NCBI GenBank assembly: GCA_016185525.1 | Contig: JACPNK010000002.1 | Span: forward strand, 75,616-139,615 | Direction of reading: 5' to 3' | DNA length: 64,000 nucleotides | DNA from: Candidatus Yanofskybacteria bacterium | Lineage (GTDB): Bacteria > Patescibacteriota > Minisyncoccia > 2-02-FULL-40-12 > IGHO2-12-FULL-4 | Part shown: positions 1-64,000 of the stretch, in pieces | Layout of the letters: every line of letters begins with the position of its first letter | Position numbering within the stretch: position 1 is the stretch's first letter | Program-made: the position numbers and the translations under genes | The notes under the pieces: generated by a model | Seen by the model: only the letters and a program-made list of their open reading frames with translations | What the model was told of the DNA's origin: nothing | Databases searched by the model: none

Positions 1-657
1 TATTGAGACAATTTGGATATTAGGGTCAGCTACACTCTTTTGATTGAAGCCGCCGTAATGTTTTTGCAGATGCTCTTTGTTTTCGGACTCAATTCCTAAA
101 AGCTGTTCAATAAAGAATTTGCTGTTCTTTACTTCGTGGCTGTGATGGACTCTTATTTTCAGTTCCAGAGTAACGGGGTCGCCGTTACATCGGCAGTCTT
201 CAAACTTTTGGACTGCCAGAACTGACCAGCCTGAAAAAGAATCGAGAACGGCTTTAAGCATGGGTTCCGGTTCAAATTTACTGCAGTAAGAAACCAGGTC
301 GGCCAACATCGGACTGTATGAAGGCAGATTTAAGGCTTTATCAAAGTAAACTTTTGAAACCAGAAGGGGACTTGAGTTAAGGACCGGCAACACAACCGCT
401 TGGGCTTGCAGAGCAATAGCATATGCCTTAAGCGCCAAACAAGATTGTCCGAATGAGGCAATTTGTCCGACTATATTTTTAATCCGGGTTACGGCTTCAA
501 ACGGGTCAACAGTGTTTGTTTGATAATCTCCGTTTGCAAGATTTGGAGGCCCGGCAGCAATCGGAAATTTTAACCCCGTATTTGAAACTTTTTTTGCTTT
601 TTTTTCTACCGCCCAAAGCGGAAGTTCAAAATTTGTCCAGTTAATTTTAATTGCCAT
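1..657 (-). CDS. hypothetical protein (N-terminal part; gene continues past window start)
   Basis: Minus-strand ORF starting ATG at 655-657 (MAIKINWTNFELPLW...) runs open to position 1; overlaps stop of upstream gene by 11 nt; no recognisable motifs. Confidence 0.4.
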   Translation of the reverse strand, partial: MAIKINWTNFELPLWAVEKKAKKVSNTGLKFPIAAGPPNLANGDYQTNTVDPFEAVTRIKNIVGQIASFGQSCLALKAYAIALQAQAVVLPVLNSSPLLVSKVYFDKALNLPSYSPMLADLVSYCSKFEPEPMLKAVLDSFSGWSVLAVQKFEDCRCNGDPVTLELKIRVHHSHEVKNSKFFIEQLLGIESENKEHLQKHYGGFNQKSVADPNIQIVSI

Positions 658-1117
658 CTTTTTCCTCCTTTTCTTTTAGAGCTTCATCCAAAAGTTCTTG
701 AGTATTGGGCGGAAGTTCCCTGTCGTATCTTTTGGCATATTGAGCCAGTTTTTCGGGACAAATTATCTGATTTTCCGGATCCCAGAGGTTGTCCTGAAAA
801 TCTGTCTTGCCAATCTGAAAGAATCCGTTACGTCTTTTTCCCTTTTTATCTATTTCTTTAATTAAACAATTTATATCATCCCAGTTTGTTGGTATCCATT
901 CCATGTCGAGTTTTTGTCTCATGTAGTTGTAGGCGAACATGATGTCTTTTAGATAAGTAAAGCAAGTGTCTCTGACGGAGTTTCTTTTGCTGATTCTGTT
1001 GCATAATTCTTCAAACGGCGTCGGTTTTACCAGGTTTAGTTTGGTTGGTTCTATAGATACCGGGTCCTCTGTTTCTATGAAATTTTCGTCAAATCCGTGA
1101 GCCATAAAAACCTCCAC
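647..1117 (-). CDS. hypothetical protein (156 aa)
   Basis: ORF with GGAGG-like RBS (gtggaggttttt) before ATG at 1117; sigma70-like promoter 1156-1184 upstream; no recognisable domain. Confidence 0.5.
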   Translation of the reverse strand: MEVFMAHGFDENFIETEDPVSIEPTKLNLVKPTPFEELCNRISKRNSVRDTCFTYLKDIMFAYNYMRQKLDMEWIPTNWDDINCLIKEIDKKGKRRNGFFQIGKTDFQDNLWDPENQIICPEKLAQYAKRYDRELPPNTQELLDEALKEKEEKDGN

Positions 1118-1155
1118 TTTTTAACCTTTGTTTTTAATGTTCTAACTTGACAAAT

Positions 1156-1184
1156 ACTCTAACAAAACCTTGACAAAATGTCAA
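1156..1184 (-). promoter_or_regulatory. sigma70-like promoter TTGACA-N17-TAGAGT; -35 forms palindrome TTGACAttTTGTCAA
   Basis: Read on minus strand: ttgacattttgtcaaggttttgttagagt; 17-nt spacer; followed by RBS and ATG at 1117. Confidence 0.4.
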
Positions 1185-1185
1185 T

Positions 1186-2262
1186 CTAGGTTAGCAACAG
1201 TACAAGGTGGAACCTTGTACTGTTGAAAAATAAAAACCCCCGTACTAGTTTGGGGGATTTTTCTGCCGAACTGGCAGTCAATTGCAAAGGAGTAACTTCT
1301 TCAAATTCGCCTTCAAGAATCATTTCCTGATTTTTGTTTCGCACCGTTGTTCGCAGACTTTCCAGTTTACCAGCGATTCTCAACCTGGCTTGCTCTATCC
1401 TGTTTAGAGTCTCTACTGAAGTTATTCTGTTTTTTTCGGCTTCATTAAAACTATTTAGCACTTCTTCAAAAACCTCAGAAGAACTTTCTATGGTCAACAA
1501 AACAGCATCTTTGGCTACAACTGCCGAAGCATTTAAACTCGCCAAGTTTCCAGCAACGTCACGTAAAACTATCGCCGGTCTGACGATATTCGCGAACGAA
1601 TGATACGCCAAATTAGCGTAGTTTACAGCCTTAACGCAGGCGGAAACTCCTTCGTGATAAAGTCGTTTCAGCGCTTCTGAATTTACGACATCTGCTTTGA
1701 GCGAAGAAATAATTTCTTGTCTGTGAACTTCTCGGTCTTCCGGAGTCAGAAGGTCAAATTCCTCCCTAAAAACTTCTGAAATCTCTCTTTGAATGGGAAT
1801 ATTGTTTCTTACGGCCACGTATTCCTGGAGTCTCCGAGCGTCCCACTCTTCTCTTTCTGCTGTTTCAATATCTGTTCTTAGTTTTTCCAACTTTGCTTTT
1901 TCCGTTTTTATGTCTGCAATCATTACTGCTGCAGAACCTTGAGTGGTGTTTATGTTTAGACGAAAAAGAGAATCTAACTTTTGCAGCGGATCAAGTTTTT
2001 CTACTAAAAGCTGTGTCCAGCCTTCCGGCATCACGAACTGTAAGCTTTGAGGCAGAATCATTTTAATAAGTCTAGCGAGTTTGTATTTTGCCTGTGCTTT
2101 TTTGGACGGGTCAATAACGTCCCTGATCAGACTTTGAGTTTCCTGAATTTTTGTTTTGCTGCGCTTTAAATTTTCAAGATTTTGCTTAAAAGCTTCGCTC
2201 ATGCCAAGTCCAGCCGTCTGGACCTCAAGAGAGCTATCTCTATATTTTACCAGACTGCTCAT
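1186..2262 (-). CDS. hypothetical protein, predicted helical/coiled-coil (358 aa)
   Basis: Long ORF; start overlaps stop of upstream 85-aa ORF (ATGA at 2262); no catalytic motifs; 3' end overlaps terminator hairpins so true C-terminus uncertain. Confidence 0.5.
   Translation of the reverse strand: MSSLVKYRDSSLEVQTAGLGMSEAFKQNLENLKRSKTKIQETQSLIRDVIDPSKKAQAKYKLARLIKMILPQSLQFVMPEGWTQLLVEKLDPLQKLDSLFRLNINTTQGSAAVMIADIKTEKAKLEKLRTDIETAEREEWDARRLQEYVAVRNNIPIQREISEVFREEFDLLTPEDREVHRQEIISSLKADVVNSEALKRLYHEGVSACVKAVNYANLAYHSFANIVRPAIVLRDVAGNLASLNASAVVAKDAVLLTIESSSEVFEEVLNSFNEAEKNRITSVETLNRIEQARLRIAGKLESLRTTVRNKNQEMILEGEFEEVTPLQLTASSAEKSPKLVRGFLFFNSTRFHLVLLLT
1195..1262 (-). terminator. tandem hairpins (11-bp stem cagtacaaggt/accttgtactg; then CCCCC/GGGGG stem plus U-run on minus strand)
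   Basis: Minus-strand reading gives hairpin followed by UUUUUAUUUUU; lies inside last 25 codons of the 358-aa ORF. Confidence 0.4.
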
Positions 2263-2519
2263 TAGACACCCTCCTCTGTTCTGATTTTTGATTCTTCAAG
2301 CTTTCTCTCAAGCTGGACTTCCGCCAGTTCTAAAGCCATTTTCTTGGCTTTGTCCTCCGGCCAGCCTTCCTGCAGATAGCGCTCGTAAGTGGCCATCAAA
2401 ACATTTCCCATGTCTAGCTTAAGGGCTTCCTTAGCCTCTCCAATAGCTTCCCGCGCTTTTGCCGCGCCAATAGTAGCGGCGCCTTTTAACAAATCCACAA
2501 AAGTCTGTGTTTTGTTCAT
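2262..2519 (-). CDS. hypothetical small protein (85 aa)
   Basis: ORF translationally coupled to downstream 358-aa ORF. Confidence 0.4.
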   Translation of the reverse strand: MNKTQTFVDLLKGAATIGAAKAREAIGEAKEALKLDMGNVLMATYERYLQEGWPEDKAKKMALELAEVQLERKLEESKIRTEEGV

Positions 2520-2585
2520 GTCCGTGTTTACTCCTTTCTTTTTAAGAACTCGAACCGAACCGGTCCGTTGATAAGCATGCTAGCA

Positions 2586-2619
2586 CTTACTTGACTACTT
2601 GTCAACAGAGTGCTATCTT
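2586..2619 (+). promoter_or_regulatory. promoter/operator TTGACT-N17-TATCTT with inverted repeat TTGACtacttGTCAA; 20-nt motif cttacttgactacttgtcaa duplicated at 3906
   Basis: Identical 20-mer at 2586-2605 and 3906-3925, both upstream of paralogous genes; flanking nt partially conserved (TGCTAyCTT, TTTAGTAT). Confidence 0.5.
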
Positions 2620-2660
2620 ACTTTAAGTATTTCAGGGTTGTTTAACAAAGGACTAAAAAA

Positions 2661-3108
2661 ATGGAACAGGCATTGGTTAAGACAGGGACGCTGAATTTGA
2701 TTAAACCGGAATGTCCGACGACACAGTTGCTTCAGAAGATTTCGGAAATGAGGCAGAAAAATTTAACAGCGGAACAGCAGCAAAGTTTAGAAACTTTAGC
2801 AGGAAGATTTGGGGCAGCATTTGGAAGCTTAACCCGGGATTATTTAGGTTTGAATGTTGAGCAAATTTTGAGTTTATCCAGTTAGGAAAAGCAAGCTTTA
2901 TTTTTTGTAGTTTGCAGTAGAGCCAAAAAAAATTATCCTTTTTATGTTGCATTGGCTGTCGGAGTGCCTGTCATTGGCTGGTTTATGTTTACAGACAGTA
3001 AAACAATAGTGCTTGTTAACTCTTTGCGTAAAATTAAGAAAATGACCGGAAATAACTTTGATCCAGTAGAATTACTGTCAAAAAGTTTAGCCGGCTGGTG
3101 GCCTTGCT
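2661..3108 (+). pseudogene. paralog of 3980..4513 small protein, interrupted by single in-frame TAG at 2883-2885
   Basis: Frame 3 is open from 2661 to 3108 except one amber codon; both halves align to the intact paralog (RQKNLTAEQ.../...IGWFMF...KIKKMTGNNFDPVE vs KIKKIMGHEFNPVE). Confidence 0.55.
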
Positions 3109-3139
3109 AGTATGCAGTCCGGCCCACTCTTCTAATTAA

Positions 3140-3170
3140 GAACCCCATTACGATGGGGTTTTGTTTTTTT
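3140..3170 (+). terminator. intrinsic terminator (aaccccat-tacg-atggggtt plus T-run)
   Basis: 8-bp GC-containing stem followed by TTTTGTTTTTTT. Confidence 0.55.
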
Positions 3171-3189
3171 GGTTTACTTTTGTTATCAT
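3161..3189 (+). promoter_or_regulatory. promoter TTGTTT-N17-TATCAT placed 7 nt before ATG 3196 (leaderless start); module duplicated at 4625..4653
   Basis: 27 nt tttgtttttttggtttacttttgttat identical at 3160-3186 and 4625-4651; ATG at same offset in both copies. Confidence 0.45.
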
Positions 3190-3195
3190 TTTCTT

Positions 3196-3384
3196 ATGCC
3201 GCAATTGTCTAAGAAAACAGCCCAAGAGTTTCAGGACGGGCTATTCAAAAAGATGTCTGCGTGGAAAAAAATCAGCTTGGCAAGCCAGTTTTACTGTTGG
3301 TCAAGAACGTTGCAAGCATTAAACAGCAACCATGGAACAAGAAAAACTTCTCTTAAAGCTGGGAAAAATACTCGGCAAACTTAA
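3196..3384 (+). CDS. small basic ORF (62 aa) at leaderless start, overlaps nucleotidyltransferase gene in another frame
   Basis: ATG positionally equivalent to lysS start in duplicated promoter module; no homology recognised; could be spurious or N-terminal extension via frameshift. Confidence 0.25.
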   Translation: MPQLSKKTAQEFQDGLFKKMSAWKKISLASQFYCWSRTLQALNSNHGTRKTSLKAGKNTRQT

Positions 3385-3886
3385 AATCCCTTATCTTATA
3401 TCAGGGGGCATAGCGGTTGTTGTTTGGGGCAGGCCGAGGTTTACGGCTGACATTGACATAGTAGTAGAAATTTCGCCGGAGAAATTGGATGCTTTAGCCA
3501 CTGAACTTTTGGCCATAGACAAAGATGTTTATGTTGACAGGGAAACAATGGAAGAGGCTCTAAAAAAAGCCGGCGAATTTAATTTTATCCATCCCGCAAG
3601 CGGGCTTAAGGTTGATTTTTGGATATTTAAAAATGACGATTTTGATAAAGAAAGAATGAAGAGAAGAATTAAAAAGCAAATTGCCGGCCAGAAATTATAT
3701 TTTTCTTCTCCGGAAGATTTGATTTTAATCAAACTTTTGTGGTTCAAAGACAGTCAGTCTACCAGACAACTTGAAGATATCTCTTCTATTCTTAGAATTC
3801 AGGATAAACTTAACATCAGCTACATAAAAAAATGGGCAAAAAGACAAAGAACTTTGGATGTTTTTGAAAATTTACTCAAAACATAA
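3332..3886 (+). CDS. nucleotidyltransferase-fold protein, ANT(2'')/LinB-like (184 aa)
   Basis: Motif YLISGGIAVVVWGRPRFTADIDIVV resembles the GGGWAIDARLGR..DDIDL of aminoglycoside 2''-adenylyltransferase-type NTases; size ~180 aa fits. Confidence 0.55.
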   Translation: MEQEKLLLKLGKILGKLKIPYLISGGIAVVVWGRPRFTADIDIVVEISPEKLDALATELLAIDKDVYVDRETMEEALKKAGEFNFIHPASGLKVDFWIFKNDDFDKERMKRRIKKQIAGQKLYFSSPEDLILIKLLWFKDSQSTRQLEDISSILRIQDKLNISYIKKWAKRQRTLDVFENLLKT

Positions 3887-3904
3887 CCAGACAAAAAGAT
3901 GACA

Positions 3905-3938
3905 GCTTACTTGACTACTTGTCAATAAACTGCTACCT
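3905..3938 (+). promoter_or_regulatory. promoter/operator TTGACT-N17-TACCTT with TTGACtacttGTCAA inverted repeat (second copy)
   Basis: Same 20-mer as 2586-2605. Confidence 0.5.
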
Positions 3939-3979
3939 TGTGTTTAGTATCCCATTAGTTCATTAAAAAGAGGTAAAAA

Positions 3980-4513
3980 GTGAAAAGCACCGAAGTAATT
4001 GAGTATGAATACCCAAAAACGCCTTATTGGTTTGTCGCGAAAAAAGACTTAAATTCTCAACCTCAACAGACATTAGAGTTAGTTAAGCATACTCCGAAGG
4101 AACAACTTCTTGGCAGGGTTGAACATATGCAGAAAAATAATTTAACAGCAGTGCAAATTAACAGAATAAAAGATTTAAAATTCAAAACTATGTACTACTT
4201 CAAAGAATTAACGGAACGTTATTTCGGACTAAGCAGAGAACAAATTTTACAATTGCCTGACAAAGAGCTTGAGGTCTTATTTGCCTTGGTTTATAAACGA
4301 GCTCGGAGGGCTTCTGTCTATACAAAAATACAGTTGCTTCTTATACCAATTTTTGGCTGGATATTCTTAGCCTTTACCTATTACGAAGGAGAAAGAAGTT
4401 TCCCAGCAATACGTTTTATCAGTTCTTTGTGTAAAATTAAGAAAATAATGGGACATGAATTTAATCCAGTTGAAGCAATGCGCAACGACAAATTTTTAAA
4501 TCTTTCCATTTAA
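3980..4513 (+). CDS. hypothetical protein (177 aa), intact paralog of 2661..3108
   Basis: GTG start preceded by agaggtaaaaa RBS; shares QKNNLTA.Q... and C-terminal KIKKIMGHEFNPVE blocks with copy 1. Confidence 0.55.
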   Translation: MKSTEVIEYEYPKTPYWFVAKKDLNSQPQQTLELVKHTPKEQLLGRVEHMQKNNLTAVQINRIKDLKFKTMYYFKELTERYFGLSREQILQLPDKELEVLFALVYKRARRASVYTKIQLLLIPIFGWIFLAFTYYEGERSFPAIRFISSLCKIKKIMGHEFNPVEAMRNDKFLNLSI

Positions 4514-4600
4514 ATTATTATGCCCTCTTTGAGGGTTTTGTTTTTCGGCGCTCTTCAGGTCCTGTCAGTCCTGTCAGGATGACCCTGACAGGATGACTTT

Positions 4601-4634
4601 GGCCTTGGCAACTGCTAAGGCTTTTTGTTTTTTT
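4601..4634 (+). terminator. intrinsic terminator (gcctt-N10-aaggc plus T-run), preceded by second hairpin tcctgtcagg/cctgacagga
   Basis: Hairpin followed by TTTTTGTTTTTTT; immediately followed by duplicated promoter module. Confidence 0.5.
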
Positions 4635-4653
4635 GGTTTACTTTTGTTATTAT
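4625..4653 (+). promoter_or_regulatory. promoter TTGTTT-N17-TATTAT giving leaderless lysS mRNA
   Basis: -10 ends 7 nt before lysS ATG 4660; no SD. Confidence 0.45.
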
Positions 4654-4659
4654 TTCCTT

Positions 4660-6117
4660 ATGTCTTTGGAAGATATAAAACAGGTAAAACTGGAAAAGTT
4701 GGAACTGCTTAAGAAAGCTGGGGTTGACCCTTACCCGGCCAAGTCTTGGCGCACGCATGAAATTAAGCAGGCTCTGGAAAATTTTGAAAAACTTTCTGAA
4801 GAGAAAGAAAGGATAGTTTTGGTCGGTCGGGTTATGGCTAAGCGAGAACATGGAGCATCTGTGTTTTTGGATATTCAAGATACCAGTGCCCAAACTCAAG
4901 TTTATTTTAAAAAAGATGTCATTGGCGACTATGACTATGAGCTTTTTTCCAAAACCGTTGATATCGGAGATTTTATTGAGGTTTCCGGTTTTTTATTTAA
5001 AACAAAAAAAGAAGAAAAAACTTTGGAAGTTGAGAAGTATCGGATGCTGGCAAAGTCTTTTTTGCCTTTGCCGGAAAAATGGCACGGACTGCAAGATATT
5101 GAGGAGCGTTTCCGCAAAAGATATTTGGATTTGATTTTTAATCCCGAAGTCAAGGAAAAGTTTGAGATGCGCAGTAAGATAGTCCAAACTTTGCGGGATT
5201 TCATGGTTGGGAACGAATTTATGGAAGTGGTGACGCCGACACTACAGCCTCTCTATGGCGGGGCTTCGGCTCGGCCGTTTAAAACACATATGCACGACTT
5301 GGATATAGATCTGTATTTACGTATTGCGCCGGAGCTTTATCTCAAAAGGCTTTTGGTTGGCGGTTTTGAAAAAGTTTTTGAATTTACGACTAACTTTCGA
5401 AATGAGGGCATGGACCGGGACCACAATCCTGAATTTTCTGTGTTGGAATTTTATGCCGCTTACAAAGATTTGGATTGGCTGATGAATTTTACCGAAGAAA
5501 TTTTTGAAAATTTGCTGGTTCAGGTTTTCGGCCAGGTGAAAATAAAATATGAAGACAAAGAGATTGATTTTGCTCGGCCTTTTAAAAGAGCTAGATTCAA
5601 TGATTTGCTTAAGAAATATTGCGATCTTGATTACGAAACAAACAGCGAAGATGAATTTTGGAACAAAGCCGAGAAATTAAATGTTAAAATAGAAAAAAAA
5701 GTCGCTAAGCCGGGTTTGGCTGACGAACTGTTTAAAAAAGTTGTCAGGCCAAAATTGCTAGAGCCGATTTTTGTGACTGATTGGCCGGCTGATGTTCTGC
5801 CTTTGGCTAAGAAAATATACAATTCTGATTTCGTAAACGCTTTTCAATTTTTTGCGGGCGGGAACGAACTTATAAAAGCGTTTCAGGAGTTGAATGATCC
5901 TTTGGATCAGCGCGCAAGATTTGAAGTCCAAGAAAACAGACGGGCAAAGGGCGAAGAAGAAGCCCAAAGAATGGATGAAGACTTTATTGAAGCCCTAGAA
6001 TATGGCATGCCGCCGGCGGCCGGCTGGGGCTTGGGAATTGACCGTTTGATAGCCATGCTCACCGATTCCCATTCGGTCAGAGAAGTGATATTGTTTCCAC
6101 TGATGAAACCAAGATAA
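4660..6117 (+). CDS. lysS: lysine--tRNA ligase, class II
   Basis: Class II motifs FEFTTNFRNEGMDRDHNPEF, GGASARPF, EYGMPPAAGWGLGIDRL; table ORF starts at alternative TTG 4633 but ATG 4660 (MSLEDIKQ) is the likely start. Confidence 0.95.
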   Translation: MSLEDIKQVKLEKLELLKKAGVDPYPAKSWRTHEIKQALENFEKLSEEKERIVLVGRVMAKREHGASVFLDIQDTSAQTQVYFKKDVIGDYDYELFSKTVDIGDFIEVSGFLFKTKKEEKTLEVEKYRMLAKSFLPLPEKWHGLQDIEERFRKRYLDLIFNPEVKEKFEMRSKIVQTLRDFMVGNEFMEVVTPTLQPLYGGASARPFKTHMHDLDIDLYLRIAPELYLKRLLVGGFEKVFEFTTNFRNEGMDRDHNPEFSVLEFYAAYKDLDWLMNFTEEIFENLLVQVFGQVKIKYEDKEIDFARPFKRARFNDLLKKYCDLDYETNSEDEFWNKAEKLNVKIEKKVAKPGLADELFKKVVRPKLLEPIFVTDWPADVLPLAKKIYNSDFVNAFQFFAGGNELIKAFQELNDPLDQRARFEVQENRRAKGEEEAQRMDEDFIEALEYGMPPAAGWGLGIDRLIAMLTDSHSVREVILFPLMKPR

Positions 6118-6218
6118 GTTATAAAGTTTATCAAGTTATAAAGTTCATAAAGTAAGAACAGAATATAAAACTTTAAGAACTTTCAACTTTACAAACTTGA
6201 TGAACTTGCGCAAAGCGC

Positions 6219-7466
6219 ATGCTTGACATCAAATTCATTCGTCAAAATCCGGAGTTAGTTAAAGAAGCGTCTCGGAAAAAGGGAGTCAAAGTTGATATTG
6301 ACCAGCTTTTGGCTGTGGATGAGAGGCGCAGGCATGTTTTGCGGGAATTGGAACAAAAAAGAAGCGAACAGAACAAGGGCTCTACGGGTGGACCGAAATT
6401 GCCGGTTGAGTTAGAGAAATTAAAAAAACTGAAAGAAGAAATTAAAATTCTTGAAGAGGGGATCGGTCATATTGAAAAAGAATTTGACGAACTGATGCTT
6501 CAAGTGCCGCAAGTTCCCGATGTTTCAGTTCCGGAGGGCAGGAGCGATGCTGACAACAAAGAAATCAGAAATTGGGGCAAGATTCCTAAATTTGATTTTA
6601 AGGCAAAAGACTATGTAGAACTTATGGCGGATTTAAATTTGATTGACACAGAAAGGGGGGCCAAGGTTTCCGGTTTCCGAGGTTATTTTCTAAAAAACGA
6701 AGCCGTCTTGCTTTCTCAAGCCTTATGGAGTTTGGCTTTAGAGAAAATTATTAAAAAAGGTTTTACGCCTCTTGTCGCTCCGGCTATCGCTAAAGGTTTT
6801 AATTTTGTCGGCACCGGCTGGCTGCCGCAGGGTAAAGACGAGGTTTATAAAATTGGTGAGGATGACTTTTTAATTGGCACCTCTGAAGTTTCGGTTATGG
6901 GTTATCACGCCAATGAGGTTTTGTCGGAAAAGAATTTGCCTAAAAAATATATTGCTTTTTCTCCTTGTTTTCGTTCCGAGGCCGGTTCTTATGGCAAGGA
7001 CACAAAAGGAATTTTCCGGGTGCATGAATTTTATAAAATTGAGCAGGTAGTTATTTGTAAAAATGACCACGAAGAATCAGTAAGGTGGCACGAGGAAATT
7101 ACCAAGAATTCCGAAGAATTAATGCAAGCCCTGAAACTGCCGTACAGAGTTGTGGTAAATTGCGCCGGTGACTTAGGTTTGGGACAAGTGAAGAAATATG
7201 ATATTGAGACTTGGTTGCCTTCTCAAGAGAGATACAGAGAAACTCATTCGGCTTCTTACTTTCACGATTTTCAGACCAGAAGATTGGGCATAAGATACAA
7301 AGACAAACACAGTAAAATACAATTTGCCTACTCGCTTAATAATACCGCCGTTGCCACGCCCAGAATTTTGGCGAATATTGTGGAAAATTATCAGACCAAG
7401 AAGGGGACGGTAAAAATTCCGAAGGTTTTGCAGAAGTATATGTTTGGGGTTAAAGAAATAAAATGA
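6219..7466 (+). CDS. serS: serine--tRNA ligase
   Basis: N-terminal MLDIKFIRQNPE coiled-coil arm, class II motifs FRSEAGSYGKDTKGIFRVHEF, GLGQ..KYDIE. Confidence 0.95.
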   Translation: MLDIKFIRQNPELVKEASRKKGVKVDIDQLLAVDERRRHVLRELEQKRSEQNKGSTGGPKLPVELEKLKKLKEEIKILEEGIGHIEKEFDELMLQVPQVPDVSVPEGRSDADNKEIRNWGKIPKFDFKAKDYVELMADLNLIDTERGAKVSGFRGYFLKNEAVLLSQALWSLALEKIIKKGFTPLVAPAIAKGFNFVGTGWLPQGKDEVYKIGEDDFLIGTSEVSVMGYHANEVLSEKNLPKKYIAFSPCFRSEAGSYGKDTKGIFRVHEFYKIEQVVICKNDHEESVRWHEEITKNSEELMQALKLPYRVVVNCAGDLGLGQVKKYDIETWLPSQERYRETHSASYFHDFQTRRLGIRYKDKHSKIQFAYSLNNTAVATPRILANIVENYQTKKGTVKIPKVLQKYMFGVKEIK

Positions 7467-7472
7467 CTAGAT

Positions 7473-7648
7473 AAGCTTCGCGGATACAACCTTTTCGGTA
7501 CTTTCGTCTGCTCCAGCGGCAGATTCACTCGCTGTTCGCCTGGGTTTCAGGAGAAGTTAAAGATAAATTATACTTCTCCTGACCAAGCAAACCGCAGGCT
7601 CACAGCGACCTCAAAGGTTGTGTCCGCTACGCTTTTATGATTTTTTAT
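7473..7648 (+). other. ~175-nt rod-like imperfect hairpin ending in U-tract (structured RNA/complex terminator) between serS and alr
   Basis: Outer stem aagcttcgcggatacaacctt(7473-7493)/aaggttgtgtccgctacgctt(7614-7634); inner stem cgctgttcgcctg/caggctcacagcg; apical perfect 10-bp stem tcaggagaag/cttctcctga; gattttttatg follows. Confidence 0.5.
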
Positions 7649-7652
7649 GTAA

Positions 7653-8771
7653 ATGAATACTCAAAACCAAAAAACTTGGGTAGAAATTTCAAAAGATGCT
7701 CTCAAGTACAATGTAGAAACTATAAAAAGGCTGGCTCAAGGAAAGATTGTGATGGGAGTGGTGAAATCTAACGCTTACGGGCACGGCTTGGTGGAAACTG
7801 CCAAGCTCTTTTTAAAATACGGCGTTGATTGGCTGGGCGTAGATAATGTTGATGAAGCTGTTCTGCTTCGCAAAGCCAAAGTAAGCTCCCTCATTTTGGT
7901 TTTAGGCTACACGCCAGTAGCTTTCTTTTCTCTGGCGGCAAAGTACAAAATAAAACTGACTTTGTATGGCGAAGAAGTTTTTAAGCAATCGTCAAAATTC
8001 AAAAAACAAATTGATTTTCATCTGAAAGTTGACACCGGTATGTCTCGCCAAGGTGTCACCTTGGACGATTTGCCCGGATACCTAGCGTCCTTAAAAAATT
8101 TTTCGGATGTAAAACTTGAGGGCGTTTTTACTCATTTTGCCAATGCTGACAATCTCTCTGACCCCAGTTATCCCAGACGGCAGTTGGCTAATTTCCGCCA
8201 AGCTTTGGAGATAATCAAAAATTTTGGTTTAACGCCAAAAATGGTTCACGCCGCCGCTACCACCGGGCTTTTTGCTTTACCCGAAGCTTTATTTGATATG
8301 GTCAGAATCGGGGTTGCGTTTTACGGCTTATGGCCGTCGCAGGAGTTTAAAAATCGTTTCTCTAGTTTTAATTTGAAGCCGGTTTTGAATTGGAAAACCA
8401 GAATTATACAAATTAAAAAAATCTCTAGGGGCACTCCGGTCGGCTATGGTATCACCGAAAAAGTTAAGAAGGATTCGCTGATAGCTTTACTGCCCATCGG
8501 CTACTACGATGGTTATTTCAGAGCTCTTTCTTCGATTGGCGAAGTTTTAATTTCTGGCTCACGCTGTAAAATTCTAGGCAGAATTTCTATGAATTTATCG
8601 GTAGTTGATATCAGTGCAATTAACGGCGCTAAAGTCGGCGATGAAGCGGTTTTGATCGGCCAAATGGGCGGAGAACAGATAACGGCTGAAGAAATTGCAA
8701 AAAGACTCGGCACGATAAGCTACGAGGTGGTTTCTAGAATCAATCCTTTACTTCCCAGGATTTACATCTAA
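7653..8771 (+). CDS. alr: alanine racemase
   Basis: PLP-lysine motif VVKSNAYGHG near N-terminus; C-terminal racemase domain; 372 aa. Confidence 0.9.
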   Translation: MNTQNQKTWVEISKDALKYNVETIKRLAQGKIVMGVVKSNAYGHGLVETAKLFLKYGVDWLGVDNVDEAVLLRKAKVSSLILVLGYTPVAFFSLAAKYKIKLTLYGEEVFKQSSKFKKQIDFHLKVDTGMSRQGVTLDDLPGYLASLKNFSDVKLEGVFTHFANADNLSDPSYPRRQLANFRQALEIIKNFGLTPKMVHAAATTGLFALPEALFDMVRIGVAFYGLWPSQEFKNRFSSFNLKPVLNWKTRIIQIKKISRGTPVGYGITEKVKKDSLIALLPIGYYDGYFRALSSIGEVLISGSRCKILGRISMNLSVVDISAINGAKVGDEAVLIGQMGGEQITAEEIAKRLGTISYEVVSRINPLLPRIYI

Positions 8772-8776
8772 AAACA

Positions 8777-9592
8777 ATGAAAACCGTCAGCGATGTCTAT
8801 CAAGCCAAATATTTGGCCAAAAAAAGAAAAAGAATATTTTTGCGTTTGTTTCTTTGGTTTATCTTTGGCTTGGCTATTATTGTTGGGCTTGTTTATCTTT
8901 TATTTTTCTCAAAACTTTTCTATGTTAAAGAGGTTTCTATCGCCAACCAAAGCTTTATTTCCAACCAAGAAATCGGGCAGGCGGTTGATGAATTTCTTGC
9001 TCAAAAAAGATTTTTTGTTTCAGGCTTCAGTAATTTGATTTTTGTTGAAAGCGATAAGATCCAATCCTTGGTTATTAATAATTTTCCTCAAGCTGAAAAT
9101 GTGACTGTGGAAAAAGAGTACCCTCATACCGTCAAAATTTCTTTGGACGGCAAAACGGCTCTGGGAGTCTGGTGCTTTAGTATGAGCGATCAGAATAAGT
9201 GTTTTTACTTTGATAAAAACGGTGTAGCTTTTGAAACTTCAGCCGATTCTGACGGCCCGCTTCTTTTGAGGATTGAGGATGAGAAAGGCCGGTTTGAAAA
9301 GTTGGGTCAAGCGGTTGCCGACAAAGAATTGCTATCTTTTATTTTGTCAATAAGACCGGAACTGGAAAAAATTAAGATTGATATTAAAAAAATAACAATA
9401 CCGGCAGTTGAATATTTTAGAATAGACGCTGAAACTTCTGAAGGCTGGAAAGTTTACTTTAGTACCAGAGATGATCTAAAAAACCAAGTCAACTCACTTA
9501 ATGTTTTTTTAAGCCAAAAAATATCCCCTGAAAAAAGAAGCCAGCTGCAGTATATTGATGTCAGAATCCCAAATAGGGTGTATTATAAGTGA
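8777..9592 (+). CDS. ftsQ: cell division protein FtsQ/DivIB-like (POTRA domain)
   Basis: N-terminal TM helix then YVKEVSIANQSFISNQEI POTRA-like segment; 271 aa. Confidence 0.5.
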   Translation: MKTVSDVYQAKYLAKKRKRIFLRLFLWFIFGLAIIVGLVYLLFFSKLFYVKEVSIANQSFISNQEIGQAVDEFLAQKRFFVSGFSNLIFVESDKIQSLVINNFPQAENVTVEKEYPHTVKISLDGKTALGVWCFSMSDQNKCFYFDKNGVAFETSADSDGPLLLRIEDEKGRFEKLGQAVADKELLSFILSIRPELEKIKIDIKKITIPAVEYFRIDAETSEGWKVYFSTRDDLKNQVNSLNVFLSQKISPEKRSQLQYIDVRIPNRVYYK

Positions 9593-9606
9593 GTTTCAAC
9601 TAACCC

Positions 9607-9635
9607 TTGACTTGTTCTAAGTTTTCTGTTACACT
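9607..9635 (+). promoter_or_regulatory. promoter TTGACT-N17-TACACT
   Basis: Upstream of lipoprotein gene with aaggagaaaagg RBS. Confidence 0.4.
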
Positions 9636-9716
9636 TGTTTTTGGTTGTAGTAAATTAAAAACCAACAAGGCAGTTATGCCTGGGCTCAATGTCCGAAAAT
9701 AGCAAGGAGAAAAGGA

Positions 9717-10523
9717 ATGAAAAGATTGACTTTGAATGTTTTTCTGTTAATTACAGCCATTTTTCTTGTTGGCTGTAACGCATCCCCGGATGCGGGACAT
9801 GAAGCCGTTTTAGTAATGAAACCTTTGATTTTTGGACATGGCGGAGTAGATTCCGAACCTATAAAAACAGGTTTGACTTTTATCGCTCCGACGACGACTG
9901 CATTGGTGGTAAACATGCAGCCGCAACAGTTCCAAGTCCATTTTGATGACCTTATGTCGTCTGATGGCGTTCCACTAGATTTTGACGCGGTAATCCGTGT
10001 TAAAATAGTGGATTCGGTTTCATTGATAAAAAACTTCGGACCTCAATGGTATGAAAATAACATTGAAAAAGAATTTGCCAATAGAGTTCGGCAGGCTGTG
10101 CGTAAACACGGTATGAACGAGACGGCAATCAGTACTGTTGCCATAGATGCCATTGACCAAGAGGTTTCAGATGCAATGGAAAAATACATTTCTGGTGCTG
10201 GATTGCCTCTTAAACTAGTCCAGATAACGGTCGGAAAAGCAAATCCGCCTGACTCAATTAAGAGCCAGCGAATTGCCACGGCGGCCGAACAACAGCGCCA
10301 GCTTACTGAACAGCAACGCAAGTTGGCGGAAGACCAAAGAATGTCAGCTGAAAATAGCCGCGCTAAGGCAGACAATGCCTATAGAGAGTCGATGCAATTA
10401 TCTCCCAGCCAATTTCTGCAGCTGGAGCAAATTAAAATGATGCATGATGTTTGTGGAAAAGGCGGCTGTACTTTTCTTGTTGGCAGTGGCGGAGTTACGC
10501 CGGTGCTGGACGTCAAGAAGTAA
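9717..10523 (+). CDS. SPFH/band-7 (HflK/C-prohibitin-like) domain lipoprotein
   Basis: Lipobox LVGC after signal peptide; SPFH-like core and QQ/coiled C-terminal region. Confidence 0.65.
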   Translation: MKRLTLNVFLLITAIFLVGCNASPDAGHEAVLVMKPLIFGHGGVDSEPIKTGLTFIAPTTTALVVNMQPQQFQVHFDDLMSSDGVPLDFDAVIRVKIVDSVSLIKNFGPQWYENNIEKEFANRVRQAVRKHGMNETAISTVAIDAIDQEVSDAMEKYISGAGLPLKLVQITVGKANPPDSIKSQRIATAAEQQRQLTEQQRKLAEDQRMSAENSRAKADNAYRESMQLSPSQFLQLEQIKMMHDVCGKGGCTFLVGSGGVTPVLDVKK

Positions 10524-10549
10524 CTGACTTTGCAAAAATTAAATTTGCT

Positions 10550-10580
10550 AACTACCACATTTCGTGGTAGTTTTTTTTGT
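10550..10580 (+). terminator. intrinsic terminator aactaccac-attt-cgtggtagtt plus T8
   Basis: 9-bp stem followed by TTTTTTTTG. Confidence 0.6.
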
Positions 10581-10614
10581 GGCTCTTTGAAAGATTATAA
10601 GCAGAGAAGAAAGT

Positions 10615-11281
10615 ATGATAAATCCCAAAACAGAGCTGGTTTTTCATTTTTTCAGGCACGGGCAGTCGGAAGCAAACGTCAAATCTGAGTTTATCAGCGG
10701 AGACGAGGATTCGCCAATCACTCATCTCGGCATAAAGCAGGCGAAAGCTTTGGGACAAAGACTGAAAAAAGAAAACTTAACTTTTTTCCGAGTTTTTTGT
10801 TCTCCGCTCCAAAGGGTTGTTTTAACCGCCAAAATCGTCTGTTCGGTTACAGAGCATGATTTCAAAAAGGCGATTATGGTTTCCGGCTCTTAGAGAGCGT
10901 GAACAGGGGGTTTTGGTTGGTGTCCACAGAGACGAAATATACAGAGGAGATAATGGCCGATTTATAACTTACCAAGGACCTTGGTTCAGGCCGTCTGGCG
11001 GAGAATCCCAGAAAATGGTCCAGAGGAGAGTTTCCGCATGGCTTGAGGAAGAAATTTTGTTGAACGAATCTTTCTTGCAGTCGGAACGGACTTTGCATTT
11101 TGCAATTTTCGGCAGCGGGATGAATTTCAAATGCCTTTTTATGGATATCGCGGGATTTGACTCAAGTTTATTGTGGAAAATAGAGGTGAACAACTGCTCA
11201 ATTTCCCGTTTTAGGTTCACTATCCGCGGTTGGTTTGTTGAATGCATCAACGACACCGGGCACTTGCTAGGACTAATTTAA
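10615..11281 (+). pseudogene. histidine phosphatase (phosphoglycerate mutase family) gene disrupted by +1 frameshift near 10856-10893
   Basis: ORF1 has RHGQSEAN catalytic motif and SPLQRV; ORF2 (other frame) has LRERE.GVLVG and C-terminal ...NDTGHL; frames overlap at A5 run ttcaaaaagg (10861). Confidence 0.65.
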
Positions 11282-11284
11282 TAC

Positions 11285-13120
11285 CTACTCTACAGTAACC
11301 GACTTTGCTAAGTTGCGGGGTTTATCTACGTCGTAGCCGAGCAAAGTTCCAAAATGATAAGCAAAAAGCTGGAGCGGGACTATGTTGAGAAGCGGTTCAA
11401 GAGGCTCCAAAGTTTTTGGCACAAAAATTACATCGTCGGCTAGTCCGGCGATTTTTTTATCGCCCGAAGTGGCAATCGCAATTATTTTTCCTTTACGCGC
11501 TTTTATTTCCTGCAAATTAGAAAGCATTTTTTCGTAAACACTATTTTTATTTACCAAAGCGACGGTCGGAAAATTTGGTTCAATCAAAGCAATGGGACCG
11601 TGCTTTAACTCGCCCGCCGTTTTGCCTTCGGCGTGTACATAACTTATTTCTTTTAACTTTAAAGCGCCCTCAATAGCGGTGGGGTAGTTATATTTTCTGC
11701 CTATAAACATAAAATTTTTGAATTTCAGGTATTTTTTGGCCAAAGACTTAATTTGCCGGTTTTGTTTCAAAATTAGCTCTATTTTTTTTGGAATCAAAGC
11801 CAGTTCTTCAGAGAGTTTTCTTTTCAGACTTTTATTTTCACTTAAGTACAAGGCGATTAGATTTAAGATTGTTACCTGTGAAATAAAAGCCTTTGTGGAC
11901 GCCACGCCAATCTCAAGTCCGGCGTGGTTATAAACTCCGGCTTTAGTTTCTCTGGCGATCGTTGAGCCTACGACATTTACCAAACCCAAAGTTATTCCTT
12001 TTTGCCGGTTGGCTTTCCATAAAGCGGCTATCGTATCGGCAGTCTCGCCGGATTGGGAAATAAAGAGGTGAGCCGTGTTGGGTGTGATAGCGTTTTGGCG
12101 ATAACGGTACTCCGAAGCTTCAATTGTCTTTGTTGAGATGCCGGCGACCTCTTCAAAAAGAAGTTCTCCAAGCAGGCCAGCATGATAAGAAGTGCCGCAG
12201 GCAATAATTTCTATTTTTTCTATTTTTTTTAATTTTTGAGCAACACTCTCCAGCCCGCCGAGTTTTACCAGGTCTTTTTTTGGGAACAGTCTGCCGCGCA
12301 TGGCGGTTCTAATTGCTTCCGGTTCTTCAAAAATTTCTTTTAGCATAAAATGTGGGAAATTTCCTTTTTGGGCTTGTTCTGCAGTCAAATTCAGGTTTTC
12401 TATTTTAGATTTTACCGGATTTAATTTAAAGTCGGTTCCGGAAATCCATCCCGCCTGGCCGTCTTTTAAGTAGATTACCTTCTTAACCTTTCCCGCCAGT
12501 TCTGCCGGATCAGAGGCCAGATAAAATTCTTCAATGCCCAGGCCGAGCACTAATGGGCTACCCAGTCTAGCGAAATATATTTTGTCCGGCTCTTTTGTAT
12601 AGACGATAGCAAAAGCATAAGCGCCAACTATCTCCCGCAGAGACTTTTTTAATGTTTTGTCAAAATTTTTTATTTTTTTTAAATTTTCTTCCAACAAATG
12701 GACAACAACTTCCGTATCAGTCTGTGACCTGAATTTGTGGCCGAGTTTTGTGAGTTTATCTTTTAGTTCTTGGTGATTTTCGATAATACCGTTGTGAACT
12801 AAAAATATTTCTTTTTTGCAGTCATGGTGAGGATGGGCATTGATTTCATCCGGCATGCCATGAGTTGCCCATCGGGTGTGGCCGATCGTCCCAGTGCCGA
12901 TGTTGATACCTTGCGTTGAGCCCTTTCCCTTTGTCACGGTTCCTCTTAAGACCCTTTCAAGGTTTGCCAATTTACCCTGCCTTTTAACCAATACAGGTTT
13001 TCCGTTTTGGAAAAACAAAACTCCGGCCGAGTCGTAGCCTCGGTATTCCACCCTTTTCAAGCCTTCTAAAACAGTTTCCAAACCCTCTTTTTTGCCAATA
13101 TATCCGGCTATTCCACACAT
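11285..13120 (-). CDS. glmS: glutamine--fructose-6-phosphate aminotransferase
   Basis: N-terminal MCGIAGYIG nucleophile Cys2, two SIS domains, C-terminal ...KSVTVE; 611 aa. Confidence 0.95.
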   Translation of the reverse strand: MCGIAGYIGKKEGLETVLEGLKRVEYRGYDSAGVLFFQNGKPVLVKRQGKLANLERVLRGTVTKGKGSTQGINIGTGTIGHTRWATHGMPDEINAHPHHDCKKEIFLVHNGIIENHQELKDKLTKLGHKFRSQTDTEVVVHLLEENLKKIKNFDKTLKKSLREIVGAYAFAIVYTKEPDKIYFARLGSPLVLGLGIEEFYLASDPAELAGKVKKVIYLKDGQAGWISGTDFKLNPVKSKIENLNLTAEQAQKGNFPHFMLKEIFEEPEAIRTAMRGRLFPKKDLVKLGGLESVAQKLKKIEKIEIIACGTSYHAGLLGELLFEEVAGISTKTIEASEYRYRQNAITPNTAHLFISQSGETADTIAALWKANRQKGITLGLVNVVGSTIARETKAGVYNHAGLEIGVASTKAFISQVTILNLIALYLSENKSLKRKLSEELALIPKKIELILKQNRQIKSLAKKYLKFKNFMFIGRKYNYPTAIEGALKLKEISYVHAEGKTAGELKHGPIALIEPNFPTVALVNKNSVYEKMLSNLQEIKARKGKIIAIATSGDKKIAGLADDVIFVPKTLEPLEPLLNIVPLQLFAYHFGTLLGYDVDKPRNLAKSVTVE

Positions 13121-13241
13121 ATATGGTGAAATTTTTTGCGCTTATTAAGTACGGGACACATACCCACAACCTACAACTTATATTTTGTAATTTCAACCAG
13201 AATGTTTTATGATCTTGCGAAACTTGAAAGATGGGTGATAG

Positions 13242-13523
13242 ATGGCATTAGAGCACTTTTTCGGCACTTTAACACTGGTATTCGGGATATTGCTGGTAAC
13301 AGTTGGCTTAACGGCGCAGGTTGTAAAAAATTATCGTGAAAAAAGATGCGGCAATCCGATTTTACTGCTGATCTTGGTTGCTTTTGCCAATATGTCCAGA
13401 ATAGGTTATGCCGTAACGCTTGGCTCTTGGTATCTGTTGATTCCGGATGTTCTTGGCAGTATCCTTCTGGTTATAAATCTTTATCAGTTCTTTTGTTATA
13501 GAAAAACTAAAATCACCGACTAA
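13242..13523 (+). CDS. small 3-TM membrane protein, PQ-loop/SemiSWEET-like
   Basis: 93 aa, three hydrophobic helices, TAQVVKNYREKRCGNP loop resembling PQ-loop motif; weak. Confidence 0.4.
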   Translation: MALEHFFGTLTLVFGILLVTVGLTAQVVKNYREKRCGNPILLLILVAFANMSRIGYAVTLGSWYLLIPDVLGSILLVINLYQFFCYRKTKITD

Positions 13524-13540
13524 TGTCGGTTTTTGTTTTT
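13514..13540 (+). terminator. intrinsic terminator caccgac-taat-gtcggt plus TTTTTGTTTTT
   Basis: Hairpin plus U-tract directly after stop. Confidence 0.55.
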
Positions 13541-13570
13541 AGACTGTTGGACTAAGACTCGCTTGCTTGC

Positions 13571-13599
13571 TTGACAGGAAACTGTATATCTTCTAAGAT
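13571..13599 (+). promoter_or_regulatory. promoter TTGACA-N17-TAAGAT
   Basis: Consensus -35, 17-nt spacer; downstream AGGGAG RBS before ATG 13635. Confidence 0.5.
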
Positions 13600-13634
13600 A
13601 AAGCGGTTTTTGAAACTTTAAAATAGGGAGTTGC

Positions 13635-14198
13635 ATGAAAGAGGGACGTTTTACAGCAAAAGCAGGTTTTGTCTCACTAGTTTTTTCGAGTTTTTTACTG
13701 GTAACTGCTTATTTGTTTGTAATGGGCGTTATTATATATTTTTTCTTTTGGCCTGGTTTGCCGGCTAGTTTAGAAAAAACAGCTTTTGGTTCAGTTTATG
13801 GCCGTGGGAAAATATTCACTTTTGATTCTTTAGATGAAGATACTGGTTCTATCGTCTTTAAGGATGTCTACGTCCAAGGTCTGTCAGATAGAAAAACCAG
13901 CCTGTATTTAAAAGTCAGGCCGGAACATCTTAGTCGGGTTAGGGTTAAAACAGACATTTACCTTGAGGGTACGGCCATTTCAACCAATATCCCATTCTTC
14001 AAAAGAATACATTCTCACAAAGGCAGAAATATTTTCGTCGAGGTTGAAGAGGTAACAATCTGGGTCCAAAATCAGACAGAAAAAGATGAATGGAACAACT
14101 GGCTGGCTAATTTAGAAAAAGACCGTGACGATTTTTTAAGGTTTAGATTAGAAAAAGAATTGACAGCTAAACACCTTCGAAAAGTGAAACCCTCCTAA
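13635..14198 (+). CDS. hypothetical membrane-anchored protein (187 aa)
   Basis: N-terminal TM helix; no motif recognised. Confidence 0.5.
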   Translation: MKEGRFTAKAGFVSLVFSSFLLVTAYLFVMGVIIYFFFWPGLPASLEKTAFGSVYGRGKIFTFDSLDEDTGSIVFKDVYVQGLSDRKTSLYLKVRPEHLSRVRVKTDIYLEGTAISTNIPFFKRIHSHKGRNIFVEVEEVTIWVQNQTEKDEWNNWLANLEKDRDDFLRFRLEKELTAKHLRKVKPS

Positions 14199-14218
14199 TT
14201 TTTTAGGAGGGTTTTTTA
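14188..14218 (+). terminator. intrinsic terminator aaaccctcctaa-ttttt-taggagggttt plus T-run (overlaps stop codon)
   Basis: 10-bp stem, followed by TTTTTATT; second hairpin ctgagaag-ttgaa-cttctcag at 14240-14262 for convergent gene. Confidence 0.6.
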
Positions 14219-14264
14219 TTCCTACTGATAAGTACTGAGAAGTTGAACTGAGAAGTTGAACTTC

Positions 14265-16046
14265 TCAGTAGGTTAACCTATAAACAAAGATTGAGTTGCC
14301 GATAGCGGTAACGGGGGTGTGGTTTTGGAGCCAGATGTAATTTACTGACTTGTATTGGTCCGGCGGGCCTTGCGATGACTGCAAAAAAGAAGCGGAGACG
14401 GCAAGCCAGCCGTCTGTTTGATTTCTGGCGGCAAAATCTTCGGCGTTAAGATATTTGGTTCCATTGAGAGCTTCGTACTTGATTCCCAGGTAATAATAAG
14501 GATCAGCCCAGCCGAAGTAATCAAATTCAATTTTGGGAATGTTGTTTTCTTTAACCCAATCAGAAAAACGTTTTAAATCTTGGCCCCAGTCAAGATTTGA
14601 GTCCACAACATAGCGGTAACCGCCTGACGGTCCGCCGACTGTTTGGTTGAAGTAGGTTAAATAGTAAGGACTGACAGAAAGATTTTCAAAAATATACCAA
14701 CCCAACAATGTTATAAGTAATAGGTTATGGGTTATAAGTAATTTTTTAAACTTGTAACTTGTAACCTGTAACTTGTAACTAATTCTTTCCAATTGACCGG
14801 AAACTAAAATAATTGCAAAAGGGTAAGTCGGCAACAAGTGCCGGACACCGATATTTAAAGTGCTGTTAATGCTCAAAGCCCAGTAAAAAACCAGCCACAA
14901 AATCATGGCTGTTTCCGTAAAATTATTTTTTACCCAATTTTTAAAATTTAAAAATTGAAAATTGAAAATTGAAAATTGAACTATTGCGCTAATGAGCGCA
15001 ATAGTTAGGAGCCCCCACCAAGCCAAAGGTTCTTTTATAAGGTAAACGATTGGGAAATAGTGCCGCCAGCCGAAACGCGAGACCTCCCCCAAAAAGTAGG
15101 TCGTGTTGCCGCCGACTGAACGCTGGGTCACCATCAGCAAACCCAAACCGTATTGGGCGGCTATCCTTAAGACAGGCTTGTCGGACGCCCAAACTATCGG
15201 GTCAGCCAACAACCTATTGCCGAAAGTTTCTAAAGTTTGATTTGTGTCGCTGTATTGGCGCTCCGGCAGATAGTTCCAAGTATGAAAAGCATAGACGGGC
15301 ATTACAACAATAACGAAAGCTGTTACTGCTAGAAGTATGCTATGAGCGGGGAGCTTTAAGTGATTCTTTTGGGAGATAAACGCATAAATTAAAGCCAGGC
15401 CAAAAAAGAAAGGGATTAGCATAAATGTGGAGAATTTGGTCAAAAGAGCTATCCCTAAAAAAATGCTTGCCAGCCAAAAATTTTTGGCAGTTTGATTTTT
15501 TAAGTAGCGAAAGAAAAAGTATGTGGCATACAATATGCCGAAAAGAGCCGGGATGTCGGTGGTGACGAAACGGGAATGGGCTAAAACCGTCGGCGAAAAA
15601 GAAAATAAGATTAAGGCTGTTAGTCCGGCTTTATTGCCGTACAGTTTCTTTGTCCAACGAAAAATTAAAATTGCCGATAAGATAAAAAATAAAAGCATCG
15701 GCTGTTTTACTAAATGGGTGATTTGATTGGCGTTGTTGCCGGAATTGAATATCAGTTTTCGGCCAAATTCCCATTGGCCGTTAAGGTCGTTTTGCCAAGA
15801 TTTTGTATCAAAAACGTCTTGTTTAAGTTTTAAAAAGAGCAAGGGAATGGCCGCCAAGTCTTTGACCAAAGGCGGATGTTCCGGATTGAGGCGCATATCT
15901 TGCTTAACTAAATATGAGTAACCCGCTCCGATATGCGGTATTTCATCAACAATCAAAGAGTCGTTCCAACTGCTGGTTACCGCCAGAATTACGGCGACAG
16001 AAATAATTAGGCCGGCAAGAAGTTTTGTTTTGTGGTCTGATTTCAT
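14265..16046 (-). CDS. GT-C fold glycosyltransferase, family 39-like (ArnT/PMT-type) membrane protein
   Basis: N-terminal ...SLIVDEIPHIGAGYSY (DE motif in first loop), >12 TM helices, 593 aa. Confidence 0.8.
   Translation of the reverse strand: MKSDHKTKLLAGLIISVAVILAVTSSWNDSLIVDEIPHIGAGYSYLVKQDMRLNPEHPPLVKDLAAIPLLFLKLKQDVFDTKSWQNDLNGQWEFGRKLIFNSGNNANQITHLVKQPMLLFFILSAILIFRWTKKLYGNKAGLTALILFSFSPTVLAHSRFVTTDIPALFGILYATYFFFRYLKNQTAKNFWLASIFLGIALLTKFSTFMLIPFFFGLALIYAFISQKNHLKLPAHSILLAVTAFVIVVMPVYAFHTWNYLPERQYSDTNQTLETFGNRLLADPIVWASDKPVLRIAAQYGLGLLMVTQRSVGGNTTYFLGEVSRFGWRHYFPIVYLIKEPLAWWGLLTIALISAIVQFSIFNFQFLNFKNWVKNNFTETAMILWLVFYWALSINSTLNIGVRHLLPTYPFAIILVSGQLERISYKLQVTSYKFKKLLITHNLLLITLLGWYIFENLSVSPYYLTYFNQTVGGPSGGYRYVVDSNLDWGQDLKRFSDWVKENNIPKIEFDYFGWADPYYYLGIKYEALNGTKYLNAEDFAARNQTDGWLAVSASFLQSSQGPPDQYKSVNYIWLQNHTPVTAIGNSIFVYRLTY
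14751..14780. repeat. heptanucleotide tandem repeat (cttgtaa x4, one variant) inside GT39 gene
   Basis: cttgtaacttgtaacctgtaacttgtaact; plus direct repeat ttataagtaa at 14711 and 14732. Confidence 0.8.
14953..15006. repeat. heptanucleotide tandem repeat (aattgaa x4) followed by perfect 12-bp-stem hairpin aactattgcgct-aatg-agcgcaatagtt, inside GT39 gene
   Basis: Read directly; 7-mer unit not multiple of 3. Confidence 0.8.
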
Positions 16047-16053
16047 TTAAATA

Positions 16054-16137
16054 ACACCGATTTTTGTGTATGCCTCTTTTTTGCGTCGGACTGTCGCCGC
16101 CGAACTGCAAAAGAGGCATACACATCAAATCGGTTAA
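16054..16137 (-). other. long near-perfect hairpin (accgattttTgtgtatgcctcttttttgc ... gcaaaagaggcatacacAtcaaatcggt) with GC-rich 22-nt loop, between two GT-C genes
   Basis: ~28-bp arms with two mismatches; sits between stop of 16140..17102 and start of 14265..16046. Confidence 0.6.
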
Positions 16138-16139
16138 GA

Positions 16140-17102
16140 TTAAAACCCGAAGTAACTTCTAAACTCCAGCAGAGTTAGTCCGGCCAAGAATAGAGTTACG
16201 GCTAAAGAAGAGACCAGCGAAGCTTCGTGAGGATGTTTGTCGTAAACTCCATACCAGCTTTTAAGCCAAGAAAAGAACCACCAGCAACCTTCGGCAGACA
16301 AAATTAAGATAACCGGCAGAGCGAAAATTGCTTCTTCGGAAAACAACCCCAAAAAGAACCAGGATAAAATTACCGTTTGAGCCGCCGAAAAGTGGCCGTG
16401 ATATTTAAAGCTTTTGACAAGCTTAGAGAAGCTTCTAAACAAGCCCGCTGCCAGCAAAATTACCATAGGCAGAGAAAGAGCGTAAGGCGATATCGTTTCT
16501 CTTGTTTGGCCGAAAGACCAGTCAAAAACACTCCAAAAACGCAAAACAATAAAAACTGCCAGAGATAAAACCACAAGCCATGTGAAACCCTTGAACAAAA
16601 AATTACGGCTGTGAAGATACTGCTCGTGGCCGAAATCTTTTTTAAGCAGGTGAAAGTAAACGAGAATAGCAAGCAGAACTATTGCCAACGGCACGTAAAA
16701 AGGCGAGCTTAGATAAAGGCTCAAGCCGAGAAAAAGTCCGCTGAAAATAAAATTGCATCTGTGATATCCTCTCATGCCTTTCCATAAAAAATACAATGCA
16801 AGCACAAAAAAGTTTAAAATCCAACTGGCCCATAAAGTTTCTCTTGAGATGGCAACATGCCAAGCGGATATCCCCATAAAAAAAGCGGCTATAGAGCCGA
16901 TCTGCCAGCTAAACAGTTCTCTGGCTAGCAGATAAACAAAAGCTACGCCCAGAATACCGCCGCTTGCGATGACTGCTCCCAGCAGCCAAGAATTACCCAG
17001 AGAGGAGAGATTTATTTGGAAGATTCTAAAGAAGATAACTATCGCGGTAATTGCAAAAAAAATAATCTTCTTGCCGGATTTTTGATCTAGGGTATGAGGC
17101 AT
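16140..17102 (-). CDS. polytopic membrane protein, resembles N-terminal half of GT-C/PMT-type glycosyltransferase
   Basis: 320 aa, ~10 TM helices, LLARELF-type segment; no soluble domain. Confidence 0.45.
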   Translation of the reverse strand: MPHTLDQKSGKKIIFFAITAIVIFFRIFQINLSSLGNSWLLGAVIASGGILGVAFVYLLARELFSWQIGSIAAFFMGISAWHVAISRETLWASWILNFFVLALYFLWKGMRGYHRCNFIFSGLFLGLSLYLSSPFYVPLAIVLLAILVYFHLLKKDFGHEQYLHSRNFLFKGFTWLVVLSLAVFIVLRFWSVFDWSFGQTRETISPYALSLPMVILLAAGLFRSFSKLVKSFKYHGHFSAAQTVILSWFFLGLFSEEAIFALPVILILSAEGCWWFFSWLKSWYGVYDKHPHEASLVSSLAVTLFLAGLTLLEFRSYFGF

Positions 17103-17199
17103 AAATCAGCGTCTTTTCATTATATCACAATAATTTATGCGTTTATCACTTATCCACAGCTCTGTTGTCGTAAAAGTCGGTAGATGTTAAAATTTATCT

Positions 17200-19002
17200 A
17201 TGTTCGGAAAAAAAGAAATTATAGTGGAAACTCCTAAAAATATAGAAAAAAGTGCTGAAACCGGAGACCAGAAAAGTCTGGAGGTTTCTTATTTGCAAAA
17301 ACAGATTGCCGCCTTTGATGTTTATAAAGAGATGATCGGTTCTGAAAAAGGCACGGAAGATTACAAGCGTTTGAAAGAAGATTGGATAGAAAAAAGAGCA
17401 GAGATTACAAAGCACGAAGAATCAATGCCGGCAGAACTGCTTGAAGAATATGCTAGCAAATACAACTCAAGCGAGAAAAAAGTTAGGCAAAGGCTGGCAG
17501 AACTAGGAAATGTTGAAACCAACCCAGACCAGAAAGAGCCAGCAGAAAAAACAGGAGAAGATGTTTTGGGGTCAAAAGACATTTGGAAACCACTGGCTGG
17601 AAAAGACGATCCGGAGAAGATGACTTTGCCGGAAAAGAAAAAAAGACTGGACATGGTCAGAGGGGCGGCTGGTCCGTTGACCGTGGCTTATTGGGAAAAT
17701 GCGGTGGCTAACCATCAAGAACAGGAAGTCCGTGAAGAAGCGGAAGAGCACAGAGACGAAATAGCGGATTTGGAGGCAGAAAACGAGGAACTGGAGAAAC
17801 AATTGAGATCTGAAAGAAAAAGAGAGGTTGAGGTCTTTGAGGAACCCAACGATGCGGAAATTAGCCGTTTAGAGAGAGAATCAGAAGATAAGCAAGAGGA
17901 ATTGAAAGAAAAAAAACAAGGCTGGGGCGAAAAGTTTAAGAAAGGAGTAAAAAAGTTTTTTGATAAATTTAAAAAGGAAAATAAAAAAGAAGACAAAAAA
18001 ACAGAGGAAGCGAAAGAAGAAAAGACTTCGGAATCAACAGATACAAGAACACCGGAAGAGAAAATTGTCAGCGGCGAGGAGTATCTTGATGAATCCGGTT
18101 TTATTCATAATCAAAAAGAGGGCAAGGGTTACAAAAAAGTCAGCGGTTTCTTGGCCGAGAGAGCCAAAGGTTTTGTCGGCGGATTTGGCTGGTGGGAATC
18201 TCACCAGGCGGAAAAATTCAGATTAGGCACAAAAGAAGCCGGTATTGACTCTAAGGCGCAGTCTCAACTTATTGAACAAGAAGAGGGTCTACTGGATTTT
18301 GATGATGCTTGGGAAGAAGCGCATGAGATTGAAGAAAAGAGAGCAAGAGAAGAGGAGGTATTCGAAAAAGAGTATGGCGCCGGTGAAGAAGGGGCCAGAT
18401 ACGCGGCTATTATGTGGTTGAGTAATAAAATCTCGCAAAGAAAAAAAGAATATAATCAAAAGGTTGAAGATAAAATTGTTACTTTAACTTTAGAAAAACT
18501 AGAGCAGAAAATTGGCGGGAAAGAGTGGTTTGAAGCATACAAAGCGGCTAATGGCGGCAGAGCCCTAACTCCGGAAAAAGCGACAGAACTGGAAAAAAAA
18601 GTCAGGGAAAAAATTGGCGAATTGAGAAGAGGCCAATCCAAAAAGGATCTGGTTGATTTTATAAAACTCTCAAGACAATCTTTAGACAAAAATTGGTGGC
18701 ACAGATATATCTATACAGTCGTGGATGCTGTTTTTGCTGGGTTTATGTTTAAATGGGTGGTTGGGAAGTATCTTGGCGGAAAGGCGGTTGAAGTTGCGGC
18801 TGGAAAGGGTGGAGCCGGAAAAGCTTTAGAGTGGGGAATGAAAGACCATGTTTGGGGAGAAACAAAAAGATTTTTAATACAAAAAGGCGTTGACCCGACT
18901 GACTCCAACATTCTTAAATATGCCAAAATGGTGGCCCAACCGGGCGGATACTTATTAAAATTTACACGCGTAGCCGCTGAATTGGCTAAGCTAGGTTTTT
19001 AA
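17200..19002 (+). CDS. hypothetical large acidic K/E-rich coiled-coil protein (600 aa)
   Basis: Low-complexity charged repeats (EKKEDKKTEEAKEEK...), C-terminal amphipathic/hydrophobic segment; antisense ORFs inside are compositional artefacts. Confidence 0.55.
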   Translation: MFGKKEIIVETPKNIEKSAETGDQKSLEVSYLQKQIAAFDVYKEMIGSEKGTEDYKRLKEDWIEKRAEITKHEESMPAELLEEYASKYNSSEKKVRQRLAELGNVETNPDQKEPAEKTGEDVLGSKDIWKPLAGKDDPEKMTLPEKKKRLDMVRGAAGPLTVAYWENAVANHQEQEVREEAEEHRDEIADLEAENEELEKQLRSERKREVEVFEEPNDAEISRLERESEDKQEELKEKKQGWGEKFKKGVKKFFDKFKKENKKEDKKTEEAKEEKTSESTDTRTPEEKIVSGEEYLDESGFIHNQKEGKGYKKVSGFLAERAKGFVGGFGWWESHQAEKFRLGTKEAGIDSKAQSQLIEQEEGLLDFDDAWEEAHEIEEKRAREEEVFEKEYGAGEEGARYAAIMWLSNKISQRKKEYNQKVEDKIVTLTLEKLEQKIGGKEWFEAYKAANGGRALTPEKATELEKKVREKIGELRRGQSKKDLVDFIKLSRQSLDKNWWHRYIYTVVDAVFAGFMFKWVVGKYLGGKAVEVAAGKGGAGKALEWGMKDHVWGETKRFLIQKGVDPTDSNILKYAKMVAQPGGYLLKFTRVAAELAKLGF

Positions 19003-19004
19003 GA

Positions 19005-19027
19005 CTTACAAGGGTCACCCTTGTAAG
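19005..19027 (+). terminator. hairpin cttacaaggg-tcac-ccttgtaag (no U-tract on + strand)
   Basis: Perfect 10-bp stem right after stop of 17200..19002; overlaps -35 of next promoter. Confidence 0.35.
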
Positions 19028-19048
19028 GGAAAAAAGTGTGGTATAATA
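19021..19048 (+). promoter_or_regulatory. promoter TTGTAA-N16-TGgTATAAT (extended -10), -10 ends 10 nt before ATG
   Basis: Read directly. Confidence 0.45.
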
Positions 19049-19058
19049 TTGTAAAATA

Positions 19059-19403
19059 ATGAATGCAAAAATAGAAAAAGGAATACAGGAAAGACTGGCC
19101 AAATTACTGGCTGATTCGCCGTTGGCGGAAAACATAAAAAAAGCTTTGCTTGATAATATGGACAAAATCCCGGATTACCATGTTTTTGATTTAATTGACG
19201 CATTGGAGAAAGAAAAAGTAGAGTTGCAAAGAATCGCTTTAGATATCAAACTTTATCTTGAACAGCAGGATAAAGACTGGAAAGATTTAGAAGCCAAACA
19301 AGAGGCAGTAGCTGATGAAATTGTGGACCAGGAGATTCAAAAAATTGAGGATGAGTTCAAATTGCAACAAGCAAAAGACAGCCTCACTCCTGCCACTCCT
19401 TAG
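19059..19403 (+). CDS. hypothetical protein (114 aa), helical
   Basis: ORF only. Confidence 0.45.
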   Translation: MNAKIEKGIQERLAKLLADSPLAENIKKALLDNMDKIPDYHVFDLIDALEKEKVELQRIALDIKLYLEQQDKDWKDLEAKQEAVADEIVDQEIQKIEDEFKLQQAKDSLTPATP

Positions 19404-19417
19404 CGAACCTCATACAT

Positions 19418-20281
19418 ATGGGTGTATTTTTAGCGCTGCTGACATTGGTTTTTTGGGGTTTCGGTGACTTTTTAATTCAAAAAAGCGCCCGCAGATTCGG
19501 CGACAGCATCGCCCTTTTTTATATTACATTTGCCGGCATGGTCGGTTTCTTTCCCTGGGCAATCAAAGATTTAAAGTTGATAATAGCTTCTCCTCTTAAT
19601 TTGTTCCTTTTGCTGGCCGCCGGCGTGGTTATATTCTTTGCGGCAATGTTTGATTTTGAGGGTTTGCGCAAAGGCAAAATGTCCGTCATAGAGCCGGTGC
19701 TGGCTCTGGAGGTAATTGTTACGACTGTTTTGGCAAGTTTAGTTTTGAAAGAGTTTCTTACTGCTTGGCAAATACTCTGGTTAGCTCTAGGAATTTTGGG
19801 GATACTTTTGGTTTCGTTAAAGTCTCTAGCTCATCTTAAAAAAATTAATCTGGAAAAGGGCGTCATCTATGCTCTCTTTGGCGCCCTTGCCATGGGTTTT
19901 TCCAACTTTCTTTTTGGCTGGGGTTCAAGGCAGATCAATCCGATCGTGGTCAACTGGTTTACCGACGCTTTTGTTGTTTTGGTTTTGGCCGTACACTTAA
20001 CCCGCACAGAGCGCTGGAAAGAAGTCTGGCAAGACTGGCGCAAATCCAAGAAACTTATTTTAGGCGTCAGTATTTTAGACAATATGGCTTGGCTTACTTT
20101 TTCATACAGTATGCTTCTGATTCCGATTGCCATCGCTACCGGGATTAGTGAGAGCTACATTGCTTTGGCGGCAGCTCTGGGCTTGATTTTCAACAAGGAG
20201 AAGTTAAAAAAGCACCAGTGGTGGGGTTTGGTTCTGGCGATTGTCTCGGTTGTCCTAATTGCTTTCACAGTTTCAAGCTGA
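19418..20281 (+). CDS. EamA/DMT-family transporter (10 TM)
   Basis: Two EamA-like halves, GDFLIQKSARR segment, 287 aa. Confidence 0.65.
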   Translation: MGVFLALLTLVFWGFGDFLIQKSARRFGDSIALFYITFAGMVGFFPWAIKDLKLIIASPLNLFLLLAAGVVIFFAAMFDFEGLRKGKMSVIEPVLALEVIVTTVLASLVLKEFLTAWQILWLALGILGILLVSLKSLAHLKKINLEKGVIYALFGALAMGFSNFLFGWGSRQINPIVVNWFTDAFVVLVLAVHLTRTERWKEVWQDWRKSKKLILGVSILDNMAWLTFSYSMLLIPIAIATGISESYIALAAALGLIFNKEKLKKHQWWGLVLAIVSVVLIAFTVSS

Positions 20282-20286
20282 TTAAA

Positions 20287-20323
20287 TTGCACAAAGTCAG
20301 AAGCGTACTATAATCTTGAAAAA
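20287..20323 (+). promoter_or_regulatory. promoter TTGCAC-N16-TATAAT
   Basis: Would start transcription near 20330, just 5' of structured element. Confidence 0.4.
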
Positions 20324-20349
20324 CTTATTACTTAATGTTTTTGAAGGCT

Positions 20350-20473
20350 CTGCAGGCTGTGGATTGCTCGCGAGCCGCTTTTTCAGCCCATTCAGCAGAA
20401 TAAGATGAAAAAGCGGCGAGCTGGACGGAAAGAGTATAATACTTCTGTACTCTTTCCGAATCCACAGACTGCA
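20350..20473 (+). ncRNA. candidate structured RNA: three-way junction (15-bp closing helix, two 11-bp hairpin arms) with GC-rich 3' tail to ~20545
   Basis: Closing helix ctgcaggctgtggatt/aatccacagactgca; arm P ccgctttttca(20375-85)/tgaaaaagcgg(20405-15) extended by gctcg/cgagc; arm Q cggaaagagta/tactctttccg; palindrome gctcgcgagc; GC content above local background. Confidence 0.45.
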
Positions 20474-20570
20474 AAGAGCGAGCTTTCTCGCAGGAAGAAA
20501 GCGAGCGTCCGGAAAAAGCAGTAAGTAATAAGTTTTTTATTTACTTTAAATTTTATGCTATAATTAGTCC

Positions 20571-21008
20571 ATGGAAACACCCACTAGTTTAGAGCAGGAG
20601 ATTGCTGACATTGAGAGACGGCTGGCTGAAAAAAAGGCCCTTCGGCAAGTTCAGGGCGAACGGCCTGTTGTCCAAGAAGAAAAAGGCATGTTACATGAAG
20701 TCGTAAGCGAGAAAGCTCAAGAGTCTGCGCCAAGCTATCAGCCTTCTGCACCTCTACCACAATCTTCGCTTCCGGCCATAGACAATGTCTTGCCTCCGCC
20801 AGTAAGCGAGCCGCCTTCGTATTTGTCAGATGAGCTCAAAACCAAAGTCCAGGATTTGGTTAATATCGCTTTTACCAAAGGTCTGACTGAAGCAGTTAAA
20901 GAAGTTTCTAAAATGAATAATCCGGCTATCTTAGACGCTTTCCACGATGTTCTAGTAGACCAGCTTTATGACGTTTTGGTTGAAAGAGGGAAATTAGAAA
21001 AAATATGA
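20571..21008 (+). CDS. hypothetical protein (145 aa), Pro/Ser-rich linker
   Basis: TATAAT 9 nt upstream of ATG (leaderless-type). Confidence 0.45.
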   Translation: METPTSLEQEIADIERRLAEKKALRQVQGERPVVQEEKGMLHEVVSEKAQESAPSYQPSAPLPQSSLPAIDNVLPPPVSEPPSYLSDELKTKVQDLVNIAFTKGLTEAVKEVSKMNNPAILDAFHDVLVDQLYDVLVERGKLEKI

Positions 21009-21027
21009 AATTTTTGAATCAAGAATT

Positions 21028-22368
21028 ATGAATTATGAATCAAGGAAAACTTTAGAAAAAGCCGAGAAAGAAGTTGGCCCGGAAACAGAACCGGAGATTG
21101 AAAAATTAGATTCCCACACTTTGGCTTTTATAAAATCAGGGCATATTGATATACCAGATATGGCTGATTTTGACCCCGCAAGGTCTTTGGCGGAAATCAA
21201 AGAATTTACCAGACATCTTTCAAAAGAAAACTCTTCTTCGGCAAGAGCCGCTTTGGTAAGAGAATTTCGGGAGAAGTTTAAAATTTTCAGAGAAAACTTA
21301 GTAAAGGCACAGTTATCAATGGAGGGTCTGTTGGTGGAAGATCCGGACGAAAGTCCTGAAAAGTTAAAGCAAGCAGTCGGAAACATTATTAAAAACTACA
21401 AAATGGGCTCTTTGGCTAAAGAATTTTACTCTGCCCTGAAAAACTTTTTGAAAGCTCGTAAAGTAATTAAAGATTTGACCTTAACGTATGCTGAAAAGTA
21501 TGGGGAAAGAAAGCAGGAAATGCTTTTTAAAAAACTTTTCGGTAAAGCGCCTCAAGGCAAAATCGAAACTTTTACCATGCCCATTAACCTGCTTTTTAGA
21601 GTGCACGATCCCGAAGATTATCTTTCGGCTATTTTGGGTCGTGATAAAAATAGATTTAGCAAAGATGCTCAAGAAACTTTAAAAACTTCAGGCGGGTTAC
21701 TGCTCAATAGGGATATGCCGATAAAAAATCTAAAAGGCAAAATTATGGTTGAAAATTCATCGGTGGAAAAAAACGAAAATTATTGGGAAACAAAGGCAAT
21801 TCATGAAGAAGAACACTCTATTCACCACTTAATTTACCCGACACGGACTATGATTAGAAAAGAGAGCGAATCAATAAGACTGCATTTGACAAAAGAAACA
21901 CAGACAATTAAATTTGAAGATTTTTTGAAATCAGTAGCCGAAACCTTTATTATTAAATGGGAAGGTGGAGCCAAAAGCGAAATTCTTGCTTACTGGAAAA
22001 CGCAGGGACATTCTTCTGAAACGATTTCTCGTATTCTTTTAGATTTGGATATGTACAACTTTTTAAAAGAAGGTGATGAGGATTCTTTCGCAAACTTAAT
22101 AGTCAATATCGTTCAAAAAACAGATACGGTGATAAAAAGTCCGGAAGGAAGAATTTTGAGTCTTGATGAGATCCGGCAGATTGCGCTTAGAGTTATAAAC
22201 GAATTTTGGGAATTGTATAAAAAAAGGGTTGCTAGAGCTTTAAATGAAGTTTATGAACTGGAACAAAAATATGGCGATAATGCTGAAGCCAAATTAAAGA
22301 TTCTTAGATTGCTAAGTCAAGAGCCTTTACATCGCTGGAACAGATTGAGCAGGCTTATGACCCAATAA
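21028..22368 (+). CDS. hypothetical protein (446 aa)
   Basis: ORF only. Confidence 0.5.
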   Translation: MNYESRKTLEKAEKEVGPETEPEIEKLDSHTLAFIKSGHIDIPDMADFDPARSLAEIKEFTRHLSKENSSSARAALVREFREKFKIFRENLVKAQLSMEGLLVEDPDESPEKLKQAVGNIIKNYKMGSLAKEFYSALKNFLKARKVIKDLTLTYAEKYGERKQEMLFKKLFGKAPQGKIETFTMPINLLFRVHDPEDYLSAILGRDKNRFSKDAQETLKTSGGLLLNRDMPIKNLKGKIMVENSSVEKNENYWETKAIHEEEHSIHHLIYPTRTMIRKESESIRLHLTKETQTIKFEDFLKSVAETFIIKWEGGAKSEILAYWKTQGHSSETISRILLDLDMYNFLKEGDEDSFANLIVNIVQKTDTVIKSPEGRILSLDEIRQIALRVINEFWELYKKRVARALNEVYELEQKYGDNAEAKLKILRLLSQEPLHRWNRLSRLMTQ

Positions 22369-22415
22369 ATTAAAGTCAACATCGGACGTTGACAGAATTT
22401 CTTTAACTTATTTTT

Positions 22416-24869
22416 ATGGTTTTTCTAATTTCCTCATTCATCGCTTTGGGCATAATCTTTATTGCCGGTCTTGTTGTCTTGGGCAGTTTTAAGACAAAAG
22501 GCAGGATGCAGAGGGCTTTGAATATGAGCCTCTTTTTGGTCAGAGTTCCCAGAGAAGTAAGTCCGCCAGCCGGCGGAGGCGGACAAAGGCCGGAGAAAGA
22601 ACTTATTTCAATTGCCGAACAAATGCTCTCCGGTTTTTCTAACATGCATTCCAAGGGTTGGAACAAGTTTTTGTACGGCGAACCTTATGTTTCTTTGGAG
22701 CTTGCCGTTCACCATGTTGGGGAGGAAACACATTTTTACATTGCCGTCCCAAAAAAGAACGAAGACACGATTGAAAAGCAAATTTACAGCTTTTATCCCA
22801 CAGCAGAAGTTACCAAAACAAACGACTACAATATTTTTAATCCGCAAGGCGCCAATGCCGGCACTTACCTTACCTACACCCAAAATGAAGTTCTTCCGGT
22901 GAAAACTTACCAGAAACTTGAAAGCGACCCGATTGGCGCAATTCTGACTTCAATGTCAAAGCTTGAAGCCGAAGGCGAGGGGGCTGCTTTACAAATTCTG
23001 GTCAGGCCGACCCATTCTTCAAACCTTAAATCACTGGGGGTAAAAATCGCGCGCGGTATGCAATCAGGGCAGACTTTTAAAGAGTCTTTGAACAAAACGC
23101 AAGAGTCTCAAGGACTAAGCAATTTGATAAAAACATTCGGCCCTTCTAAAAAAGAAGAACCGAAGCCGCAAGAACCGGAAAAGCCAAAAGTGGTAACTCC
23201 TGCAGACGAAGAAGTTATTAAATCTATCACAGCTAAATCAAGCAAGCAGAATTTTGACGTCAATATCCGCCTGGTAACCTCTGCTGTATCACAGGCAAGG
23301 GCGGAACAGATCCTACAGGAATTCCAAGGTTCTCTTGCGCAGTTTTCTGCTCCCGACCTCAATGCTCTCAAAGCGGTAAAACTCTCCGGCGGATCTTTGC
23401 AAAAGCTTTTGTATAATTTTTCTTTCCGGCTTTTTGACGATAAGCAGAAAATGGTTATGTCAACGGAAGAAATTATCAGTTTATACCATTTTCCGATTCA
23501 CAGCACCGCCGCGCCGAAAGTCAGATTTCTTAAATCAAAACTGGCGGAACCGCCGACTAATTTGCCCCAGCAGGGGATAGTAGTCGGCAAAAGTTCTTAC
23601 CGCGGGCAGGAGGTTTTGGTGCGAATGAGTGACGAAGACCGCCGCCGGCATATGTATGTCATCGGACAGACTGGCACCGGTAAGACGACTATTATGAAAG
23701 CTATGGTCAGACAGGATATTGAAAACGGCAAAGGCGTCTGTGTGATTGACCCCCACGGTGATTTTGCTGAATTTGCCCTTTCGGTTGTGCCTAAAGAACG
23801 GGCGGAAGATGTGATTTACTTTGACCCGGCCGATTTGGAGAGGCCTTTGGGTTTGAACATGCTGGAAATTGACCCGAGCCATCCGGAACAAAAAACTATG
23901 GTCATTGACGAACTTTTTGGTATTTTTGACAAACTTTATGACCTGAAAACTACCGGTGGACCGATGTTTGAAAAATACTTTAAAAATTCAGCTCTTTTGC
24001 TTTTGGACGACTATGCCAATCAAATTCCGGTGCTGGCGGACATTTCCAGAGTTTTGGTTGACGACGAATTCAGAACAGGCAAGCTTAGCCGTGAAACCAA
24101 TCCTTTAGTCAAAGAATTCTGGGAAAAGGAAGCCGAAAAAGCGGCGGGCGAATCTTCGCTTGCCAATATGGCGCCTTACATTTCTTCCAAGATTACGTCT
24201 TTTATCTTTAATGAATTTTTGCGGCCGATTATCAATCAGCCAAAAAGCTCTTTTAACTTCAGGGAAGCGATGGACAAGAAAAAAATCTTGGTCATCAATT
24301 TGTCTAAAGGGCGAATTGGTGAAATTAACGCCAGTCTTTTGGGTTTGATTATTGTCGGCAAGCTTTTGATGGCCGCTTTGTCTCGGGTTGATATGGACGA
24401 AAATCTGCGCAGCGACTTTTATCTCTATATGGATGAGTTTCATAATTTTACTACGCAAAGTATAGCCACTATTTTATCAGAAGCGCGCAAATACCGCCTG
24501 GATTTAATTTTAGCCCACCAATTTATTAAACAGCTTAAAGAGGAGATCCGAGACGCAGTGTTCGGCAACGTCGGCTCAATGGCGGTTTTTCGCATCAGCC
24601 CGGATGACGCAGAATTTATGAAAAATAAATTTGAGCCGGTGTTTTCGCCTCAAGACTTGATGAACATAGACAACCTGCACGCTTATGTTAACCTTTTGAT
24701 TAACGGTCAGACAGCCAGACCGTTTAACATCAAAATTGAAACCGAAAAAGTTTTCGGCGCGGGTTCTCCGGAGGTGGCAAAAGCAATCAAAGAAATTTCT
24801 CGCTTAAAGTACGGCCGGCCCAGAGAAGAAGTGGAGAAGGAAATCAGATCTAAATATGGCCAGAGCTAG
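22416..24869 (+). CDS. membrane-anchored P-loop ATPase, type IV coupling protein (VirD4/TraG/TrwB)-like
   Basis: N-terminal TM; Walker A RHMYVIGQTGTGKTT; DPHGD; Walker B YLYMDEFHNF; ARKYRLDLILAHQ; 817 aa. Confidence 0.6.
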   Translation: MVFLISSFIALGIIFIAGLVVLGSFKTKGRMQRALNMSLFLVRVPREVSPPAGGGGQRPEKELISIAEQMLSGFSNMHSKGWNKFLYGEPYVSLELAVHHVGEETHFYIAVPKKNEDTIEKQIYSFYPTAEVTKTNDYNIFNPQGANAGTYLTYTQNEVLPVKTYQKLESDPIGAILTSMSKLEAEGEGAALQILVRPTHSSNLKSLGVKIARGMQSGQTFKESLNKTQESQGLSNLIKTFGPSKKEEPKPQEPEKPKVVTPADEEVIKSITAKSSKQNFDVNIRLVTSAVSQARAEQILQEFQGSLAQFSAPDLNALKAVKLSGGSLQKLLYNFSFRLFDDKQKMVMSTEEIISLYHFPIHSTAAPKVRFLKSKLAEPPTNLPQQGIVVGKSSYRGQEVLVRMSDEDRRRHMYVIGQTGTGKTTIMKAMVRQDIENGKGVCVIDPHGDFAEFALSVVPKERAEDVIYFDPADLERPLGLNMLEIDPSHPEQKTMVIDELFGIFDKLYDLKTTGGPMFEKYFKNSALLLLDDYANQIPVLADISRVLVDDEFRTGKLSRETNPLVKEFWEKEAEKAAGESSLANMAPYISSKITSFIFNEFLRPIINQPKSSFNFREAMDKKKILVINLSKGRIGEINASLLGLIIVGKLLMAALSRVDMDENLRSDFYLYMDEFHNFTTQSIATILSEARKYRLDLILAHQFIKQLKEEIRDAVFGNVGSMAVFRISPDDAEFMKNKFEPVFSPQDLMNIDNLHAYVNLLINGQTARPFNIKIETEKVFGAGSPEVAKAIKEISRLKYGRPREEVEKEIRSKYGQS

Positions 24870-24881
24870 ATAATTTAAAAA

Positions 24882-25514
24882 ATGAAATTTTCTAAAAAAG
24901 ATTTAGTTTACGCGGTTATCACCGGTTTAATGACCGGTCTGGTTGTCTGGCGGCTTTTGAAGTTTTGGAACATTGCCAGAATAGCCAACTTTGAAAGTCC
25001 TTCATATTTTTGGCTGGTCTTTTTTGTCCCCATTCTCTGGATCGCCGGCGTTTGGCTTGGCTATTTTTTAGGCCGATGGTTTGCTTTTTTCAACCAATTC
25101 GGAAAATATGTAGCCATCGGTTTCACCAACGCCGCCATTGATTTCGGGGTTTTTAATCTTTTGATCGCGCTTACCGGCAAAGCTCTTGGCTTGGCATTTC
25201 CGGTTTTCAAGGGCATATCTTTTTTGGTGGCCGTAACCAACAGCTTTTTTTGGAATAAATACTGGGCTTTTGAAGCCGGAGAAAGCCATGGCGGCAAGTC
25301 GGAGGCGGTTAAGTTTTTTGCCGTCAATCTTGTCACAATAGCAATAAATGTAGGTATCGCTTCTTTTGTTGCCAACGGTGTTGACCCTTTCTTCAATCTT
25401 TCCGATAAAGCATGGGCTAATGTGGCCGCTGTATTTGGAGCCGCTGTTGCTTTAATGTTCAGCTTTATCGGTTTCCGGCTTATTGTTTTTAAAAAAAATG
25501 GTTCTCTATCGTAA
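24882..25514 (+). CDS. GtrA-family membrane protein
   Basis: C-terminal half FGKYVAIGFTNAAIDFGVFNLL...NKYWAF matches GtrA-like 4-TM module. Confidence 0.5.
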   Translation: MKFSKKDLVYAVITGLMTGLVVWRLLKFWNIARIANFESPSYFWLVFFVPILWIAGVWLGYFLGRWFAFFNQFGKYVAIGFTNAAIDFGVFNLLIALTGKALGLAFPVFKGISFLVAVTNSFFWNKYWAFEAGESHGGKSEAVKFFAVNLVTIAINVGIASFVANGVDPFFNLSDKAWANVAAVFGAAVALMFSFIGFRLIVFKKNGSLS

Positions 25515-26592
25515 ATATCGTCCCAAAAACTTTTCTCAAGTTGTCGGGCAGGAGCATGTAACTCAAACTCTTCAAGGCGCTCTTAAGACCGGTTCTGTGG
25601 CCCACGCTTACTTATTTACCGGTCCCAGAGGAACCGGTAAAACTACTATCGCCCGACTTTTGGCGAAAGCAGTTAATTGCGACCGAGCGGAGAGCGAGGG
25701 AGTACTGAGGCCAGAAGGCCGAATGTATGATGCCTGCGGTGTCTGCAGTTTTTGCAAAGAAGTTGAAGAAGGTAAGGCTTTTGATTTAGTTGAAATAGAT
25801 GCCGCTTCCAACAGGGGGATTGAAGAAATCAGAGCTTTGCGCGAAGGAGCCAGATTTGCTTCGGCCAGAGGCAAACACAAAATCTATATCATAGACGAAT
25901 GCCATCAACTAACTAAAGAAGCCTCAAACGCTTTGCTCAAAACTCTTGAAGAGCCGCCGGTCAAAACCATATTCATCTTAGCCACAACTGAAGCTTCCAA
26001 AGTCCTGCCGACCATCGCTTCCAGAACCCAAAGATTTGATTTTAAGAAACTTAACTCCGAACAAATTGTCGCGAAACTCCAGAACATCAGCTTTACGGAA
26101 AAAATAGATATAGATAAAAATATCTTGCTTCTCATTGCCGAACAATCCGAAGGCTCTTTGCGCGACGCTGAAAGCAGTCTTTCAAAACTAGTTGCTTTCA
26201 GAGGCAACAAAATTGACGAGGAAGCGGTTAAAGAAATTCTCGGTTTTATACCCGAAAATATATTTTTTGATTTTTTTCAGATGGTTAAAGACAAAAAAAA
26301 GTCAGAGGCCGTTTCTTTGATTAACAACTTGTACGAGTCAGGTTTGGATTTAGATAATTTTGTCAAAGGTTTGCTTGGTTATATCAGAAAAATTTTAATT
26401 GCCCGCGCCTCCGGTTCTAATTTAAACAGGGCAAATCCAAACGAAAGAATACAGGCTTTAGCTGCCAGTTTTGATAGCAAGTATATTTTCCGTCTTTTTG
26501 GGTCTTTTATGCGTGCCCAGCAGGAAATGAAAATTTCTCCCATTCCGCAATTACCTCTAGAGATAGCGGTAGTGGAGTTAACCGAAGATTAG
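25498..26592 (+). CDS. dnaX: DNA polymerase III subunit gamma/tau
   Basis: MVLYRKYRPKNFSQVVGQEHV...AYLFTGPRGTGKTTIARLLAKAVNC, Zn-module CGVCSFC, DEAS-box IIDECHQL, SRTQRF; ATG 25498 preferred over TTG 25483. Confidence 0.9.
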   Translation: MVLYRKYRPKNFSQVVGQEHVTQTLQGALKTGSVAHAYLFTGPRGTGKTTIARLLAKAVNCDRAESEGVLRPEGRMYDACGVCSFCKEVEEGKAFDLVEIDAASNRGIEEIRALREGARFASARGKHKIYIIDECHQLTKEASNALLKTLEEPPVKTIFILATTEASKVLPTIASRTQRFDFKKLNSEQIVAKLQNISFTEKIDIDKNILLLIAEQSEGSLRDAESSLSKLVAFRGNKIDEEAVKEILGFIPENIFFDFFQMVKDKKKSEAVSLINNLYESGLDLDNFVKGLLGYIRKILIARASGSNLNRANPNERIQALAASFDSKYIFRLFGSFMRAQQEMKISPIPQLPLEIAVVELTED

Positions 26593-26593
26593 T

Positions 26594-27754
26594 ATGTCTA
26601 ACATAATTCTTCTTGGCCTAACTTCTCTTTTTGCCGATTTTTCTTCGGAAATTATTATTCCTTTACTGCCGCTGTTTATAAATTCTCTGGGCGGCGCCGG
26701 TTTGGCGATAGGTTTGATTTCCGGAGTCGGCGATGCCGTAGCCGCAATTTTAAAAGTAACTTCCGGACGCTGGGCGGACAAAACTAAAACTTACAAAAAA
26801 TTTGTCATTTGGGGCTATGGTTTTTCTTCTTTAGCCAAATTTGTTTTTCCTCTGGCGGCGAGCTGGCAGCACGTTTTAGGAGCGAGAGCCGTGGAAAGAA
26901 TCGGTAAAGGCTTCCGCGACGCTCCAAGAGACGCCATTGTTTCCGAATCCTTGCCTCAAGAGAAAAGAGGCAGCGGTTTCGGTCTTCAGCGGGCGATGGA
27001 CAGTTTGGGAGCCATTCTCGGTTCTTTGACCGTTTTGTTTTTGGTTTGGAAATTTGACTTGAGTTTTAAACTGATTTTTCTTCTGGCGGCTTTTATCGGC
27101 TTGCTGTCGGTGGTTCCCGTCTTTTTCGTGAAAGAACCGAAAACTTTAAAAAGCCGCCAGCTTAAAAACCACCATAGTTTTTTTAAAATCAAACTCCCCA
27201 AAACTCTCAAGAGGTTTGTGATTATTTCAACTATTTTTTCTCTGGGAAATTTCAGTTTTATGTTCTTAATCTTGAGAACGCAGAACTTTTTGGGCAGTTC
27301 CAACTTTAAGGCCGGCTTAATCCTGACGCTCCTGCTTTATATATTTTTTAACATTTTTGATACTGTTTTTTCCCAGCCAGCGGGCAAACTGTCAGACAAA
27401 ATAGGCCGGAAAAAAGTTATTCTTGGCGCTTACATTTTTCTGTCTTTAACTTTTGCCGGTTTCCTTCTGGCAAAGTCTTTTTGGGTTTTTCTTTTTCTCT
27501 TTCCGATTTACGGCTTATTCAAAGCTTGCATAGACGCTTCTCAAAAATCTTTTGTTTCAGACCTGTCGCCAACTGAAATACGGGCAACGGCCCTAGGGCT
27601 GTTTGAGGCTTCCACTGGCTTGGCTTTAATCCCCGGAGGCATAATTGCCGGTTTGCTTTGGAACGCCAACCCGAATTTTCTTTTCGCTTACGGTTTGACA
27701 ATAAGCCTTTTGTCTTTCTTTTTACTCAAAAATATGGTAAAAATTAAGGTTTAG
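26594..27754 (+). CDS. MFS transporter
   Basis: 12 TM, GRWADK motif. Confidence 0.7.
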   Translation: MSNIILLGLTSLFADFSSEIIIPLLPLFINSLGGAGLAIGLISGVGDAVAAILKVTSGRWADKTKTYKKFVIWGYGFSSLAKFVFPLAASWQHVLGARAVERIGKGFRDAPRDAIVSESLPQEKRGSGFGLQRAMDSLGAILGSLTVLFLVWKFDLSFKLIFLLAAFIGLLSVVPVFFVKEPKTLKSRQLKNHHSFFKIKLPKTLKRFVIISTIFSLGNFSFMFLILRTQNFLGSSNFKAGLILTLLLYIFFNIFDTVFSQPAGKLSDKIGRKKVILGAYIFLSLTFAGFLLAKSFWVFLFLFPIYGLFKACIDASQKSFVSDLSPTEIRATALGLFEASTGLALIPGGIIAGLLWNANPNFLFAYGLTISLLSFFLLKNMVKIKV

Positions 27755-27756
27755 TT

Positions 27757-27827
27757 TGCCGGGTGGTGAAGCGGTATCACGCCTGCCTTTGAAGCAGGAA
27801 TCCTAGGTCCGACCCCTAGCCCGGCAG
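27757..27827 (+). tRNA. tRNA-Gln (anticodon UUG)
   Basis: Cloverleaf: acceptor UGCCGGG/CCCGGCA (U1:A72, G73 as in bacterial tRNA-Gln), D-stem GUGA/UCAC with GG in loop, anticodon stem CCUGC/GCAGG loop CUUUGAA, T-stem CUAGG/CCUAG; no encoded CCA. Confidence 0.8.
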
Positions 27828-27829
27828 CA

Positions 27830-28582
27830 ATGAAATTCCCAAAAGATTTTATAAATAAGATTGTCTGCGGTGATGTTTTAGATGTGATGAGGCAGATCCC
27901 GGACGGCTCTATTGATTTAGTAATTACTTCACCGCCGTATAATCTCAAGAACTCTACCGGCAATGGCATGAAAGACGGGCGCGGCGGTAAATGGGCGAAC
28001 GCCGCATTACAAAAAGGTTATTCTCATCATAACGATAATATGCCTCACGAAGAATATGTTAAGTGGCAAAAGGATTGTCTTACAGAAATGATGCGGATTA
28101 TTCCGGACCACGGCGCAATCTTTTATAACCACAAGAGACGCGTTCAGGACGGCATATTACAGGATCGCCAAGATATAGTGAGTGGTTTTCCGGTACGCCA
28201 AATTATAATTTGGAAGCGTAAGGGTGGGTTCAACTTTAATCCCGGTTATTTTCTTCCCATTCACGAAGTTATTTATCTTATCGCAAAGCCAAAGTTTCAA
28301 CTTGTCCCTAAAGCCAATGCCCATGGTGATGTCTGGGAATTTACGCAAGAAATGAAAAATAAACATCCGGCTGCTTTTCCGGTTGATTTAATTGACCGGA
28401 TTGTTTCATCTACTAATGCCCAAACTATTTTAGACCCCTTCATTGGCTCCGGTACTACGGCAATCTCCGCTATCAATTATAAAAGAAATTATATTGGGAT
28501 TGAGATTTCTCCCGAATACTGTAAAATGGCACAACAAAGGATTAAAGGCCATAAATCTCAAGACCCCTTTTTATTACAATGA
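27830..28582 (+). CDS. DNA methyltransferase, beta-class N4-cytosine/N6-adenine (N6_N4_Mtase family)
   Basis: Motif IV SPPY (LVITSPPYN) near N-terminus and motif I DPFIGSGTT near C-terminus; starts 3 nt after tRNA. Confidence 0.9.
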   Translation: MKFPKDFINKIVCGDVLDVMRQIPDGSIDLVITSPPYNLKNSTGNGMKDGRGGKWANAALQKGYSHHNDNMPHEEYVKWQKDCLTEMMRIIPDHGAIFYNHKRRVQDGILQDRQDIVSGFPVRQIIIWKRKGGFNFNPGYFLPIHEVIYLIAKPKFQLVPKANAHGDVWEFTQEMKNKHPAAFPVDLIDRIVSSTNAQTILDPFIGSGTTAISAINYKRNYIGIEISPEYCKMAQQRIKGHKSQDPFLLQ

Positions 28583-29376
28583 AAAAAGAACCAGTTATTT
28601 ATACAAAACCGGCGCTTATAAAAAAGCTCAAAGAAATTGCCGCTCTGGGTTGGATTAAGAATGCTCGTCATGGCAATCAGGGCGGTGTTGGAAATACTTT
28701 AGAAGATTTGCTTGGTATAGAGGAAAACAATTTACCGATTCCCAACGCGGCCGAATGGGAGCTAAAGACACAAAGATTAAATTCCGGCTCTTTGTGTACT
28801 CTTTTTCATATGGAGCCATCGCCAAGGGCTATTGGATTTGTTCCAAAAGTCCTTTTGCCTAAATATGGCTGGGCTCATCAGGAGGACGGTAAAAAATATG
28901 CTAAAGGAGAGCTAAGTTTCCGATTGACTATCCACGGTCTTTCTAGGAGCGATCGCGGATTCATGGTTAAGATAGACCGGGCGGAAAAAAGGGTATTAAT
29001 CTCCTTTAATTCTAAAAGTGTAGATGTGCGGCACAAGAAATGGCTTAAATCAGTTGAGAAGCGTATAGGGTTAGGCGAATTAAACCCGCAACCCTATTGG
29101 GGGTTTGACGATTTAGAGCATAAAGCCGGCACTAAACTACTAAATGCTTTTTATGTTCAGGCCGAAGTTAAAAAGATACGAGGCAAAGAATATTACAAAT
29201 ATAGTAAGGTTATGATGTTGCAGAAGTTTAGTTTTGAGGGATTTTTGAGGGCCATCGAGGAAGCGCGAATTCTTGTAGATTTTGATGCCCGCACCGGCCA
29301 TAATCACGGGACGAAATTTAGGGTAAGGGAAGATAGTTTGCCGATGTTATATCAGAAAATAACTACCATATTATGA
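28579..29376 (+). CDS. Type II restriction endonuclease, MvaI/BcnI family
   Basis: Collinear pattern matches with BcnI/MvaI as recalled (GGVGNTLEDLLGIEENN..AEWELKT..SLCTLFHMEP; C-terminal GHNHGTKFRV..LPMLYQKI); ATGA overlap with MTase. Confidence 0.7.
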   Translation: MKKEPVIYTKPALIKKLKEIAALGWIKNARHGNQGGVGNTLEDLLGIEENNLPIPNAAEWELKTQRLNSGSLCTLFHMEPSPRAIGFVPKVLLPKYGWAHQEDGKKYAKGELSFRLTIHGLSRSDRGFMVKIDRAEKRVLISFNSKSVDVRHKKWLKSVEKRIGLGELNPQPYWGFDDLEHKAGTKLLNAFYVQAEVKKIRGKEYYKYSKVMMLQKFSFEGFLRAIEEARILVDFDARTGHNHGTKFRVREDSLPMLYQKITTIL

Positions 29377-30104
29377 AAAACATAAAAGAATCCAAACCCT
29401 GGAAAGTTGGTAAAAAGGTGAACGACTTCTTACTTCACTGGATTGGTTTTGATTTAATCATCTTCTTCATTTTGGTTGTATTGAGTGCTATCTTTATTTA
29501 TTTTGATCCTCGGTCTGATTTTAATAAACTCGCCGTTTCTTTAATTCTTTTGACAACGGCATTATCACTTATTCAATATACCAAAGAGACACACAGGCTT
29601 AGGCTTTCAAATAAATGGCTCCTCGATAGCAACGATAAATCAAACAGTATAGCAGTAAGGCCGATACTTGCACCACGTTTTTTAGAGACAAATTACGGTA
29701 CTTCTAATTATATTTCGATTAATCTAAAGAATGTAGGAGGAGGGGTTGCGAAGAATATCCACTGGAGTATTAAATCAAATAAAGATTCAGATGTTCTGGC
29801 CGATAAAGATTTGTTTTGGAGGGATTTGAACAAAGACTTATTACCTAAACTTTGGCCTAACTTTGGGTATAGACTAACAATGTTCAAGAAAATGAATTAT
29901 GACAATCTGTGGAAATCCATTCTTGTCGTTAAGTATGATTGGGAATTTGGGAACAACGAAACTGAAACTTTTCCGTTAGACCTAGATTATTACACATCCT
30001 CTGACTTATCCGGAAATGTCTTGGAAATGTTGGACGATGTCTGGGTTCATGGAAAAATTAGAGAAATTGCAATTCAGCGCATTGAATCACAGTCAAAGGA
30101 ATAA
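29373..30104 (+). CDS. hypothetical protein with two N-terminal TM helices (243 aa), translationally coupled to REase
   Basis: ATGA overlap with REase stop; no recognisable domain. Confidence 0.55.
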   Translation: MKNIKESKPWKVGKKVNDFLLHWIGFDLIIFFILVVLSAIFIYFDPRSDFNKLAVSLILLTTALSLIQYTKETHRLRLSNKWLLDSNDKSNSIAVRPILAPRFLETNYGTSNYISINLKNVGGGVAKNIHWSIKSNKDSDVLADKDLFWRDLNKDLLPKLWPNFGYRLTMFKKMNYDNLWKSILVVKYDWEFGNNETETFPLDLDYYTSSDLSGNVLEMLDDVWVHGKIREIAIQRIESQSKE

Positions 30105-30127
30105 GGTAAGTTTATCTTTTATAAGAC

Positions 30128-30358
30128 ATGTATATATTTAAATTTGTCTATTCTAATCTAGGTCTTATCCTAAACACACTAGGTAGTATTTTAGTAGTTG
30201 TATCTATTGGTAAATTTCCAGATGGTTTTGGTGGATCAACGACAAGTAATAAAGGTAGAGAATATCACTTTGCCTATGTAACTAGACCAACGGGTTTGAG
30301 AGCAGGTCTCTTGTTAATAATTCTAGGGTTTATCCTACAGATATTAGAGAAATATTAA
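30128..30358 (+). CDS. small 2-TM membrane protein (76 aa)
   Basis: Two hydrophobic helices; 23 nt after previous gene. Confidence 0.4.
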   Translation: MYIFKFVYSNLGLILNTLGSILVVVSIGKFPDGFGGSTTSNKGREYHFAYVTRPTGLRAGLLLIILGFILQILEKY

Positions 30359-30461
30359 TGTTGTATTAAATAGTTTCTAATGTCAGTCAGTGCCCGGCAG
30401 CCATCCTTCGCCAAGGCTTCGGAATGGCTTTGGCAAAACTTATGAAAGCTACGAACGAGCT

Positions 30462-30566
30462 GACCACGACGGGTCAAGAATGAATACGCCACCCGGGTGG
30501 CGTATTGAGGAGAACGGTATTTGCATTGCCCTTCCGAAATCCGCCAAATGGCAGAAGAAGGAGGGA
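30462..30566 (+). repeat. GC-rich repeat copy A (85-nt identical core 30482-30566 with perfect 24-bp palindrome AATACGCCACCCGGGTGGCGTATT); candidate structured RNA/mobile element
   Basis: Identical to 32836-32920; degenerate similarity extends upstream to ~30400. Confidence 0.85.
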
Positions 30567-30632
30567 CACCTTTTCCGGACCAAAGGTCGAAGTCAGATTT
30601 ACGCAGGGTGTTTTAATTGATATACTAGGTCT

Positions 30633-30833
30633 ATGCAAAAAATAGCTACAAAAATTTTCGTCTGGGCGTCCGTCGCTTTCGCCATCATCGGAATGCTGAT
30701 GGTTTTAACCACCTCTCCCACAAGTAACGGTCCGAACGTTATTTTGTTAAAATTTCTGTTCGCGGCTATTATCGTTATTTTGACCTCATTTGCCTTAAGC
30801 ATTGCCGGCAAGTATCTAAACGGTAAGTTTTAG
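30633..30833 (+). CDS. small membrane protein (66 aa)
   Basis: Two TM helices; weak. Confidence 0.3.
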   Translation: MQKIATKIFVWASVAFAIIGMLMVLTTSPTSNGPNVILLKFLFAAIIVILTSFALSIAGKYLNGKF

Positions 30834-30971
30834 TTCTAATGTGGCCAAGGAAATTAAATTTGTATAATAAGTTATGCGCATAAACAAATTTTACAAACTA
30901 GTTATTTCAGTTGCGTTGGTCACCGGCGAGAGGCGCGGCATATTTTTCATAGAACAATATGTAAGAATATC

Positions 30972-31598
30972 ATGATAAAAGCATTGATTTTTGATGTTGG
31001 AGGCGTCTTATTTTTAGCTAAAAGCAGAAAAGAAAAAAACCTTTTGTCTTCGTTTAATGAAGCGTGTTTATTGCTGGAGAATTTTGGGATAGATGTGACA
31101 AGCTCTAAAGAAAAACTTACTGGTATTTATAAGAAATCTTCTGGGGGCGATATAACTAGAGAAGAAACACTAGCTCTTATGTCCACAGAGCTGGGAGTAA
31201 CGCAAACGCAGCTAGAAGAATATTTTAGAAGAGTTTATTCAGATAACTCAATAGAGAACAAAGAACTCTATGGCCATATATTAAAATTTAAAAAAGATGG
31301 ACTTAAGATTGGAATTTTATCTACTCAGTTTCATCTATCCAAAGATGTTTTGGTTCCAGCCAAATACTACGAAAACTTTGATGCTTTGGTAATATCATGT
31401 GACGATAAATTGAAAAAACCCGAAGAGAAATCTTTTATATTAATACTCCGGAGGTTGGGCGTAAAACCAGAAGAGACTATTTTTATAGACGATAAGCAAG
31501 AAAATTTGGATATCGCTGAAAAATTAGGAATGAAATCCGTCCTATTTAAAAACAACAAGCAATTTTTCTCTAAGCTAAAAAAGTTTGATATTGAATAA
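30972..31598 (+). CDS. HAD-superfamily hydrolase (subfamily IA-like)
   Basis: Motif I IFDVGGVLF, motif IV IFIDDKQENLD. Confidence 0.8.
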   Translation: MIKALIFDVGGVLFLAKSRKEKNLLSSFNEACLLLENFGIDVTSSKEKLTGIYKKSSGGDITREETLALMSTELGVTQTQLEEYFRRVYSDNSIENKELYGHILKFKKDGLKIGILSTQFHLSKDVLVPAKYYENFDALVISCDDKLKKPEEKSFILILRRLGVKPEETIFIDDKQENLDIAEKLGMKSVLFKNNKQFFSKLKKFDIE

Positions 31599-31642
31599 TT
31601 AGGAAAGAAAAGGCACAGTGTAAAATATGATAATTTGCGCTT

Positions 31643-32056
31643 ATGGTGCATAGTTTAAGTTATTTAATGGAAGCAGAAAAAATCCAAGATGGCGACTTGG
31701 AGGGTTTAGGTATTGAAATTAAAGATAGAACAGCTGACGGCGATCGTATGCTTGTTATACCCGATGACCGGTTGCCCCAATACATTGAACTTGTAAAGGA
31801 TAAACTAACCAATGGCTTTTGGAACGAAATAGTGGGCGAAAAGGACATAATTTTCATTTTCAAGTTTCAAGATGGGCATATTGAAGAATATAAGCTGTCT
31901 CCAGAAAACGAGAGGGAAATAGATAAGCTGTGCGCCGAGTTTAATAATGAACCACCAGATAAAACGACAAATGTTTATAAATACATATCAGATAATAAGT
32001 TTTATCACGATTTTATGATGGAGCATTACAAAGATATGATTGAGAGAAAGCTATGA
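31643..32056 (+). CDS. hypothetical protein (start possibly 31667)
   Basis: ATGA overlap with downstream kinase gene. Confidence 0.45.
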   Translation: MVHSLSYLMEAEKIQDGDLEGLGIEIKDRTADGDRMLVIPDDRLPQYIELVKDKLTNGFWNEIVGEKDIIFIFKFQDGHIEEYKLSPENEREIDKLCAEFNNEPPDKTTNVYKYISDNKFYHDFMMEHYKDMIERKL

Positions 32057-32643
32057 AGACCATTTTTATAGGCATTGTTGGTCCATCTGGTTCTGGCAAG
32101 ACAACTCTTTGCAAAAAGCTGAAGTTGTCTAACAAAAATCACGAACACATAAGATTAGATAACTATTTTAAGAACCCTCAGACTTTTCCACTAAAGAACG
32201 GCTTCCGAAACTGGGAAAAACCATCTAACCTTAAATTTGATGTTTTATTGAAGCATTTGAAAGCATTACAAAACGGCAAAGAAGTTCATACAAAATCGTT
32301 TCCCAAGAGAGCAGGAGCTAAACCAACTCCAATAACACTAAAACCTAAACCGATTATCCTTATTGAGGGCTTTATGCTTTTTAAGGACAAGAGGGTGCGA
32401 GATATGCTTGATGTTAAGATTTACCTGGAAATACATCCCGAACTGATGCTTAAACGCCGAGCTATTAGATTCGGAGAAGCTCATATAACCGACTATGATA
32501 CTAAAGTTGCCATTCCAGAATTTTTGAAACACGGCACTACCCAAAAGAAATATGCCGATTATGTGGTTGATGCCACAAGGTCACAACCCCAAGTAATTAA
32601 AGAGGTTCAAAAAATAATTAACCAAAACCTTACCAACTTCTAA
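32053..32643 (+). CDS. uridine kinase/phosphoribulokinase-family P-loop nucleoside kinase
   Basis: IGIVGPSGSGKTT Walker A, RLDNYF, ILIEGFMLF; 196 aa. Confidence 0.7.
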   Translation: MKTIFIGIVGPSGSGKTTLCKKLKLSNKNHEHIRLDNYFKNPQTFPLKNGFRNWEKPSNLKFDVLLKHLKALQNGKEVHTKSFPKRAGAKPTPITLKPKPIILIEGFMLFKDKRVRDMLDVKIYLEIHPELMLKRRAIRFGEAHITDYDTKVAIPEFLKHGTTQKKYADYVVDATRSQPQVIKEVQKIINQNLTNF

Positions 32644-32815
32644 CAAATCCAAACGGCAGGTACAATTCTATACCTGCCAGTCGGGCACCGAATGGTACCC
32701 GATGATGAAGGGCCGGTTATGCCCATAATTGAGGTTCTAATATCGTCCAAGAAACGCAGCAGTCCCGTGACAGGCTTTGCCCGTCCATAGCCCCTTGACG
32801 AAGGAGGGTTCTTGC

Positions 32816-32920
32816 GACCACGACCTGTCAAAAACGAATACGCCACCCGGGTGGCGTATTGAGGAGAACGGTATTTGCATTGCCCTTCCGAAATCCGCCA
32901 AATGGCAGAAGAAGGAGGGA
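32816..32920 (+). repeat. GC-rich repeat copy B (85-nt core 32836-32920 identical to copy A)
   Basis: Direct repeat 2354 bp downstream of copy A; tails diverge but both contain ttttccggacc. Confidence 0.85.
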
Positions 32921-33117
32921 TGTTTTTCAATTCAACGATGGGGGATGGGGGCAACCGGCCCAGCAACAAGAACGGCGTTTTCCGGACCGTAGCATAAAGC
33001 GGGCCTGTGGATAATCGTTGACTTTAATTGTTTAGGTATGATAGTATATGAGTGTGCTTGTGGGCGAAAGCCCCGTTCAGCTAAGGAACACCTAAGCTGA
33101 AGGCAGGCACAACAAAA

Positions 33118-33140
33118 ACACCGCTTTAAGCGGTATTTTT
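33118..33140 (-). terminator. bidirectional hairpin caccgcttta-agcggt with flanking A/T runs
   Basis: On minus strand hairpin followed by UUUUUGUUGUG directly after stop of 33142..33603. Confidence 0.55.
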
Positions 33141-33141
33141 G

Positions 33142-33603
33142 TTACTCATCTTCAATTCCTTCAGTAAAAAGCTTCTGGCCATTTTTAAGCTTAGAGTATG
33201 GCATTACACTCCAAAATATAATATTGCCATCACCAACCCTTCTCAATACTGTTCTTATCTTAATTTGATTTTCTCCGACTATAGCCACAAATCCCCAGTA
33301 GGCAATGTTCTTTGTTTTTGAAAAACCGTCCCTTCCCTTCTTTCCAATTTCTACTAAACCTCTCCTAAACTCCTGCAATGTTCCGGCGTTTTTAATAATC
33401 TGAATAGCCAACGGTAATAAACTAAATTTCAGTAGCTGTTCCTTTTTGTCTCTTTCTCTTCGTGCTGAGAACTGGAGATGGTGAAATCCATCAGAATTGA
33501 AGATAACCTGACTTTTAAGATAAGGATTGGAAATGCTCTTTTGCTTGTTATATATTGTTCTTGCCTTTTCTTTTCGTTGATTGAAATATTCAACATCATC
33601 CAT
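33142..33603 (-). CDS. hypothetical protein (153 aa)
   Basis: ORF only; lone minus-strand gene at edge of accessory segment. Confidence 0.45.
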   Translation of the reverse strand: MDDVEYFNQRKEKARTIYNKQKSISNPYLKSQVIFNSDGFHHLQFSARRERDKKEQLLKFSLLPLAIQIIKNAGTLQEFRRGLVEIGKKGRDGFSKTKNIAYWGFVAIVGENQIKIRTVLRRVGDGNIIFWSVMPYSKLKNGQKLFTEGIEDE

Positions 33604-33730
33604 ATCTAAGGATATTAGCTTATTTTATCTAAAACACAACCAATCGTACCACTAAAGAAAGAATATTCTTGACTTGAAAAAGAAGGTTTTTGGTTTCGGC
33701 TTAATTTTTGTTAGAATAGACGCGTCCCAC

Positions 33731-35029
33731 ATGAATGAAAACAAAAACTACTGGTGGAAAGATGCCATAATCTACGAAGTTTATGTAGATAAATTTGCGG
33801 ATAATTTCAGGGGGCTGACTGAAAAATTAAATTATCTGTCGGATTTGGGTATTAACTGCATCTGGCTTTTGCCGCATTTTCCGTCGCCGATGGTAGACGA
33901 CGGATATGATGTTTCCGATTATTATAATGTAAGAAACAGCCTTGGAAGTCTTGATGATTTTGAGGTTTTTATAAAAGCGGCGCATGCCAGGGGAATAAGA
34001 GTTATAATTGACTTAGTCTTGAATCATTTTTCAACAGAGCATCCTTGGTTTAAGGAAGCAAGGCATTCCGTTGATAACTCTAAAAGAAATTACTTTATCT
34101 GGAGTAAAAACGCAGAAGGACTTCGCGGTTCTTTTAATCCTTTCTTCCACTTGACACCGGGCAATTGGATATATAATCCCAAGACGGACGACTATTATTA
34201 CGCTTCATTTTTTGCGGAGCAGGCGGATTTGAATTGGGATAACCCGGATGTTTTTGGGGAGGTTATAAAAATTATAAATTTTTGGGCCGGACTTGGCGTT
34301 GACGGTTTCCGTCTTGATGCTGTAGCTCACCTGATCAAAAGGGAAGGAACGTTTTCCCTGCACCAACCAAGGGTTCATGACATTCTGAAAGATATTAGAA
34401 AATACATGGATAACAACTATCCGGGCGTGATTATGCTGGCTGAAGCCGGCGGGAAGATTGAACAAATCATACAATATTTCGGCAAGGGCGATGAGTGCCA
34501 CATGGCTTTTAACTTTCCACTGATGTCTAATATTTATTTGGCCGTTAAGAGGAATGACACAAAACTTCTCGAGGGACTTGTGAAGAATTCTTCAGGTATT
34601 CCAGACAACTGTCAATGGGCTACTTTTGTAAGCAACCACGACGAAATTACTCTGGCTTCACTGGAAGAAACGATACGAGATGAAGTCACCGCTTGGCTTG
34701 ATCCGAAGGGAGAATTTTCGTTCAGAGGCGGGCGGGGCGTTTCTATGCGTTTGGCTTCGATTTTTAAGAACAATCCTGATTTGATTGTTTTTATTTTGAG
34801 CTTGTTATTCAGTCTGCCCGGCGCGCCGGTAATTTATTACGGTTCGGAGATAGGTATGAAAAATCTTGCGCTGGAGAATGAGTTTGTTGACAGCCGCCGT
34901 TATGTAAGAGGACAATTTGACTGGCTTCAGGCTGAAGAACAGATGCGCGACTCTAATTCGTTGTTAAACAAAGTTAAAGAGATTATTCGACAACGCAAAG
35001 AGAGACAAACCGGAGTGAAAAGTTCTTAA
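33731..35029 (+). CDS. alpha-amylase family (GH13) enzyme, trehalose-synthase-like catalytic domain
   Basis: WWKDAIIYEVYVDKF, LGINCIWLLPHFPSPMVDDGYDVSDY, GFRLDAVAHL, GH13 regions; ATG 33731 preferred. Confidence 0.85.
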   Translation: MNENKNYWWKDAIIYEVYVDKFADNFRGLTEKLNYLSDLGINCIWLLPHFPSPMVDDGYDVSDYYNVRNSLGSLDDFEVFIKAAHARGIRVIIDLVLNHFSTEHPWFKEARHSVDNSKRNYFIWSKNAEGLRGSFNPFFHLTPGNWIYNPKTDDYYYASFFAEQADLNWDNPDVFGEVIKIINFWAGLGVDGFRLDAVAHLIKREGTFSLHQPRVHDILKDIRKYMDNNYPGVIMLAEAGGKIEQIIQYFGKGDECHMAFNFPLMSNIYLAVKRNDTKLLEGLVKNSSGIPDNCQWATFVSNHDEITLASLEETIRDEVTAWLDPKGEFSFRGGRGVSMRLASIFKNNPDLIVFILSLLFSLPGAPVIYYGSEIGMKNLALENEFVDSRRYVRGQFDWLQAEEQMRDSNSLLNKVKEIIRQRKERQTGVKSS

Positions 35030-35033
35030 ACTA

Positions 35034-36557
35034 TTATTCGCCAGAGATACTACTTTGATGTTTGTTGATTGCCGAGTGGCATAATTTAACGTAATCTTTG
35101 GCAGATTTTTTCCAGGAGAAATCCTGCGACATCACTCTTTTTATAAGACTACTCCATTCTTTTTTATTTCTATACGCTTGCCAGGCCCGAACAATAGCTA
35201 TAAGAAAAGCGTAAGAGTTGTATTTCTCAAAAACAAATCCGGTACCATGATCAATGCCCGGGTAATAGTCGGTGACAGTATCAGCCAATCCGCCGGTTTT
35301 TCTGACGATCGGGATGGCGCCGTAACGCATTGCCTCCATCTGCACCAAACCGGATGGCTCAAAGCGCGAAGGTATCAAGACCGCGTCCGCTCCGGAGAAG
35401 ACCAGTTTGGGTAGCTTCTCGTCGAAAAACGGATGGACGGCCACGCGCGCGGGATATTTTTCTTGCAATTCTTTGAAAGCGGTCCGATACTTGGTATCGC
35501 CGGTTCCCACTATGACCAGTTGGAAATCCAGGTTGTCAAAAAGAGACGGCGCTATCTCTTGGAGCAAATCAACGCCTTTTTGTTCAGTAAGTCTGTTGAC
35601 AAAACCCATGACGAAAATTTTGTCGTCTTCCGGCAGTCCAAAACTTTTCTGCAAGGCAACTTTGTTGTGGTAACGTCCGGCCAGCGCGCTTCGGCTGTAG
35701 TGCGCCGGGATATCCGGGTCCGTTTCAGGATTAAACCCTTCATTGTCTATGCCGTTTAAAGTTCCAAAAAGCGCGTCGCGTTTCTCCCGTAAAATTTCTT
35801 CCAGTTTTTCTCCAAACTCCGGCGTGAGAATTTCTTTGGCGTAAGTCGGCGAGACGGTATTTATAATGTCAGCGTACAGGATGCCCCGGCGCGCGCCATT
35901 AAGTTTCAAAATATGCGGGTCGTTAAAATCCGGTATCGGTCCTTGCCCGGAGTCGGCTTCCAGTTCTGGCACAAAATGCGGGTCAAACATGCCTTGGAAT
36001 TTTAAATTATGGATCACAAATATGGTCGCGATTTTGGATAGGACAGGGTCATCCTTAAACTCCGTTTTAATTAAGTTGGGGATGAACCCGGTTTGCCAGT
36101 CGCTGGCGATGATAACATCCGGTTTCCAGTCCGATCTTCTGATGAACTCTAATGCTCCTTTCGAGAGCAGAACCCAGCGGATCGTGTCGTCGCCGTAACT
36201 GTAAGTGTTGGCTCTTTTTTCGTAGTATTCCATATTTTCCAGGAAATAGGCGGTGATGCCGGACTCTTTGTCCAGATGTTTCAAAACGTTTGACACCAGC
36301 AGTCCGTGCGGGTCTTTTTCGTTGGGCGCAATATCCAATTCGCCGATCTCCAGTTCCATGGGGAATTTATCCGCCTCAATTTTTGCGTATTTGGGGATAA
36401 ACAGCCGGGCGTCATGACCCAACTCTTTCATTGCTCTGGGCAAAGAACGCATAACTTCTCCCAGTCCGCCGACTTTGATAAACGGGGCGGCTTCAGCGGC
36501 GACGAAAAGAATCTTTAGTTTTTTTATTTTTGTCAGATTGTTCATGATTATAATCAT
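35034..36557 (-). CDS. glgA: glycogen/starch synthase (GT5)
   Basis: N-terminal KILFVAAEAAPFIKVGGLGEV motif; 507 aa. Confidence 0.9.
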   Translation of the reverse strand: MIIIMNNLTKIKKLKILFVAAEAAPFIKVGGLGEVMRSLPRAMKELGHDARLFIPKYAKIEADKFPMELEIGELDIAPNEKDPHGLLVSNVLKHLDKESGITAYFLENMEYYEKRANTYSYGDDTIRWVLLSKGALEFIRRSDWKPDVIIASDWQTGFIPNLIKTEFKDDPVLSKIATIFVIHNLKFQGMFDPHFVPELEADSGQGPIPDFNDPHILKLNGARRGILYADIINTVSPTYAKEILTPEFGEKLEEILREKRDALFGTLNGIDNEGFNPETDPDIPAHYSRSALAGRYHNKVALQKSFGLPEDDKIFVMGFVNRLTEQKGVDLLQEIAPSLFDNLDFQLVIVGTGDTKYRTAFKELQEKYPARVAVHPFFDEKLPKLVFSGADAVLIPSRFEPSGLVQMEAMRYGAIPIVRKTGGLADTVTDYYPGIDHGTGFVFEKYNSYAFLIAIVRAWQAYRNKKEWSSLIKRVMSQDFSWKKSAKDYVKLCHSAINKHQSSISGE

Positions 36558-36634
36558 AGCATAAGTTAAGCGGATTAGCCATAAAATTTGGTGTTTTTTT
36601 ATTCTCTGATAAAATAAGAGGCATAGACAAACAC

Positions 36635-37177
36635 ATGAACAACAATTTGGTGAGAGATTTGGCGCTTATAATCTTTAGCATTTTTATTGCCGTTATTCTT
36701 GCTAAAACCGGCATCCTTAAGGATCTAATTACTTCAACTCAAGAAGTGAGGTTTGTCGGCAGTTTTGTCGCCGGCATTTTATTCGTCTCTGTTTTTACCG
36801 CTGCTCCCGCCACCGTAGCTCTTGGAGAAATAGCTCAATCAAATTCTGTCATTACGGTAGCTATTATTGGCGGATTGGGCGCTTTAATCGGAGACCTCCT
36901 AATTTTTAGGTTTGTAAGAGACAGAGTTTACCAAGATTTTACTTATCTGGTTAAGGTATCGAAGTCGGAAAGACTCGTTTCCATTTTTAAATTAAAACTT
37001 TTTAGATTGCTCATTCCTTTTATCGGGGCTTTGATAGTCGCTTCTCCCTTGCCGGATGAGGTGGGGTTGGCGATGCTAGGATTATCAAGAATAAAAACCT
37101 CCGTGTTTATCCCGCTGTCTTTTTTGCTTAACTCTGCCGGGATTTTAATTATTGGTTTAATTGCTAAGACACTATGA
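36635..37177 (+). CDS. hypothetical polytopic membrane protein (180 aa)
   Basis: 5-6 TM helices. Confidence 0.45.
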   Translation: MNNNLVRDLALIIFSIFIAVILAKTGILKDLITSTQEVRFVGSFVAGILFVSVFTAAPATVALGEIAQSNSVITVAIIGGLGALIGDLLIFRFVRDRVYQDFTYLVKVSKSERLVSIFKLKLFRLLIPFIGALIVASPLPDEVGLAMLGLSRIKTSVFIPLSFLLNSAGILIIGLIAKTL

Positions 37178-37356
37178 TTCAGAAAACTGCAGTGGAACAA
37201 CCCCATTGCCTTTTAGTTAGCTTCTGGGGGTTGCGCTGGTCGCCCTGATAAACATTATAGCGGTTGAGTTTGGAAAAAGAATTTTCCGAAGCAAAAGATC
37301 ATTGAAACAGACTTAAGTTTGCAAAAAATAAACTTTCTGGTATAATTAAAAATAGT

Positions 37357-38103
37357 ATGTCAGAAGAAAATCTTACTAAAAAAGAAATATATGATCTCAA
37401 GAAAAGCGAAGCAGATAGAGAACATGCTAACGCCTCAAAGACCCGTAAAGCAAAAAGGGTCTTAATGTGGGTTGGGGTTCTTATTTTGCTTATCGGAGCG
37501 GTATGGGGGATGGTGAAACTTTCAGACAAGCCTTCTGATACCGGCCAAGCAATGGTTCTTAGCTCTGTTTTATCAGATGACTGGATAAAGGGAGACAAAG
37601 AGACAAAAGTGATTCTTATTGAATATGGGGATTTTCAATGTCCCGCTTGCGCCGCTTACCATCCTTTGGTGGAAAAACTTATTGCTGAACATGGCAAGGA
37701 CTTTCAATTCGTGTACAGACACTTTCCTCTACAGCAACACGCAAATGCCAAGCCAGCCGCTTACGCGTCTGAAGCCGCCGGCAAACAGGGAAAGTTCTGG
37801 GAAATGTACAACTTAATCTATCCCCGCCAGAATGACTGGTCTGAAAAGAAAAACGCCGATGATATATTTTTGGAATACGCCGGTTCTTTGGGTTTAAATC
37901 TTGACCAGTTTAAAAAAGACAGAGACTCTCAAGAAGCAAAAGATAAAGTTAAGAAAGATTATGATTCCGGCATTGCAAACAAAGTAAATGCTACCCCGAC
38001 ATTCTTCCTGAATGGCAAAAAAATCCAGCCTCAAAGTTACGAAGAATTTGCAAATTTTATTAAACAAGCGCAACCGGCTGAAAATACAACCCCTACTCAA
38101 TGA
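37357..38103 (+). CDS. membrane-anchored DsbA-like thioredoxin-fold oxidoreductase
   Basis: CPAC active site in ...YGDFQCPACAAYHP..., TM anchor; TATAAT 10 nt upstream of ATG. Confidence 0.85.
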   Translation: MSEENLTKKEIYDLKKSEADREHANASKTRKAKRVLMWVGVLILLIGAVWGMVKLSDKPSDTGQAMVLSSVLSDDWIKGDKETKVILIEYGDFQCPACAAYHPLVEKLIAEHGKDFQFVYRHFPLQQHANAKPAAYASEAAGKQGKFWEMYNLIYPRQNDWSEKKNADDIFLEYAGSLGLNLDQFKKDRDSQEAKDKVKKDYDSGIANKVNATPTFFLNGKKIQPQSYEEFANFIKQAQPAENTTPTQ

Positions 38104-38540
38104 GCAGAACATCCAAATGGCTTCTGGCCGGTTTTGCTGTTTTCAGCTTAATCGGTTTTCTTGATGCTGTCTATTTAACCGTTCAACACTATAATAACGG
38201 CATTTTGCCATGCCTTATTTTTTCAGGCTGTGACAAAGTAACTTCCAGTAGTTACGCCAAAGTTGCCGGTATTCCGGTTTCTCTTTTGGGAGCAGGTTAT
38301 TATTTTATAGTCCTCGTTTCTACAATTTTATATTTTGATACGGGCAACAAAAAGGTTTTGGAAATATTAAAGAATCTGCCAATTGCCGGTTTTGCGGCTA
38401 CGCTCTGGTTTTTGTTTCTTCAATTTTTTATTATAAAAGCCATTTGTTTTTACTGTGTTGTTTCGGCAATCATCTCAACAGCGCTTTTTGTTCTGGCGAT
38501 ACTTATAAGAAAAACTGGCCGAGTTGCTTACAATGATTAA
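38100..38540 (+). CDS. vitamin K epoxide reductase (VKOR) family protein
   Basis: Loop cysteines CLIFSGC and TM CxxC (CFYC); ATGA overlap with dsbA-like gene. Confidence 0.8.
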   Translation: MSRTSKWLLAGFAVFSLIGFLDAVYLTVQHYNNGILPCLIFSGCDKVTSSSYAKVAGIPVSLLGAGYYFIVLVSTILYFDTGNKKVLEILKNLPIAGFAATLWFLFLQFFIIKAICFYCVVSAIISTALFVLAILIRKTGRVAYND

Positions 38541-38922
38541 AAAGATATTATTAATTTTTGCCAGCGCGTTTCTGCTTAATTTAGTTTGGGAAAATCTGCA
38601 CTCTTTACTTTACCTCCATTATAAAAGCGGAGCAATCAGCGAGTTGATTTTGTTAAGAGCCACTCTTTTTGACGCTGTTTTTATTTCTATTCTTGGAATT
38701 TTATTTCTAAAATTTTCATACCTTAAGAACAGGCTTTGGCTTTCTTTGCCGTTTGGTTTTGCGATAGCAATAGTTATTGAATTGTACGCTTTAAAAACCG
38801 GCCGCTGGGCTTACGGTGAGCTTATGCCGGTTGTTCCTTTCATAAACACGGGAGTTACACCGACAATACAACTTGGACTTCTTTCCTATTTAATTTTTAA
38901 ATGGTTTGTAAAGAAGGCCTAA
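38524..38922 (+). CDS. hypothetical membrane protein (132 aa)
   Basis: 4 TM; overlaps VKOR 3' end. Confidence 0.4.
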   Translation: MLTMIKKILLIFASAFLLNLVWENLHSLLYLHYKSGAISELILLRATLFDAVFISILGILFLKFSYLKNRLWLSLPFGFAIAIVIELYALKTGRWAYGELMPVVPFINTGVTPTIQLGLLSYLIFKWFVKKA

Positions 38923-38944
38923 GGTATAACAGTTATCAATTTTA

Positions 38945-39071
38945 ATACCGATATTGCACGTCCCCGTGCCGAAGTTGACACTTCGTTGAGACGAAGTCCC
39001 AAGACGGGACTTGCAGTCAAAGACCAAGTCAATATCGGGAACGGGACGGTCAATATCGGCATTGGGACGTG
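38945..39071 (+). promoter_or_regulatory. structured leader/operator: tandem direct repeats GTCAATATCGG-N4-GGGACG x2 (39028-39069, overlapping GTG start) plus inverted partner ccgatattgcacgtccc (38948-38964) and internal hairpins
   Basis: Long-range complement 38948-38964 vs 39043-39059 (15/17); hairpins gaagt-tgac-acttc and aagtccc-aagac-gggactt. Confidence 0.45.
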
Positions 39072-39287
39072 AAAATATCAGTTAAAATAAAAACCGGTTC
39101 TAAAAAAGAAGAAATCAAAAAGGTTGGCAACGACAGTTTTGAAATCAAGACCAAAGCTCTGCCAATTGAGGGCAAAGCTAACTCGGCGGTAACTAAAATT
39201 CTGGCTGACTATTTTGATATTCCCAAATCAAGAGTTAAAATCTTAAAAGGACAAAAATCAAAGTTAAAAATACTGGAAATTTCTTGA
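39069..39287 (+). CDS. DUF167 (YggU/UPF0235) family protein
   Basis: 72 aa; ...EGKANSAVTKILADYFDIPKSRVKILKGQKSKLK... pattern; GTG start. Confidence 0.55.
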   Translation: MKISVKIKTGSKKEEIKKVGNDSFEIKTKALPIEGKANSAVTKILADYFDIPKSRVKILKGQKSKLKILEIS

Positions 39288-39288
39288 A

Positions 39289-39957
39289 ATGGAAAAAAGT
39301 TTTTTCAAAGAACTAAACTCCCAAGAACTGTCCATATTCCGCAAACTTTCAACGCCTAAAAAAATTCAGGATTTTTTGGAAAAATTACCTATAAATTTTG
39401 AAGAAAAAGGGGATACCTGCATGTCGCCAAGAAGGGTGTTAAGAGAAAAAAAGGCACACTGTATGGAAGGGGCGTTATTTGCGGCAACAGCATTGTGGTT
39501 CCATGGACAAAAACCTATACTTTTAGACATAACATCAGTAGACCATGATTTTGATCATGTAGTGGCCTTGTTTAAAAATCCGCCAGCCGGCGGAGGGAAG
39601 TGGGGAGCAATCAGCAAGACAAACCATGCGGTGCTACGCTACAGAGAACCGGTTTATCGTGATGTCAGAGAGCTGGCCATGTCCTTTTTTCATGAATACT
39701 TTACTGACGACGGTAGGAAAACCATGAGGAGTTTCTCCAAGCCTTTTAATCTACAAAAGTTTGGCTATAATTGGATTACATCTGAAAAAGATTTGTGGGA
39801 TATAGCTGACGCCCTTGATGCGTCCAAACACTATCCGATTCTTACAAAAAAAACATTGGCCGGCTTGCGTCATGCCGACCCCGTTGAAGTTAAAACGGGA
39901 AAAATAACACAATGGAAAAAGACAAAAAAAGAAGTAACCAATGATAAAAATACCTGA
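39289..39957 (+). CDS. hypothetical protein, possible papain-like (transglutaminase/NAT-like) Cys hydrolase fold
   Basis: KAHCMEGALFAATALWFHG segment with candidate catalytic Cys, downstream His/Asp; weak. Confidence 0.35.
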   Translation: MEKSFFKELNSQELSIFRKLSTPKKIQDFLEKLPINFEEKGDTCMSPRRVLREKKAHCMEGALFAATALWFHGQKPILLDITSVDHDFDHVVALFKNPPAGGGKWGAISKTNHAVLRYREPVYRDVRELAMSFFHEYFTDDGRKTMRSFSKPFNLQKFGYNWITSEKDLWDIADALDASKHYPILTKKTLAGLRHADPVEVKTGKITQWKKTKKEVTNDKNT

Positions 39958-41014
39958 AAACTATTATACCAGTCGGCTTGAAAAAATCAGGTCTCTTTTT
40001 GGTAAACACAACCTTGATTGTCTCTTGATTTACAATGCTGAAAAAGAAGATCCGGCTTTTTTGCCTTGGATTCTTGGTGAAAACATTTTTGATTCCACTT
40101 ATCTGCTGATTACCAAAAAAGGCGCTTTTATTTTCATTCCGCAATGGTTTATAGAGGAAGCAAAAAATTTATTTAAAAATATACCGGCTGAATTTATAGG
40201 TACCCCGGAAAAGGCAACCATGATGCTGACCATTAAATCTTACCTCCAAAACTTTGAAATAATCGGCTATGCGGGTAACGCACCTTACAAAGAGCTGGTT
40301 TTATTAGCTGAAAAAAAGTTGGTGAACATGGAAGAAGACATCAGAAAGATATATGAAATAAAAGATGAAGTTGAAATAAAACTTTTGGGAGAAGTTTGTA
40401 ATTATACCCGCAACTATTTAGAAAACTTGAAAATAAAACAGTTCATAGGTAAAACTGAACAGGAGATCGCAAAACAGATACAACAGGAAACCGAGAGCGA
40501 CGGCTATAATCTTGGACACCTAAGCATCGTCTCCGGTCAGCGTCTCCAAAAAACTACGGCCGGCTTTCCCTCTGATTACAAAATACAAAAAAATGACCTC
40601 GTTTGCGTTGACCTTGGCTTAGAAAAACAGACTTACTTTTCTGATATTACAAGATGTTATTTTCTCGGCGACGCCGAGAAAAAATACAGGCTAAACTACG
40701 ACTTGTTAAAAAGTGTCGTTTCAAACACTTCTCAAATAATTACTCGAGGGATCCAGTCAAAAGACATCTTGGGCATAATTAGAAACGAATTTATCAAGAC
40801 TGGATTGACGGAAGACTCTTTCGTACCAGCAGATTTAGGTCACGGCATAGGTACTGGCAGACACGAATATCCTGAAATCGGATTTGACGAAAGTATTTTA
40901 GAAAAGGGCATGGTTTTCACATTGGAACCTGAAGCTAAGTTGTCGGATGGCATGCTTGTGAGATACGAGGACGTTTTTTACATAAACCAAGAAGAAAAAA
41001 CCTTGATTATATAA
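39941..41014 (+). CDS. M24-family metallopeptidase (Xaa-Pro aminopeptidase-like)
   Basis: Creatinase-like N-domain plus pita-bread domain (DLVCVDLG..., HGIGTGRHEYPEI, FTLEPE). Confidence 0.75.
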   Translation: MIKIPENYYTSRLEKIRSLFGKHNLDCLLIYNAEKEDPAFLPWILGENIFDSTYLLITKKGAFIFIPQWFIEEAKNLFKNIPAEFIGTPEKATMMLTIKSYLQNFEIIGYAGNAPYKELVLLAEKKLVNMEEDIRKIYEIKDEVEIKLLGEVCNYTRNYLENLKIKQFIGKTEQEIAKQIQQETESDGYNLGHLSIVSGQRLQKTTAGFPSDYKIQKNDLVCVDLGLEKQTYFSDITRCYFLGDAEKKYRLNYDLLKSVVSNTSQIITRGIQSKDILGIIRNEFIKTGLTEDSFVPADLGHGIGTGRHEYPEIGFDESILEKGMVFTLEPEAKLSDGMLVRYEDVFYINQEEKTLII

Positions 41015-41029
41015 TCAAGGTTAATCTAT

Positions 41030-42445
41030 CTAGAAAGCGCCCTTACGTAAAACTCTCCACAAAACATAAGGCACCTTCTCATAAAGCTGGGCAAAAGGCC
41101 CGCTTTGAAGAAAAAATAAGTAATTATCGTTAGCATACAATTTTGTCAAAAGAGCTAATGGCGCAAGATGGCTAACCATATCTTTAATCAAGGCATCTTT
41201 TACTTTAGGGTGGGGATTAACTGGGTCAACAAAAACTCCGCATTGTTTTTTATATAACACAGCTTCCATTTTTAGCGTGTTTGAGAAATGCTTTTTTGTT
41301 TCAGAAGATTTGAGCTGGCTAAGATAAAGTTTCTCTTGCGCGGCCTGTTCACGCAGGTATTCGTCTTCCGGGAAAACTTTTAGAAGCGGTTTAACTTCGC
41401 CGCTTATGCTTCTTGAAGCTAAATCTTGCGCCACCAGCTCGCACTGTTTTTGGACGTAAGACATAAACTTTTCTTTAGACCAAGAGCCTTGCATTGCAAC
41501 GTAGGCTCCGCCCTCAAGGTCTAACCATTCTATATCCGCTACCCAAATAAGTAACTTGGGGTTAAGGTTGAGTTCTTTCAGAAAAGACAGAAAATGGTTT
41601 AGTTCCGGCGACATCATTTCATAACAGATGCCTTTGGAGTTTTCTTCCAAACCGCAAAAGTTATAGCCATTTTCGTCGTAAGTCCAAGCGGGACAAAGTG
41701 GAATTATTATCTGTAAACTTTTTCCGGAAAGACCGCGCCATAAACAGTTAAGAATCCTTTCAACCTGCAAGTCAGATTCTATCAAGATTCTCTTCTCTAA
41801 AATCAAATCTATAAGTCTGGTTCCGGTTAAAATTGTACTCTCAACGCCAACAGGATATGGAGTGCTTTGAGCCGTTTTGATTATTCTATAAGTAAGACGC
41901 TTGTCTTTTTTTACTCTTAAAGCGTTTTTTATAATTTTTACTTCGCCGTCCGTAAAATTAGGTGAAGGACGGGGGGTGAAGTTTAAGTTTAAACTTTCCG
42001 AAGATAACCCTAAACGTTTTTCTAGCCACTCACAGTAAAGATTAAATCTTTTTTCGCTTACCGGTTTTGGGCCCCAGGGAGCAACTTTAGCAAGTTCAAC
42101 ATTTTCTAAGTTGTTCACTATTTTCAGCCATTCTTTGACCATACCGTTTAGGTTTGTATCTTTAAAATCTTGGGCGACGGCAATTAACATCTGACAAGAA
42201 GACGCCCACTCTGGACTGTATTCCATTAACCTATGGGAGGCTGTCCTTGAGGCATGGCCCCGTTTAATCAGCTTGGGTTCTGGAGAAGTAAATACTGCCA
42301 CCAAAATCTCCTGTGCTTCCGGCTGCAACTTGATGTTTTGGATACTTTTTTCAAAAACAGACACTTCTTGACCTGATTTCTCAAGAACTCCCAAAGCCTG
42401 ACAAGCGTTTTTGTCATTTTTATCAGCTACAAATCTAATCCTCAT
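41030..42445 (-). CDS. hypothetical protein (~471 aa)
   Basis: ATG 42445 with AAGGAG 7 nt upstream preferred over TTG 42460; no recognised domain. Confidence 0.5.
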   Translation of the reverse strand: MRIRFVADKNDKNACQALGVLEKSGQEVSVFEKSIQNIKLQPEAQEILVAVFTSPEPKLIKRGHASRTASHRLMEYSPEWASSCQMLIAVAQDFKDTNLNGMVKEWLKIVNNLENVELAKVAPWGPKPVSEKRFNLYCEWLEKRLGLSSESLNLNFTPRPSPNFTDGEVKIIKNALRVKKDKRLTYRIIKTAQSTPYPVGVESTILTGTRLIDLILEKRILIESDLQVERILNCLWRGLSGKSLQIIIPLCPAWTYDENGYNFCGLEENSKGICYEMMSPELNHFLSFLKELNLNPKLLIWVADIEWLDLEGGAYVAMQGSWSKEKFMSYVQKQCELVAQDLASRSISGEVKPLLKVFPEDEYLREQAAQEKLYLSQLKSSETKKHFSNTLKMEAVLYKKQCGVFVDPVNPHPKVKDALIKDMVSHLAPLALLTKLYANDNYLFFLQSGPFAQLYEKVPYVLWRVLRKGAF

Positions 42446-42472
42446 TTTTTCTCCTTTCAAAGAACAAATAAA

Positions 42473-42501
42473 AATCAGCCCCCTCTTTAGGGGCTGATTT
42501 A
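42473..42501 (-). other. 5'-leader hairpin (12-bp perfect stem aaatcagcccct/aggggctgattt) plus U-tract immediately upstream of SD
   Basis: Minus-strand: hairpin-UUUUUAUUUGUUCUUUGAAAGGAGAAAAAAUG. Confidence 0.5.
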
Positions 42502-42664
42502 AGGTCTTTTTGATGACTTCGCTTTAAGCGGCGGCTGAAACATCAGTTGCAACAGAACTTAAACAAGCCTCTAAGGAGGTCTGCTTTATGTCGCAATAAT
42601 GCCACATTCCTGAAGTTTTAACTTTAAATGTCATTTTATATAACTAAGTATATACATAACCGTT

Positions 42665-42693
42665 TGCTTGTCAAATTAATTGGTAGTATAATT
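42665..42693 (+). promoter_or_regulatory. promoter TTGCTT-N17-TATAAT, -10 ends 6 nt before ATG 42700 (leaderless-type)
   Basis: Read directly. Confidence 0.5.
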
Positions 42694-42699
42694 TAGATT

Positions 42700-43143
42700 A
42701 TGATTATGAAGTTTTTGCCGTATCTTTTAATTGCAGGTCTTTTATCGGTATTTTTACTCGGCAGTTCGGCCGTTAATTTCGGTTCCGACCACGGCCACGG
42801 AAATAACACCAGAGGGTGTATCATTTCCGCAATTCAAGGCACGGCTTGTCCTGAAGAAAGCAACGCATTTTCTTCGGCCATTTTCCATATAAACATTCTT
42901 AAAAACACGATAATGGCGTTTTTAGGACAAAACCCGGAATTAAACTTGTTTAGTTTAGTCTCTGTTTTGTCTCTTCTGTTTTTTGCAACAGCGTCTTTTT
43001 TAACTTTACCGGCCACAAGTCTGAACGGAAAATTATTCAACTTTTTATCTTTAGCAAAATATAGGATTCCGTCTGCGCGCCAGCAAAGATATTCGGCATG
43101 GCTGTCTCTATACGAAAAGAGGGACCCTGCTTTGTCATTTTAG
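42700..43143 (+). CDS. hypothetical secreted/membrane protein with HGHG motif
   Basis: Signal-peptide-like N-terminus, DHGHGNN, C-terminal TM. Confidence 0.4.
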   Translation: MIMKFLPYLLIAGLLSVFLLGSSAVNFGSDHGHGNNTRGCIISAIQGTACPEESNAFSSAIFHINILKNTIMAFLGQNPELNLFSLVSVLSLLFFATASFLTLPATSLNGKLFNFLSLAKYRIPSARQQRYSAWLSLYEKRDPALSF

Positions 43144-43220
43144 ATTTCCGCTTTTCAGCAACTTGTTTTAAGTTTTGCGGAAATCTTTGGTTGATAAAGC
43201 AGTTTTTATTTATAAAGATT

Positions 43221-43724
43221 ATGAACAAAAACACAATTATCGGACTTATCATCATTACTGTCGGTCTGTTCACTCTGATTATGTTTCTTAAGCCGCAATC
43301 AACTCTTGACAACGGCGCTTCCATCAGTAATCCGACAAATAGCGGACAGATAAAAGCAGAGGAAACGTTTTTTGATTTCGGAACAATTTCAATGGCTGCG
43401 GGAAAAGTCAGCCATATGTTTAAAATTAAAAATTCCGGCTCCGGAAATGCCGAGATCAGTAAAATTTATACTTCCTGCATGTGCACTTCGGCCAGTTTAG
43501 TCAGAGATAGCGGCCGCAAAGGGCCCTTTGGCATGCCGGGGCATGGTTTTATTCCTAAGATTAACGAATCGCTTAATCTTAATGAAGAGGCGACCATAGA
43601 GGTTGTTTTTGATCCGGCGGCGCACGGTCCGGCTGGTGTCGGTAAAATAGAGAGGTTGATTACGGTCGAAGTTGAAAATGGTTCTCCTGTAGAGCTTACG
43701 TTTTCCGCTTTTGTAACGCCATGA
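43221..43724 (+). CDS. DUF1573 domain protein (membrane-anchored)
   Basis: FKIKNSGSGNAEISKIYTSCMCTS matches DUF1573 F.F.N.G..PL.I..V.TSCGCT pattern; ATG 43221. Confidence 0.65.
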   Translation: MNKNTIIGLIIITVGLFTLIMFLKPQSTLDNGASISNPTNSGQIKAEETFFDFGTISMAAGKVSHMFKIKNSGSGNAEISKIYTSCMCTSASLVRDSGRKGPFGMPGHGFIPKINESLNLNEEATIEVVFDPAAHGPAGVGKIERLITVEVENGSPVELTFSAFVTP

Positions 43725-44500
43725 AAAAACTTTACATTTTAATTGCAGTCGCAATAGCAATATTCGGCATAGTCGGATTTTTACAGAGCGGCAACTTTGG
43801 CACAACAACGCTTTGGAAAATTAGCAATGAAGGCAAATGGCTTCTGCCGCTGGTAAGTATCGCCGCCCTGATTGACAGCATCAATCCCTGCGCTTTCTCA
43901 ATTCTGCTTTTAACTATCGCCTTCCTGTTCAGTCTCGGAAAAATGCGTTCAGGAATTCTCAAAATAGGTTTTTTCTACATTTCAGGCCTGTTTACGGTCT
44001 ATGTTTTAATCGGGCTTGGCATATTGCAGGCTCTCCACATATTCAACACGCCTCATTTTATGGCAAAATTGGGAGCTATTCTGCTGATACTTTTTGGGTT
44101 AATCAATCTTATCGGCCATTATTTCCCCAAATTTCCGGTTAAACTAAAAATACCGGACGCAGTCCATAATAAAATCGCCGGATTGATGGAGGCCAGCTCT
44201 CTGCCCACAGCCTTTTTTCTGGGAATTCTCGTCGGACTTTGCGAGTTTCCTTGCACCGGAGGGCCTTACTTGCTTGTTTTGGGACTTCTGCACGACCAGG
44301 CGACTTATCTGAAAGGGCTTGGGTATCTTTTGATCTACAACTTAATTTTTATCCTGCCTTTAGCGTTAATTCTTTTGATAGCCAGTGAACAAAGCCTGCT
44401 GGACAAAGTCCAAAAATGGCGCAAAGAGAACATTGGCAGTATGAAATTGTGGAGTTCGCTTGCTATGATTGGTTTGGGAATAACAATATTATTCTTTTAG
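43721..44500 (+). CDS. ccdA: cytochrome c biogenesis CcdA/DsbD-family thiol-disulfide transporter
   Basis: TM cysteines SINPCAF and CEFPCTGGPY; 6 TM. Confidence 0.7.
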   Translation: MKKLYILIAVAIAIFGIVGFLQSGNFGTTTLWKISNEGKWLLPLVSIAALIDSINPCAFSILLLTIAFLFSLGKMRSGILKIGFFYISGLFTVYVLIGLGILQALHIFNTPHFMAKLGAILLILFGLINLIGHYFPKFPVKLKIPDAVHNKIAGLMEASSLPTAFFLGILVGLCEFPCTGGPYLLVLGLLHDQATYLKGLGYLLIYNLIFILPLALILLIASEQSLLDKVQKWRKENIGSMKLWSSLAMIGLGITILFF

Positions 44501-44504
44501 AAAT

Positions 44505-45002
44505 ATGGAAAATAAAAAATTTGAAGAGTTAATCAAAAAAATCCAGAAAGCAAAACAAAGCGGCGGCTTGGATTTGTCATTGGAAGAAGATTTGAGCATA
44601 GCTATTATGAACTTGGTCAGCCTGGAAGAACACTTCTTTTTCACAGCCTCTAAAACGGAAAAGCCGGAATATTTTGATTTGTTAAACGAAGTCAGAAGCA
44701 TCCGCAAGGCTCTTCTTGGAAGAATGATTAAAAATTCGGAAGGCGAAGTCTGGTGTATTTCTAAGCATCTTCTGGCCGGAACCATGAGGCTTGCGGAAGT
44801 AGGCACAAAGTACTTGTCAGAAGGAAAAAAGAAAGATGCCGAAGAAGTTTTTGGACAGGCCTACAAACTTTACTCGCTGTTTTGGGCGGTTCGTTTGAAA
44901 TTGACAGACATCTCCGGGTTGAAAAAGACTGACGACCCTAAAAAGCCATGGTCATTTGAGGATATAGTAAATAAACTTGTTGACTGTTGTGAAGAAAGAT
45001 AA
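44505..45002 (+). CDS. hypothetical protein (165 aa)
   Basis: ORF only. Confidence 0.45.
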   Translation: MENKKFEELIKKIQKAKQSGGLDLSLEEDLSIAIMNLVSLEEHFFFTASKTEKPEYFDLLNEVRSIRKALLGRMIKNSEGEVWCISKHLLAGTMRLAEVGTKYLSEGKKKDAEEVFGQAYKLYSLFWAVRLKLTDISGLKKTDDPKKPWSFEDIVNKLVDCCEER

Positions 45003-45013
45003 ACAACTAACAT

Positions 45014-45919
45014 ATGTTCAATATAAAAAAAATAAAAATTGAAGATAAATATATTTTACCCTTAAGTATTTTGGTTTCAGCAGTAGTTATTTCCGGCGCT
45101 TGGGTCTACATATCAAGGCTTAGTCTTGATGAAAAAAGAGGAGATTTGAGTGCTTCCGCGCTTAAAAAAATTGAAGAAAAAATTCTGCCGAAAAAAGGTT
45201 TCGTTCTGCCTGTTAAGTGGGGAGACCTTGGAATAAGATTAACAGAAGCCGGAGTAATTGATGCGGAAAAGTTTGAATCGCTTTATAATGAAAGAAGCAG
45301 ACTTGACCCGGAAAGCAAACAACTGCTCTCCGGGGCGGAAAACGACTCGCTGAAGATTACTCCCGACAATTCGCAGGTTCTGCTTAATCTTTTATGGGCC
45401 TTGGGCTTGGGCAACAAGAACGACATTTTAGAGAAAGGGGAGATGGTTGATGAAAGATATGGCGGAGCGGACAAATTTGCTTCCACCGGTGGCTGGACGT
45501 TGGCAAAAGGCAATTCTATGGATCATTATTCAAAACATGGCTTTGTGGTTTTGACGCCCGAACAGCAAGCGTTGGTTGAAAGCGTCTCAAAAAATATATA
45601 CCGTCCGTGTTGCGGCAATTCCACTCACTTTCCTGATTGTAACCATGGCATGGCTATGCTTGGATTGCTTGAATTGATGGCTTCGCAGGGTATATCCGAA
45701 AAAGATATGTACAAATATGCTTTGCAGGTCAATTCTCTCTGGTTCCCCGACACCTATCTGAATATCGCCAAGTACCTGAAAATAAAAAAGATTGACTGGA
45801 ATAAAGTTGAACCAAAAGAACTTCTCGGAGCCAACTTCTCCAGCGCTTCCGGTTACCGTCAAGTTTTGTCGCAAATCCAGCCGGAAACCAAACAAGGCGG
45901 GGGAGGTTGCGGAATTTAA
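45014..45919 (+). CDS. hypothetical secreted protein with Cys cluster (RPCCGNSTHFPDCNHG)
   Basis: N-terminal TM/signal; possible metal site. Confidence 0.45.
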   Translation: MFNIKKIKIEDKYILPLSILVSAVVISGAWVYISRLSLDEKRGDLSASALKKIEEKILPKKGFVLPVKWGDLGIRLTEAGVIDAEKFESLYNERSRLDPESKQLLSGAENDSLKITPDNSQVLLNLLWALGLGNKNDILEKGEMVDERYGGADKFASTGGWTLAKGNSMDHYSKHGFVVLTPEQQALVESVSKNIYRPCCGNSTHFPDCNHGMAMLGLLELMASQGISEKDMYKYALQVNSLWFPDTYLNIAKYLKIKKIDWNKVEPKELLGANFSSASGYRQVLSQIQPETKQGGGGCGI

Positions 45920-45932
45920 CATCAATAAATTT

Positions 45933-48134
45933 ATGGAAAATATTAAACAAACTTATACCTGTCCGATGCATCCGGAAGTTATCAGAAATGAACCGGGGCT
46001 TTGTCCCGGTTGCGGCATGGCGCTGATACCGAAAACGTCTGCGGCCAAAGAAGACAAACCGGATGGCTACGATATTTCAGAGCTAAGCCACAAGAACCAC
46101 GAAGCGGCGATGCCTGCCCGCCATAGCCTTGGCGACGGAGGGACCAACCCGCAAATGGCCAAGAAAATGGAGCAGGATATGCGCCGCCGGTTTTGGGTTT
46201 CTTTTTTGCTTTCAATTCCGATTTTTCTTTATTCGCCGGTAGGTGAAAAGGTGCTTGGTTTGGTTCTGTTTTCGCCGATATCAATCAACTGGTTGCTCTT
46301 GATTCTGACTACGCCGATTGTTTTTTGGACCGGTTCAATTTTCATAACCGGCACTTATTATTCACTCAAAGCCCGCAAGCTTAATATGTCGGTGCTTATC
46401 GCCACCGGCGTTCTGGCGGCGTATCTTTTCAGTGTTCTGCTGACTTTATTGCGTCCGGAGTCAGAAACATTTTACGAAGCGGCAGCTCTTTTGGTGACTT
46501 TTGTTTTGTTCGGCCATTGGATGGAAATGAAATCCCGCCGCGGCACGTCCGATGCCTTGCGCGCTCTTTTTGATTTGGTTCCGCCGCAAGCTAGAGTTGT
46601 AAGAGATGGCAGAGAAGTTTCTGTTCCCAGCTCTGAAATTATTCATAACGATATTGTGGTTCTCCGGCCCGGCGACAAGGTGCCGGTTGACGGCATAGTC
46701 ACAGAAGGAGAAAGCGCGATTGACGAATCGCTGGTTACCGGCGAGTCAATTCCGGTTTCAAAAAAGAACGGCGATAAAGTTATCGGTGGTTCGGTAAATC
46801 AAACCGGCACGGTTAAATTTAAAGCCACTCAAGTCGGTTCGGAAACGGTTCTGGCTCATATTATTAAGCTTGTGGAAACGGCGCAAAATTCCAAAGCGCC
46901 GGGACAGCGCATTGCCGACACAGCGGCCGGTTGGCTGGTGGTTGTTGCCGTCGGTTCGGGATTGGCGGCATTTTTTGGCTGGTATTTCGGCGCCGGCGCC
47001 GGACTTCTTACAGCTCTTACTTTTGCGATTTCAACGGTAGTAATCGCTTGTCCTGACGCTCTCGGCCTTGCCACGCCGACAGCCGTCGCTGTCGGCACCG
47101 GCATCGGCGCCAAACACAATATTCTTATCAAAGATGCGGCGACTCTTGAGAACACTTCCCGGATTAACGCCATCATTTTGGACAAAACCGGCACGCTCAC
47201 GGAAGGAAGACCGAAAGTCACAGACGTTGTGGCGCTTAACGGTTTCAACGAACACGATGTTTTGCGCTACGAAGCCAGTTTGGAAGCCGGTTCCAATCAT
47301 CCTCTATCCAAATCTATTTTTGAAGAGACCGTAAAACGTAACGCCTTGCCGCTTGAACCGATAGAAAACTTTGAGTCAATCGCCGGTTACGGACTTAAGG
47401 CGCGAATTGCCGGTAAAATTGTTTTTGCCGGAAAAGAGAAACTGCTTCAGAACAACGGTATCGCCACCGAGCCGATGAGAAACGTTCTTGACCAACTTGC
47501 CGGAGAAGGGAAGACTTTAAGCTTATTAGCTGTTGATGGAATTTTTGCGGGTGTTGTTGCCGCTGCAGATCCGCCGCGGCCCAATTCTAAAAAAACCGTA
47601 GCGGCGCTCAAAAAACTCGGCATGGAAGTGGTGATGATTACGGGAGACCACGCAAAAGTGGCGGAAGGCGTCGGAAAGGAGCTGGGCATTGACCGGGTTT
47701 TTGCCGAAGTTTTGCCTGAAGACAAAGCAAAGTATGTTAAAAAATTGCAAAGTGAAGGCAAATTTACGGCGATGGTCGGCGACGGCATCAATGATGCGCC
47801 GGCACTAGCGCAAGCGGATATCGGCATAGCCATCGGCGCCGGTACTGATGTCGCCATTGAAACCGGCAACATTGTGCTGATGAAATCCGACCCTTACGAT
47901 ATTGTTGCCGCTTTGCGTTTGAGCAAAGCTACGGTTACCAAAATGAAACAGAATCTTTTTTGGGCGGCGATTTACAACTTGCTGGCTATTCCCGTTGCCG
48001 CCGGAGTGTTTTATAATTCTCTTGGTTGGTCTTTGCGTCCGGAAATTTCCGCTCTGCTGATGTCGGCCTCTTCAATAATTGTTGCAACTAACGCCGTGCT
48101 GTTGAAAAGAGTAGAGCCTGGGCTTAAAAAATGA
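45933..48134 (+). CDS. P1B-type heavy-metal (probably copper) translocating ATPase
   Basis: N-terminal YTCPMHPE...GLCPGCGMAL metal-binding module; DKTGTLT, GDGINDAPAL, TGD; TM CPx motif reads CPD (IACPDALGLATP). Confidence 0.9.
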   Translation: MENIKQTYTCPMHPEVIRNEPGLCPGCGMALIPKTSAAKEDKPDGYDISELSHKNHEAAMPARHSLGDGGTNPQMAKKMEQDMRRRFWVSFLLSIPIFLYSPVGEKVLGLVLFSPISINWLLLILTTPIVFWTGSIFITGTYYSLKARKLNMSVLIATGVLAAYLFSVLLTLLRPESETFYEAAALLVTFVLFGHWMEMKSRRGTSDALRALFDLVPPQARVVRDGREVSVPSSEIIHNDIVVLRPGDKVPVDGIVTEGESAIDESLVTGESIPVSKKNGDKVIGGSVNQTGTVKFKATQVGSETVLAHIIKLVETAQNSKAPGQRIADTAAGWLVVVAVGSGLAAFFGWYFGAGAGLLTALTFAISTVVIACPDALGLATPTAVAVGTGIGAKHNILIKDAATLENTSRINAIILDKTGTLTEGRPKVTDVVALNGFNEHDVLRYEASLEAGSNHPLSKSIFEETVKRNALPLEPIENFESIAGYGLKARIAGKIVFAGKEKLLQNNGIATEPMRNVLDQLAGEGKTLSLLAVDGIFAGVVAAADPPRPNSKKTVAALKKLGMEVVMITGDHAKVAEGVGKELGIDRVFAEVLPEDKAKYVKKLQSEGKFTAMVGDGINDAPALAQADIGIAIGAGTDVAIETGNIVLMKSDPYDIVAALRLSKATVTKMKQNLFWAAIYNLLAIPVAAGVFYNSLGWSLRPEISALLMSASSIIVATNAVLLKRVEPGLKK

Positions 48135-48149
48135 TATAATGTTTAAGTT

Positions 48150-48620
48150 ATGGACTTTTCTTTTTTAACTTACAAACCTGTTTTGATCGGTCTGCATCTG
48201 GGTTTTGCCATTCTGGGAATTGATGCTTTTTTGTGGCTGACAGGTGAATTTTTAGCAAACACTTTTGGAAAATTAAGAGTTAAAATTGCGGCTGTAATCG
48301 GCGTTGCCGGTTTTGCTTTAAGCTGGCTAGCCGGCGGTTATTATTATGTGGTTTATTACGGCAAATTGGTAAAACCGGTGATAAAAGAAGGTGTTGCGCC
48401 TTGGGCTCATGCGATTTTTATGGAAACAAAAGAGCATATTTTCCTTTTTGTAATCCCACTGGCGGTTACGGCTTTGCTTCTGGCATTTCTCAAAAGAGAG
48501 GAGATAAAGGAATATAATTTGTCCCGTTTGGCGACTGTTTTAGTGGTATTAATTGCTTTACTGGGACTTTTAATCGGAGCGATGGGTTACATTATTTCAG
48601 CCGCCGCCCGTTGGGGCTAA
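48150..48620 (+). CDS. hypothetical membrane protein (156 aa)
   Basis: 4-5 TM. Confidence 0.4.
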   Translation: MDFSFLTYKPVLIGLHLGFAILGIDAFLWLTGEFLANTFGKLRVKIAAVIGVAGFALSWLAGGYYYVVYYGKLVKPVIKEGVAPWAHAIFMETKEHIFLFVIPLAVTALLLAFLKREEIKEYNLSRLATVLVVLIALLGLLIGAMGYIISAAARWG

Positions 48621-48659
48621 GTAAAAAAATTTTTTTAAATTTTATTTTTTAAGTATTGT

Positions 48660-48980
48660 ATGAAATCTCTTAAACTAATTTACTCTTCGGCGGTTGCCGC
48701 GATTGTTTCCGTAATTTTTACGGTTGCCATTACGGTTTTGGGCGAACTCTCCGTTCCGCTCAAAAACTGGCTGACCGATTTTTCCGGACACCATTGGACC
48801 AGTAAAAGCATATTTTCCGTTTTGATTTATTTTGTTGTCTGGGGTTTGGCCTATTTCTACTCCGGCGCGGTTTCAGCCAAAACTGTCCGCAGAGCTTTGA
48901 TCAATCTGATTATTTTTTCCGTGGCTGGAATTTTAGCAGTGTTTTTATTTTTTACCGCTCACTATTTAAATTTTTTTTAA
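48660..48980 (+). CDS. hypothetical membrane protein (106 aa)
   Basis: 3 TM. Confidence 0.35.
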   Translation: MKSLKLIYSSAVAAIVSVIFTVAITVLGELSVPLKNWLTDFSGHHWTSKSIFSVLIYFVVWGLAYFYSGAVSAKTVRRALINLIIFSVAGILAVFLFFTAHYLNFF

Positions 48981-48990
48981 TTAAAACTTT

Positions 48991-49467
48991 ATGACAAAAT
49001 TTCAAAAAATATTTTTGTTTTTACTTCGTCTGGCTATGGGCTGGCTGATGTTTTATGCGGGCATAACAAAAATTATTAACCCCAGCTGGTCAGCGGAAGG
49101 TTACTTAAAAAGCGCCAAAACTTTTGCCGGATTGTTTAACTGGTTCGCTTCACCGGAAATTCTGCCGGTTACCAACTGGCTTAACGAATGGGGCTTGACG
49201 ATTCTGGGAATTTCTTTGATTTTGGGAATTTTTGTAAGGCTGACTTCAATTTACGGCGTTGTTTTGATGCTTCTTTATTATTTTCCAGTTCTGGATTTTC
49301 CGTATGCTGGCGAACATTCTTTCATAATTGATGAGCATATAATCTATGCGTTAGTTTTGCTGTTCTTTGCCGCTATCCGCGCCGGCCGCGTTTGGGGTTT
49401 GGAAAACCGGTGCGCAAGACTGCCCATTTGCTCAAAGTTTCCGAGATTAAGAAACTGGCTCGGCTGA
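48991..49467 (+). CDS. DoxX-family membrane protein
   Basis: LRLAMGWLMFYAGITKIINPSW... typical DoxX start. Confidence 0.6.
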   Translation: MTKFQKIFLFLLRLAMGWLMFYAGITKIINPSWSAEGYLKSAKTFAGLFNWFASPEILPVTNWLNEWGLTILGISLILGIFVRLTSIYGVVLMLLYYFPVLDFPYAGEHSFIIDEHIIYALVLLFFAAIRAGRVWGLENRCARLPICSKFPRLRNWLG

Positions 49468-49492
49468 TATAGTTATCAGGTAACGGTATCAG

Positions 49493-49520
49493 TATAAAAA
49501 AACCGAGCTAGGCTCGGTAG
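49493..49520 (-). terminator. intrinsic terminator accgagc-tag-gctcggt with U-run on minus strand
   Basis: Downstream of NUDIX gene stop. Confidence 0.5.
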
Positions 49521-49628
49521 TTACACTTTAACTAATCTTGGATTGGGACGAAAACGACGTCCGGCTTTAGCGCAAAGTTCGCCGTCCACTAAAACAATAT
49601 CGGCGCTGAAACCTCCAGATTATTCATC

Positions 49629-50162
49629 TTAATTCTCCTTTCTTTTTCTGTTTTGCTTTTGAACCTGCCGCATCATTTCTTGATGAGTCGGCCAACCGAT
49701 TTCGGGCGGGTTTTTAATGTCAAACCAGTTTACTTCTTTATTTTCCTGCGGGTCGTTATTCCTAATTTTGCCTTTAGCTGTTGCGTAATAGAAAAATACG
49801 AGATGCCCCGGGCTTCGCGGGTCTTCATTTGATTCGGTAAAATTGATAAATCTGGCTTTTATGACAACAAGCCCCGTTTCCTGCTCCACCTCTCTCTTGA
49901 GAGCGGCTTCCGGATGTTCTCGATACTCCACAAAACCTGCCGGAAAATTCCAAGTATTCTTATATGGGTCTCGATTGCGCTTCACCAAAAGAATCTTGTT
50001 TCTCCTGATTATCAAGCCAACCGAAGCCAAGCCGACGGTCGGGTAATGAGTCCAGCAGTTGCAGTAAGTACAGACCTTTCTTGGCGTTCCGTCCGTTGTC
50101 CAGACAGAAAGCCGGCTGGCGCAATACGGGCAGTATTCGTAATCGGATAATGTAATTGGCAT
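49629..50162 (-). CDS. NUDIX hydrolase with N-terminal zinc-ribbon
   Basis: Nudix box AGFVEYREHPEAALKREVEQETGL; CPYC...CTYC. Confidence 0.8.
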   Translation of the reverse strand: MPITLSDYEYCPYCASRLSVWTTDGTPRKVCTYCNCWTHYPTVGLASVGLIIRRNKILLVKRNRDPYKNTWNFPAGFVEYREHPEAALKREVEQETGLVVIKARFINFTESNEDPRSPGHLVFFYYATAKGKIRNNDPQENKEVNWFDIKNPPEIGWPTHQEMMRQVQKQNRKRKEN

Positions 50163-50302
50163 AATTTTTTCCTGTTTTTTTAAAGTGCAAGCCGTTTTTA
50201 AAATAGCACAAGAGTTACTATAATGTCAAGGAAAACGTCACTAACGGGGAAGTTTTGTGTAAGTAAAAAGCCGGCAACCAGCCAGCTTTAAAAAGATACA
50301 CC

Positions 50303-52237
50303 TCAAACATCAGTAATTTTTCTGGCTCTGATTTGAGCCAAAAATACATCGGTATTTTCAATAAGTCCCCTTTGCAAAATTCCTTGGATAATATCCTTAA
50401 CGTTCGGGGGGAGGAGTTGTCTGGAAGAACACTCGAGTAATCCGACTTCGGTCATGAAGTCAATTGTCGCTTGTGAAGCGCTCGGTATAAAGTCGTCAAC
50501 TGCTTGATTTAGAGACTTTACATCAACATTTTGACCGCCCGCAAATCTGAATGAGGCGAGAACAATTGCCTCTATATCTGCTCCGGAAAAACCGTCAGTT
50601 TTCTTTGCAAAAGGCACAAAGTCCTTAATATCAGTCGGGATGCCATACCTCTTAAACATCACCCTGAAAATATCCGGCAATTCTTCGGTTGAGGGCATTG
50701 GAATCAAAATTCTCTGATCTCCGCGGCCGCTGCGCTTCAGCGCTGCATCAATACGGTCGGGCCTGTTAGTGCAAGATATTACTACTATCTGGCCTCTGAT
50801 TCTCGGATCAGACAAGAATTCCATCCACATCTTCATTAAGTGTTCTGTAACATTAGAGTCTCCTTTGGGGGTATCTCGTTGGGCGTCGGCCAGATCAGCT
50901 TCGTCATTCATGACAACAACCGGTGTCAGCGACCGCAAAGCATAAATAAATTTTTGCATGCGGGCTTCAGATTCGCCAACCCACATTGAACGTATATTTT
51001 TGGTTTTAATGAAGTTGAACGATGCTTCTTTTGCCAGAGCTTCTACCAATGCTGTTTTTCCGGTTCCGGGCGGACCCATCAAATAAACACCCATCGGCAC
51101 AAGGCGATACTCTGCCTTTTTAATGGCGTCAAGAACTGATTGAAAATAACTTTTTACATAAGACAGCCCGCCGATGTCTTCAAAGCCGCGTTGGGCATCG
51201 ACAATTTCCATTAATTCGCCGTATTCAGTGTTCAGAATAGTCTTTTTTCGATCCTTTACGAAATCTAAGCTTAATGGCTCACCGGTTTTTAGCGCTTGCA
51301 GAAAAATTTCGTAGATTTGTTTAAAGCTCATGCCTTGTGTGGCATGGCCGAAAACAGCAGTATCAAAGTCGTCCGGCAGTACAATCACGGAATCTGAATC
51401 TGCCATCTGTTCGCGTAATTGCTTTGCTTTATATTCTAACTGCGATTTTTTACTACCCCTAGCATTTTTAACCTGTTTTTCTACTTTAGCCAAATCTGTT
51501 GCCAATTCGGCTTTTTCTCTAGCCTTCAACGTGGCGTTGGAAATAAAATCAATTCTTTCCGGTTTTGTCGGCTTGGGAATAAAAACCTGATAAAAACCAG
51601 ATCCATTCCCTCTCAGTTCAACAGAGATTTTACTTATATCGTCTGTCAGCAAGAGAATAAGGTTGTTGCTTTTCCTGTACCAAGTGCTCTTGCTCCAATT
51701 AATCAGCATTTGGATATTGACTCTGTCATTTTGCGGAAGCAGCGCATTTGCGCCGGGATTCGGGGCAACGAAGTGCGCTGATCGGATAATTACCGCGACA
51801 TTTTCGCATTTACCCAGTACTTTACTAATTAGTGGCAGACAGGCATTTGGATCTTGGGGCAAGCCTCGTTTTGCAGCAAGGCCAGCCTTTGCCGCGGCGA
51901 TTGGATCCGCGCTTGTGTCGTCTTCTGATTCCAGTCCGCAGACTTTTTTGAAATCCTTTTCCATTTTCGGATTCAGAAATTTCATGCCGGCAGCAAGATC
52001 ATAGATAATAACGATTCGTCTCTCGTCAAAAATACTTTTGAGGAACTCCAGGAAAGTAATGTAAGCGCGACCGGGTTCGTCCTCGCAATTTGGATTTAGA
52101 ACCAAACCGTCGGTGTCACCATGGAAAATAAATGCATGAGCCAAGCCGGACCTGAATGGCAGTAGGAATTCTTTTTTCAGCCATTCCGGCGCTTTATACT
52201 CTAAAGCTTTTACATCTTCGGTTTTGTCGGTTTTCAT
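50303..52237 (-). CDS. classical-clade AAA+ ATPase with ~350-aa unknown N-terminal domain
   Basis: Walker A GPPGTGKT, Walker B VVVMNDEADL, sensor-1 SCTNRP, Arg finger RSGRGD. Confidence 0.85.
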   Translation of the reverse strand: MKTDKTEDVKALEYKAPEWLKKEFLLPFRSGLAHAFIFHGDTDGLVLNPNCEDEPGRAYITFLEFLKSIFDERRIVIIYDLAAGMKFLNPKMEKDFKKVCGLESEDDTSADPIAAAKAGLAAKRGLPQDPNACLPLISKVLGKCENVAVIIRSAHFVAPNPGANALLPQNDRVNIQMLINWSKSTWYRKSNNLILLLTDDISKISVELRGNGSGFYQVFIPKPTKPERIDFISNATLKAREKAELATDLAKVEKQVKNARGSKKSQLEYKAKQLREQMADSDSVIVLPDDFDTAVFGHATQGMSFKQIYEIFLQALKTGEPLSLDFVKDRKKTILNTEYGELMEIVDAQRGFEDIGGLSYVKSYFQSVLDAIKKAEYRLVPMGVYLMGPPGTGKTALVEALAKEASFNFIKTKNIRSMWVGESEARMQKFIYALRSLTPVVVMNDEADLADAQRDTPKGDSNVTEHLMKMWMEFLSDPRIRGQIVVISCTNRPDRIDAALKRSGRGDQRILIPMPSTEELPDIFRVMFKRYGIPTDIKDFVPFAKKTDGFSGADIEAIVLASFRFAGGQNVDVKSLNQAVDDFIPSASQATIDFMTEVGLLECSSRQLLPPNVKDIIQGILQRGLIENTDVFLAQIRARKITDV

Positions 52238-52238
52238 G

Positions 52239-52913
52239 TTAAGACCTCACATGTAAAAAATGCTGGTGTTCCACATTTTGTGGAATCGGTTGTCCTGATT
52301 CGTGTTCTTCTGATAAGGCGATTTTAACACCAAACTTTTTAGCCAAAGTTAAAAACTTTGACCGCTCTTCTTTCAATGAAGAGGCCGAGTCAAAATGTTC
52401 AAAAGCTAAGACTCCCTCGCCCGTAGTTCCAACGGAAACTTTTAAGTATCTATGGACGTTCGCGTCCTCATTTTTCTCACCCTCAAGGATTATTGTCTTT
52501 TGACCGTCGATTGTTTTTTCAGAAACTACAATCGTATAATCCAATAACTGGGCAATTACTCCGGTAACTTCTATCTGAAATCTTTCGGAAACCTTTTTGG
52601 CTATGGCCTCAATTTTTCTTTTTTCTACAGCTTCGGTGTATTTAGATTTGATTTCCAATTCTCCGTTGCGAATAAGAAACTCAACTTTCCCAATTTTATC
52701 TACGGCTTCTAACGCGCGCTCGAGAGCCGTATTTAACAGAGGATTAATGTCCAAGTCAGATGCCCACTCTAAGAAAACAACATCAGTTACTCCCATATTT
52801 TCCAATAAGTCTTTGGTTATTTTGGGGGCTTTTGATCTTTCTTTAAATTCGTTGACAATCTTGGGTTCTACACGGATTGTAGTAATATTTTTGTATCCGA
52901 TATCACAAGGCAT
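52239..52913 (-). CDS. hypothetical protein (224 aa) co-transcribed with AAA+ gene
   Basis: 1-nt intergenic gap to AAA gene; own promoter TTGCCA-N17-TAATAC (52953-52981, minus). Confidence 0.5.
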   Translation of the reverse strand: MPCDIGYKNITTIRVEPKIVNEFKERSKAPKITKDLLENMGVTDVVFLEWASDLDINPLLNTALERALEAVDKIGKVEFLIRNGELEIKSKYTEAVEKRKIEAIAKKVSERFQIEVTGVIAQLLDYTIVVSEKTIDGQKTIILEGEKNEDANVHRYLKVSVGTTGEGVLAFEHFDSASSLKEERSKFLTLAKKFGVKIALSEEHESGQPIPQNVEHQHFLHVRS

Positions 52914-52981
52914 AAGTTACTCCTTATTTTAAAAGTGCTTGAAAGCAATATCGTATTAGCACACTTTTATTATTTTGGCAA

Positions 52982-53006
52982 GTAAAAAACGCTCTTTGGA
53001 GCGTTG
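52982..53006 (-). terminator. intrinsic terminator aacgctc-tttgg-gagcgtt plus U-run (minus strand) after vWA-2
   Basis: Read directly. Confidence 0.5.
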
Positions 53007-53017
53007 TGTTTTTGCGG

Positions 53018-54019
53018 TTAAACCTTGAGACCGCCGCCTTTTTTAGAAGTATTCTTTTGGGATTGCGCTGGATTTACTGGTCCATCTTTTTTCTTTTGAA
53101 CATTTTTTTCTTTCAACATTGTCTCAAGGGGTTTAAGCGCCTCTGTTACTTGGTTAATTCTTTCTTGTGTTTGCGGCTTATATTTCTTTCCGCCCATTTC
53201 CAATGGCCGGTTTTTCATGTCCTCAACATAACCCGAGAGTGTTCTCTTGCCTGACACCAAAGCTAAAATTCCCAAAGTCAAGTCGGCAATTGCCGTATCG
53301 TCTGGTAATTTAATAACATAATTTTTACCGAGAACTTTTTCCCATTGGGCTACAATTTCAGAATCCAAACCATAGTTATTATAATATCTGTGCAATAAGA
53401 AAACATTATCCATGAATTTGGCTTTTAGCTCAGCAAAGATGACGCTGGTATTTATGTTTTCATGCTGTCCGCCAAAACGCTTTTTTAATTCACTCCCGAG
53501 CAATTGCTCTCTAAATCCTTCATCGCCGGTAAAGAGTAGAATCGGCAGTTGAGCATTTGGCATGTCGCAACAGCGTGCATAGAAATAAGCCATGAATTCA
53601 TAAGATTCAAAATGCTGTCCGCCGCCGCCACCCTCTATCCAGATCTTTTGTAACCAAGGGTCTAAGCTTTTGATTACGGAGAAATCGCAAACCTGCAGTG
53701 GTCCGCGATCTGAAGTGACATCGCCAACGGCCGCTAAGCTCACATCCGGGTCTTCAAGATATTTTTGTTCAACAATTTGTCCCGCGATCATGGGCATTTT
53801 GTCGTAGATTAATTTGGGCAAGGTACCCATAGAACCCGTTACATCGTAAACGTAAACCAGGGGATTTCTATGCGCTGAAACAAGTTTTCGTTCAAAAGGC
53901 AATAAATCATTGGATAATACCGACCGTGACATCTGCTCTTGAGCAAAAGTTGATACACCCGAACTTAGTTTACTAACCACAGAAACATCTCTGTCATAAT
54001 AAGCGCCGCTACTGCCCAT
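53018..54019 (-). CDS. von Willebrand factor A (vWA) domain protein, paralog 2, C-terminus KKGGGLKV
   Basis: MIDAS-like VYDVTGSMG, AVGDVTSDR, EGGGGGQHFESY (GGT-type) motifs; own promoter TTGACA-N17-TATAAA (54057-54085, minus); ATG 54019. Confidence 0.6.
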   Translation of the reverse strand: MGSSGAYYDRDVSVVSKLSSGVSTFAQEQMSRSVLSNDLLPFERKLVSAHRNPLVYVYDVTGSMGTLPKLIYDKMPMIAGQIVEQKYLEDPDVSLAAVGDVTSDRGPLQVCDFSVIKSLDPWLQKIWIEGGGGGQHFESYEFMAYFYARCCDMPNAQLPILLFTGDEGFREQLLGSELKKRFGGQHENINTSVIFAELKAKFMDNVFLLHRYYNNYGLDSEIVAQWEKVLGKNYVIKLPDDTAIADLTLGILALVSGKRTLSGYVEDMKNRPLEMGGKKYKPQTQERINQVTEALKPLETMLKEKNVQKKKDGPVNPAQSQKNTSKKGGGLKV

Positions 54020-54127
54020 AAAGTTTCCTTTTTTGTTTTTAAATAACAGCAAATACTTTATACCAATTACACTCTTCTCTGTCAAGCACAACGCAACGGC
54101 GCCAATAAAAAATCCAGCATAGTTGGA

Positions 54128-55159
54128 TTAAACTTTGAGACCGCCGCCTTTTTTATCTTTCTTCGGCTCTTTATCTTTAGCTTTCGTAACGAACGATGTT
54201 ACAGTATCGCCTTTTTTGTCTTTATTTATTCCGTAAAGTTTAACAAAAGCATTTTGGGAAATCTCTAAGTACTCTTTGCCGACGCCTTTCTTTTTGAGGT
54301 TCTCAACCGCTTCTTGAGGGCTGACCTTGCCTTCGCAAACACCGACGATTGTCCCGATGAGTTCGCAGATCTGGCTTGTTTTTTCCATACCCATTACAAA
54401 CTCTTCACCGAGTAGTCCTCTCCACGTGCTCCAGATTTCCGGATCGCGACCATTATTGGTTTCGCGAGGAATGATGTAGATAACGACATATTTTTTATTT
54501 GCTTCCTCAATGATTTTTTTCAACGGAATATTTTCATCCGGTCCGAAACCGCCCATTAAATCTTTGATTTCCGAAGCCCGGACATTATTGTAAGGCAGTT
54601 CATCGCCGAACATAATAAAGTAGCCTTTTTTACCGCGCTTTTCAAAACAATCGATTTGAGTGTGCCGCGCCATATAATAAAGCGCGTTTTGATATGACTC
54701 AGTGTTTTGTCCGCCGCCGCCGCCTTCCAGGTAAACTCTCTGGAAGAAATTCATCAGTTCTTGAGCGCCGGATTCAAATTGTCCGACTTGGAACGGAACC
54801 CGATCACAAGTTGAATCGCCGACAGCGCTGAACATGACGGCAACATCGGGCAAGTAATTTTTCTCAAGAAGATAGCCCATAAGATCTTTCAGATTGGGTT
54901 CCAATTCCTTGGGGACATTTAACAGCGATCCGGTAACATCAAACCAAAGAGCTAAAGCGTTGGATTGGGGATGGGCATCGCTATCGCGAGACTCCCTGTT
55001 CCGTCGAAATTCTTCTGCGATTGAAAGTTTTTCGTGGCATACTGCGCTAGTACGTCCTTGTCGTATGTCTGCGGTTCTGGCAAAAGTGTCTTTTCCACTG
55101 TCTTTAATAGTTTTTTTTGTCTTCAATAAATCTTCATCGCTATAAGTTCTATAGCCCAT
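54128..55159 (-). CDS. vWA domain protein, paralog 1, C-terminus KKGGGLKV
   Basis: WFDVTGSLL, AVGDSTCDR, EGGGGGQNTESY; K/E-rich tail. Confidence 0.6.
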   Translation of the reverse strand: MGYRTYSDEDLLKTKKTIKDSGKDTFARTADIRQGRTSAVCHEKLSIAEEFRRNRESRDSDAHPQSNALALWFDVTGSLLNVPKELEPNLKDLMGYLLEKNYLPDVAVMFSAVGDSTCDRVPFQVGQFESGAQELMNFFQRVYLEGGGGGQNTESYQNALYYMARHTQIDCFEKRGKKGYFIMFGDELPYNNVRASEIKDLMGGFGPDENIPLKKIIEEANKKYVVIYIIPRETNNGRDPEIWSTWRGLLGEEFVMGMEKTSQICELIGTIVGVCEGKVSPQEAVENLKKKGVGKEYLEISQNAFVKLYGINKDKKGDTVTSFVTKAKDKEPKKDKKGGGLKV

Positions 55160-55182
55160 GTCTCCTCCTTATTTTAAAAGGT

Positions 55183-55241
55183 CAGTATCGCGAATTACGA
55201 TACTGACCCAAGATACAGCTATATTAAAATTTTGTCAAATG
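55183..55241 (-). promoter_or_regulatory. promoter TTGACA-N17-TATCTT followed immediately by 5'-terminal hairpin GGTCAGTATCG-N7-CGATACTGACC and UUUU before SD
   Basis: Perfect 11-bp stem at 55183-55211 located between -10 and AAGGAGGAGAC-ATG of vWA-1. Confidence 0.5.
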
Positions 55242-55308
55242 GCATTGCCAAGTCATAATATCTATGGTATTGTTTTGGCAATCTTTGACAATTGAATAGA
55301 GGCGCCGA

Positions 55309-57267
55309 ATGTTTACAAGAATGCCGCCACCGATGGATTTACTTCTTTTAAGCGGTTCTGTTTTAGACTCGCCTTGGCCTAAAAGAATCAGAGATAATCT
55401 AGGCATAATACAAAAAGCTGAAATGAGAAGAAAACTATATACCGATTTTCAGGGAATTTTTAAAAGGATTCCGGAAGTAAAAATGGATATTAGTGAAGCC
55501 ATTGGTTCTGGCTTGATAGACCAAACCAATGTTGCCAGAATCTATGACAATTTAACAGAATTTCTTTTAAGCGACATTGATCACGCACGATTAATTCTGT
55601 ATTTGCCTTTTGAACTTTTACCAAACAGAAAATTGAGTATTTTTTGTTCCGGTCCGTTAAGTTTGGCATCTGATAAATTTATTGAGGCGTATATTCTAAG
55701 TTGGAGAGAACTGCTCAACGAAAGTGACTTTCGGGCTGATTATGTTGACGGGGATATATTAGAATACGAGTTGGATGAAGTTGTATTGCCTCATGTGAGA
55801 AAGGCAGCCCATCTAATCCCGCAAATGATTAAAAAAAATCTTGTTTCAGTAGCCGATGTTCTGGAAATATTAGAAAAAACAAATGACGAGGTTTTGGTTT
55901 ATAGTATTCTTGATACTTTTCCAACACTTACTGATTTGGGTTTAGTTTCTGAAACCGAATGGCGCAGACTTTTCAATTCTGACAATCCCATATTTGATAA
56001 AACCGTTTTGGCTCAATACCAAAATCTAAAATCAAATCCGCCGCGCTCGGAAGCGGAAATCGCAAATGCGGTATTTGGCGGGAAGATTAGTTCAGAACAA
56101 ATGAAGACTTTGACGGAAAGTTTGCGAGTTGACTTATCAAGGATTTCCCTTGATTGCATAAGGGGAGAAATTAAAACAGCGCCAAAATCTAGAATTGATT
56201 GGTTGAGAAAAGAAAGACAGTCCAAGTGTCTTGAAGAGTACGGCATCCTTTTGGCCGAATCGTTGCTAAACAATAAAATTAAGGCAAAAGATATTACCGT
56301 TTTATTGAAGAAAGAAAACAGCGAAGAACTGCGGATTGCCTGTATTACAGCTGTGCGTATTGCGACCGAAAGATTGACCAAATGTAACAAGGAAAGGGCG
56401 GAGACTATCAAGACTTATTTTGAGCCTTATTTTCTTGCTCTATGGCAAAAAGGTTCAACAAAAATTAAGGACCAGTTATTTATCTTGTGGTCCCATTGGC
56501 TAGCAATTGATTTTATTGATTATCAGTACATTGAGGAAAAGTCGGGTCTAAAAATGCCGCAACTAGATTCCTTTGCGACAGAACAGTTTCTTATCAGTCA
56601 AGATCTAGATGAACTTGGGCCCGTGTTAGAGGATTTTTATTCTCAACCGGAAGCCGGCGCTTTATTTTATCCGGTATTCATATTTTTTGGTTCACGATTA
56701 AAAGGATATTCATTGAACTTTGATTCTGATTTGGACTTAGCCGTATTTATCAGACCCGATACCCCACAAAGCGAAGAATCAAAAATAAGATCTTTGTTGG
56801 AAAAAGTCGGCTCACATCCCAAAATAAGGGGAAGAGTTACAGAATTTTGGCTGGATAAGATCGGCGGACACTTGGAAATAAAAAGTTCGCCAATGACGGA
56901 CGCTTTAATAAAAGACGCGAGGGTGGATAATTCCTGGGCGCATTTATTGCTTTGCGGCATGTGGTGCGGCCAGCCGGAGTCAATAAGAGAATTATACGAA
57001 AAATTGCTGCCAAATTTTTTATTTTCCGCCGGTCAGAGCATTAAAGGCCACAGAGCTAAAAAAATATGGTTGAGAATGATAGAATCGGAAGTTCTCCAGT
57101 ATCGGCTGATGCATAAAGGTTATCAGCGATTTTATCCTCGCGAAGATTGGCGTATAACAGAACATTCCTGGCCAATGGATCCGCACAGCACTTTCTGGGA
57201 CCCGGGTTATAGAAGAGTTGCAAGCAAATTATTCGTGGCCAGAGTTTTCTTGCCGGAATTAAAATAA
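55309..57267 (+). CDS. large protein (652 aa) with C-terminal Pol-beta-superfamily nucleotidyltransferase motif (GlnE/GlnD-like)
   Basis: FIFFGSRLKGYSLNFDSDLDLAVFI = hG[GS]-x9-DxDLxxF NTase signature near residue 475; N-terminal 430 aa helical, unknown. Confidence 0.55.
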   Translation: MFTRMPPPMDLLLLSGSVLDSPWPKRIRDNLGIIQKAEMRRKLYTDFQGIFKRIPEVKMDISEAIGSGLIDQTNVARIYDNLTEFLLSDIDHARLILYLPFELLPNRKLSIFCSGPLSLASDKFIEAYILSWRELLNESDFRADYVDGDILEYELDEVVLPHVRKAAHLIPQMIKKNLVSVADVLEILEKTNDEVLVYSILDTFPTLTDLGLVSETEWRRLFNSDNPIFDKTVLAQYQNLKSNPPRSEAEIANAVFGGKISSEQMKTLTESLRVDLSRISLDCIRGEIKTAPKSRIDWLRKERQSKCLEEYGILLAESLLNNKIKAKDITVLLKKENSEELRIACITAVRIATERLTKCNKERAETIKTYFEPYFLALWQKGSTKIKDQLFILWSHWLAIDFIDYQYIEEKSGLKMPQLDSFATEQFLISQDLDELGPVLEDFYSQPEAGALFYPVFIFFGSRLKGYSLNFDSDLDLAVFIRPDTPQSEESKIRSLLEKVGSHPKIRGRVTEFWLDKIGGHLEIKSSPMTDALIKDARVDNSWAHLLLCGMWCGQPESIRELYEKLLPNFLFSAGQSIKGHRAKKIWLRMIESEVLQYRLMHKGYQRFYPREDWRITEHSWPMDPHSTFWDPGYRRVASKLFVARVFLPELK

Positions 57268-57268
57268 A

Positions 57269-57295
57269 AGTCCTGACAGAGGGACTTTTTTATTA
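57269..57295 (+). terminator. intrinsic terminator aagtcc-tgacagag-ggactt plus TTTTTATT
   Basis: Followed by promoter CTTGACA-N17-TATTTA. Confidence 0.5.
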
Positions 57296-57358
57296 CCAAA
57301 CTTGACATTTTTGTAATAATAATGTATTTATAAATAAAAAGAACCTTAATAATCAGGA

Positions 57359-58315
57359 GTGAAAATGCTCATAGGAACCTTGCCGACTTTGACCAGCGAT
57401 TCTTCCTTATCCTTAGCCGAGAAAATGGTTTCTCATCCGCTGATTTCCGCAGTCCGTTACAACACGGGCGGGGACAGTCCATTCAAGCCGATTGACATAC
57501 TAACACGAGTTAAACAATTAACCGATAAATACGGGAAGGTGTTATATATTGATTTAGAAGGAAGACAATTGCGCGTTGCGCATTGGACTCCGTTTGAGGC
57601 CGGAAGCATAACGCTAAACCGAGATTTCGAGATTGTACCTCCCGCCAGAGTTCACATAAGAAATGCCGGTTGGTTTAATTTGGTTGCGGCAGATTCCGCT
57701 AAAAGAAAAATATATGTTGAAAACGGCCCCAAGTTTGGTCCAGGTCAATACTATTTTGGCGAAAGCCAAAGCGTGCATATTGTCGGCGACAGCTTCAACG
57801 TTCGGGGTTATCTTGGGGGTTTAGACAGCGAATACATAAAAGCTTCAATCAAACTCGGTCTTAATCATTTCATGCTTTCTTTCGTAGAATGCGCGAATGA
57901 TATTAATGAGTTTTACAGGTTTTTTTCCGGAAGACGCGGTTTTAATCAGTTGGTAGTCTTGAAAATAGAATCCCGGGAAGGCCTTAAATTCATTCAAAAG
58001 AAAACACTAGGCTCAAATGAAAAATTAATGGCCGCCAGAGACGATTTGCTTATCAGTTTTGGCGATAATCCGACCGGAATTTTCAAAGCTCTGCAGATGA
58101 TTATTAATGCCGATTCGGATGCCATTTTGGCTTCCAGAATTATGCACGGCATTCAAGATTCCGGCGAGATTGCCATGGGTGATATTTCGGATTTGATTCT
58201 GATGTCGCAGATTGGCTATAAGAATTTTATGTTTTCTGACGGCCTAGCAAAGCATTTTGGTCAAGCCATAAAATCATGGCAGGAAATTCTGCCTCTTTTG
58301 AGAAAAGAGGGTTGA
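57359..58315 (+). CDS. PK-like/HpcH-HpaI-like TIM-barrel protein (PEP/pyruvate-utilising fold)
   Basis: VVLKIESREGL...LMAARDDL resembles pyruvate-kinase/HpcH barrel active-site strand; weak. Confidence 0.4.
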   Translation: MKMLIGTLPTLTSDSSLSLAEKMVSHPLISAVRYNTGGDSPFKPIDILTRVKQLTDKYGKVLYIDLEGRQLRVAHWTPFEAGSITLNRDFEIVPPARVHIRNAGWFNLVAADSAKRKIYVENGPKFGPGQYYFGESQSVHIVGDSFNVRGYLGGLDSEYIKASIKLGLNHFMLSFVECANDINEFYRFFSGRRGFNQLVVLKIESREGLKFIQKKTLGSNEKLMAARDDLLISFGDNPTGIFKALQMIINADSDAILASRIMHGIQDSGEIAMGDISDLILMSQIGYKNFMFSDGLAKHFGQAIKSWQEILPLLRKEG

Positions 58316-58316
58316 T

Positions 58317-59558
58317 ATGCCGAAACGGATGGCAATTATTGTCGGCGGCGGTCTTTTTGGAGACGAGGGCAAGGGCAGTACGGTAGATTATTTAGTCCGA
58401 AGATATGACGCCCATACGGTATTCCGCTACAACGGAGGTTCACAGGCGGCGCATAATGTAGTCACACCCGAAGGACTGCATCATTGTTTTGCGCAATTTG
58501 GTTCGGGTACTCTTGTGCCGGGAATTTTCACATATCTTAGTCAGTTTATGGTTATCGATCCTCTTCGGTTAGTGTCTGAATATGAAACACTTTCCAGTAA
58601 AGGAATTAAAGATGTCATTGAACGGCTGGTTATAAGCAAGAAATGTCCTGTTATAACCCCTTTTCACAAATTTGCCGGTCAAATGAGAGAGTTGGCTCGC
58701 GGAGCAAATAGATTCGGAAGCTGCGGCATGGGTGTTGGAGAAGCGATTAACGATTTCACGGAATCGCCAGGAGATAGTTTAACCATAGGAGATTTAGCAA
58801 GACCTAACGTTCTGCAAAGAAAATTAAAAAAATTGCAAATTAGCAAAATTGTAGTTGGTAAAAAACTATTGGAACCCGAAAGTAACGACAAACTTCAAAA
58901 ATGTTTTGACGAAATCCAATCTCAAAATCTTCTTGAAAGATGTATTGAATCGTATTCTGTTTTTTCTAGTTTTCCAATAAATTTTGATGACGGCACAACA
59001 CTTAAAAGAATTTTAAATCGTCCGGGAACCGTTGTCTTTGAAGGAGCGCAGGGCGCTCTGCTAGACAAAAGCCGGGGCTTTAAACCTTTTATAACCAAAT
59101 CCGATTGTTCTTTCGGAAATGCCGAAAGATTACTGGCCGGTTTTGAAGGAAAAACAATAAAACTAGCTGTTGCACGCGCATATGCGACAAGGCATGGCAG
59201 AGGTCCGTTTGTAACAGAGGATCCGAAACTTACCAAAAAATTGCCCGACACGCATAATGTGACAAATGACTGGCAGGGAAAATTTAGAGTTGGGTGGTTT
59301 GACCTAATTGCATTAAATTATGGTTTGGAAATTTTAGGAAAACCAGACGGTATTGTCTTAACAAATATTGACAGGATTGCAAATTTCGATTCAATAAAAA
59401 TCTGTGATGGCTATAGGACAAAGTCGGGAGAAATTTTCCCAAACTATCTTTACTTCAAAGAAACCGATAAACTCCTTAAATTTTTGAAAGAAAAATTATC
59501 TTTACCCATACTCATTATTTCTCATGGTTCGACATATAAGGATAAGTTAGAAACATAA
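58317..59558 (+). CDS. purA: adenylosuccinate synthetase-family protein (divergent PurA homolog)
   Basis: GDEGKG P-loop, GGSQAAHNV, FEGAQGALLD...FITKSD motifs; 413 aa; starts 2 nt after upstream gene. Confidence 0.75.
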   Translation: MPKRMAIIVGGGLFGDEGKGSTVDYLVRRYDAHTVFRYNGGSQAAHNVVTPEGLHHCFAQFGSGTLVPGIFTYLSQFMVIDPLRLVSEYETLSSKGIKDVIERLVISKKCPVITPFHKFAGQMRELARGANRFGSCGMGVGEAINDFTESPGDSLTIGDLARPNVLQRKLKKLQISKIVVGKKLLEPESNDKLQKCFDEIQSQNLLERCIESYSVFSSFPINFDDGTTLKRILNRPGTVVFEGAQGALLDKSRGFKPFITKSDCSFGNAERLLAGFEGKTIKLAVARAYATRHGRGPFVTEDPKLTKKLPDTHNVTNDWQGKFRVGWFDLIALNYGLEILGKPDGIVLTNIDRIANFDSIKICDGYRTKSGEIFPNYLYFKETDKLLKFLKEKLSLPILIISHGSTYKDKLET

Positions 59559-59565
59559 AAAAAAT

Positions 59566-59596
59566 CCGCGAGCTTGTGCTCGCGGTTATTTATTTT
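59566..59596. terminator. bidirectional terminator ccgcgagc-ttgt-gctcgcgg flanked by A-run and T-run
   Basis: Convergent genes on both sides. Confidence 0.6.
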
Positions 59597-59600
59597 GCCG

Positions 59601-59885
59601 TTAGACTATCGTCAGCGCAATATCTATGGCGTCCGGACCCAGTTGTTCGTGGACATAACAGCAGGCGTTAAATCCACCAAAGGGCTGTTGGTAAATTTCA
59701 ATCAAATCCGGGTCAATTTTTATTCCTTCTTGCTCCAGAATTTCCAGAGCTCTGGCTTTCATTACAAAACCAAGAAATTTATCCGGCAAAACAAGAATTT
59801 TTCTGTCCGGAAAATTTTTAACGGCGTAAGCGATTATTTTGTCAGTATTTCTGGAGGTGGAAATAAAATCACTCACCGCTTTCAA
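59601..59885 (-). CDS. hypothetical protein; open frame extends to ~60019 without canonical start
   Basis: Table ORF begins at TTG; in-frame upstream 45 codons (RKLNPDFPKRFKLATLVSGTDHSW...) lack ATG/GTG. Confidence 0.3.
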   Translation of the reverse strand: MKAVSDFISTSRNTDKIIAYAVKNFPDRKILVLPDKFLGFVMKARALEILEQEGIKIDPDLIEIYQQPFGGFNACCYVHEQLGPDAIDIALTIV

Positions 59886-60054
59886 GCGGACATCGCTGTT
59901 AATGTAAGTTACCAGCAGACCGTCCGGGTTTTGTTTTTTCCAATTTTCAACCCAAGAGTGGTCTGTGCCGGAAACTAATGTAGCAAGTTTAAATCTTTTT
60001 GGGAAGTCCGGGTTAAGTTTTCTTTAAGTTAAATTTTTGTTAAAGTAGTTTTTA

Positions 60055-62169
60055 ATGGCAACCGCGGAATTTCTAAAAAAAGTTTGGGATTTTATCCGGA
60101 AAAATTACCCCTCAATTATCGTATTCGGGGGTATTTATTTTATCTTTTTTTACTTTTTCAGGCCGGCTTTGCTTTTTTCTACGGCAACACCAACGGGAGG
60201 CGATATGGGCTCGCACTTTTATACCGCTTCTTACGCCAGCGAATTTTTATTGAAGAGTCCCTCTGTTTTTAACTGGGACTTTGGCTGGTTTGCCGGTTAT
60301 CCGCCTTTTATATTCTATTTTCCGCTGGCCTTTTTTGCCATGGGTCTTTTGGATTTTTTTATGCCTCTTCAGGTTGCTTTCAAACTTGTCGCTATTTCCG
60401 GCACATTTCTGCTTCCGGCGGCGGTTTACTATTTAGTCAGGTCTTTCAGATTGAGAAGCCCCTATCCGCAGTTAGGCGCTCTTTTGTCTCTGCTTTTTTT
60501 ATTTAACAACAATGTGGGAAGCAGCGCCCAAATCTGGGGCGGCACAATAATGAGCATGCTGGCCGGGGAATTTTCTCACAGTTTAAGCATTGCGTTAGGC
60601 ATATTTTTTCTCGGCGCTTTTTACCGCTCGCTGAACGCAAATAAAAAAGTTATCTTGCCGGCCGTACTTTTGTCTCTAACTCTTTTGGCCCACGCGCTTA
60701 CTTTTACTTGGGTTGCGGTAGTTTCGCTTGGCTTGATATTGCCCAATTTTTCTAAAGAAAAGTTGTGGTATTGCATAAAAGTGATGGCGCTTGCGGCGCT
60801 GATTGATTCTTTTTGGCTGATACCGACTCTGGTTTACAAACCGTATTTTCTTAATCTGGCCAACAACTGGCCGGCAAATTTTAAAGACATACTTCCCGCA
60901 AGTTTGATTTTCTGGCCGGCTTTTATGCTGCCGGCTCTGATCTTGCGCAAAAAGAAACTTCTGAATTTCGCCGTTTTTATCGGAATCGGCATCGGAGCTT
61001 CGCTTGTTTTGTCTCTTTTTGCTCTCAAGATGGGAATTTATGCCGTCAGATACTACCCCTACTTTCAGTTAACTTTTGTAATCAGCGGTATTTTTGCCGC
61101 CGCAGTCATACGCAAAAAAGCTGCCGTAATTTTTTCGTTTATCTTTTTACTGGGCATTTCTTACTTCATATTGACCCAGCGCCAGGAACCGGTCATTGGC
61201 TGGCTGAAATGGAACTTTGAAGGAACAGAGGCCAAATTAAATTTTCAAAACTTAAAAATGGCAAATGAATTTCTTAGAGGCACAATAGCAGATCCGAGAG
61301 TGATTACAGAGTTTAATCAGGAAAACAACGACACGGGCACAGTCAGAAACAACGAGTTGGTGCCCTTGCTTTCCGGACGCCAGACGCTTGAAGGAGTTTA
61401 CTTGTTTTCCAGCATAACCAACCCGTTCATTTTTAAAATCCAGTCGGAAATTTCAGTCAACAAAAGCTGTCAGACGGATGTTATCGGTCTGCCCTGCGGC
61501 GATGTGGACTATGACCTCGGCGCAGAGCATCTTAAAATGTTCAATGTCAGCCATCTGATTGTCCGCAGTCAGAAAATAAAAGAAATACTTCAAACAAGAA
61601 GTGACTTTGTGAAATTAGCCGATTTTCCTCCTTTTGAGGTCTGGCAGTTCCTTTCAAACAGCAATAGTTATGTTTCCGTTCCAAAATTTCAGCCGGCTGC
61701 TTACGTCGGAAGCGGGGATTGGAAAAAAGTCTCTTTTGACTGGTTTAATAAAAAAGAACAACTGGATACACCGTTAATTTTTAACGCCTCTAAAAAAGAC
61801 TTAAAATCCGGCATCATAACGACATCACTTGCTGATTTAAATGGCGGATTGCAGAAAATAGAAACGGCAAAGAACTGCCAAGTAACGGAAAAAATTAGCC
61901 ACAACAAGATACAATTTAAAACTAACTGCATTGGTTCGCCTCATTTAATCAAAATTTCTTATTTCCCCGCTTGGGGGGTAAAAGGCGCTTCAAAAGTTTT
62001 CTTTGCCAGCCCATCTTTTATGCTGGTCTATCCGGAAAAAGAAGAAGTGGAATTAAAATTCGGAAGCGGGGGAGTCGCAAAATTGCTAAATCAACTCCCG
62101 TTAATTTCTCTGCTGACGCTCTTCGGAATATTTTTCTATAAACATAAAAAAGGTAAACCAGTTGTATAA
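60055..62169 (+). CDS. large polytopic membrane protein, probable GT-C-type (YfhO-like) glycosyltransferase
   Basis: ~12 N-terminal TM helices, ~300-aa extracytoplasmic domain, C-terminal TM; 704 aa. Confidence 0.45.
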   Translation: MATAEFLKKVWDFIRKNYPSIIVFGGIYFIFFYFFRPALLFSTATPTGGDMGSHFYTASYASEFLLKSPSVFNWDFGWFAGYPPFIFYFPLAFFAMGLLDFFMPLQVAFKLVAISGTFLLPAAVYYLVRSFRLRSPYPQLGALLSLLFLFNNNVGSSAQIWGGTIMSMLAGEFSHSLSIALGIFFLGAFYRSLNANKKVILPAVLLSLTLLAHALTFTWVAVVSLGLILPNFSKEKLWYCIKVMALAALIDSFWLIPTLVYKPYFLNLANNWPANFKDILPASLIFWPAFMLPALILRKKKLLNFAVFIGIGIGASLVLSLFALKMGIYAVRYYPYFQLTFVISGIFAAAVIRKKAAVIFSFIFLLGISYFILTQRQEPVIGWLKWNFEGTEAKLNFQNLKMANEFLRGTIADPRVITEFNQENNDTGTVRNNELVPLLSGRQTLEGVYLFSSITNPFIFKIQSEISVNKSCQTDVIGLPCGDVDYDLGAEHLKMFNVSHLIVRSQKIKEILQTRSDFVKLADFPPFEVWQFLSNSNSYVSVPKFQPAAYVGSGDWKKVSFDWFNKKEQLDTPLIFNASKKDLKSGIITTSLADLNGGLQKIETAKNCQVTEKISHNKIQFKTNCIGSPHLIKISYFPAWGVKGASKVFFASPSFMLVYPEKEEVELKFGSGGVAKLLNQLPLISLLTLFGIFFYKHKKGKPVV

Positions 62170-62249
62170 CGGGGGCTTACTCTATAACTTGACACTTAAG
62201 CAAAATTAGAGCTAGGATTAAACAGCAACTTGACAATCAGAGGAGAATA

Positions 62250-63365
62250 ATGAAAACAATCTTAAAAGTCGGCGTAATCGGCGGCGGGGCAATGGGTCAA
62301 GGAATCGCCAGCCTTGTGGCGCAATCGGGGATTCCGGTGGTTATAAAGGAAATCAACGAAGAACTTGCCCGAAAAGCGCTGGATAATATTTTCTCCAAAA
62401 TTGATAAAGCGGCCGAACAAGGCAAGATTATGTCTGACAAAGCAGAAATGGCTAAGTCTTTAATTTCCGCTTCTTCGGATGAGATATTTTTGACCAACGT
62501 TGATTTGGTTATTGAAGCGGTATTTGAAGACATGGAAGTCAAAAAGAAAGTTTTTCACTCACTGGATTTTGTTGTTCCAAAGCGGGCAATTTTTGCGACA
62601 AACTCTTCTTCTCTTTCTATTACCGAAATGGCTCTGGCAACTGAAAGGCCGAAACAGGTTGTCGGCATGCACTTTTTCAACCCGGCAATTACCATGCCTT
62701 TAGTTGAAATTATTTCCGGCAAAGAAACCGACGTAGAAACAGCAGAAACAGTTGAGCAGTTTGCGAGAGATCTGGGTAAAACCACGATCAGAGTTAAAGA
62801 GTGTCCGGGATTTCTGGTAAACCGTTTGCTGATGCCCTACCTCAACGAAGCTGTTCTTCTTCTTTCCGAGACAACTTTAAAACCCGAAGAAATAGACAGA
62901 CGGGCGGTTGAGTTTGGCTGGCCGATGGGGCCGTTTATGCTCCTTGATTATCTGGGGATAGATATTGCCGTTCATGTGGCAAGAATATTGTTTCAAGGTT
63001 TTGGCGAACGCGCCAAACCGGCGCCGCTTATGGAAATTTTGGCAAACGAGAAACGCTACGGCATAAAAACCGGCGCCGGTTTTTATATATACCGGCCGGA
63101 TGCCGGTTTTGAGGATATCATGAAAGTAGTTGAAAAGAATTTTCCTCAAAGACAGCTCCTTGGTCCGGAAGAAGGATTTATGAGAATGATGCGCGGCATG
63201 GCAAGCGAAGCCCTCTTGTGTCTTGAAGAGGGAATTTCTACGGCTGAAGATATTGAAACCGGCTGTCGTTTGGGAATAGGTTTTCCCTTCACCAAGCTTG
63301 GGCCTCTGCATTGGGCAGAGAAAGAAATGGGTAAAAAAATCTTTACCGAAGAAGAAAAATGGTGA
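62250..63365 (+). CDS. 3-hydroxyacyl-CoA (3-hydroxybutyryl-CoA) dehydrogenase
   Basis: KVGVIGGGAMGQGIA NAD-binding; VGMHFFNPA, ISGKET..., CPGFLVNRLL. Confidence 0.9.
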   Translation: MKTILKVGVIGGGAMGQGIASLVAQSGIPVVIKEINEELARKALDNIFSKIDKAAEQGKIMSDKAEMAKSLISASSDEIFLTNVDLVIEAVFEDMEVKKKVFHSLDFVVPKRAIFATNSSSLSITEMALATERPKQVVGMHFFNPAITMPLVEIISGKETDVETAETVEQFARDLGKTTIRVKECPGFLVNRLLMPYLNEAVLLLSETTLKPEEIDRRAVEFGWPMGPFMLLDYLGIDIAVHVARILFQGFGERAKPAPLMEILANEKRYGIKTGAGFYIYRPDAGFEDIMKVVEKNFPQRQLLGPEEGFMRMMRGMASEALLCLEEGISTAEDIETGCRLGIGFPFTKLGPLHWAEKEMGKKIFTEEEKW

Positions 63366-63462
63366 AAAACTTCCGTAGCTAACGCTGCGGATTTTTGTTG
63401 ACAAAAAAGCTAATCGCTGTATGCTATTACCGGCTTTTTGAAAATCAAGTGAGGAAAAAATA

Positions 63463-64000
63463 ATGACAAAGAAAGTCATTGAAGTCCAAAAAAGAGACAA
63501 TTTAACGGTAATTTTTATAGATAATCCGCCTTACAACTTTCTTTCAGCTCAAGTTTTTGCAGAACTTAAAGAGGCCTTGTTGGAAGCGCAATCGGATCCG
63601 AATACGGAGACTGTGGTTATTACCGGCCGGGGCATATTTTCAGCAGGCGCGGATGTAAAAGAAATATGGAAGATTATTGAAAGCGGAGACAAAGAAAAAG
63701 CTCTGGCCTTGGTTAGAGAGGCAAATTCCGTCACTAACTTGATAGAGAATTTGGATAAACTGACTGTGGCCGCCATTGAAGGCCCGTGCTATGGAGGCGG
63801 AAATGAAATCGCAATGGCTTGCGCCTTGAGAGTTGCTTCAGAAGACGCAAAGTTTGCCCAACCGGAGATAAACCTGGGGATTATGCCCGGCATGGGCGGA
63901 ACCCAACGTTTGCCGAGACTGGTCGGCATTCACCGGGCTCTTTCTATGCTTTTGTCTGGCAACGCCATTTCAGCCAAAGAAGCAAAAGAATTAGACTTGG
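63463..64000 (+). CDS. enoyl-CoA hydratase/crotonase (3' end beyond window)
   Basis: GAGGAAAAAATA-ATG; crotonase motifs ITGRGIFSAGADVKE and GPCYGGGNEIAMAC; not in ORF table because no stop in window. Confidence 0.85.
   Translation, partial: MTKKVIEVQKRDNLTVIFIDNPPYNFLSAQVFAELKEALLEAQSDPNTETVVITGRGIFSAGADVKEIWKIIESGDKEKALALVREANSVTNLIENLDKLTVAAIEGPCYGGGNEIAMACALRVASEDAKFAQPEINLGIMPGMGGTQRLPRLVGIHRALSMLLSGNAISAKEAKELDL

Follow-up and report, generated by a model that had tools for sequence, protein, structure and literature searches.

A candidate family of non-autonomous, duplicative, structured intergenic elements in Yanofskybacteria-like Paceibacteria

A 64-kb window of DNA (64,000 nt, the whole stretch analyzed here) from Candidatus Yanofskybacteria, a member of Parcubacteria within the Candidate Phyla Radiation (CPR), harbors a branched intergenic element that we interpret, at a rough probability of 55%, as belonging to a new family of structured intergenic elements, non-autonomous and duplicative, with an RNA-like fold, in Yanofskybacteria-like Paceibacteria, tiny bacteria of groundwater. 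Comparison of copies across genomes suggests a duplicative family because young, similar copies occupy new sites, old, diverged copies remain at fixed sites and loci occur as filled and empty alleles.

The element between the EamA and 145-aa genes

The element lies in a spacer of 289 nt, which runs from the stop of a gene for an EamA-family transporter (19418-20281, assigned using Pfam) to the ATG at 20571 of a 145-aa gene of unassigned function. A first-pass annotation had listed a TTGCAC-N16-TATAAT promoter, a closing helix, two hairpin arms, the palindrome GCTCGCGAGC and GCGAGC repeats in this spacer, all of which are present where it had placed them. The three-way junction that it had proposed is likewise real (at 20348-20476) but nested inside a full fold spanning 20319-20537 (+), whose outer 24-nt helix, P1, had been missed. 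The element contains two three-way junctions in all: P3 and P4 meet P2 at one, and P5 branches between P2 and P1 (Table 1). What had been described as a GC-rich tail is the conserved hairpin P5, part of the element, and the supposedly separate AU hairpin plus U-run near 20530 is the 3' arm of P1 followed by a T6 run. The hairpin is symmetric because an A5 run preceding P1 matches the T6 run following it.

Table 1 Coordinates of the element, its flanking signals and the second family copy in the 64-kb window
Feature	Position	Strand	Remarks
TTAAATT, left copy of 7-bp direct repeat	20282..20288		Flanks the extra segment
Putative promoter TTGCAC-N16-TATAAT	20288..20315	+	3 nt upstream of P1; part of the segment missing from the empty-site relatives
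P1 5' arm, outer closing helix (AAAAACTTATTACTTAATGTTTTT)	20319..20342	+	24 nt, 92% complementary to 20514-37
P2 5' strand (CTCTGCAGGCTGTGGATT)	20348..20365	+	Near-invariant in close copies; covaries in the distant copies window 7482, L114 and L090
P3 (arm 1), long hairpin with internal loop GCCCAUUC / AUAAGA and basal U·G	20367..20424	+	Strands 20374-93 / 20398-417
P4 (arm 2), loop carrying GUAUAAU	20426..20458	+	20426-36 / 20448-58, 11 bp, perfect
P2 3' strand (AATCCACAGACTGCAAAG)	20459..20476	+	18 nt, 89% complementary to 20348-65
P5, side hairpin with tandem G·A loop (CGAG/CGAG) and CGCAGGA loop (consensus CGCUGGA)	20478..20506	+	
P1 3' arm, running into the T-run	20514..20537	+	Pairs with 20319-42; can be aligned to L087 and L005
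T6 run (TTTTTTATTT), directly after P1	20532..20542	+	Terminator-like for transcripts arriving from the left
TTAAATT, right copy of 7-bp direct repeat	20546..20552		Flanks the extra segment
Extended -10 (TGCTATAAT), outside the element	20556..20573	+	TATAAT at 20559-64, 6 nt before ATG 20571
Second family copy, diverged, without P3	7473..7634	-	Between serS (6219-7466) and alr (7653-8771), antisense to both

The fold has a minimum free energy of -107.7 kcal/mol versus -66.0 ± 4.8 kcal/mol in shuffled sequences (z = -8.6), none of which was as stable, and the minus strand of the 20319-20537 region gave an equal z (-8.6). A chance palindrome is ruled out by these z-scores on both strands together with the existence of homologs. 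In the putative promoter, the -10 box (20310-15) is perfect and the -35 box TTGCAC (20288-93) matches three of the six positions of TTGACA at a spacing of 16 nt; the combination falls below the threshold of the promoter scan and is, hence, unlisted there. The second copy in the window, recognized only once homologs had been aligned, folds with z = -8.5 and scores 106 bits (E = 1e-28) in the covariance model described below. A search seeded with the terminal arms returned good matches only to the element's own two arms, the others carrying two to three mismatches, near chance expectation.

Searches against known RNAs support the novelty claimed for the structured element, as neither the window nor six other copies produced an Rfam match to it. 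Scanning the whole window with Rfam 15 (4,227 models) at the gathering threshold returned tRNA-Gln only, and the region 20200-20650 at E ≤ 10 yielded noise only (mir-3473, 14.7 bits; a lncRNA, 9.5 bits). For the six other copies at E ≤ 1, no model matched over the elements, HEARO being among the models without a match.

The element is judged non-coding because no frame is conserved, its ORFs are absent from a protein collection and an antisense profile came back empty. Specifically, no reading frame is open across the copies, which have stop codons in all frames; none of the five ORFs of the element occurs in a collection of 15 billion proteins; and a profile of antisense translations and peptides found no protein. 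A 39-aa basic ORF (20405-20524) and a 22-aa ORF are interrupted in other copies, and a type I toxin-antitoxin or small-protein locus was rejected for want of a conserved short ORF. A phage or plasmid origin was dismissed on the basis that blastn against phages and plasmids gave no match and that two core motifs had none in IMG/VR; a looser palindrome pattern produced random matches only. No transposase, reverse transcriptase or HUH domain was detected in any sizeable ORF of the 64-kb window or beside other copies (neighbors of 10 copies), where the genes are unrelated housekeeping genes.

Family copies and their shared fold

To collect homologs, metagenome contigs were scanned with a 25-base pattern representing both inner-helix strands (GCAGKCTGTGGATT-N78-108-AATCCACAGMC). 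The scan returned five loci comprising four clear homologs, with one locus, L102, holding two copies. A covariance model (R1) was built from aligned copies, followed by a second model (R2). R1 identified further copies in L010 and L090/L091, both at the locus of the 145-aa gene and reversed, as well as three in L117 and one each in L116 and L114; the copies in the latter three contigs were found after serS-alr loci had been fetched from relatives. In total, 14 copies are solid (60-213 bits). The second model adds two GC-rich borderline copies in L068 (from a genome of 74% GC) and one copy in L026, and palindromes in L004 and L104 are borderline or undetected by the models.

Across the family, the element measures 150-230 nt and copies are closely spaced in places, with two in the 64-kb window, three in the 19-kb L117 and two in the 13-kb L102 locus. 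All copies are intergenic and flanked by unrelated housekeeping genes (PolX/MGMT, subtilase/MFS, Rpe/PfkB, mreB/mreC, PBP/greA, serS/alr and EamA/145-aa). Relative to their neighbors, about 12 are antisense, three are sense and one lies between convergent genes. The copy between serS and alr occupies the same place in the same orientation in four genomes (the window, L114, L116 and L117), and these orthologous copies are 59-71% identical with the fold kept, alr itself being 75-82% identical at the DNA level. Identity between non-orthologous copies reaches 87% (the window copy at 20335 versus L099) and 91% (L103 versus L102a). Some members have lost whole arms: P3 is missing from window 7482, L114 and L010, whereas L090 has neither P3 nor P4.

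Compensatory changes, whose absence, like an Rfam match to a known family, the first-pass annotation had named as refuting its proposal, were found in both alignments that we examined. In a MAFFT-only alignment of six copies, RNAalifold predicted 81 pairs, 29 with double compensatory changes. In an alignment of 14 copies fitted to the covariance model, 96.2% of 820 cells were paired, compared with 78.5% in shuffles and 39-46% with slid partners; 48 of 66 pairs had changed on both sides and none of 500 shuffles reached any of the five measures, although part of these pair statistics, like the invariance of P2, is inflated by ascertainment bias, the copies having been retrieved with the P2 pattern and with models derived from them.

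Nevertheless, compensation can be read directly from the raw sequences of individual helices. The arm 1 stem is GCCGCUUUUUC/GAAAAAGCGGC in the window; its counterparts are GUUAC.../...GUAAC (L102a) and GUCAC.../...GUGAC (L103). The P5 stem is GCUUUCU/AGAAAGC in the window versus GUUUCUU/AAGAAAC in L102a. In P1, the sequence of the outer 7-20 bp differs from copy to copy but is always paired, and an inner GCUUUU/AAAAGC is common. Double changes affect 12 of 20 pairs in P3 (helix 4), 9 of 10 in P4 (helix 5) and 8 of 10 in P5 (helices 6-7). Conserved primary sequence is found at the basal U·G of P3 (10 of 11 copies), in the UAUAAU loop of P4 (most of the 14 copies) and in P5, where the C-G pair closing the CGCUGGA loop is invariant (14/14). 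Moreover, the GG of a GAAGG junction pairs with the CC of GUCCGGA. Taken as a whole, the alignments indicate that selection maintains the fold and not the sequence.

Covariation cannot by itself separate RNA from single-stranded DNA because REPINs also show compensatory changes. Counts of asymmetric pairs bear on the strand: among modeled pairs, G·U outnumbers A·C by 36:9 cells and 21:8 columns, while the part of P1 outside the model, which was scored symmetrically, gives G·T versus A·C of only 8:5. The sense strand is the more stable in 11 of 15 copies, and the U·G kept at the base of P3 in 10 of 11 copies points the same way. These values argue with moderate strength that one particular strand, the + strand of the window for 20319-20537, is the folded form. 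Promoter-like boxes lie upstream of P1 in about 4 of 15 copies (20319-20537, L102b, L103 and L010) and terminator-like ends likewise in about 4 of 15, including a canonical terminator after L102b, with the T-run missing from most others. The element is probably transcribed. Membership in the class of intrinsic terminators was rejected, as the family is mostly antisense to the upstream gene, most copies have no U-tract and the fold comprises five helices.

Filled, empty and reversed sites in relatives

The 145-aa protein has more than 100 homologs. We fetched 80 loci from genomes plus 20 further contigs and compared about 90 homologous loci. BLAST of the element against the fetched loci revealed nothing beyond identical Logan contigs. 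Spacers upstream of the 145-aa homologs range from 2 to 435 nt across these ~90 loci, are mostly short and in most cases contain no element. At the empty site L088, the EamA stop codon is followed by 25 nt and the ATG; in L111, the spacer is 12 nt, and in L112, which has no EamA gene, it is 2 nt.

In the window, a segment of ~264 nt lies at the corresponding site, between the EamA stop codon and the leaderless promoter downstream, and the TTAAATT repeats flank it. Without 20289-20552, the spacer would shrink to 25 nt, TAAAT...TATAAT...ATG, and match that of L088 in both length and layout. The repeats are consistent with an insertion accompanied by target duplication, a case that concerns one copy only and is compared with L088 across 79% flanking-protein identity, with sequence sharing in L087 and L005 complicating the boundaries. 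Both of these loci are without the core, yet share sequence from ~20502 onward, that is, the 3' arm of P1 and what lies 3' of it, which is consistent with a deletion remnant.

Other relatives carry different structures at this place. The closest syntenic relative, L004 (88% protein identity), has a different branched palindrome there, as does L090. Family members in reversed orientation occupy the locus in L090 and L010, and L004 contains a very diverged reversed match (17.5 bits, borderline). Our observations do not fit a conserved sRNA gene present once, at this locus: the closest relatives lack the element or have another sequence in its place, and it is multicopy, present in both orientations and marked by a duplicative identity pattern. 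Logan contigs from five runs (L001, L002 and L084-L086) start or end at 20393/20395, and L003 from a sixth run ends at 20374. We take the contig break as a sign of polymorphism at position 20394, within the P3 loop, and not of inversion.

The independence of the element from the downstream gene, already suspected from the second TATAAT, gains support from these loci. Eight relatives (L088, L087, L005, L004, L090, L104, L111 and L113) retain a TGnTATAAT-like box located 6-8 nt upstream of the ATG, and the 145-aa gene is, therefore, leaderless, with a conserved extended -10 promoter of its own and the element not serving as its leader. A leader or riboswitch of this gene was rejected for the further reasons that few loci carry family members, that those present are mostly reversed and that only 6 nt separate the promoter from the ATG.

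Alternative readings and known systems

On our preferred reading, the family would spread as a non-autonomous mobile element, present in several copies per genome, in either orientation and at filled and empty loci, with young copies near-identical across unrelated loci and some old copies vertically inherited. The copying enzyme would be encoded elsewhere than beside the element. The folded strand is predicted to be RNA, made from its own weak promoter in the 20319-20537 copy and by antisense or read-through transcription in others; P1 and T6 at 20319-20537 would end both element and EamA transcripts, and no regulation of the downstream 145-aa gene by the element is expected. Several findings count against this reading. 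No transposase, reverse transcriptase or HUH enzyme is encoded in the 64-kb window or beside other copies; the copies do not share terminal sequences and, hence, have no terminal inverted repeat of the classical kind; the 7-bp direct repeat was seen at one copy; strand asymmetry is weak outside the modeled pairs (8:5); promoter-like boxes precede only about 4 of 15 copies; and the serS-alr copy is fixed in place and orientation in four genomes, as a gene would be. A more tentative proposal, modeled on HEARO RNA, an orphan motif until its role as IscB omega-RNA became clear, is that the family could be a new CPR-specific class of ~200-nt structured RNA forming the RNA part of an unrecognized mobile or RNA-dependent system, with a partner protein encoded elsewhere in the reduced genomes.

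We consider it rather unlikely that the copies are genes for trans-acting sRNAs of ~200 nt that have their own promoter and a P1/U-run terminator, were duplicated by recombination and serve a cellular function, such as protein binding, so that mobility would be apparent only. Such genes would account for the two three-way junctions, the tandem G·A, the conserved U·G and the conserved loop and junction sequences, as well as for the excess of G·U over A·C (36:9). They would also fit the TTGCAC-16-TATAAT just before P1 and the T6 just after it in 20319-20537, the canonical terminator following L102b and the -35/-10-like boxes in L102b, L103 and L010. Synteny of the serS-alr copy in four genomes points in the same direction, as does the antisense orientation of most copies, which are, thus, not mere parts of neighboring mRNAs. 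Hard to reconcile with sRNA genes, however, are densities of up to three copies per 19 kb, the losses of whole arms (P3 in window 7482, L114 and L010; P3 and P4 in L090), the variation in presence, absence and orientation at one locus among the closest relatives, the greater likeness of non-orthologous than of orthologous copies and the absence, in most copies, of a convincing promoter or terminator. If the element instead acted purely as single-stranded DNA, it would be a REPIN-like substrate of a single-copy transposase of the HUH/RAYT type, or of another single-stranded DNA transposase, encoded elsewhere, and have no RNA role. We regard this as quite improbable. REPINs are extragenic hairpin-forming repeats in which compensatory changes in the stem are common and which are predicted to fold 'in ssDNA or mRNA' (PMC3116915). 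Our family resembles them in being extragenic, multicopy, non-coding, hairpin-forming and compensatorily changed. The least disruptive mismatch in a DNA hairpin is likewise G·T. [quoted passage not shown] Yet the elements are branched and ~200 nt long and contain no symmetric doublet of short REPs: the reverse strand scores 22 bits in the model, matching arm 1 only, versus 190-213 bits for the forward strand, P3 bears no relation to P4 and P5 stands on one side only. No RAYT (Y1 HUH) gene is present within the 64-kb window, and the folded strand, being mostly antisense to co-directional genes, would fall on the less exposed leading-strand template if genes follow replication.

It is highly unlikely, finally, that the element serves EamA as an oversized Rho-independent terminator or 3'-UTR stabilizer, or the 145-aa gene as a 5' leader or riboswitch. 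The position between the EamA stop and the next start suggests such a role, as do the A5 and T6 flanking P1 and the long perfect hairpins that the same genome has after genes (14233-70 and 16065-124). Against it, the same element lies between unrelated genes in both orientations, relatives with EamA have 12-25 nt in its place, most of the ~90 loci with spacers of 2-435 nt are without it, the leaderless promoter lies 6 nt before the ATG, and five covarying helices with conserved junctions and loops exceed what a terminator needs. The terminator or leader reading is, thus, largely refuted by distribution.

CPR bacteria have very small genomes, and our literature search retrieved no report of repeat or MITE-like families or of a family-specific structured RNA in them. 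If mobile, the family would be the first REPIN/MITE-like replicator described in CPR, with an elaborate fold that some enzyme must read; otherwise, it would be a new multicopy structured RNA. Either way, the covariance model, the 14 copies and the filled and empty sites offer a handle for finding the enzyme or partner that recognizes the fold. In practical terms, such elements break short-read assemblies of CPR genomes; between housekeeping genes, they also give rise to promoters and terminators or keep them apart.

Several known systems invite comparison. The segment GUCCGGAAAAAGCAG of the element resembles GUCCGGAAGGAAGCAG of helix 8 in 4.5S RNA, a likeness that had been called superficial at first pass and proved to be so, with no match to the SRP models RF00169 and RF01854 at E ≤ 10. 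Bacterial SRP RNA is single-copy, and its helix 8 has a GNAR tetraloop and conserved symmetric and asymmetric loops. Unlike in SRP RNA, GUCCGGAAAAAGCAG forms the P5-P1 junction in our family and not a GNRA-capped helix, and bacterial SRP RNA was rejected as an identity given the missing model match and the multicopy nature of the element. As identities for the element, we likewise reject a terminator, a leader, a riboswitch and a toxin-antitoxin locus. HEARO RNA was first an orphan motif and later recognized as IscB omega-RNA; such RNAs adjoin a protein gene (IscB or TnpB). Our element is similar to HEARO RNA in being ~200 nt long, multi-helix, covarying, dispersed in several copies per genome and first noticed with no function assigned but differs in having no common neighboring gene and no Rfam match.

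Correia/NEMIS, ERIC, RUP, BOX and Rickettsia palindromic elements are non-coding, intergenic repeats of 100-250 bp that form long hairpins when transcribed. MITE-like palindromic repeats of this kind show presence/absence polymorphism between strains, and some have promoter or terminator activity. Classical MITEs have terminal inverted repeats common to all copies and to the parent IS, as well as defined target duplications. With these, the element shares several copies per genome and the lack of coding capacity, but the sequence of its terminal helix varies between copies and the conserved part is internal. Its covariation is far deeper than a recent MITE burst predicts, and one copy is syntenic in four genomes. 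Like REPINs, the element is short, non-coding, extragenic and multicopy, folds on one strand and would have its mobilizing enzyme outside the element. REPINs, however, are symmetric doublets of a 20-25-nt REP that form one hairpin of ~70-110 nt, whereas the element is asymmetric, 150-230 nt long and built from five helices and two three-way junctions, with conserved junctions and loops and a variable terminal helix. Because no symmetric REP doublet, shared terminal repeats or partner enzyme was seen, the family falls outside the definitions of both groups, which it also exceeds in its branched, RNA-like architecture and deep covariation, but its behavior is closest to that of REPINs and MITE-like palindromic repeats.

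Structured elements and gene turnover before the 145-aa gene

The spot between the 114-aa gene and the 145-aa gene, which starts at ATG 20571, varied in gene content. An EamA transporter gene (19418-20281 in the window) was located here in the window and in three retrieved loci (L004, L088 and L111), while five further loci (L005, L087, L090, L104 and L112) lacked it. As the gene is present in some relatives and missing in others, this site is a hot spot of gene gain and loss, and likewise one for the structured element. Downstream, the gene order of the cluster was 145 aa, 446 aa, a VirD4/TraG-like ATPase (DUF87/TrwB), GtrA and DnaX. An extended -10 box (TGnTATAAT) positioned 6-8 nt 5' of the 145-aa gene ATG in eight relatives (20556-20573 in the window) implies that a leaderless mRNA is conserved at the head of this cluster.

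In two distant genomes (L005 and L016), the ATG of the 145-aa gene is directly abutted by a palindromic element with the termini CCCGTACGAAG.../...CTTCGTACGGG. The interiors of the two elements are unlike, with TTACGGGRTAA common to both. ATGGA is duplicated on both sides of the L005 element, by which the start codon of the 145-aa gene is regenerated. These elements may belong to a second mobile family or, alternatively, form a structure of the 5'-untranslated region. Upstream of the same gene, four other loci (L013, L022, L028 and L032) carry very strong palindromes (folding z -7.6 to -9.5) unmatched by the family model, that is, the covariance model built from copies of the dispersed structured intergenic element. 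These include a Y-shaped structure of ~180 nt within a 354-nt spacer in L013, and in L022 the upstream region contains tandem repeats with GTGGAAA. Diverse intergenic palindromes seem abundant in the genomes of these loci.

A putative variant in the P3 loop

Logan contigs from five sequencing runs (L001, L002 and L084-L086) end at 20393 or begin at 20395, and that of a sixth run (L003) ends at 20374. We take these contig breaks to mark a site, 20394, that varies in the population; it is the base with which the loop of hairpin arm P3 opens.

Further repeats, hairpins and candidate family members

Coordinates of palindromes, repeats and candidate family copies
Feature	Sequence	Positions
Palindromic element, ~118 nt, distinct from the family	L005	2382-2500
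Same	L016	about 2345-2467
Two near-identical candidate family copies, 74% GC, 4.4 kb apart	L068	787-911; 5249-5375
Long inverted repeat, imperfect (arms of 36 nt with 78% complementarity)	Window	38944-39063
Long near-perfect intergenic hairpins, 17- and 16-bp stems	Window	14233-14270; 16065-16124
105-nt segment, two copies, 96% identity, 2.3 kb apart	Window	30462-30566; 32816-32920
40-nt segment, two copies, 95% identity, 1.5 kb apart	Window	3159-3198; 4623-4662

Both copies of the 105-nt repeat, each containing two strong hairpins, lie within long gene-free stretches (30105-30971 and 32644-33141, the latter of 498 nt with a folding z of -5.1), and nothing in Rfam matched the repeat region. 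The imperfect inverted repeat is located in a 366-nt spacer preceding 39289; its region folds with z = -6.7, and the family models gave no match. The two near-perfect hairpins, one of which separates convergent genes, look like unusually long bidirectional terminators. At 27757-29376, genes for a DNA methylase (N6_N4_Mtase) and for a restriction endonuclease of the MvaI/BcnI family come directly after tRNA-Gln; together they probably make up a small restriction-modification island next to this tRNA gene.

The candidate copies in L068 matched the family model weakly (27-30 bits), shared the helix order of the family and additionally carried a CGCAGGA loop. If they are real, the family also reaches into a GC-rich lineage of Paceibacteria, where its sequence would have turned over almost entirely.

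Follow-up and report, generated by a model that had tools for sequence, protein, structure and literature searches.

The 5.8 kb that separate a tRNA-Gln gene from the glycogen genes in this Candidatus Yanofskybacteria (Parcubacteria, CPR) genome, positions 27830-33638 of the window (the whole 64-kb stretch of DNA that was analysed), are exchanged for unrelated DNA in every relative, the edges of the exchange being the 3' end of the tRNA and the promoter region of the GH13 gene. The segment is therefore likely a lineage-specific accessory mosaic, which was built by successive insertions at a hotspot at the tRNA-Gln 3' end and is now immobile. The features from which an earlier, sequence-only reading had proposed an accessory region, i.e., the tRNA, the restriction-modification (R-M) genes, the small proteins, the HAD set, the minus-strand gene and the repeats, were all found again at or near the same positions:

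27757-27828, plus strand: tRNA-Gln(UUG), anticodon ttg (ARAGORN; Rfam tRNA, 59.7 bits); left edge of the variable segment
27819-27828, plus strand: first copy of the direct repeat GCCCGGCAGC, at the tRNA 3' end
27830-28582, plus strand: DNA methyltransferase, beta-class N4/N6 (PF01555, E 1.8e-39; PADLOC MTase_II, 4e-115)
28579-29376, plus strand: Type II restriction endonuclease, MvaI/BcnI family (PF15515, E 2.6e-63; PADLOC REase_II, 1e-82)
29373-30104, plus strand: 243-aa protein with an N-terminal membrane anchor (TM243), overlapping the endonuclease stop codon
30128-30358, plus strand: 76-aa protein with two predicted transmembrane segments (TM76)
30392-30620, plus strand: GC-rich element A, GCCCGGCAGCCA (copy of the tRNA-Gln 3' end) followed by trailer-like structured sequence; core 30462-30566
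30633-30833, plus strand: 66-aa protein with two predicted transmembrane segments (TM66)
30972-31598, plus strand: HAD-superfamily phosphatase, subfamily IA (PF00702, 2e-14)
31643-32056, plus strand: unk137, a 137-aa protein of a conserved CPR orphan family
32053-32643, plus strand: P-loop kinase, uridine kinase/phosphoribulokinase-like (PF00485, 3e-17)
32703-32968, plus strand: GC-rich element B; repeat core 32816-32920, closed by a 24-nt inverted repeat
33018-33143, plus strand: promoter-like site, two GC-rich hairpins and an intrinsic terminator
33142-33603, minus strand: unk153, a 153-aa stand-alone protein; lone minus-strand gene
33639-33673, plus strand: right edge; conserved GH13 promoter region, where homology with the closest relative restarts
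33674-35029: GH13, downstream of the segment
35034-36557, minus strand: GlgA

Upstream of the segment, the order T4SS-like/GtrA/DnaX/MFS/tRNA-Gln is kept in about 20 related Yanofskybacteria loci. Downstream of the tRNA the content differs at each of them: the 132 proteins encoded within 6 kb 3' of the tRNA across these loci fall into 113 families, 100 of which are singletons, and in none of the relatives do GH13 and GlgA directly follow tRNA-Gln. The synteny comparison that had been put forward as a check was thus in favour of an accessory region, with four upstream genes conserved and the downstream order conserved nowhere. The edges were defined by the closest relative, locus L004 (DnaX 90% and GH13 87% identical). 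Its DNA homology with the window stops at 27829 and resumes at 33639, 35 nt ahead of GH13; the breakpoints are exact, and the true right boundary therefore lies at 33638, not at 33603 as first assumed. In L004 the same breakpoints enclose an unrelated insert of 6.9 kb, whose first gene encodes a large serine recombinase. In two further loci (L018 and L115) the tRNA and a trailer sequence are directly followed by a homologue of the window gene at 36635. The left junction and the junction between unk153 and GH13 are not chimeras, as each recurs in independent assemblies from other runs.

The segment is compositionally distinct from the remaining window sequence. It deviates more strongly in tetranucleotide usage than any other stretch of its size (Jensen-Shannon divergence, JSD, rank 1 of 233 equal-size windows in the 64 kb), as the proposed GC and k-mer check had been meant to reveal, and its GC content is 0.385 compared to 0.411 for the whole window.

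The segment begins with the R-M operon, whose assignment as Type II held up, both family matches being well above cut-off (136 bits versus 26.7 for PF01555 and 214 versus 25 for PF15515, of which the endonuclease is a full-length member). The methyltransferase gene starts 2 nt past tRNA-Gln and shares a 4-nt overlap with the endonuclease gene. The upstream space is too short for a promoter of its own, and the operon is probably transcribed by read-through from the tRNA-Gln transcript. The closest solved structures for the methyltransferase (8s9n/8s9m, 'DNA cytosine-N4 methyltransferase', E 2.7e-38) indicate that its target is probably N4-cytosine, and the pair probably serves for defence or addiction as a Type II module of the m4C type. 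The endonuclease aligned with R.MvaI over 239 residues (E 2e-17) and with R.BcnI at E 2.5e-5; one homologue of 81% identity is named 'NciI' in its source. Counts of recognition words in the window gave no specific signal for either CCWGG (O/E 0.55) or CCSGG (O/E 0.77, a depletion not beyond that of control words).

Homologues of the endonuclease occur in many CPR phyla at 77-93% identity. Since about 80% identity across phyla compares with about 50% for DnaX within the class, transfer of the endonuclease is indicated. The M-R pair occurs by itself in five other, unrelated contexts, including other CPR phyla, with tight boundaries and no flanks in common, which demonstrates that it is a cassette shared by CPR phyla. 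In one locus, L016, the cassette is likewise placed directly after tRNA-Gln. TM243 does not accompany the pair in these other contexts. The three small proteins, described earlier as small or membrane proteins, indeed contain one to two hydrophobic segments each and gave no family match; a promoter-like site (30598-30626) precedes the gene of the 66-aa protein.

The HAD protein is TIGR02247-like (5e-29), under the cut-off of that model. The kinase, whose gene overlaps that of unk137 by 4 nt, matched uridine kinase models at 4e-28 and remained below the Udk equivalog cut-offs (NF004018, 98 versus 180 bits; TIGR00235, 92 versus 220); it is a PRK-family P-loop kinase not assignable to Udk. Both genes plausibly widen the capacity to salvage nucleosides or sugar phosphates. 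unk137 has 402 homologues with 65-84% identity across Parcubacteria and no Pfam match, and its neighbours differ between genomes. The lone minus-strand gene preceding GH13 and GlgA, an arrangement noted before, encodes unk153, which has 582 relatives and appears distantly related to LPD3, a domain of polyvalent proteins of phages and conjugative elements: 14 of 46 family members matched PF18798 (best E 2.6e-5), while unk153 itself stayed under the gathering cut-off (16.3 bits versus 27; E 0.011). Matches of its AF2 model (pLDDT 92.7) to LPD3 proteins in BFVD reached probabilities of 0.85-1.0 at TM scores of 0.44-0.57, indicating moderate fold similarity.

The two GC-rich repeats comprise 105 nt each (30462-30566 and 32816-32920; 96% identity), and weaker similarity around them continues over about 230-265 nt. 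The 9-mer GACCACGAC occurs in the window only within the two repeats (0.13 occurrences expected). The repeat pair recognized by the sequence-only reading is therefore real, but it brackets four genes (TM66, HAD, unk137 and kinase) and not three. That reading had also seen no tRNA-derived direct repeat. Such a repeat exists, as the first 10 nt of element A duplicate the 3' end of the tRNA. The window contains three exact copies of this 10-mer, at 27819-27828, at 30392-30401 and at 549, where a coding frame contains it by chance. The copy at 30392-30401 forms the 5' edge of repeat A and is followed by CA, as in CCA-encoding tRNA-Gln genes; the pseudo-tRNA 3' arm score of element A is attained by 2 of 207 CAGC sites in the window. 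Past the 10-mer, the 3' half of tRNA-Gln did not match copy A or B, the tRNA-like stretch ahead of copy B was not significant (p about 0.1), and no repeat of the tRNA end was found at the outer boundary 33638.

Homology links both repeats to a structured trailer which, in other genomes, lies immediately 3' of tRNA-Gln. Element A is 89% identical to the tRNA-Gln trailer of the metagenome contig L113 over 46 nt (E 1.9e-10) and folds with a z-score of -2.3, and element B is 91% identical to it over 55 nt (E 2.7e-15). Element B contains the junction motif GCAGC followed by AGTCCCGTGACAGG (32756-32774) and an 18-mer, GGTTCTTGCGACCACGAC (32807-32824), identical in the trailers of L004, L018 and about 15 metagenome loci. 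Of the trailer sequence starting with AGTCCTGTGATAGGTTCTTGCGACCACGAC, copy B retains 17/19 and 18/18 positions, split by a 32-nt insert and located 4.9 kb from the tRNA. A covariance model of the L004-type trailer did not recover A or B at full length (A yielded a 16-nt hairpin, E 0.79), and the homology therefore rests on the L113-type trailers and the short exact blocks. The top match of the trailer covariance model in the window was 33018-33143 (E 0.023); this stretch either belongs to trailer B, as its 3' part, or encodes a small RNA.

In 13 loci the trailer lies directly 3' of tRNA-Gln. Its alignment contains three helices with some compensatory changes and insertions only in loops and linker, and its first 30 nt are almost invariant between distant hosts. 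The recombinase of L004 (L004:3874-5226) possesses Resolvase, Recombinase and Zn_ribbon_recom domains (phrog_95, 5e-63), and recombinases 88-96% identical to it occur in L105, L108/L118 and L124, where DnaX is only about 48% identical to that of the window or another tRNA-Gln gene (CUG) is used. A recombinase is present at the same site in L004, L105, L108 and L032. L108 and L004 have only the 3' 27 nt of the tRNA, the trailer and the recombinase gene in common (84% DNA identity). From L004, L105, L108 and L124 we defined a family in which the tRNA-Gln trailer is combined with a large serine recombinase gene convergent with it, which is located at the very end of the inserted DNA beside the attachment junction. 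These comparisons demonstrate that one form of the trailer moves with a large serine recombinase between distant hosts. The literature searched contained no description of a recombinase targeting the 3' end of tRNA-Gln next to a conserved structured trailer. Within the window, no integrase, excisionase, recombinase or remnant thereof was detected by domain and sequence searches (Pfam, PHROG, tblastn), in agreement with the sequence-only reading, and no recombinase gene convergent with a trailer.

A comparable situation was found in L110, a metagenome contig in which a Type I-like R-M block lies between tRNA-Gln and trailer, with no recombinase within 6.2 kb. At the same type of tRNA/trailer junction L109 and L116 are empty, and L111 retains a scar.

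In the most probable history, recombinase-plus-trailer elements would have entered the 3' end of tRNA-Gln on two or more occasions. An older integration would have left trailer B beside the LPD3-like gene, and another one trailer A, backed by the TM66-HAD-unk137-kinase set; the recombinase genes would have been lost afterwards. Later, the 2.56-kb block of M-R, TM243 and TM76 (27829-30391), which is flanked by the 10-nt repeat, would have been inserted exactly between the tRNA and trailer A, comparable to the R-M block of L110. As no recombinase is left, the region would now be fixed.

An import as one genomic island, by a single integration event bounded by the tRNA and 33638, appears highly improbable. 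Although one pair of breakpoints sets the segment apart from its closest relative and the composition deviates over the whole span, the M-R pair stands alone in five other contexts, unk137 has other neighbours elsewhere, the two trailer copies and the tRNA-end repeat are internal and not at the ends, and the right boundary lacks an att repeat. The segment is a real but ordinary accessory patchwork: the accessory status claimed earlier is supported by synteny and composition, but its modules are separately distributed and do not form one island. It is also very unlikely that the region is ancestral and was lost or rearranged in the individual relatives, with no insertion at the tRNA. The conservation of unk137 across Parcubacteria, its position directly after DnaX-tRNA-Gln in L141, the HAD gene adjoining the glycogen genes in L009, and the glycogen genes lying some kb past tRNA-Gln in L004, L009, L018 and L087 would fit such a scenario. 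However, the predominance of singleton families and the deviant composition, the high identity of the endonuclease across CPR phyla relative to DnaX, and the mobile recombinase at the same site in relatives argue against it. For the favoured mosaic reading, it counts as a reservation that unk137 is well conserved in CPR and also follows tRNA-Gln in L141, so that some of the genes could be of old origin and not acquired.

A minor but real possibility is that blocks were swapped by homologous recombination after DNA uptake, using tRNA-Gln, trailer and core genes as anchors and involving no site-specific integration. The lack of a recombinase in both the window and the 6.2 kb of L110, the near-invariant start of the trailer as a usable anchor, and an M-R cassette that has no shared flanks between contexts are consistent with this. 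On the other hand, the homology offered by tRNA and invariant trailer block spans less than 110 nt, a short length for recombination to be efficient, and the tRNA-end duplication at 30392 is unexpected from simple allelic replacement. This alternative bears on the mechanism only and is compatible with accessory status. It is rather unlikely that the GC-rich repeats, instead of being relics of element ends, function as non-coding RNA genes or act in cis as RNA elements, for instance as terminators or in 3' processing of the tRNA. The intergenic region 32645-33140 folds far better than shuffled sequences (z -4.0 on the plus and -6.0 on the minus strand), the helices of the trailer family point in the same direction, and 84 nt exactly common to both copies suggest constraint or recent copying; yet no Rfam family was matched, large insertions separate the two copies outside the core, copy A has no clear terminator, and the repeats are missing from all related loci except for the L113-type trailers. 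Both interpretations of the repeats can hold at the same time. It is doubtful whether the repeats represent a type of structured element, 125-260 nt long and so far undescribed, which travels with a large serine recombinase and would be the hallmark of a CPR integration module specific for tRNA-Gln; such an element could be an RNA restoring 3' processing and termination of the interrupted tRNA transcript, or a regulator or helper of the recombinase. In this reading, the tRNA/trailer junction may in addition be a landing pad that captures R-M cassettes, as in the window, L110 and L016.

An accessory mosaic at a tRNA resembles the well-known tRNA-linked genomic islands and chromosomal integration hotspots, including defence islands, in its position directly 3' of a tRNA gene, the conserved core flanks, the content varying between relatives, the deviant composition, the R-M system and the internal short repeat of the tRNA 3' end. 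It differs in lacking an integrase and an outer-edge repeat and in its host, a CPR bacterium with a reduced genome; in addition, such islands usually employ a tyrosine integrase, whereas the mobile element at this site in relatives uses a large serine recombinase. Its Resolvase, Recombinase and zinc-ribbon architecture is that of phiC31/Bxb1-type integrases, elements from which the window differs in missing the recombinase. Staphylococcal SCC composite islands, with Ccr serine recombinases acting at the 3' end of rlmH/orfX and tandem pseudo-SCC units devoid of ccr, provide a similar layout: serine-recombinase elements at the 3' end of one conserved gene, stacked in tandem (here presumably) with junction repeats, some units without recombinase. 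The likeness concerns the layout; the target here is a tRNA gene, and the junctions carry a structured GC-rich sequence of 125-260 nt in place of a short direct repeat. Type II R-M gene pairs reportedly insert on their own, sometimes with target duplication (Kobayashi and colleagues). The window pair agrees with such mobile cassettes in being a tightly bounded two-gene unit, found at about 80% identity in unrelated contexts and phyla, and lies inside a block flanked by a 10-nt duplication; in contrast to them, the duplicated block adds two membrane-protein genes which are not with the cassette elsewhere. The combination of a full-length PF15515 endonuclease and a beta-class methyltransferase nearest to solved N4-cytosine enzymes corresponds to the MvaI/BcnI/NciI systems, but identity to the solved enzymes is low and the recognition words gave no signal.

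No new mechanism emerges from the window itself. Annotators should regard the 5.8 kb as strain-specific, and should label the two GC-rich repeats as relics of element ends and not as genes. CPR bacteria (Patescibacteria) have small genomes in which classical mobile elements are usually said to be scarce, and the locus offers a concrete, comparable case of where they gain and lose genes: content turnover at one tRNA-Gln site is near-total, and a serine-recombinase element shows about 90% identity between hosts that have core proteins with about 50% identity.

The DNA that follows tRNA-Gln in the window, up to the promoter region of a GH13 gene (27830-33638), and its flanks carry the following features:

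27757-27828, tRNA-Gln(UUG)
27830-28582, beta-class DNA methyltransferase (PF01555), nearest solved relatives N4-cytosine methyltransferases (E 2.7e-38)
28579-29376, MvaI/BcnI-family endonuclease (PF15515, E 2.6e-63; R.MvaI, E 2e-17)
29373-30104, 243-aa membrane-anchored protein
30128-30358, 76-aa two-TM protein
about 30392-30620, GC-rich element A
30633-30833, 66-aa two-TM protein
30972-31598, HAD-IA phosphatase
31643-32056, 137-aa orphan protein (unk137)
32053-32643, PRK/uridine-kinase-like P-loop kinase
about 32703-32968, GC-rich element B
33018-33143, plus strand, promoter-hairpin-terminator unit after element B
33142-33603, minus strand, gene of a 153-aa protein (unk153)
33674-35029, GH13
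35034-36557, GlgA

The sequence-only reading had described this content accurately, as both the genes and the two GC-rich repeats are present. The host belongs to Candidatus Yanofskybacteria (Parcubacteria, CPR), the name that the sources attach to a 100% identical MFS protein. The MFS-tRNA-methyltransferase and unk153-GH13-GlgA junctions both recur in independent assemblies from other sequencing runs, and the contigs of these end within the GC-rich repeats, as is usual for short-read assemblies at repeated sequence.

To place the segment among its relatives, the surroundings of MFS homologues, one genome per species, and the contexts of closer homologues were compared. The order T4SS-like ATPase, GtrA, DnaX, MFS and tRNA-Gln is kept in about 20 Yanofskybacteria, and the DNA 3' of tRNA-Gln is different in each of these loci. 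A clustering of every protein encoded in the first 6 kb beyond the tRNA in 19 relatives, with those of the window's island and the region downstream of it added, distributed 132 proteins over 113 families, 100 of which were singletons. In the closest relative, L004 (identity of DnaX 90%, MFS 77%, GH13 87% and GlgA 86%), DNA homology to the window stops at the tRNA 3' end (27829) and returns at 33639, with 35 nt left to the start of GH13, and 6.9 kb of unrelated DNA lie between both breakpoints. In L018 and L115, the tRNA and a structured GC-rich sequence, hereafter the trailer, are followed directly by a homologue of the window gene at 36635. A gene order conserved beyond the tRNA, which would speak against the accessory nature proposed for the segment, was absent, and GH13 and GlgA were seen right after tRNA-Gln in no relative. 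The suggested compositional check pointed the same way: among 233 stretches of equal size the 5.8-kb segment deviated most in tetranucleotide usage, with a GC content of 0.385 versus 0.411.

Two further observations were made outside the segment. The stretch 45000-49500 is the window's strongest tetranucleotide outlier (z up to 4, GC 0.47-0.51), contains a heavy-metal P-type ATPase gene (45792-48134; E1-E2_ATPase, HMBD) and may have been imported as well. At 6115-6206 lies an imperfect, AT-rich palindrome of some 85 nt (AAGTTATAAAGTT...), with a copy at L004:1429-1513. Since that copy separates DnaX from MFS, which adjoin without a spacer in the window, the palindrome looks to be a small repeat of the MITE type.

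The methyltransferase and the endonuclease were identified by PADLOC as a Type II R-M system, and no other defence family was reported. For this pair, the most likely site of methylation and cleavage is of the CCNGG type; counts of CCSGG and CCWGG, examined for recognition-site avoidance, gave no specific signal for its specificity. The endonuclease has thousands of homologues, and elsewhere it occurs with the methyltransferase in unrelated neighbourhoods with no common flanks. Its identity is 77-93% in Parcubacteria, Microgenomates and Peregrinibacteria lineages, whereas DnaX identity within Yanofskybacteria is only about 50%, indicating that the pair is a horizontally spread two-gene cassette. 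The membrane proteins of the segment were not found with the cassette elsewhere. The R-M operon begins 2 nt beyond the tRNA end and is therefore probably cotranscribed with the tRNA. The P-loop kinase falls short of the Udk equivalog cut-offs. unk137 is a strongly conserved CPR orphan, with 402 homologues that are 65-84% identical across Parcubacteria and no Pfam family. Elsewhere it is found in small-gene arrays (SET, NUDIX, kinases) and, in L141, directly after DnaX and tRNA-Gln; a conserved HAD-unk137-kinase operon was therefore rejected. The family of unk153 has about 580 representatives, and a confident model of the protein (pLDDT 92.7) resembles the LPD3 domains (PF18798) of phage polyvalent proteins. 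Among the family members, 14 of 46 reach Pfam LPD3; unk153 thus has a mobile-element flavour, yet it remains below the Pfam threshold for LPD3 membership itself.

The GC-rich elements A and B share a core of 105 nt (96% identical), with weaker similarity on both sides that is broken by insertions. Copy B carries GCAGC|AGTCCCGTGACAGG, which matches the junction between tRNA end and trailer in L004 and L018 at 17 of 19 positions; a 32-nt insert and then the exact 18-mer GGTTCTTGCGACCACGAC follow. A metagenome scan with this 18-mer yielded 37 loci, about 17 of them true trailers, most located immediately after the tRNA-Gln 3' end. One such contig, L113, carries a trailer directly after tRNA-Gln(UUG) to which copies A and B are 89-91% identical over 46-55 nt (E 1.9e-10 for A and 2.7e-15 for B in the 1.7-Mb set of fetched loci). 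The match of copy B includes the 18-mer that had fetched L113 and depends on that selection in this part, and the other 37 nt of it, as well as most of the match of copy A, are independent of it. Judged by sequence similarity, these matches show that copies A and B are homologous to tRNA-Gln trailers, and they are best interpreted as relic element ends left by successive integrations.

Copy A starts with GCCCGGCAGCCA. The first 10 nt of this sequence equal the 3' end of the tRNA in the window, and with the CA after them a CCA is encoded in full, which is also seen in L005 and others. The earlier statement that no tRNA-derived direct repeat is visible thus does not hold. The similarity of copy A to tRNA-Gln 3' arms is reached by only two of the 207 CAGC sites in the window; in local alignment of the last 42 nt of the tRNA against the whole window, copies A and B were at background apart from the 10-mer. 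Another exact match to the tRNA-Gln 3' end, 11 nt long (GCCCGGCAGCA) at 549-559 within a long minus-strand reading frame, was judged to be chance, and the tRNA-like stretch before copy B was not significant (p about 0.1). A covariance model built from eight L004-type trailers recovered neither copy; its best match in the window, 33056-33148 (E 0.023), is largely terminator.

In L004, the foreign DNA opens with the gene of a 450-aa large serine recombinase (L004:3874-5226), followed by a PAS histidine kinase, a response regulator and secreted proteins. Recombinases of this type are 88-96% identical in L105, L108/L118 and L124, with a fragment in L137, and adjoin tRNA-Gln genes of both isoacceptors in differing host contexts; DnaX of the hosts L105, L108/L118 and L124 is only about 48% identical to that of the window. 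The gene is always convergent with the trailer directly 3' of tRNA-Gln (L004, L105, L108, L118, L124, L137). The L108 protein, 91% identical to that of L004, has the domains Resolvase, Recombinase and Zn_ribbon_recom. Since the DNA shared by L108 and L004 (84% identity over 1.54 kb) is limited to the 3'-terminal 27 nt of the tRNA, a GC-rich trailer of about 125 nt and the recombinase gene, the trailer-recombinase unit is mobile and appears to target the tRNA-Gln 3' end. No att repeats were found in L004, and comparing L108 with L109 did not reveal where the element ends on its far side, because their hosts have diverged too far. Just upstream of the recombinase gene in L004 lies a (CT)n microsatellite of about 30 nt (L004:5380-5425). 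The unusual part is seen in relatives, not in the window, and consists of a large-serine-recombinase unit that is specific for tRNA-Gln and has a conserved, structured trailer. The literature searched described neither this unit nor serine recombinases of CPR that target tRNA-Gln. In the window, a decayed serine recombinase was sought by tblastn and BLASTP and none was found, in line with the sequence-only reading; the region is now immobile, as the window holds nothing able to move it.

The segment is of a type already known, a variable island that adjoins a tRNA gene and carries a defence cassette. As an integrase is absent and the 10-nt tRNA-end repeat lies inside the segment, at copy A, the most fitting name for it is a decayed mosaic island in a hotspot. 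Trailer-bearing elements would most likely have integrated more than once at the tRNA-Gln 3' end and then lost their recombinases, and a 2.56-kb block with the R-M operon would later have landed between the tRNA and trailer A, edged by the 10-nt repeat. A rival reading takes the segment as a single island; others regard it as an ancestral region lost elsewhere or as the product of homologous cassette exchange. Beside these readings stand the metagenome contig L110, in which a Type I-like R-M block (N6_Mtase and specificity subunit) lies exactly between the tRNA-Gln(CUG) position and the trailer, and L016, a distant Yanofskybacterium in which the window's methyltransferase-endonuclease pair comes right behind tRNA-Gln. 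Compared with the uninterrupted tRNA-trailer junction of L109 and L116 and the 22-nt scar of L111, L110 represents an insertion polymorphism. As a working analogy to the decayed mosaic island, the SCC elements come nearest: these serine-recombinase elements, some of which lack the recombinase, stack behind a single conserved gene, at its 3' end.

The GC-rich repeats might alternatively be working RNA genes. The unit at 33018-33143 has a promoter-like TTGACT-18-TAGTAT, downstream of which lie two GC-rich hairpins and then an intrinsic terminator; it may represent either a small RNA or the 3' portion of trailer copy B. Rfam at gathering threshold returned tRNAs only for the window and seven related loci, and its E-value mode over 30300-33200 gave weak chance-level matches only. 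Scans of viral contigs with a trailer 16-mer and the palindrome core likewise gave only chance matches, with flanks lacking similarity.

Alignment of eight trailers revealed three helices, the last being an intrinsic terminator, with a few compensatory changes and extra hairpins confined to loops or the linker. An 18-19-nt GC-rich block in repeat A (CCTTCGCCAAGGCTTCGG, 30405-30423) is the exact reverse complement of L127:1076-1094, a hairpin that the trailer of L127 carries as an insert in the loop of its helix P2, suggesting that small hairpin modules insert in either orientation.

Follow-up and report, generated by a model that had tools for sequence, protein, structure and literature searches.

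In this genome of Candidatus Yanofskybacteria, a Type IIP restriction-modification (R-M) cassette sits beside a tRNA-Gln gene, and the last of its three genes, ORF243, encodes a member of what is, by alignment and profile search, an undescribed family of small membrane proteins, defined here as '2TM-QYTKET'. Tentatively, and with a little less than even confidence, we read the whole as an acquired R-M cassette joined to a separable membrane-protein gene that would be a co-expressed second-line defence module; the defence role of ORF243 and its membrane-effector mechanism are both to be taken as candidate assignments. Coordinates (Table 1) refer to the window, by which we mean the whole 64,000-nt stretch of DNA that was analysed.

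Table 1. Features of the R-M locus and its surroundings (window positions; REase and MTase, restriction endonuclease and methyltransferase)
Feature	Position	Strand	Basis
tRNA-Gln (UUG)	27757..27828	+	ARAGORN; Rfam RF00005, 59.7 bits
Conserved M-R-ORF243 cassette, 2.27 kb	27833..30105	+	blastn, window against L001
M, beta-class DNA MTase, 250 aa	27830..28582	+	PF01555
R, MvaI/BcnI-family REase, 265 aa	28579..29376	+	PF15515
ORF243, third cistron, 243 aa, CPR-family small membrane protein	29373..30104	+	homologues, dN/dS
ORF243 transmembrane hairpin (TM1 aa 24-44, 8-aa loop, TM2 aa 53-69)	29442..29579	+	
ORF243 QYTKET juxtamembrane motif, family signature	29574..29591	+	alignment A3
ORF243 Ig-like beta-sandwich, 7 strands, aa 95-201, predicted cytoplasmic	29655..29975	+	AF2, pLDDT about 90
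ORF243 C-terminal amphipathic helix, aa 214-242	30012..30098	+	AF2, pLDDT about 70
ORF76, downstream 2-TM ORF, 76 aa	30128..30358	+	hydropathy; outside cassette

The two R-M genes belong to the families that the preliminary description of this DNA had assigned to them. M matches PF01555 N6_N4_Mtase (E 1.8e-39) and the PADLOC profile MTase_II PDLC03305 (E 4e-115), and carries ITSPPY (motif IV) at aa 33-38 and FIGSGTT (motif I) at aa 204-210. The SPPY element thus lies N-terminal to FIGSGTT, which is the beta-class order, and M combines the profile match with motif IV before motif I (FxGxG) as is characteristic of the beta-class N4C/N6A family. M is the cognate methyltransferase of the R-M system, 91% identical at the amino-acid level (dN/dS 0.06) to the copy in another Yanofskybacteria genome (L001); from its SPPY motif IV it would be expected to be of the N4-cytosine type, and the MvaI and BcnI/NciI systems have N4-cytosine methyltransferases. 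For R, the PF15515 check that had been suggested gave a match to MvaI_BcnI over its full length (profile positions 1-227 of 227, E 2.6e-63, 214.5 bits against a cut-off of 25), and R is also similar to R.MvaI (2oa9, E 2.2e-17) and R.BcnI (2odh, E 2.5e-5), has a dN/dS of 0.05 and is overlapped at its start by the PF01555 methyltransferase gene.

MvaI (CC/WGG) and BcnI/NciI (CC/SGG) are Type IIP systems that share with the present locus the PF15515 REase, the SPPY beta-class methyltransferase and the order M then R. Enzymes of this type are monomeric and cut CCNGG-type pseudopalindromes strand by strand, and by family membership R would likewise be a MutH-like, monomeric type IIP enzyme. The catalytic residues of MvaI are Glu36, Asp50, Glu55 and Lys57 (PMC1874612). 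Residues E42, E61 and K63 of R align with MvaI E36, E55 and K57, so that the MutH-like active-site glutamates and lysine are present here as in MvaI and BcnI, whereas the metal-bridging Asp50 of MvaI, like the equivalent Asp of BcnI, is replaced by Asn56. Because this Asn is invariant in the 120 closest homologues of R, which are under strong purifying selection, we predict that enzymes of this clade are probably active, their metal ligands being arranged differently. The specificity of R is probably CCWGG, a prediction for which the depletion of this site in the window (41 observed against 74.9+-8.0 expected, with CCSGG not depleted) offers an indirect hint.

The genes are tightly packed. The tRNA-Gln gene ends 1 nt before the ATG of M, which would mark the left edge of an inserted cassette, and transcription of the two may be shared; a promoter and terminator scan of 27400-31100 gave counts no better than those of shuffled sequence. 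The R start overlaps the M stop by a 4-nt ATGA at 28579 (...ttacaATGAaaaaag), and the ORF243 start overlaps the REase stop in the same manner at 29373 (...atattATGAaaaac), both as had been described from the sequence at the outset. Since L001 and L002, two relatives from metagenomes, have retained the latter junction, the overlap between R and ORF243 is not a matter of chance, and its geometry suggests co-translation of ORF243 with the REase. Downstream, the two-TM protein of 76 aa that the preliminary description saw as the next gene does exist as an open reading frame with two hydrophobic segments by hydropathy, but it is not conserved: neither ORF76 nor ORF66 has a homologue as a possible partner in any related locus examined, and ORF76, lying outside the conserved cassette, was rejected as a component of the system. 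A 105-nt repeat, also downstream, is absent from the other loci and has no Rfam match even at E<=1.

Comparison with L001 delimits the mobile unit. At 85% DNA identity and with different flanking genes on the two sides, blastn homology sets in with the start of M and runs out exactly at the stop of ORF243, and by this comparison M, R and ORF243 transfer as one cassette. The association is not obligatory in either direction. In L003, ORF243 occurs alone: an unrelated phosphatase gene lies upstream of it, and a promoter-like TTGACA-N17-TATATT precedes it. In Giovannonibacteria the same M-R core occurs without ORF243, an unrelated membrane-protein gene taking its position. Because ORF243 is found alone and the core is found without it, ORF243 is, on the evidence of these loci, not a subunit of the R-M system but a passenger that can be separated from it. 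The gene in Giovannonibacteria could mean that defence-relevant membrane partners are common, or merely that membrane-protein genes are common neighbours. On a larger scale, the clade of R, at about 80% identity from one CPR phylum to another and nearly always without ORF243, comprises 6,837 clusters against 4 clusters of close ORF243 relatives, so that a tie of the 243-aa protein to MvaI/BcnI systems as such, as first envisaged, does not hold. The preliminary description had named two things that would speak against its proposal of an accessory or effector, namely absence of the gene from other MvaI/BcnI-type loci and membership of a housekeeping family; the former is the case for most such loci, while the latter is not borne out.

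Homologues of ORF243 are full-length at 75-87% identity, and its dN/dS (0.15-0.24, against 0.05-0.06 for R and M) reflects nonsynonymous change three to four times faster than in R and M, yet still under purifying selection; by these measures ORF243 is a real gene. The protein was first noticed as a two-TM protein of no recognisable family, and so it remains: the two segments of the hairpin are hydrophobic (Kyte-Doolittle up to 3.45 in TM1, 2.44 in TM2), and searches against Pfam, NCBIfam and PADLOC gave no match, a PDB sequence profile search found nothing, and no HTH or other DNA-binding domain appeared in the profile searches. Charges of +4 at the N-terminus, 0 in the inter-TM loop and +3 after TM2 suggest an N-in/C-in topology. 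AF2 models (mean pLDDT 79-85) consist of the hairpin, with helices at aa 8-44 and 50-94, the beta-sandwich, which carries an LKNxGxGxAxNI strand motif, and the C-terminal helix. With this fold, Foldseek returned only generic Ig-like beta-sandwich matches (TM <=0.46), and there is no Cap15, SLATT or other defence-effector structure among the matches listed.

Members of the 2TM-QYTKET family have an N-terminal basic segment, two TM helices, the motif [QW]Y[TS]xE[TS]xxL[KR] after TM2 and a C-terminal domain of 120-165 aa, and ORF243 has all of these (alignments A2 and A3). Across the 61 members of A3, Y69 and E72 are invariant, as is T62 in TM2 just upstream of the motif, and T70, K71 and T73 are nearly so, the motif being predicted to lie on the cytoplasmic side of the membrane; an HMM built from A3 recovers every member collected (E 1e-47 to 1e-79). 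Exhaustive search yielded 13 representatives and profile search about 55 clusters, nearly all from Patescibacteria, while 2.9 million viral contigs held no relative that we could find, leaving a prophage-type exclusion origin without support. Matches of the 61 members to Pfam, PADLOC and PHROGs were at chance level only: CARDB in 2 members (E 0.003) and, from PADLOC, a '4TM' effector (E 0.0082) and Cas10 (E 0.0091) in one member each. N-terminal modules are 60-85% identical between proteins whose C-terminal domains have no detectable similarity, and in these alignments the family is modular, with a conserved membrane module and swapped C-terminal domains. The type of C-terminal domain does not follow that of the neighbouring R-M system: type D occurs next to C5+MvaI/BcnI, D12+HNH_2 and HSDR_N+Eco57I, and type B next to N6_N4+HNH_2, Type ISP, SNase-HD and HTH-HSP20.

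The suggestion that a membrane protein rides with an R-M system is supported, if anything on a wider scale than first put forward, as the M-R-ORF243 unit is conserved and relatives of ORF243 lie downstream of eight R-M types. These are N4/N6 MTase+MvaI/BcnI, C5 MTase+MvaI/BcnI (a second, independent MvaI/BcnI locus, adjoined by a distant family member), N6_N4+HNH_2, D12+HNH_2, HSDR_N+Eco57I/TaqI_C, Eco57I+T5orf172/ResIII, PLD-SNF2+MmeI-like and Type ISP. R-M genes stand upstream on the same strand within 3 genes in 7 and within 5 genes in 8 of 13 independent contexts, which are a small sample drawn from metagenome contigs of CPR genomes, where R-M genes and unknown membrane proteins abound, and the asymmetry between upstream and downstream R-M genes is 8:1. 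A rough binomial test of the linkage gives P about 2e-4 against a base rate of 11%, for the estimation of which the loci's own outer flanks were the only source. Two further contexts have other nuclease genes upstream (HNH/AAA_13/GIY-YIG or SNase/HD), and four of the 13 (L003, L015, L026 and L014) have no defence gene nearby. In an all-against-all BLAST of the five neighbours on either side, sought for a second conserved partner, only the methyltransferases and the REase of the window clade recurred, and the genes of 300 aa (L008) and 306 aa (L039) that separate a Type IIG/ISP enzyme from the family member are unrelated. Some contexts contain mobile-element markers, L006 having a resolvase and L012 an AEP primase, and tRNA genes flank the cassettes.

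How does this arrangement compare with known systems? We know of no membrane-protein gene as a component of characterised MvaI or BcnI systems, and a third, membrane-protein cistron overlapping the REase stop sets the present locus apart from them. PrrC-EcoprrI, PARIS and RloC likewise have an extra gene that is attached to an R-M operon and dispensable for restriction. However, PrrC is linked to a single Type Ic enzyme and is itself a cytoplasmic anticodon nuclease of the ABC-ATPase/HEPN kind, while ORF243 is a membrane protein without a nuclease or NTPase domain, and its family is found beside eight R-M types as well as on its own; we rejected membership of ORF243 in the PrrC/RloC-type guardians, as ABC-ATPase-like and HEPN domains are absent from ORF243 and the locus is Type II, not Type I. 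In architecture ORF243 resembles the Cap15 / S-2TM-beta (CBASS), PycTM and SLATT effectors, for which membrane disruption is the proposed output: about 200-250 aa, with an N-terminal two-helix hairpin and a small cytoplasmic beta-rich domain. The 2TM-QYTKET family is nevertheless the reverse of these nucleotide-sensing effectors, its membrane module being conserved and its soluble domain variable. A Cap15/CBASS/Pycsar effector was rejected (no credible PADLOC match in the 61 members, no cyclase in the 13 neighbourhoods and no signal generator of another kind nearby), and so was SLATT, with no SLATT family among the Pfam matches of the 61 members at E<=0.01. A KirBac-type (inward-rectifier) channel, to which some fold matches had pointed, was also discarded: in such channels TM1 is separated from TM2 by a pore helix and a selectivity filter, where ORF243 has a loop of only about 8 residues (DPRSDFNK), and Foldseek TM values were 0.25-0.31. 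The superinfection exclusion proteins Sie, Imm and Ltp are, like ORF243, small membrane proteins of mobile, defence-rich regions, and act alone; the ORF243 family differs in having no PHROG match of note, no relatives on viral contigs and a soluble domain predicted to face the cytoplasm, not the outside. LdgA and DdgA are Patescibacteria-restricted genes with demonstrated antiphage activity, recovered by functional metagenomics (PMC12366544), and share with the present family, likened here by description only, the restriction to Patescibacteria and the lack of homology to known proteins.

Several other readings of the locus need to be considered. It is perhaps natural to think of ORF243 as an R-M-specific accessory working physically with the REase or the methyltransferase, given that the coupling geometry is conserved in three genomes, that the three genes move as one cassette, that the gene is always downstream of the R-M genes it accompanies and on their strand, and that a distant member adjoins a second MvaI/BcnI REase. 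Such an accessory could be a guardian resembling that of PrrC-EcoprrI, silent with R-M and membrane-damaging once a phage anti-restriction protein inhibits the enzyme; there is precedent in PrrC and PARIS, for which the guardian concept of a second-line defence firing upon restriction failure is established (PMC12707154). It could also be a membrane tether placing the nuclease at the site of DNA entry, and as an alternative to our reading the family at large might tether restriction enzymes at a DNA-uptake site, where imported DNA would be cut both for defence and for nucleotide salvage in auxotrophic CPR cells. However, the C-terminal domain types are uncorrelated with the R-M type, there are no R-M genes near L003, L015 or L026, and the very same REase clade almost always does without ORF243. 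A specific partnership is unlikely because eight unrelated enzyme architectures are involved, and we give the accessory role little credence. Less probable still is that membrane-bound ORF243 regulates restriction, delaying or dampening the REase in a new host. Such a regulator would be C-protein-like in purpose and could act by sequestering the nuclease or by an antitoxin-like partnership, and the travel of ORF243 with the cassette, directly after the REase and with coupled translation that would tie its level to REase synthesis, fits the idea. The known control proteins, however, are small cytoplasmic HTH proteins, and ORF243 has no DNA-binding domain of that or another kind; moreover, most copies of a very successful REase clade have spread without it, and its family keeps company with R-M systems of many types and with nucleases outside R-M.

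A weightier rival, which we still hold to be rather unlikely, has no defence in it: ORF243 would be a lineage-specific CPR membrane protein of variable islands, serving host interaction, the envelope or the maintenance of a mobile element, brought next to R-M genes by shared residence in hypervariable, exchanged regions and given its ATGA junction by genome compaction. CPR genomes are indeed compact and commonly have genes that overlap by 4 nt, as M and R do; the mobile-element markers and the tRNA genes at the cassette flanks, the contexts without defence genes, the unrelated membrane protein after the same M-R core elsewhere and the generic nature of the beta-sandwich fold would all be expected. 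Mere co-residence in islands, on the other hand, hardly accounts for the 7-8 of 13 contexts in which R-M genes precede the family member on its own strand, when they follow it in just one, nor for homology that ends precisely with ORF243, and conflict systems typically show such a pairing of a conserved module with variable domains that are exchanged. That ORF243 and/or ORF76 might be spurious reading frames, finally, we regard as extremely improbable; ORF76, with no homologue and outside the cassette, would suit such a view, which for ORF243 is refuted by its close homologues, its dN/dS, the 55-cluster family and the confidently predicted fold.

We therefore return to a separable second-line defence module and consider how it might work. 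A Type IIP R-M operon would have been acquired as a 2.27-kb cassette next to tRNA-Gln, with a third gene, for a small inner-membrane protein, added at its 3' end through the ATGA stop/start overlap; the 2TM-QYTKET family would habitually occupy this position in unrelated R-M and nuclease defence operons, which would have no need of it and to which it would not be matched. ORF243 would be expressed from the R-M transcript and act autonomously, its variable, fast-evolving cytoplasmic domain perhaps sensing an infection cue and the conserved hairpin providing the output, by oligomerisation and membrane permeabilisation (abortive infection) or by blocking DNA entry (exclusion). A bolder version, to which we assign a low probability, is that the family constitutes a new generic class of 'restriction back-up' effectors native to CPR, each a one-gene module plugged in 3' of any R-M operon and translated together with the nuclease; the beta-sandwich would then sense a phage product, or restriction that has failed or is overloaded, and the hairpin would collapse the membrane potential or close DNA entry.

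A large share of bacterial diversity belongs to the CPR/Patescibacteria, which are mostly without CRISPR and in which identified defence systems are few (PMC12366544). Should ORF243 be a passenger with no part in defence, the locus would be no more than a Type II R-M cassette of the ordinary kind with an unknown membrane protein as its neighbour. Otherwise, a CPR-restricted family that is absent from profile libraries and stands 3' of eight R-M architectures is a candidate for some new function in defence or as an R-M accessory, and one that would be cheap to test, as it takes 243 codons with or without the 1.5-kb M-R core. The conserved membrane module with its swapped cytoplasmic domains would, in addition, offer a natural experiment on recognition by variable domains.

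The window, from a metagenome-assembled genome of Candidatus Yanofskybacteria (CPR/Patescibacteria), carries the arrangement outlined in the preliminary description: the layout of the methyltransferase gene M, the endonuclease gene R, ORF243 (100% identical to NCBI protein HYX21_00790) and the two-TM ORF76 was borne out, as were the ATGA stop/start overlaps, read in the DNA, at both the M/R and R/ORF243 junctions. The start codon of M lies 1 nt past the end of the tRNA-Gln gene (27757-27830), which leaves the M-R-ORF243 cassette without room for its own promoter; it may be transcribed by read-through from the tRNA-Gln gene, or may have been inserted precisely beside it. At L001 and L002, two loci holding close ORF243 relatives, tRNA-Ser lies just 3' of the cassette, in place of the window's tRNA-Gln at the 5' edge. 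An 817-aa protein encoded 3 kb upstream has a TM segment at its N-terminus and the Walker-A motif GQTGTGKTT; from its sequence it appears to resemble a VirD4/TraD-type coupling ATPase, and it may mark a mobile region.

Features of the locus, in window coordinates
Feature	Positions
817-aa protein	22416-24869
tRNA-Gln	27757-27828
M	27830-28582
R	28579-29376
R Asn56 codon	28744-28746
ORF243	29373-30104
ORF76	30128-30358
105-nt repeat, first copy	30462-30566
66-aa ORF	30633-30833
105-nt repeat, second copy	32816-32920

M and R form an ordinary R-M pair of a type already known. M matches PF01555 in the profile search (E 1.8e-39), and its motif order, SPPY before FIGSGTT, is that of the beta class; the Ser-Pro-Pro-Tyr variant is typical of N4-cytosine methyltransferases. 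The MvaI/BcnI assignment proposed earlier for R, with PF15515 as its check, held, R matching this family over its entire length (E 2.6e-63) as well as PADLOC REase_II (E 1e-82), R.MvaI 2oa9 (E 2.2e-17) and R.BcnI (E 2.5e-5). A single 513-position PADLOC profile, PDLC03305, is the best model for both M (positions 11-242) and R (256-508), indicating that fused single-chain versions exist elsewhere. Within the 64-kb window CCWGG is depleted (41 observed vs 74.9±8.0 in shuffles) while CCSGG is at expectation (80 observed vs 73.9), which suggests an MvaI-like CC/WGG specificity for the resident endonuclease; some R homologues are annotated 'NciI'. The R clade comprises 6,837 clusters at E<1e-10, and the presence of ~80% identical copies across many CPR phyla points to horizontal spread of the R-M core.

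The active site of MvaI consists of Glu36, Asp50, Glu55 and Lys57 (PMC1874612). In the sequence alignment R keeps E42, E61 and K63, and its Asn56, inside PIPNAAEWELKT, stands where the metal-bridging Asp50 of MvaI and the equivalent BcnI Asp stand. Because the motif PIPNAxEWELK is common to 120/120 of the closest homologues, in a clade of >6,800 clusters, and purifying selection on the gene is strong (dN/dS 0.05), we treat Asn56 as a clade feature, not decay, and R as a putatively active enzyme. Either the clade would have a different metal-ligand arrangement, perhaps involving E59, or its catalysis would be unlike that of MvaI and BcnI.

Relatives that align over the full length at 87, 77 and 75% identity, together with a dN/dS of 0.15-0.24, establish ORF243 as a real gene. 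Hydropathy places its membrane segments at aa 24-44 and 53-69, with 8 residues between them, and the net charges (N-terminus +4, loop 0, post-TM2 stretch +3) predict an N-in/C-in topology. In the AlphaFold2 model, two long helices paired as a hairpin (aa 8-44 and 50-94) lead into a beta-sandwich of seven strands (aa 99-201), modelled with a pLDDT of about 90, and a C-terminal helix follows at aa 214-242. Foldseek matches to the model were confined to Ig-like sandwiches of a generic kind and to proteins that combine helices with a sandwich (TM <=0.46), and profile libraries recognise neither ORF243 nor any of 61 relatives. An exhaustive phmmer search yielded 13 family representatives and a profile search 55 clusters, whose hosts, counted only where the source names the organism, are almost always CPR (Yanofsky-, Veblen-, Doudna- and Saccharibacteria, 'Patescibacteria group'); one contig was binned as Bacteroidota, and the viral contigs searched held no relative. 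Conservation lies in the N-terminal membrane module (N-module): T62, Y69 and E72 never vary, L59, T70, K71, T73 and L76 hardly do, and the motif QYTKETxxL[KR] sits where TM2 ends on the cytoplasmic side. Among the C-terminal domains at least four sequence types can be told apart, with no similarity detectable from one type to another, and these domains have been reshuffled against the N-module: L017 and L039 have 81% identical N-modules and unrelated C-domains, and L012 and L024 have 85% identical N-modules and C-domains sharing only a short, weak match (32% over 60 residues).

At the DNA level the window cassette is modular. Alignment (blastn) with L001, from a second Yanofskybacteria genome in which other genes flank the cassette, covers 27833-30105 at 85% identity, exactly M start to ORF243 stop; a Giovannonibacteria locus aligns only over M and R (27847-29362; 74% identity for the core of L029-L038), and L003 only over ORF243 (29372-30091), its relative standing alone after a phosphatase gene with TTGACA-N17-TATATT upstream. 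We take these alignments to mean that ORF243, once free-standing, was joined to an M-R core that is itself widespread, and that the three genes now travel together as one unit. In Giovannonibacteria the slot 16 nt 3' of R holds the gene of an unrelated membrane protein of 214 aa that has a hydrophobic segment at each terminus (e.g. L029:4814-5458). ORF76 lies outside the unit, and neither it nor a 66-aa ORF with two hydrophobic segments, 3' of the first copy of a 105-nt direct repeat, has a homologue among the compared loci. Both repeat copies (96% identical) are intergenic, each containing a perfect 24-nt palindrome, AATACGCCACCCGGGTGGCGTATT; the repeat, for which structure is predicted (z = -2.8), has no Rfam match, is absent from the other compared loci, and may be a small element, either mobile or regulatory.

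Genes near family members in the collected neighbourhoods
Locus	Upstream	Downstream
window, L001, L002	N4/N6 MTase + MvaI/BcnI	
L010	MvaI/BcnI REase + LexA-S24-C5 MTase	
L012	N6_N4 MTases + HNH_2	
L017	HSDR_N + Eco57I/TaqI_C	
L007	Eco57I MTase + T5orf172/ResIII	Mrr + PD-(D/E)XK genes
L008	PLD-SNF2 + MmeI-like	
L039	Type ISP enzyme	
L018	D12 MTase + HNH_2 (positions -5 and -4)	
L004	HNH, AAA_13, GIY-YIG	
L006	SNase, HD	
L003, L015, L026, L014	no defence gene seen	

Of 13 independent neighbourhoods, seven (the window/L001/L002, L010, L012, L017, L007, L008 and L039 contexts) have an R-M system that includes a methyltransferase no more than three genes upstream of the family member and on its strand. 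The binomial P for this is about 2e-4, a rough figure given the small sample and a base rate estimated from those loci's own outer flanks (about 4% of genes, about 11% per three-gene stretch). R-M genes are upstream in eight contexts and downstream in one, again a rough count from a small sample, and no second conserved partner gene was found across the neighbourhoods. A 544-aa protein that fuses a LexA DNA-binding domain to Peptidase_S24 and a C5 DNA methyltransferase, encoded at L010 (4278-5912, minus strand) and at L011, is convergent with the MvaI/BcnI endonuclease and may be a damage-responsive, self-cleaving methyltransferase/regulator.

ORF243 is thus a separable passenger, found time and again as the final gene of operons for R-M systems or nucleases of diverse types. 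The preliminary proposal of an uncharacterised membrane protein riding with the R-M system is partly supported; ORF243 is not a subunit that the enzyme needs. A role in conflict or defence accounts better than a housekeeping or purely structural one for three features: the conserved hairpin, with its invariant polar residues on the cytoplasmic side, the rapidly diverging, recombining cytoplasmic domain and the residence in mobile, defence-rich neighbourhoods. We tentatively favour, at slightly short of an even chance, an autonomous, co-expressed second-line function in abortive infection or exclusion, each mechanistic step of which we infer: ORF243 would permeabilise the membrane in the former case and act at the membrane in the latter. 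A dedicated guardian or tether of the R-M system seems rather improbable, since C-domain type does not track R-M type and some family copies stand alone.

Mere hitchhiking on islands, with no defence role, is unlikely though to be taken seriously; the upstream, strand-specific R-M adjacency and the exact cassette boundary speak against it. Regulation of the timing of restriction we hold to be very improbable. The reading of a spurious ORF, barely credible overall, is refuted for ORF243; ORF76 may be spurious. The closest functional analogies are the PrrC/PARIS-type guardians (PMC12707154) and two-TM effectors such as Cap15, PycTM and SLATT, ORF243 matching none of these groups in the profile searches; none of the 13 neighbourhoods contains a cyclase gene. 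LdgA and DdgA, Patescibacteria-only defence genes recently found by functional selection (PMC12366544), may be identical with this family. The family is undescribed, and its link to CPR restriction systems is statistically suggestive and mechanistically unexplained; the R-M core is known. As a candidate, ORF243 merits experimental work, which would cost little.
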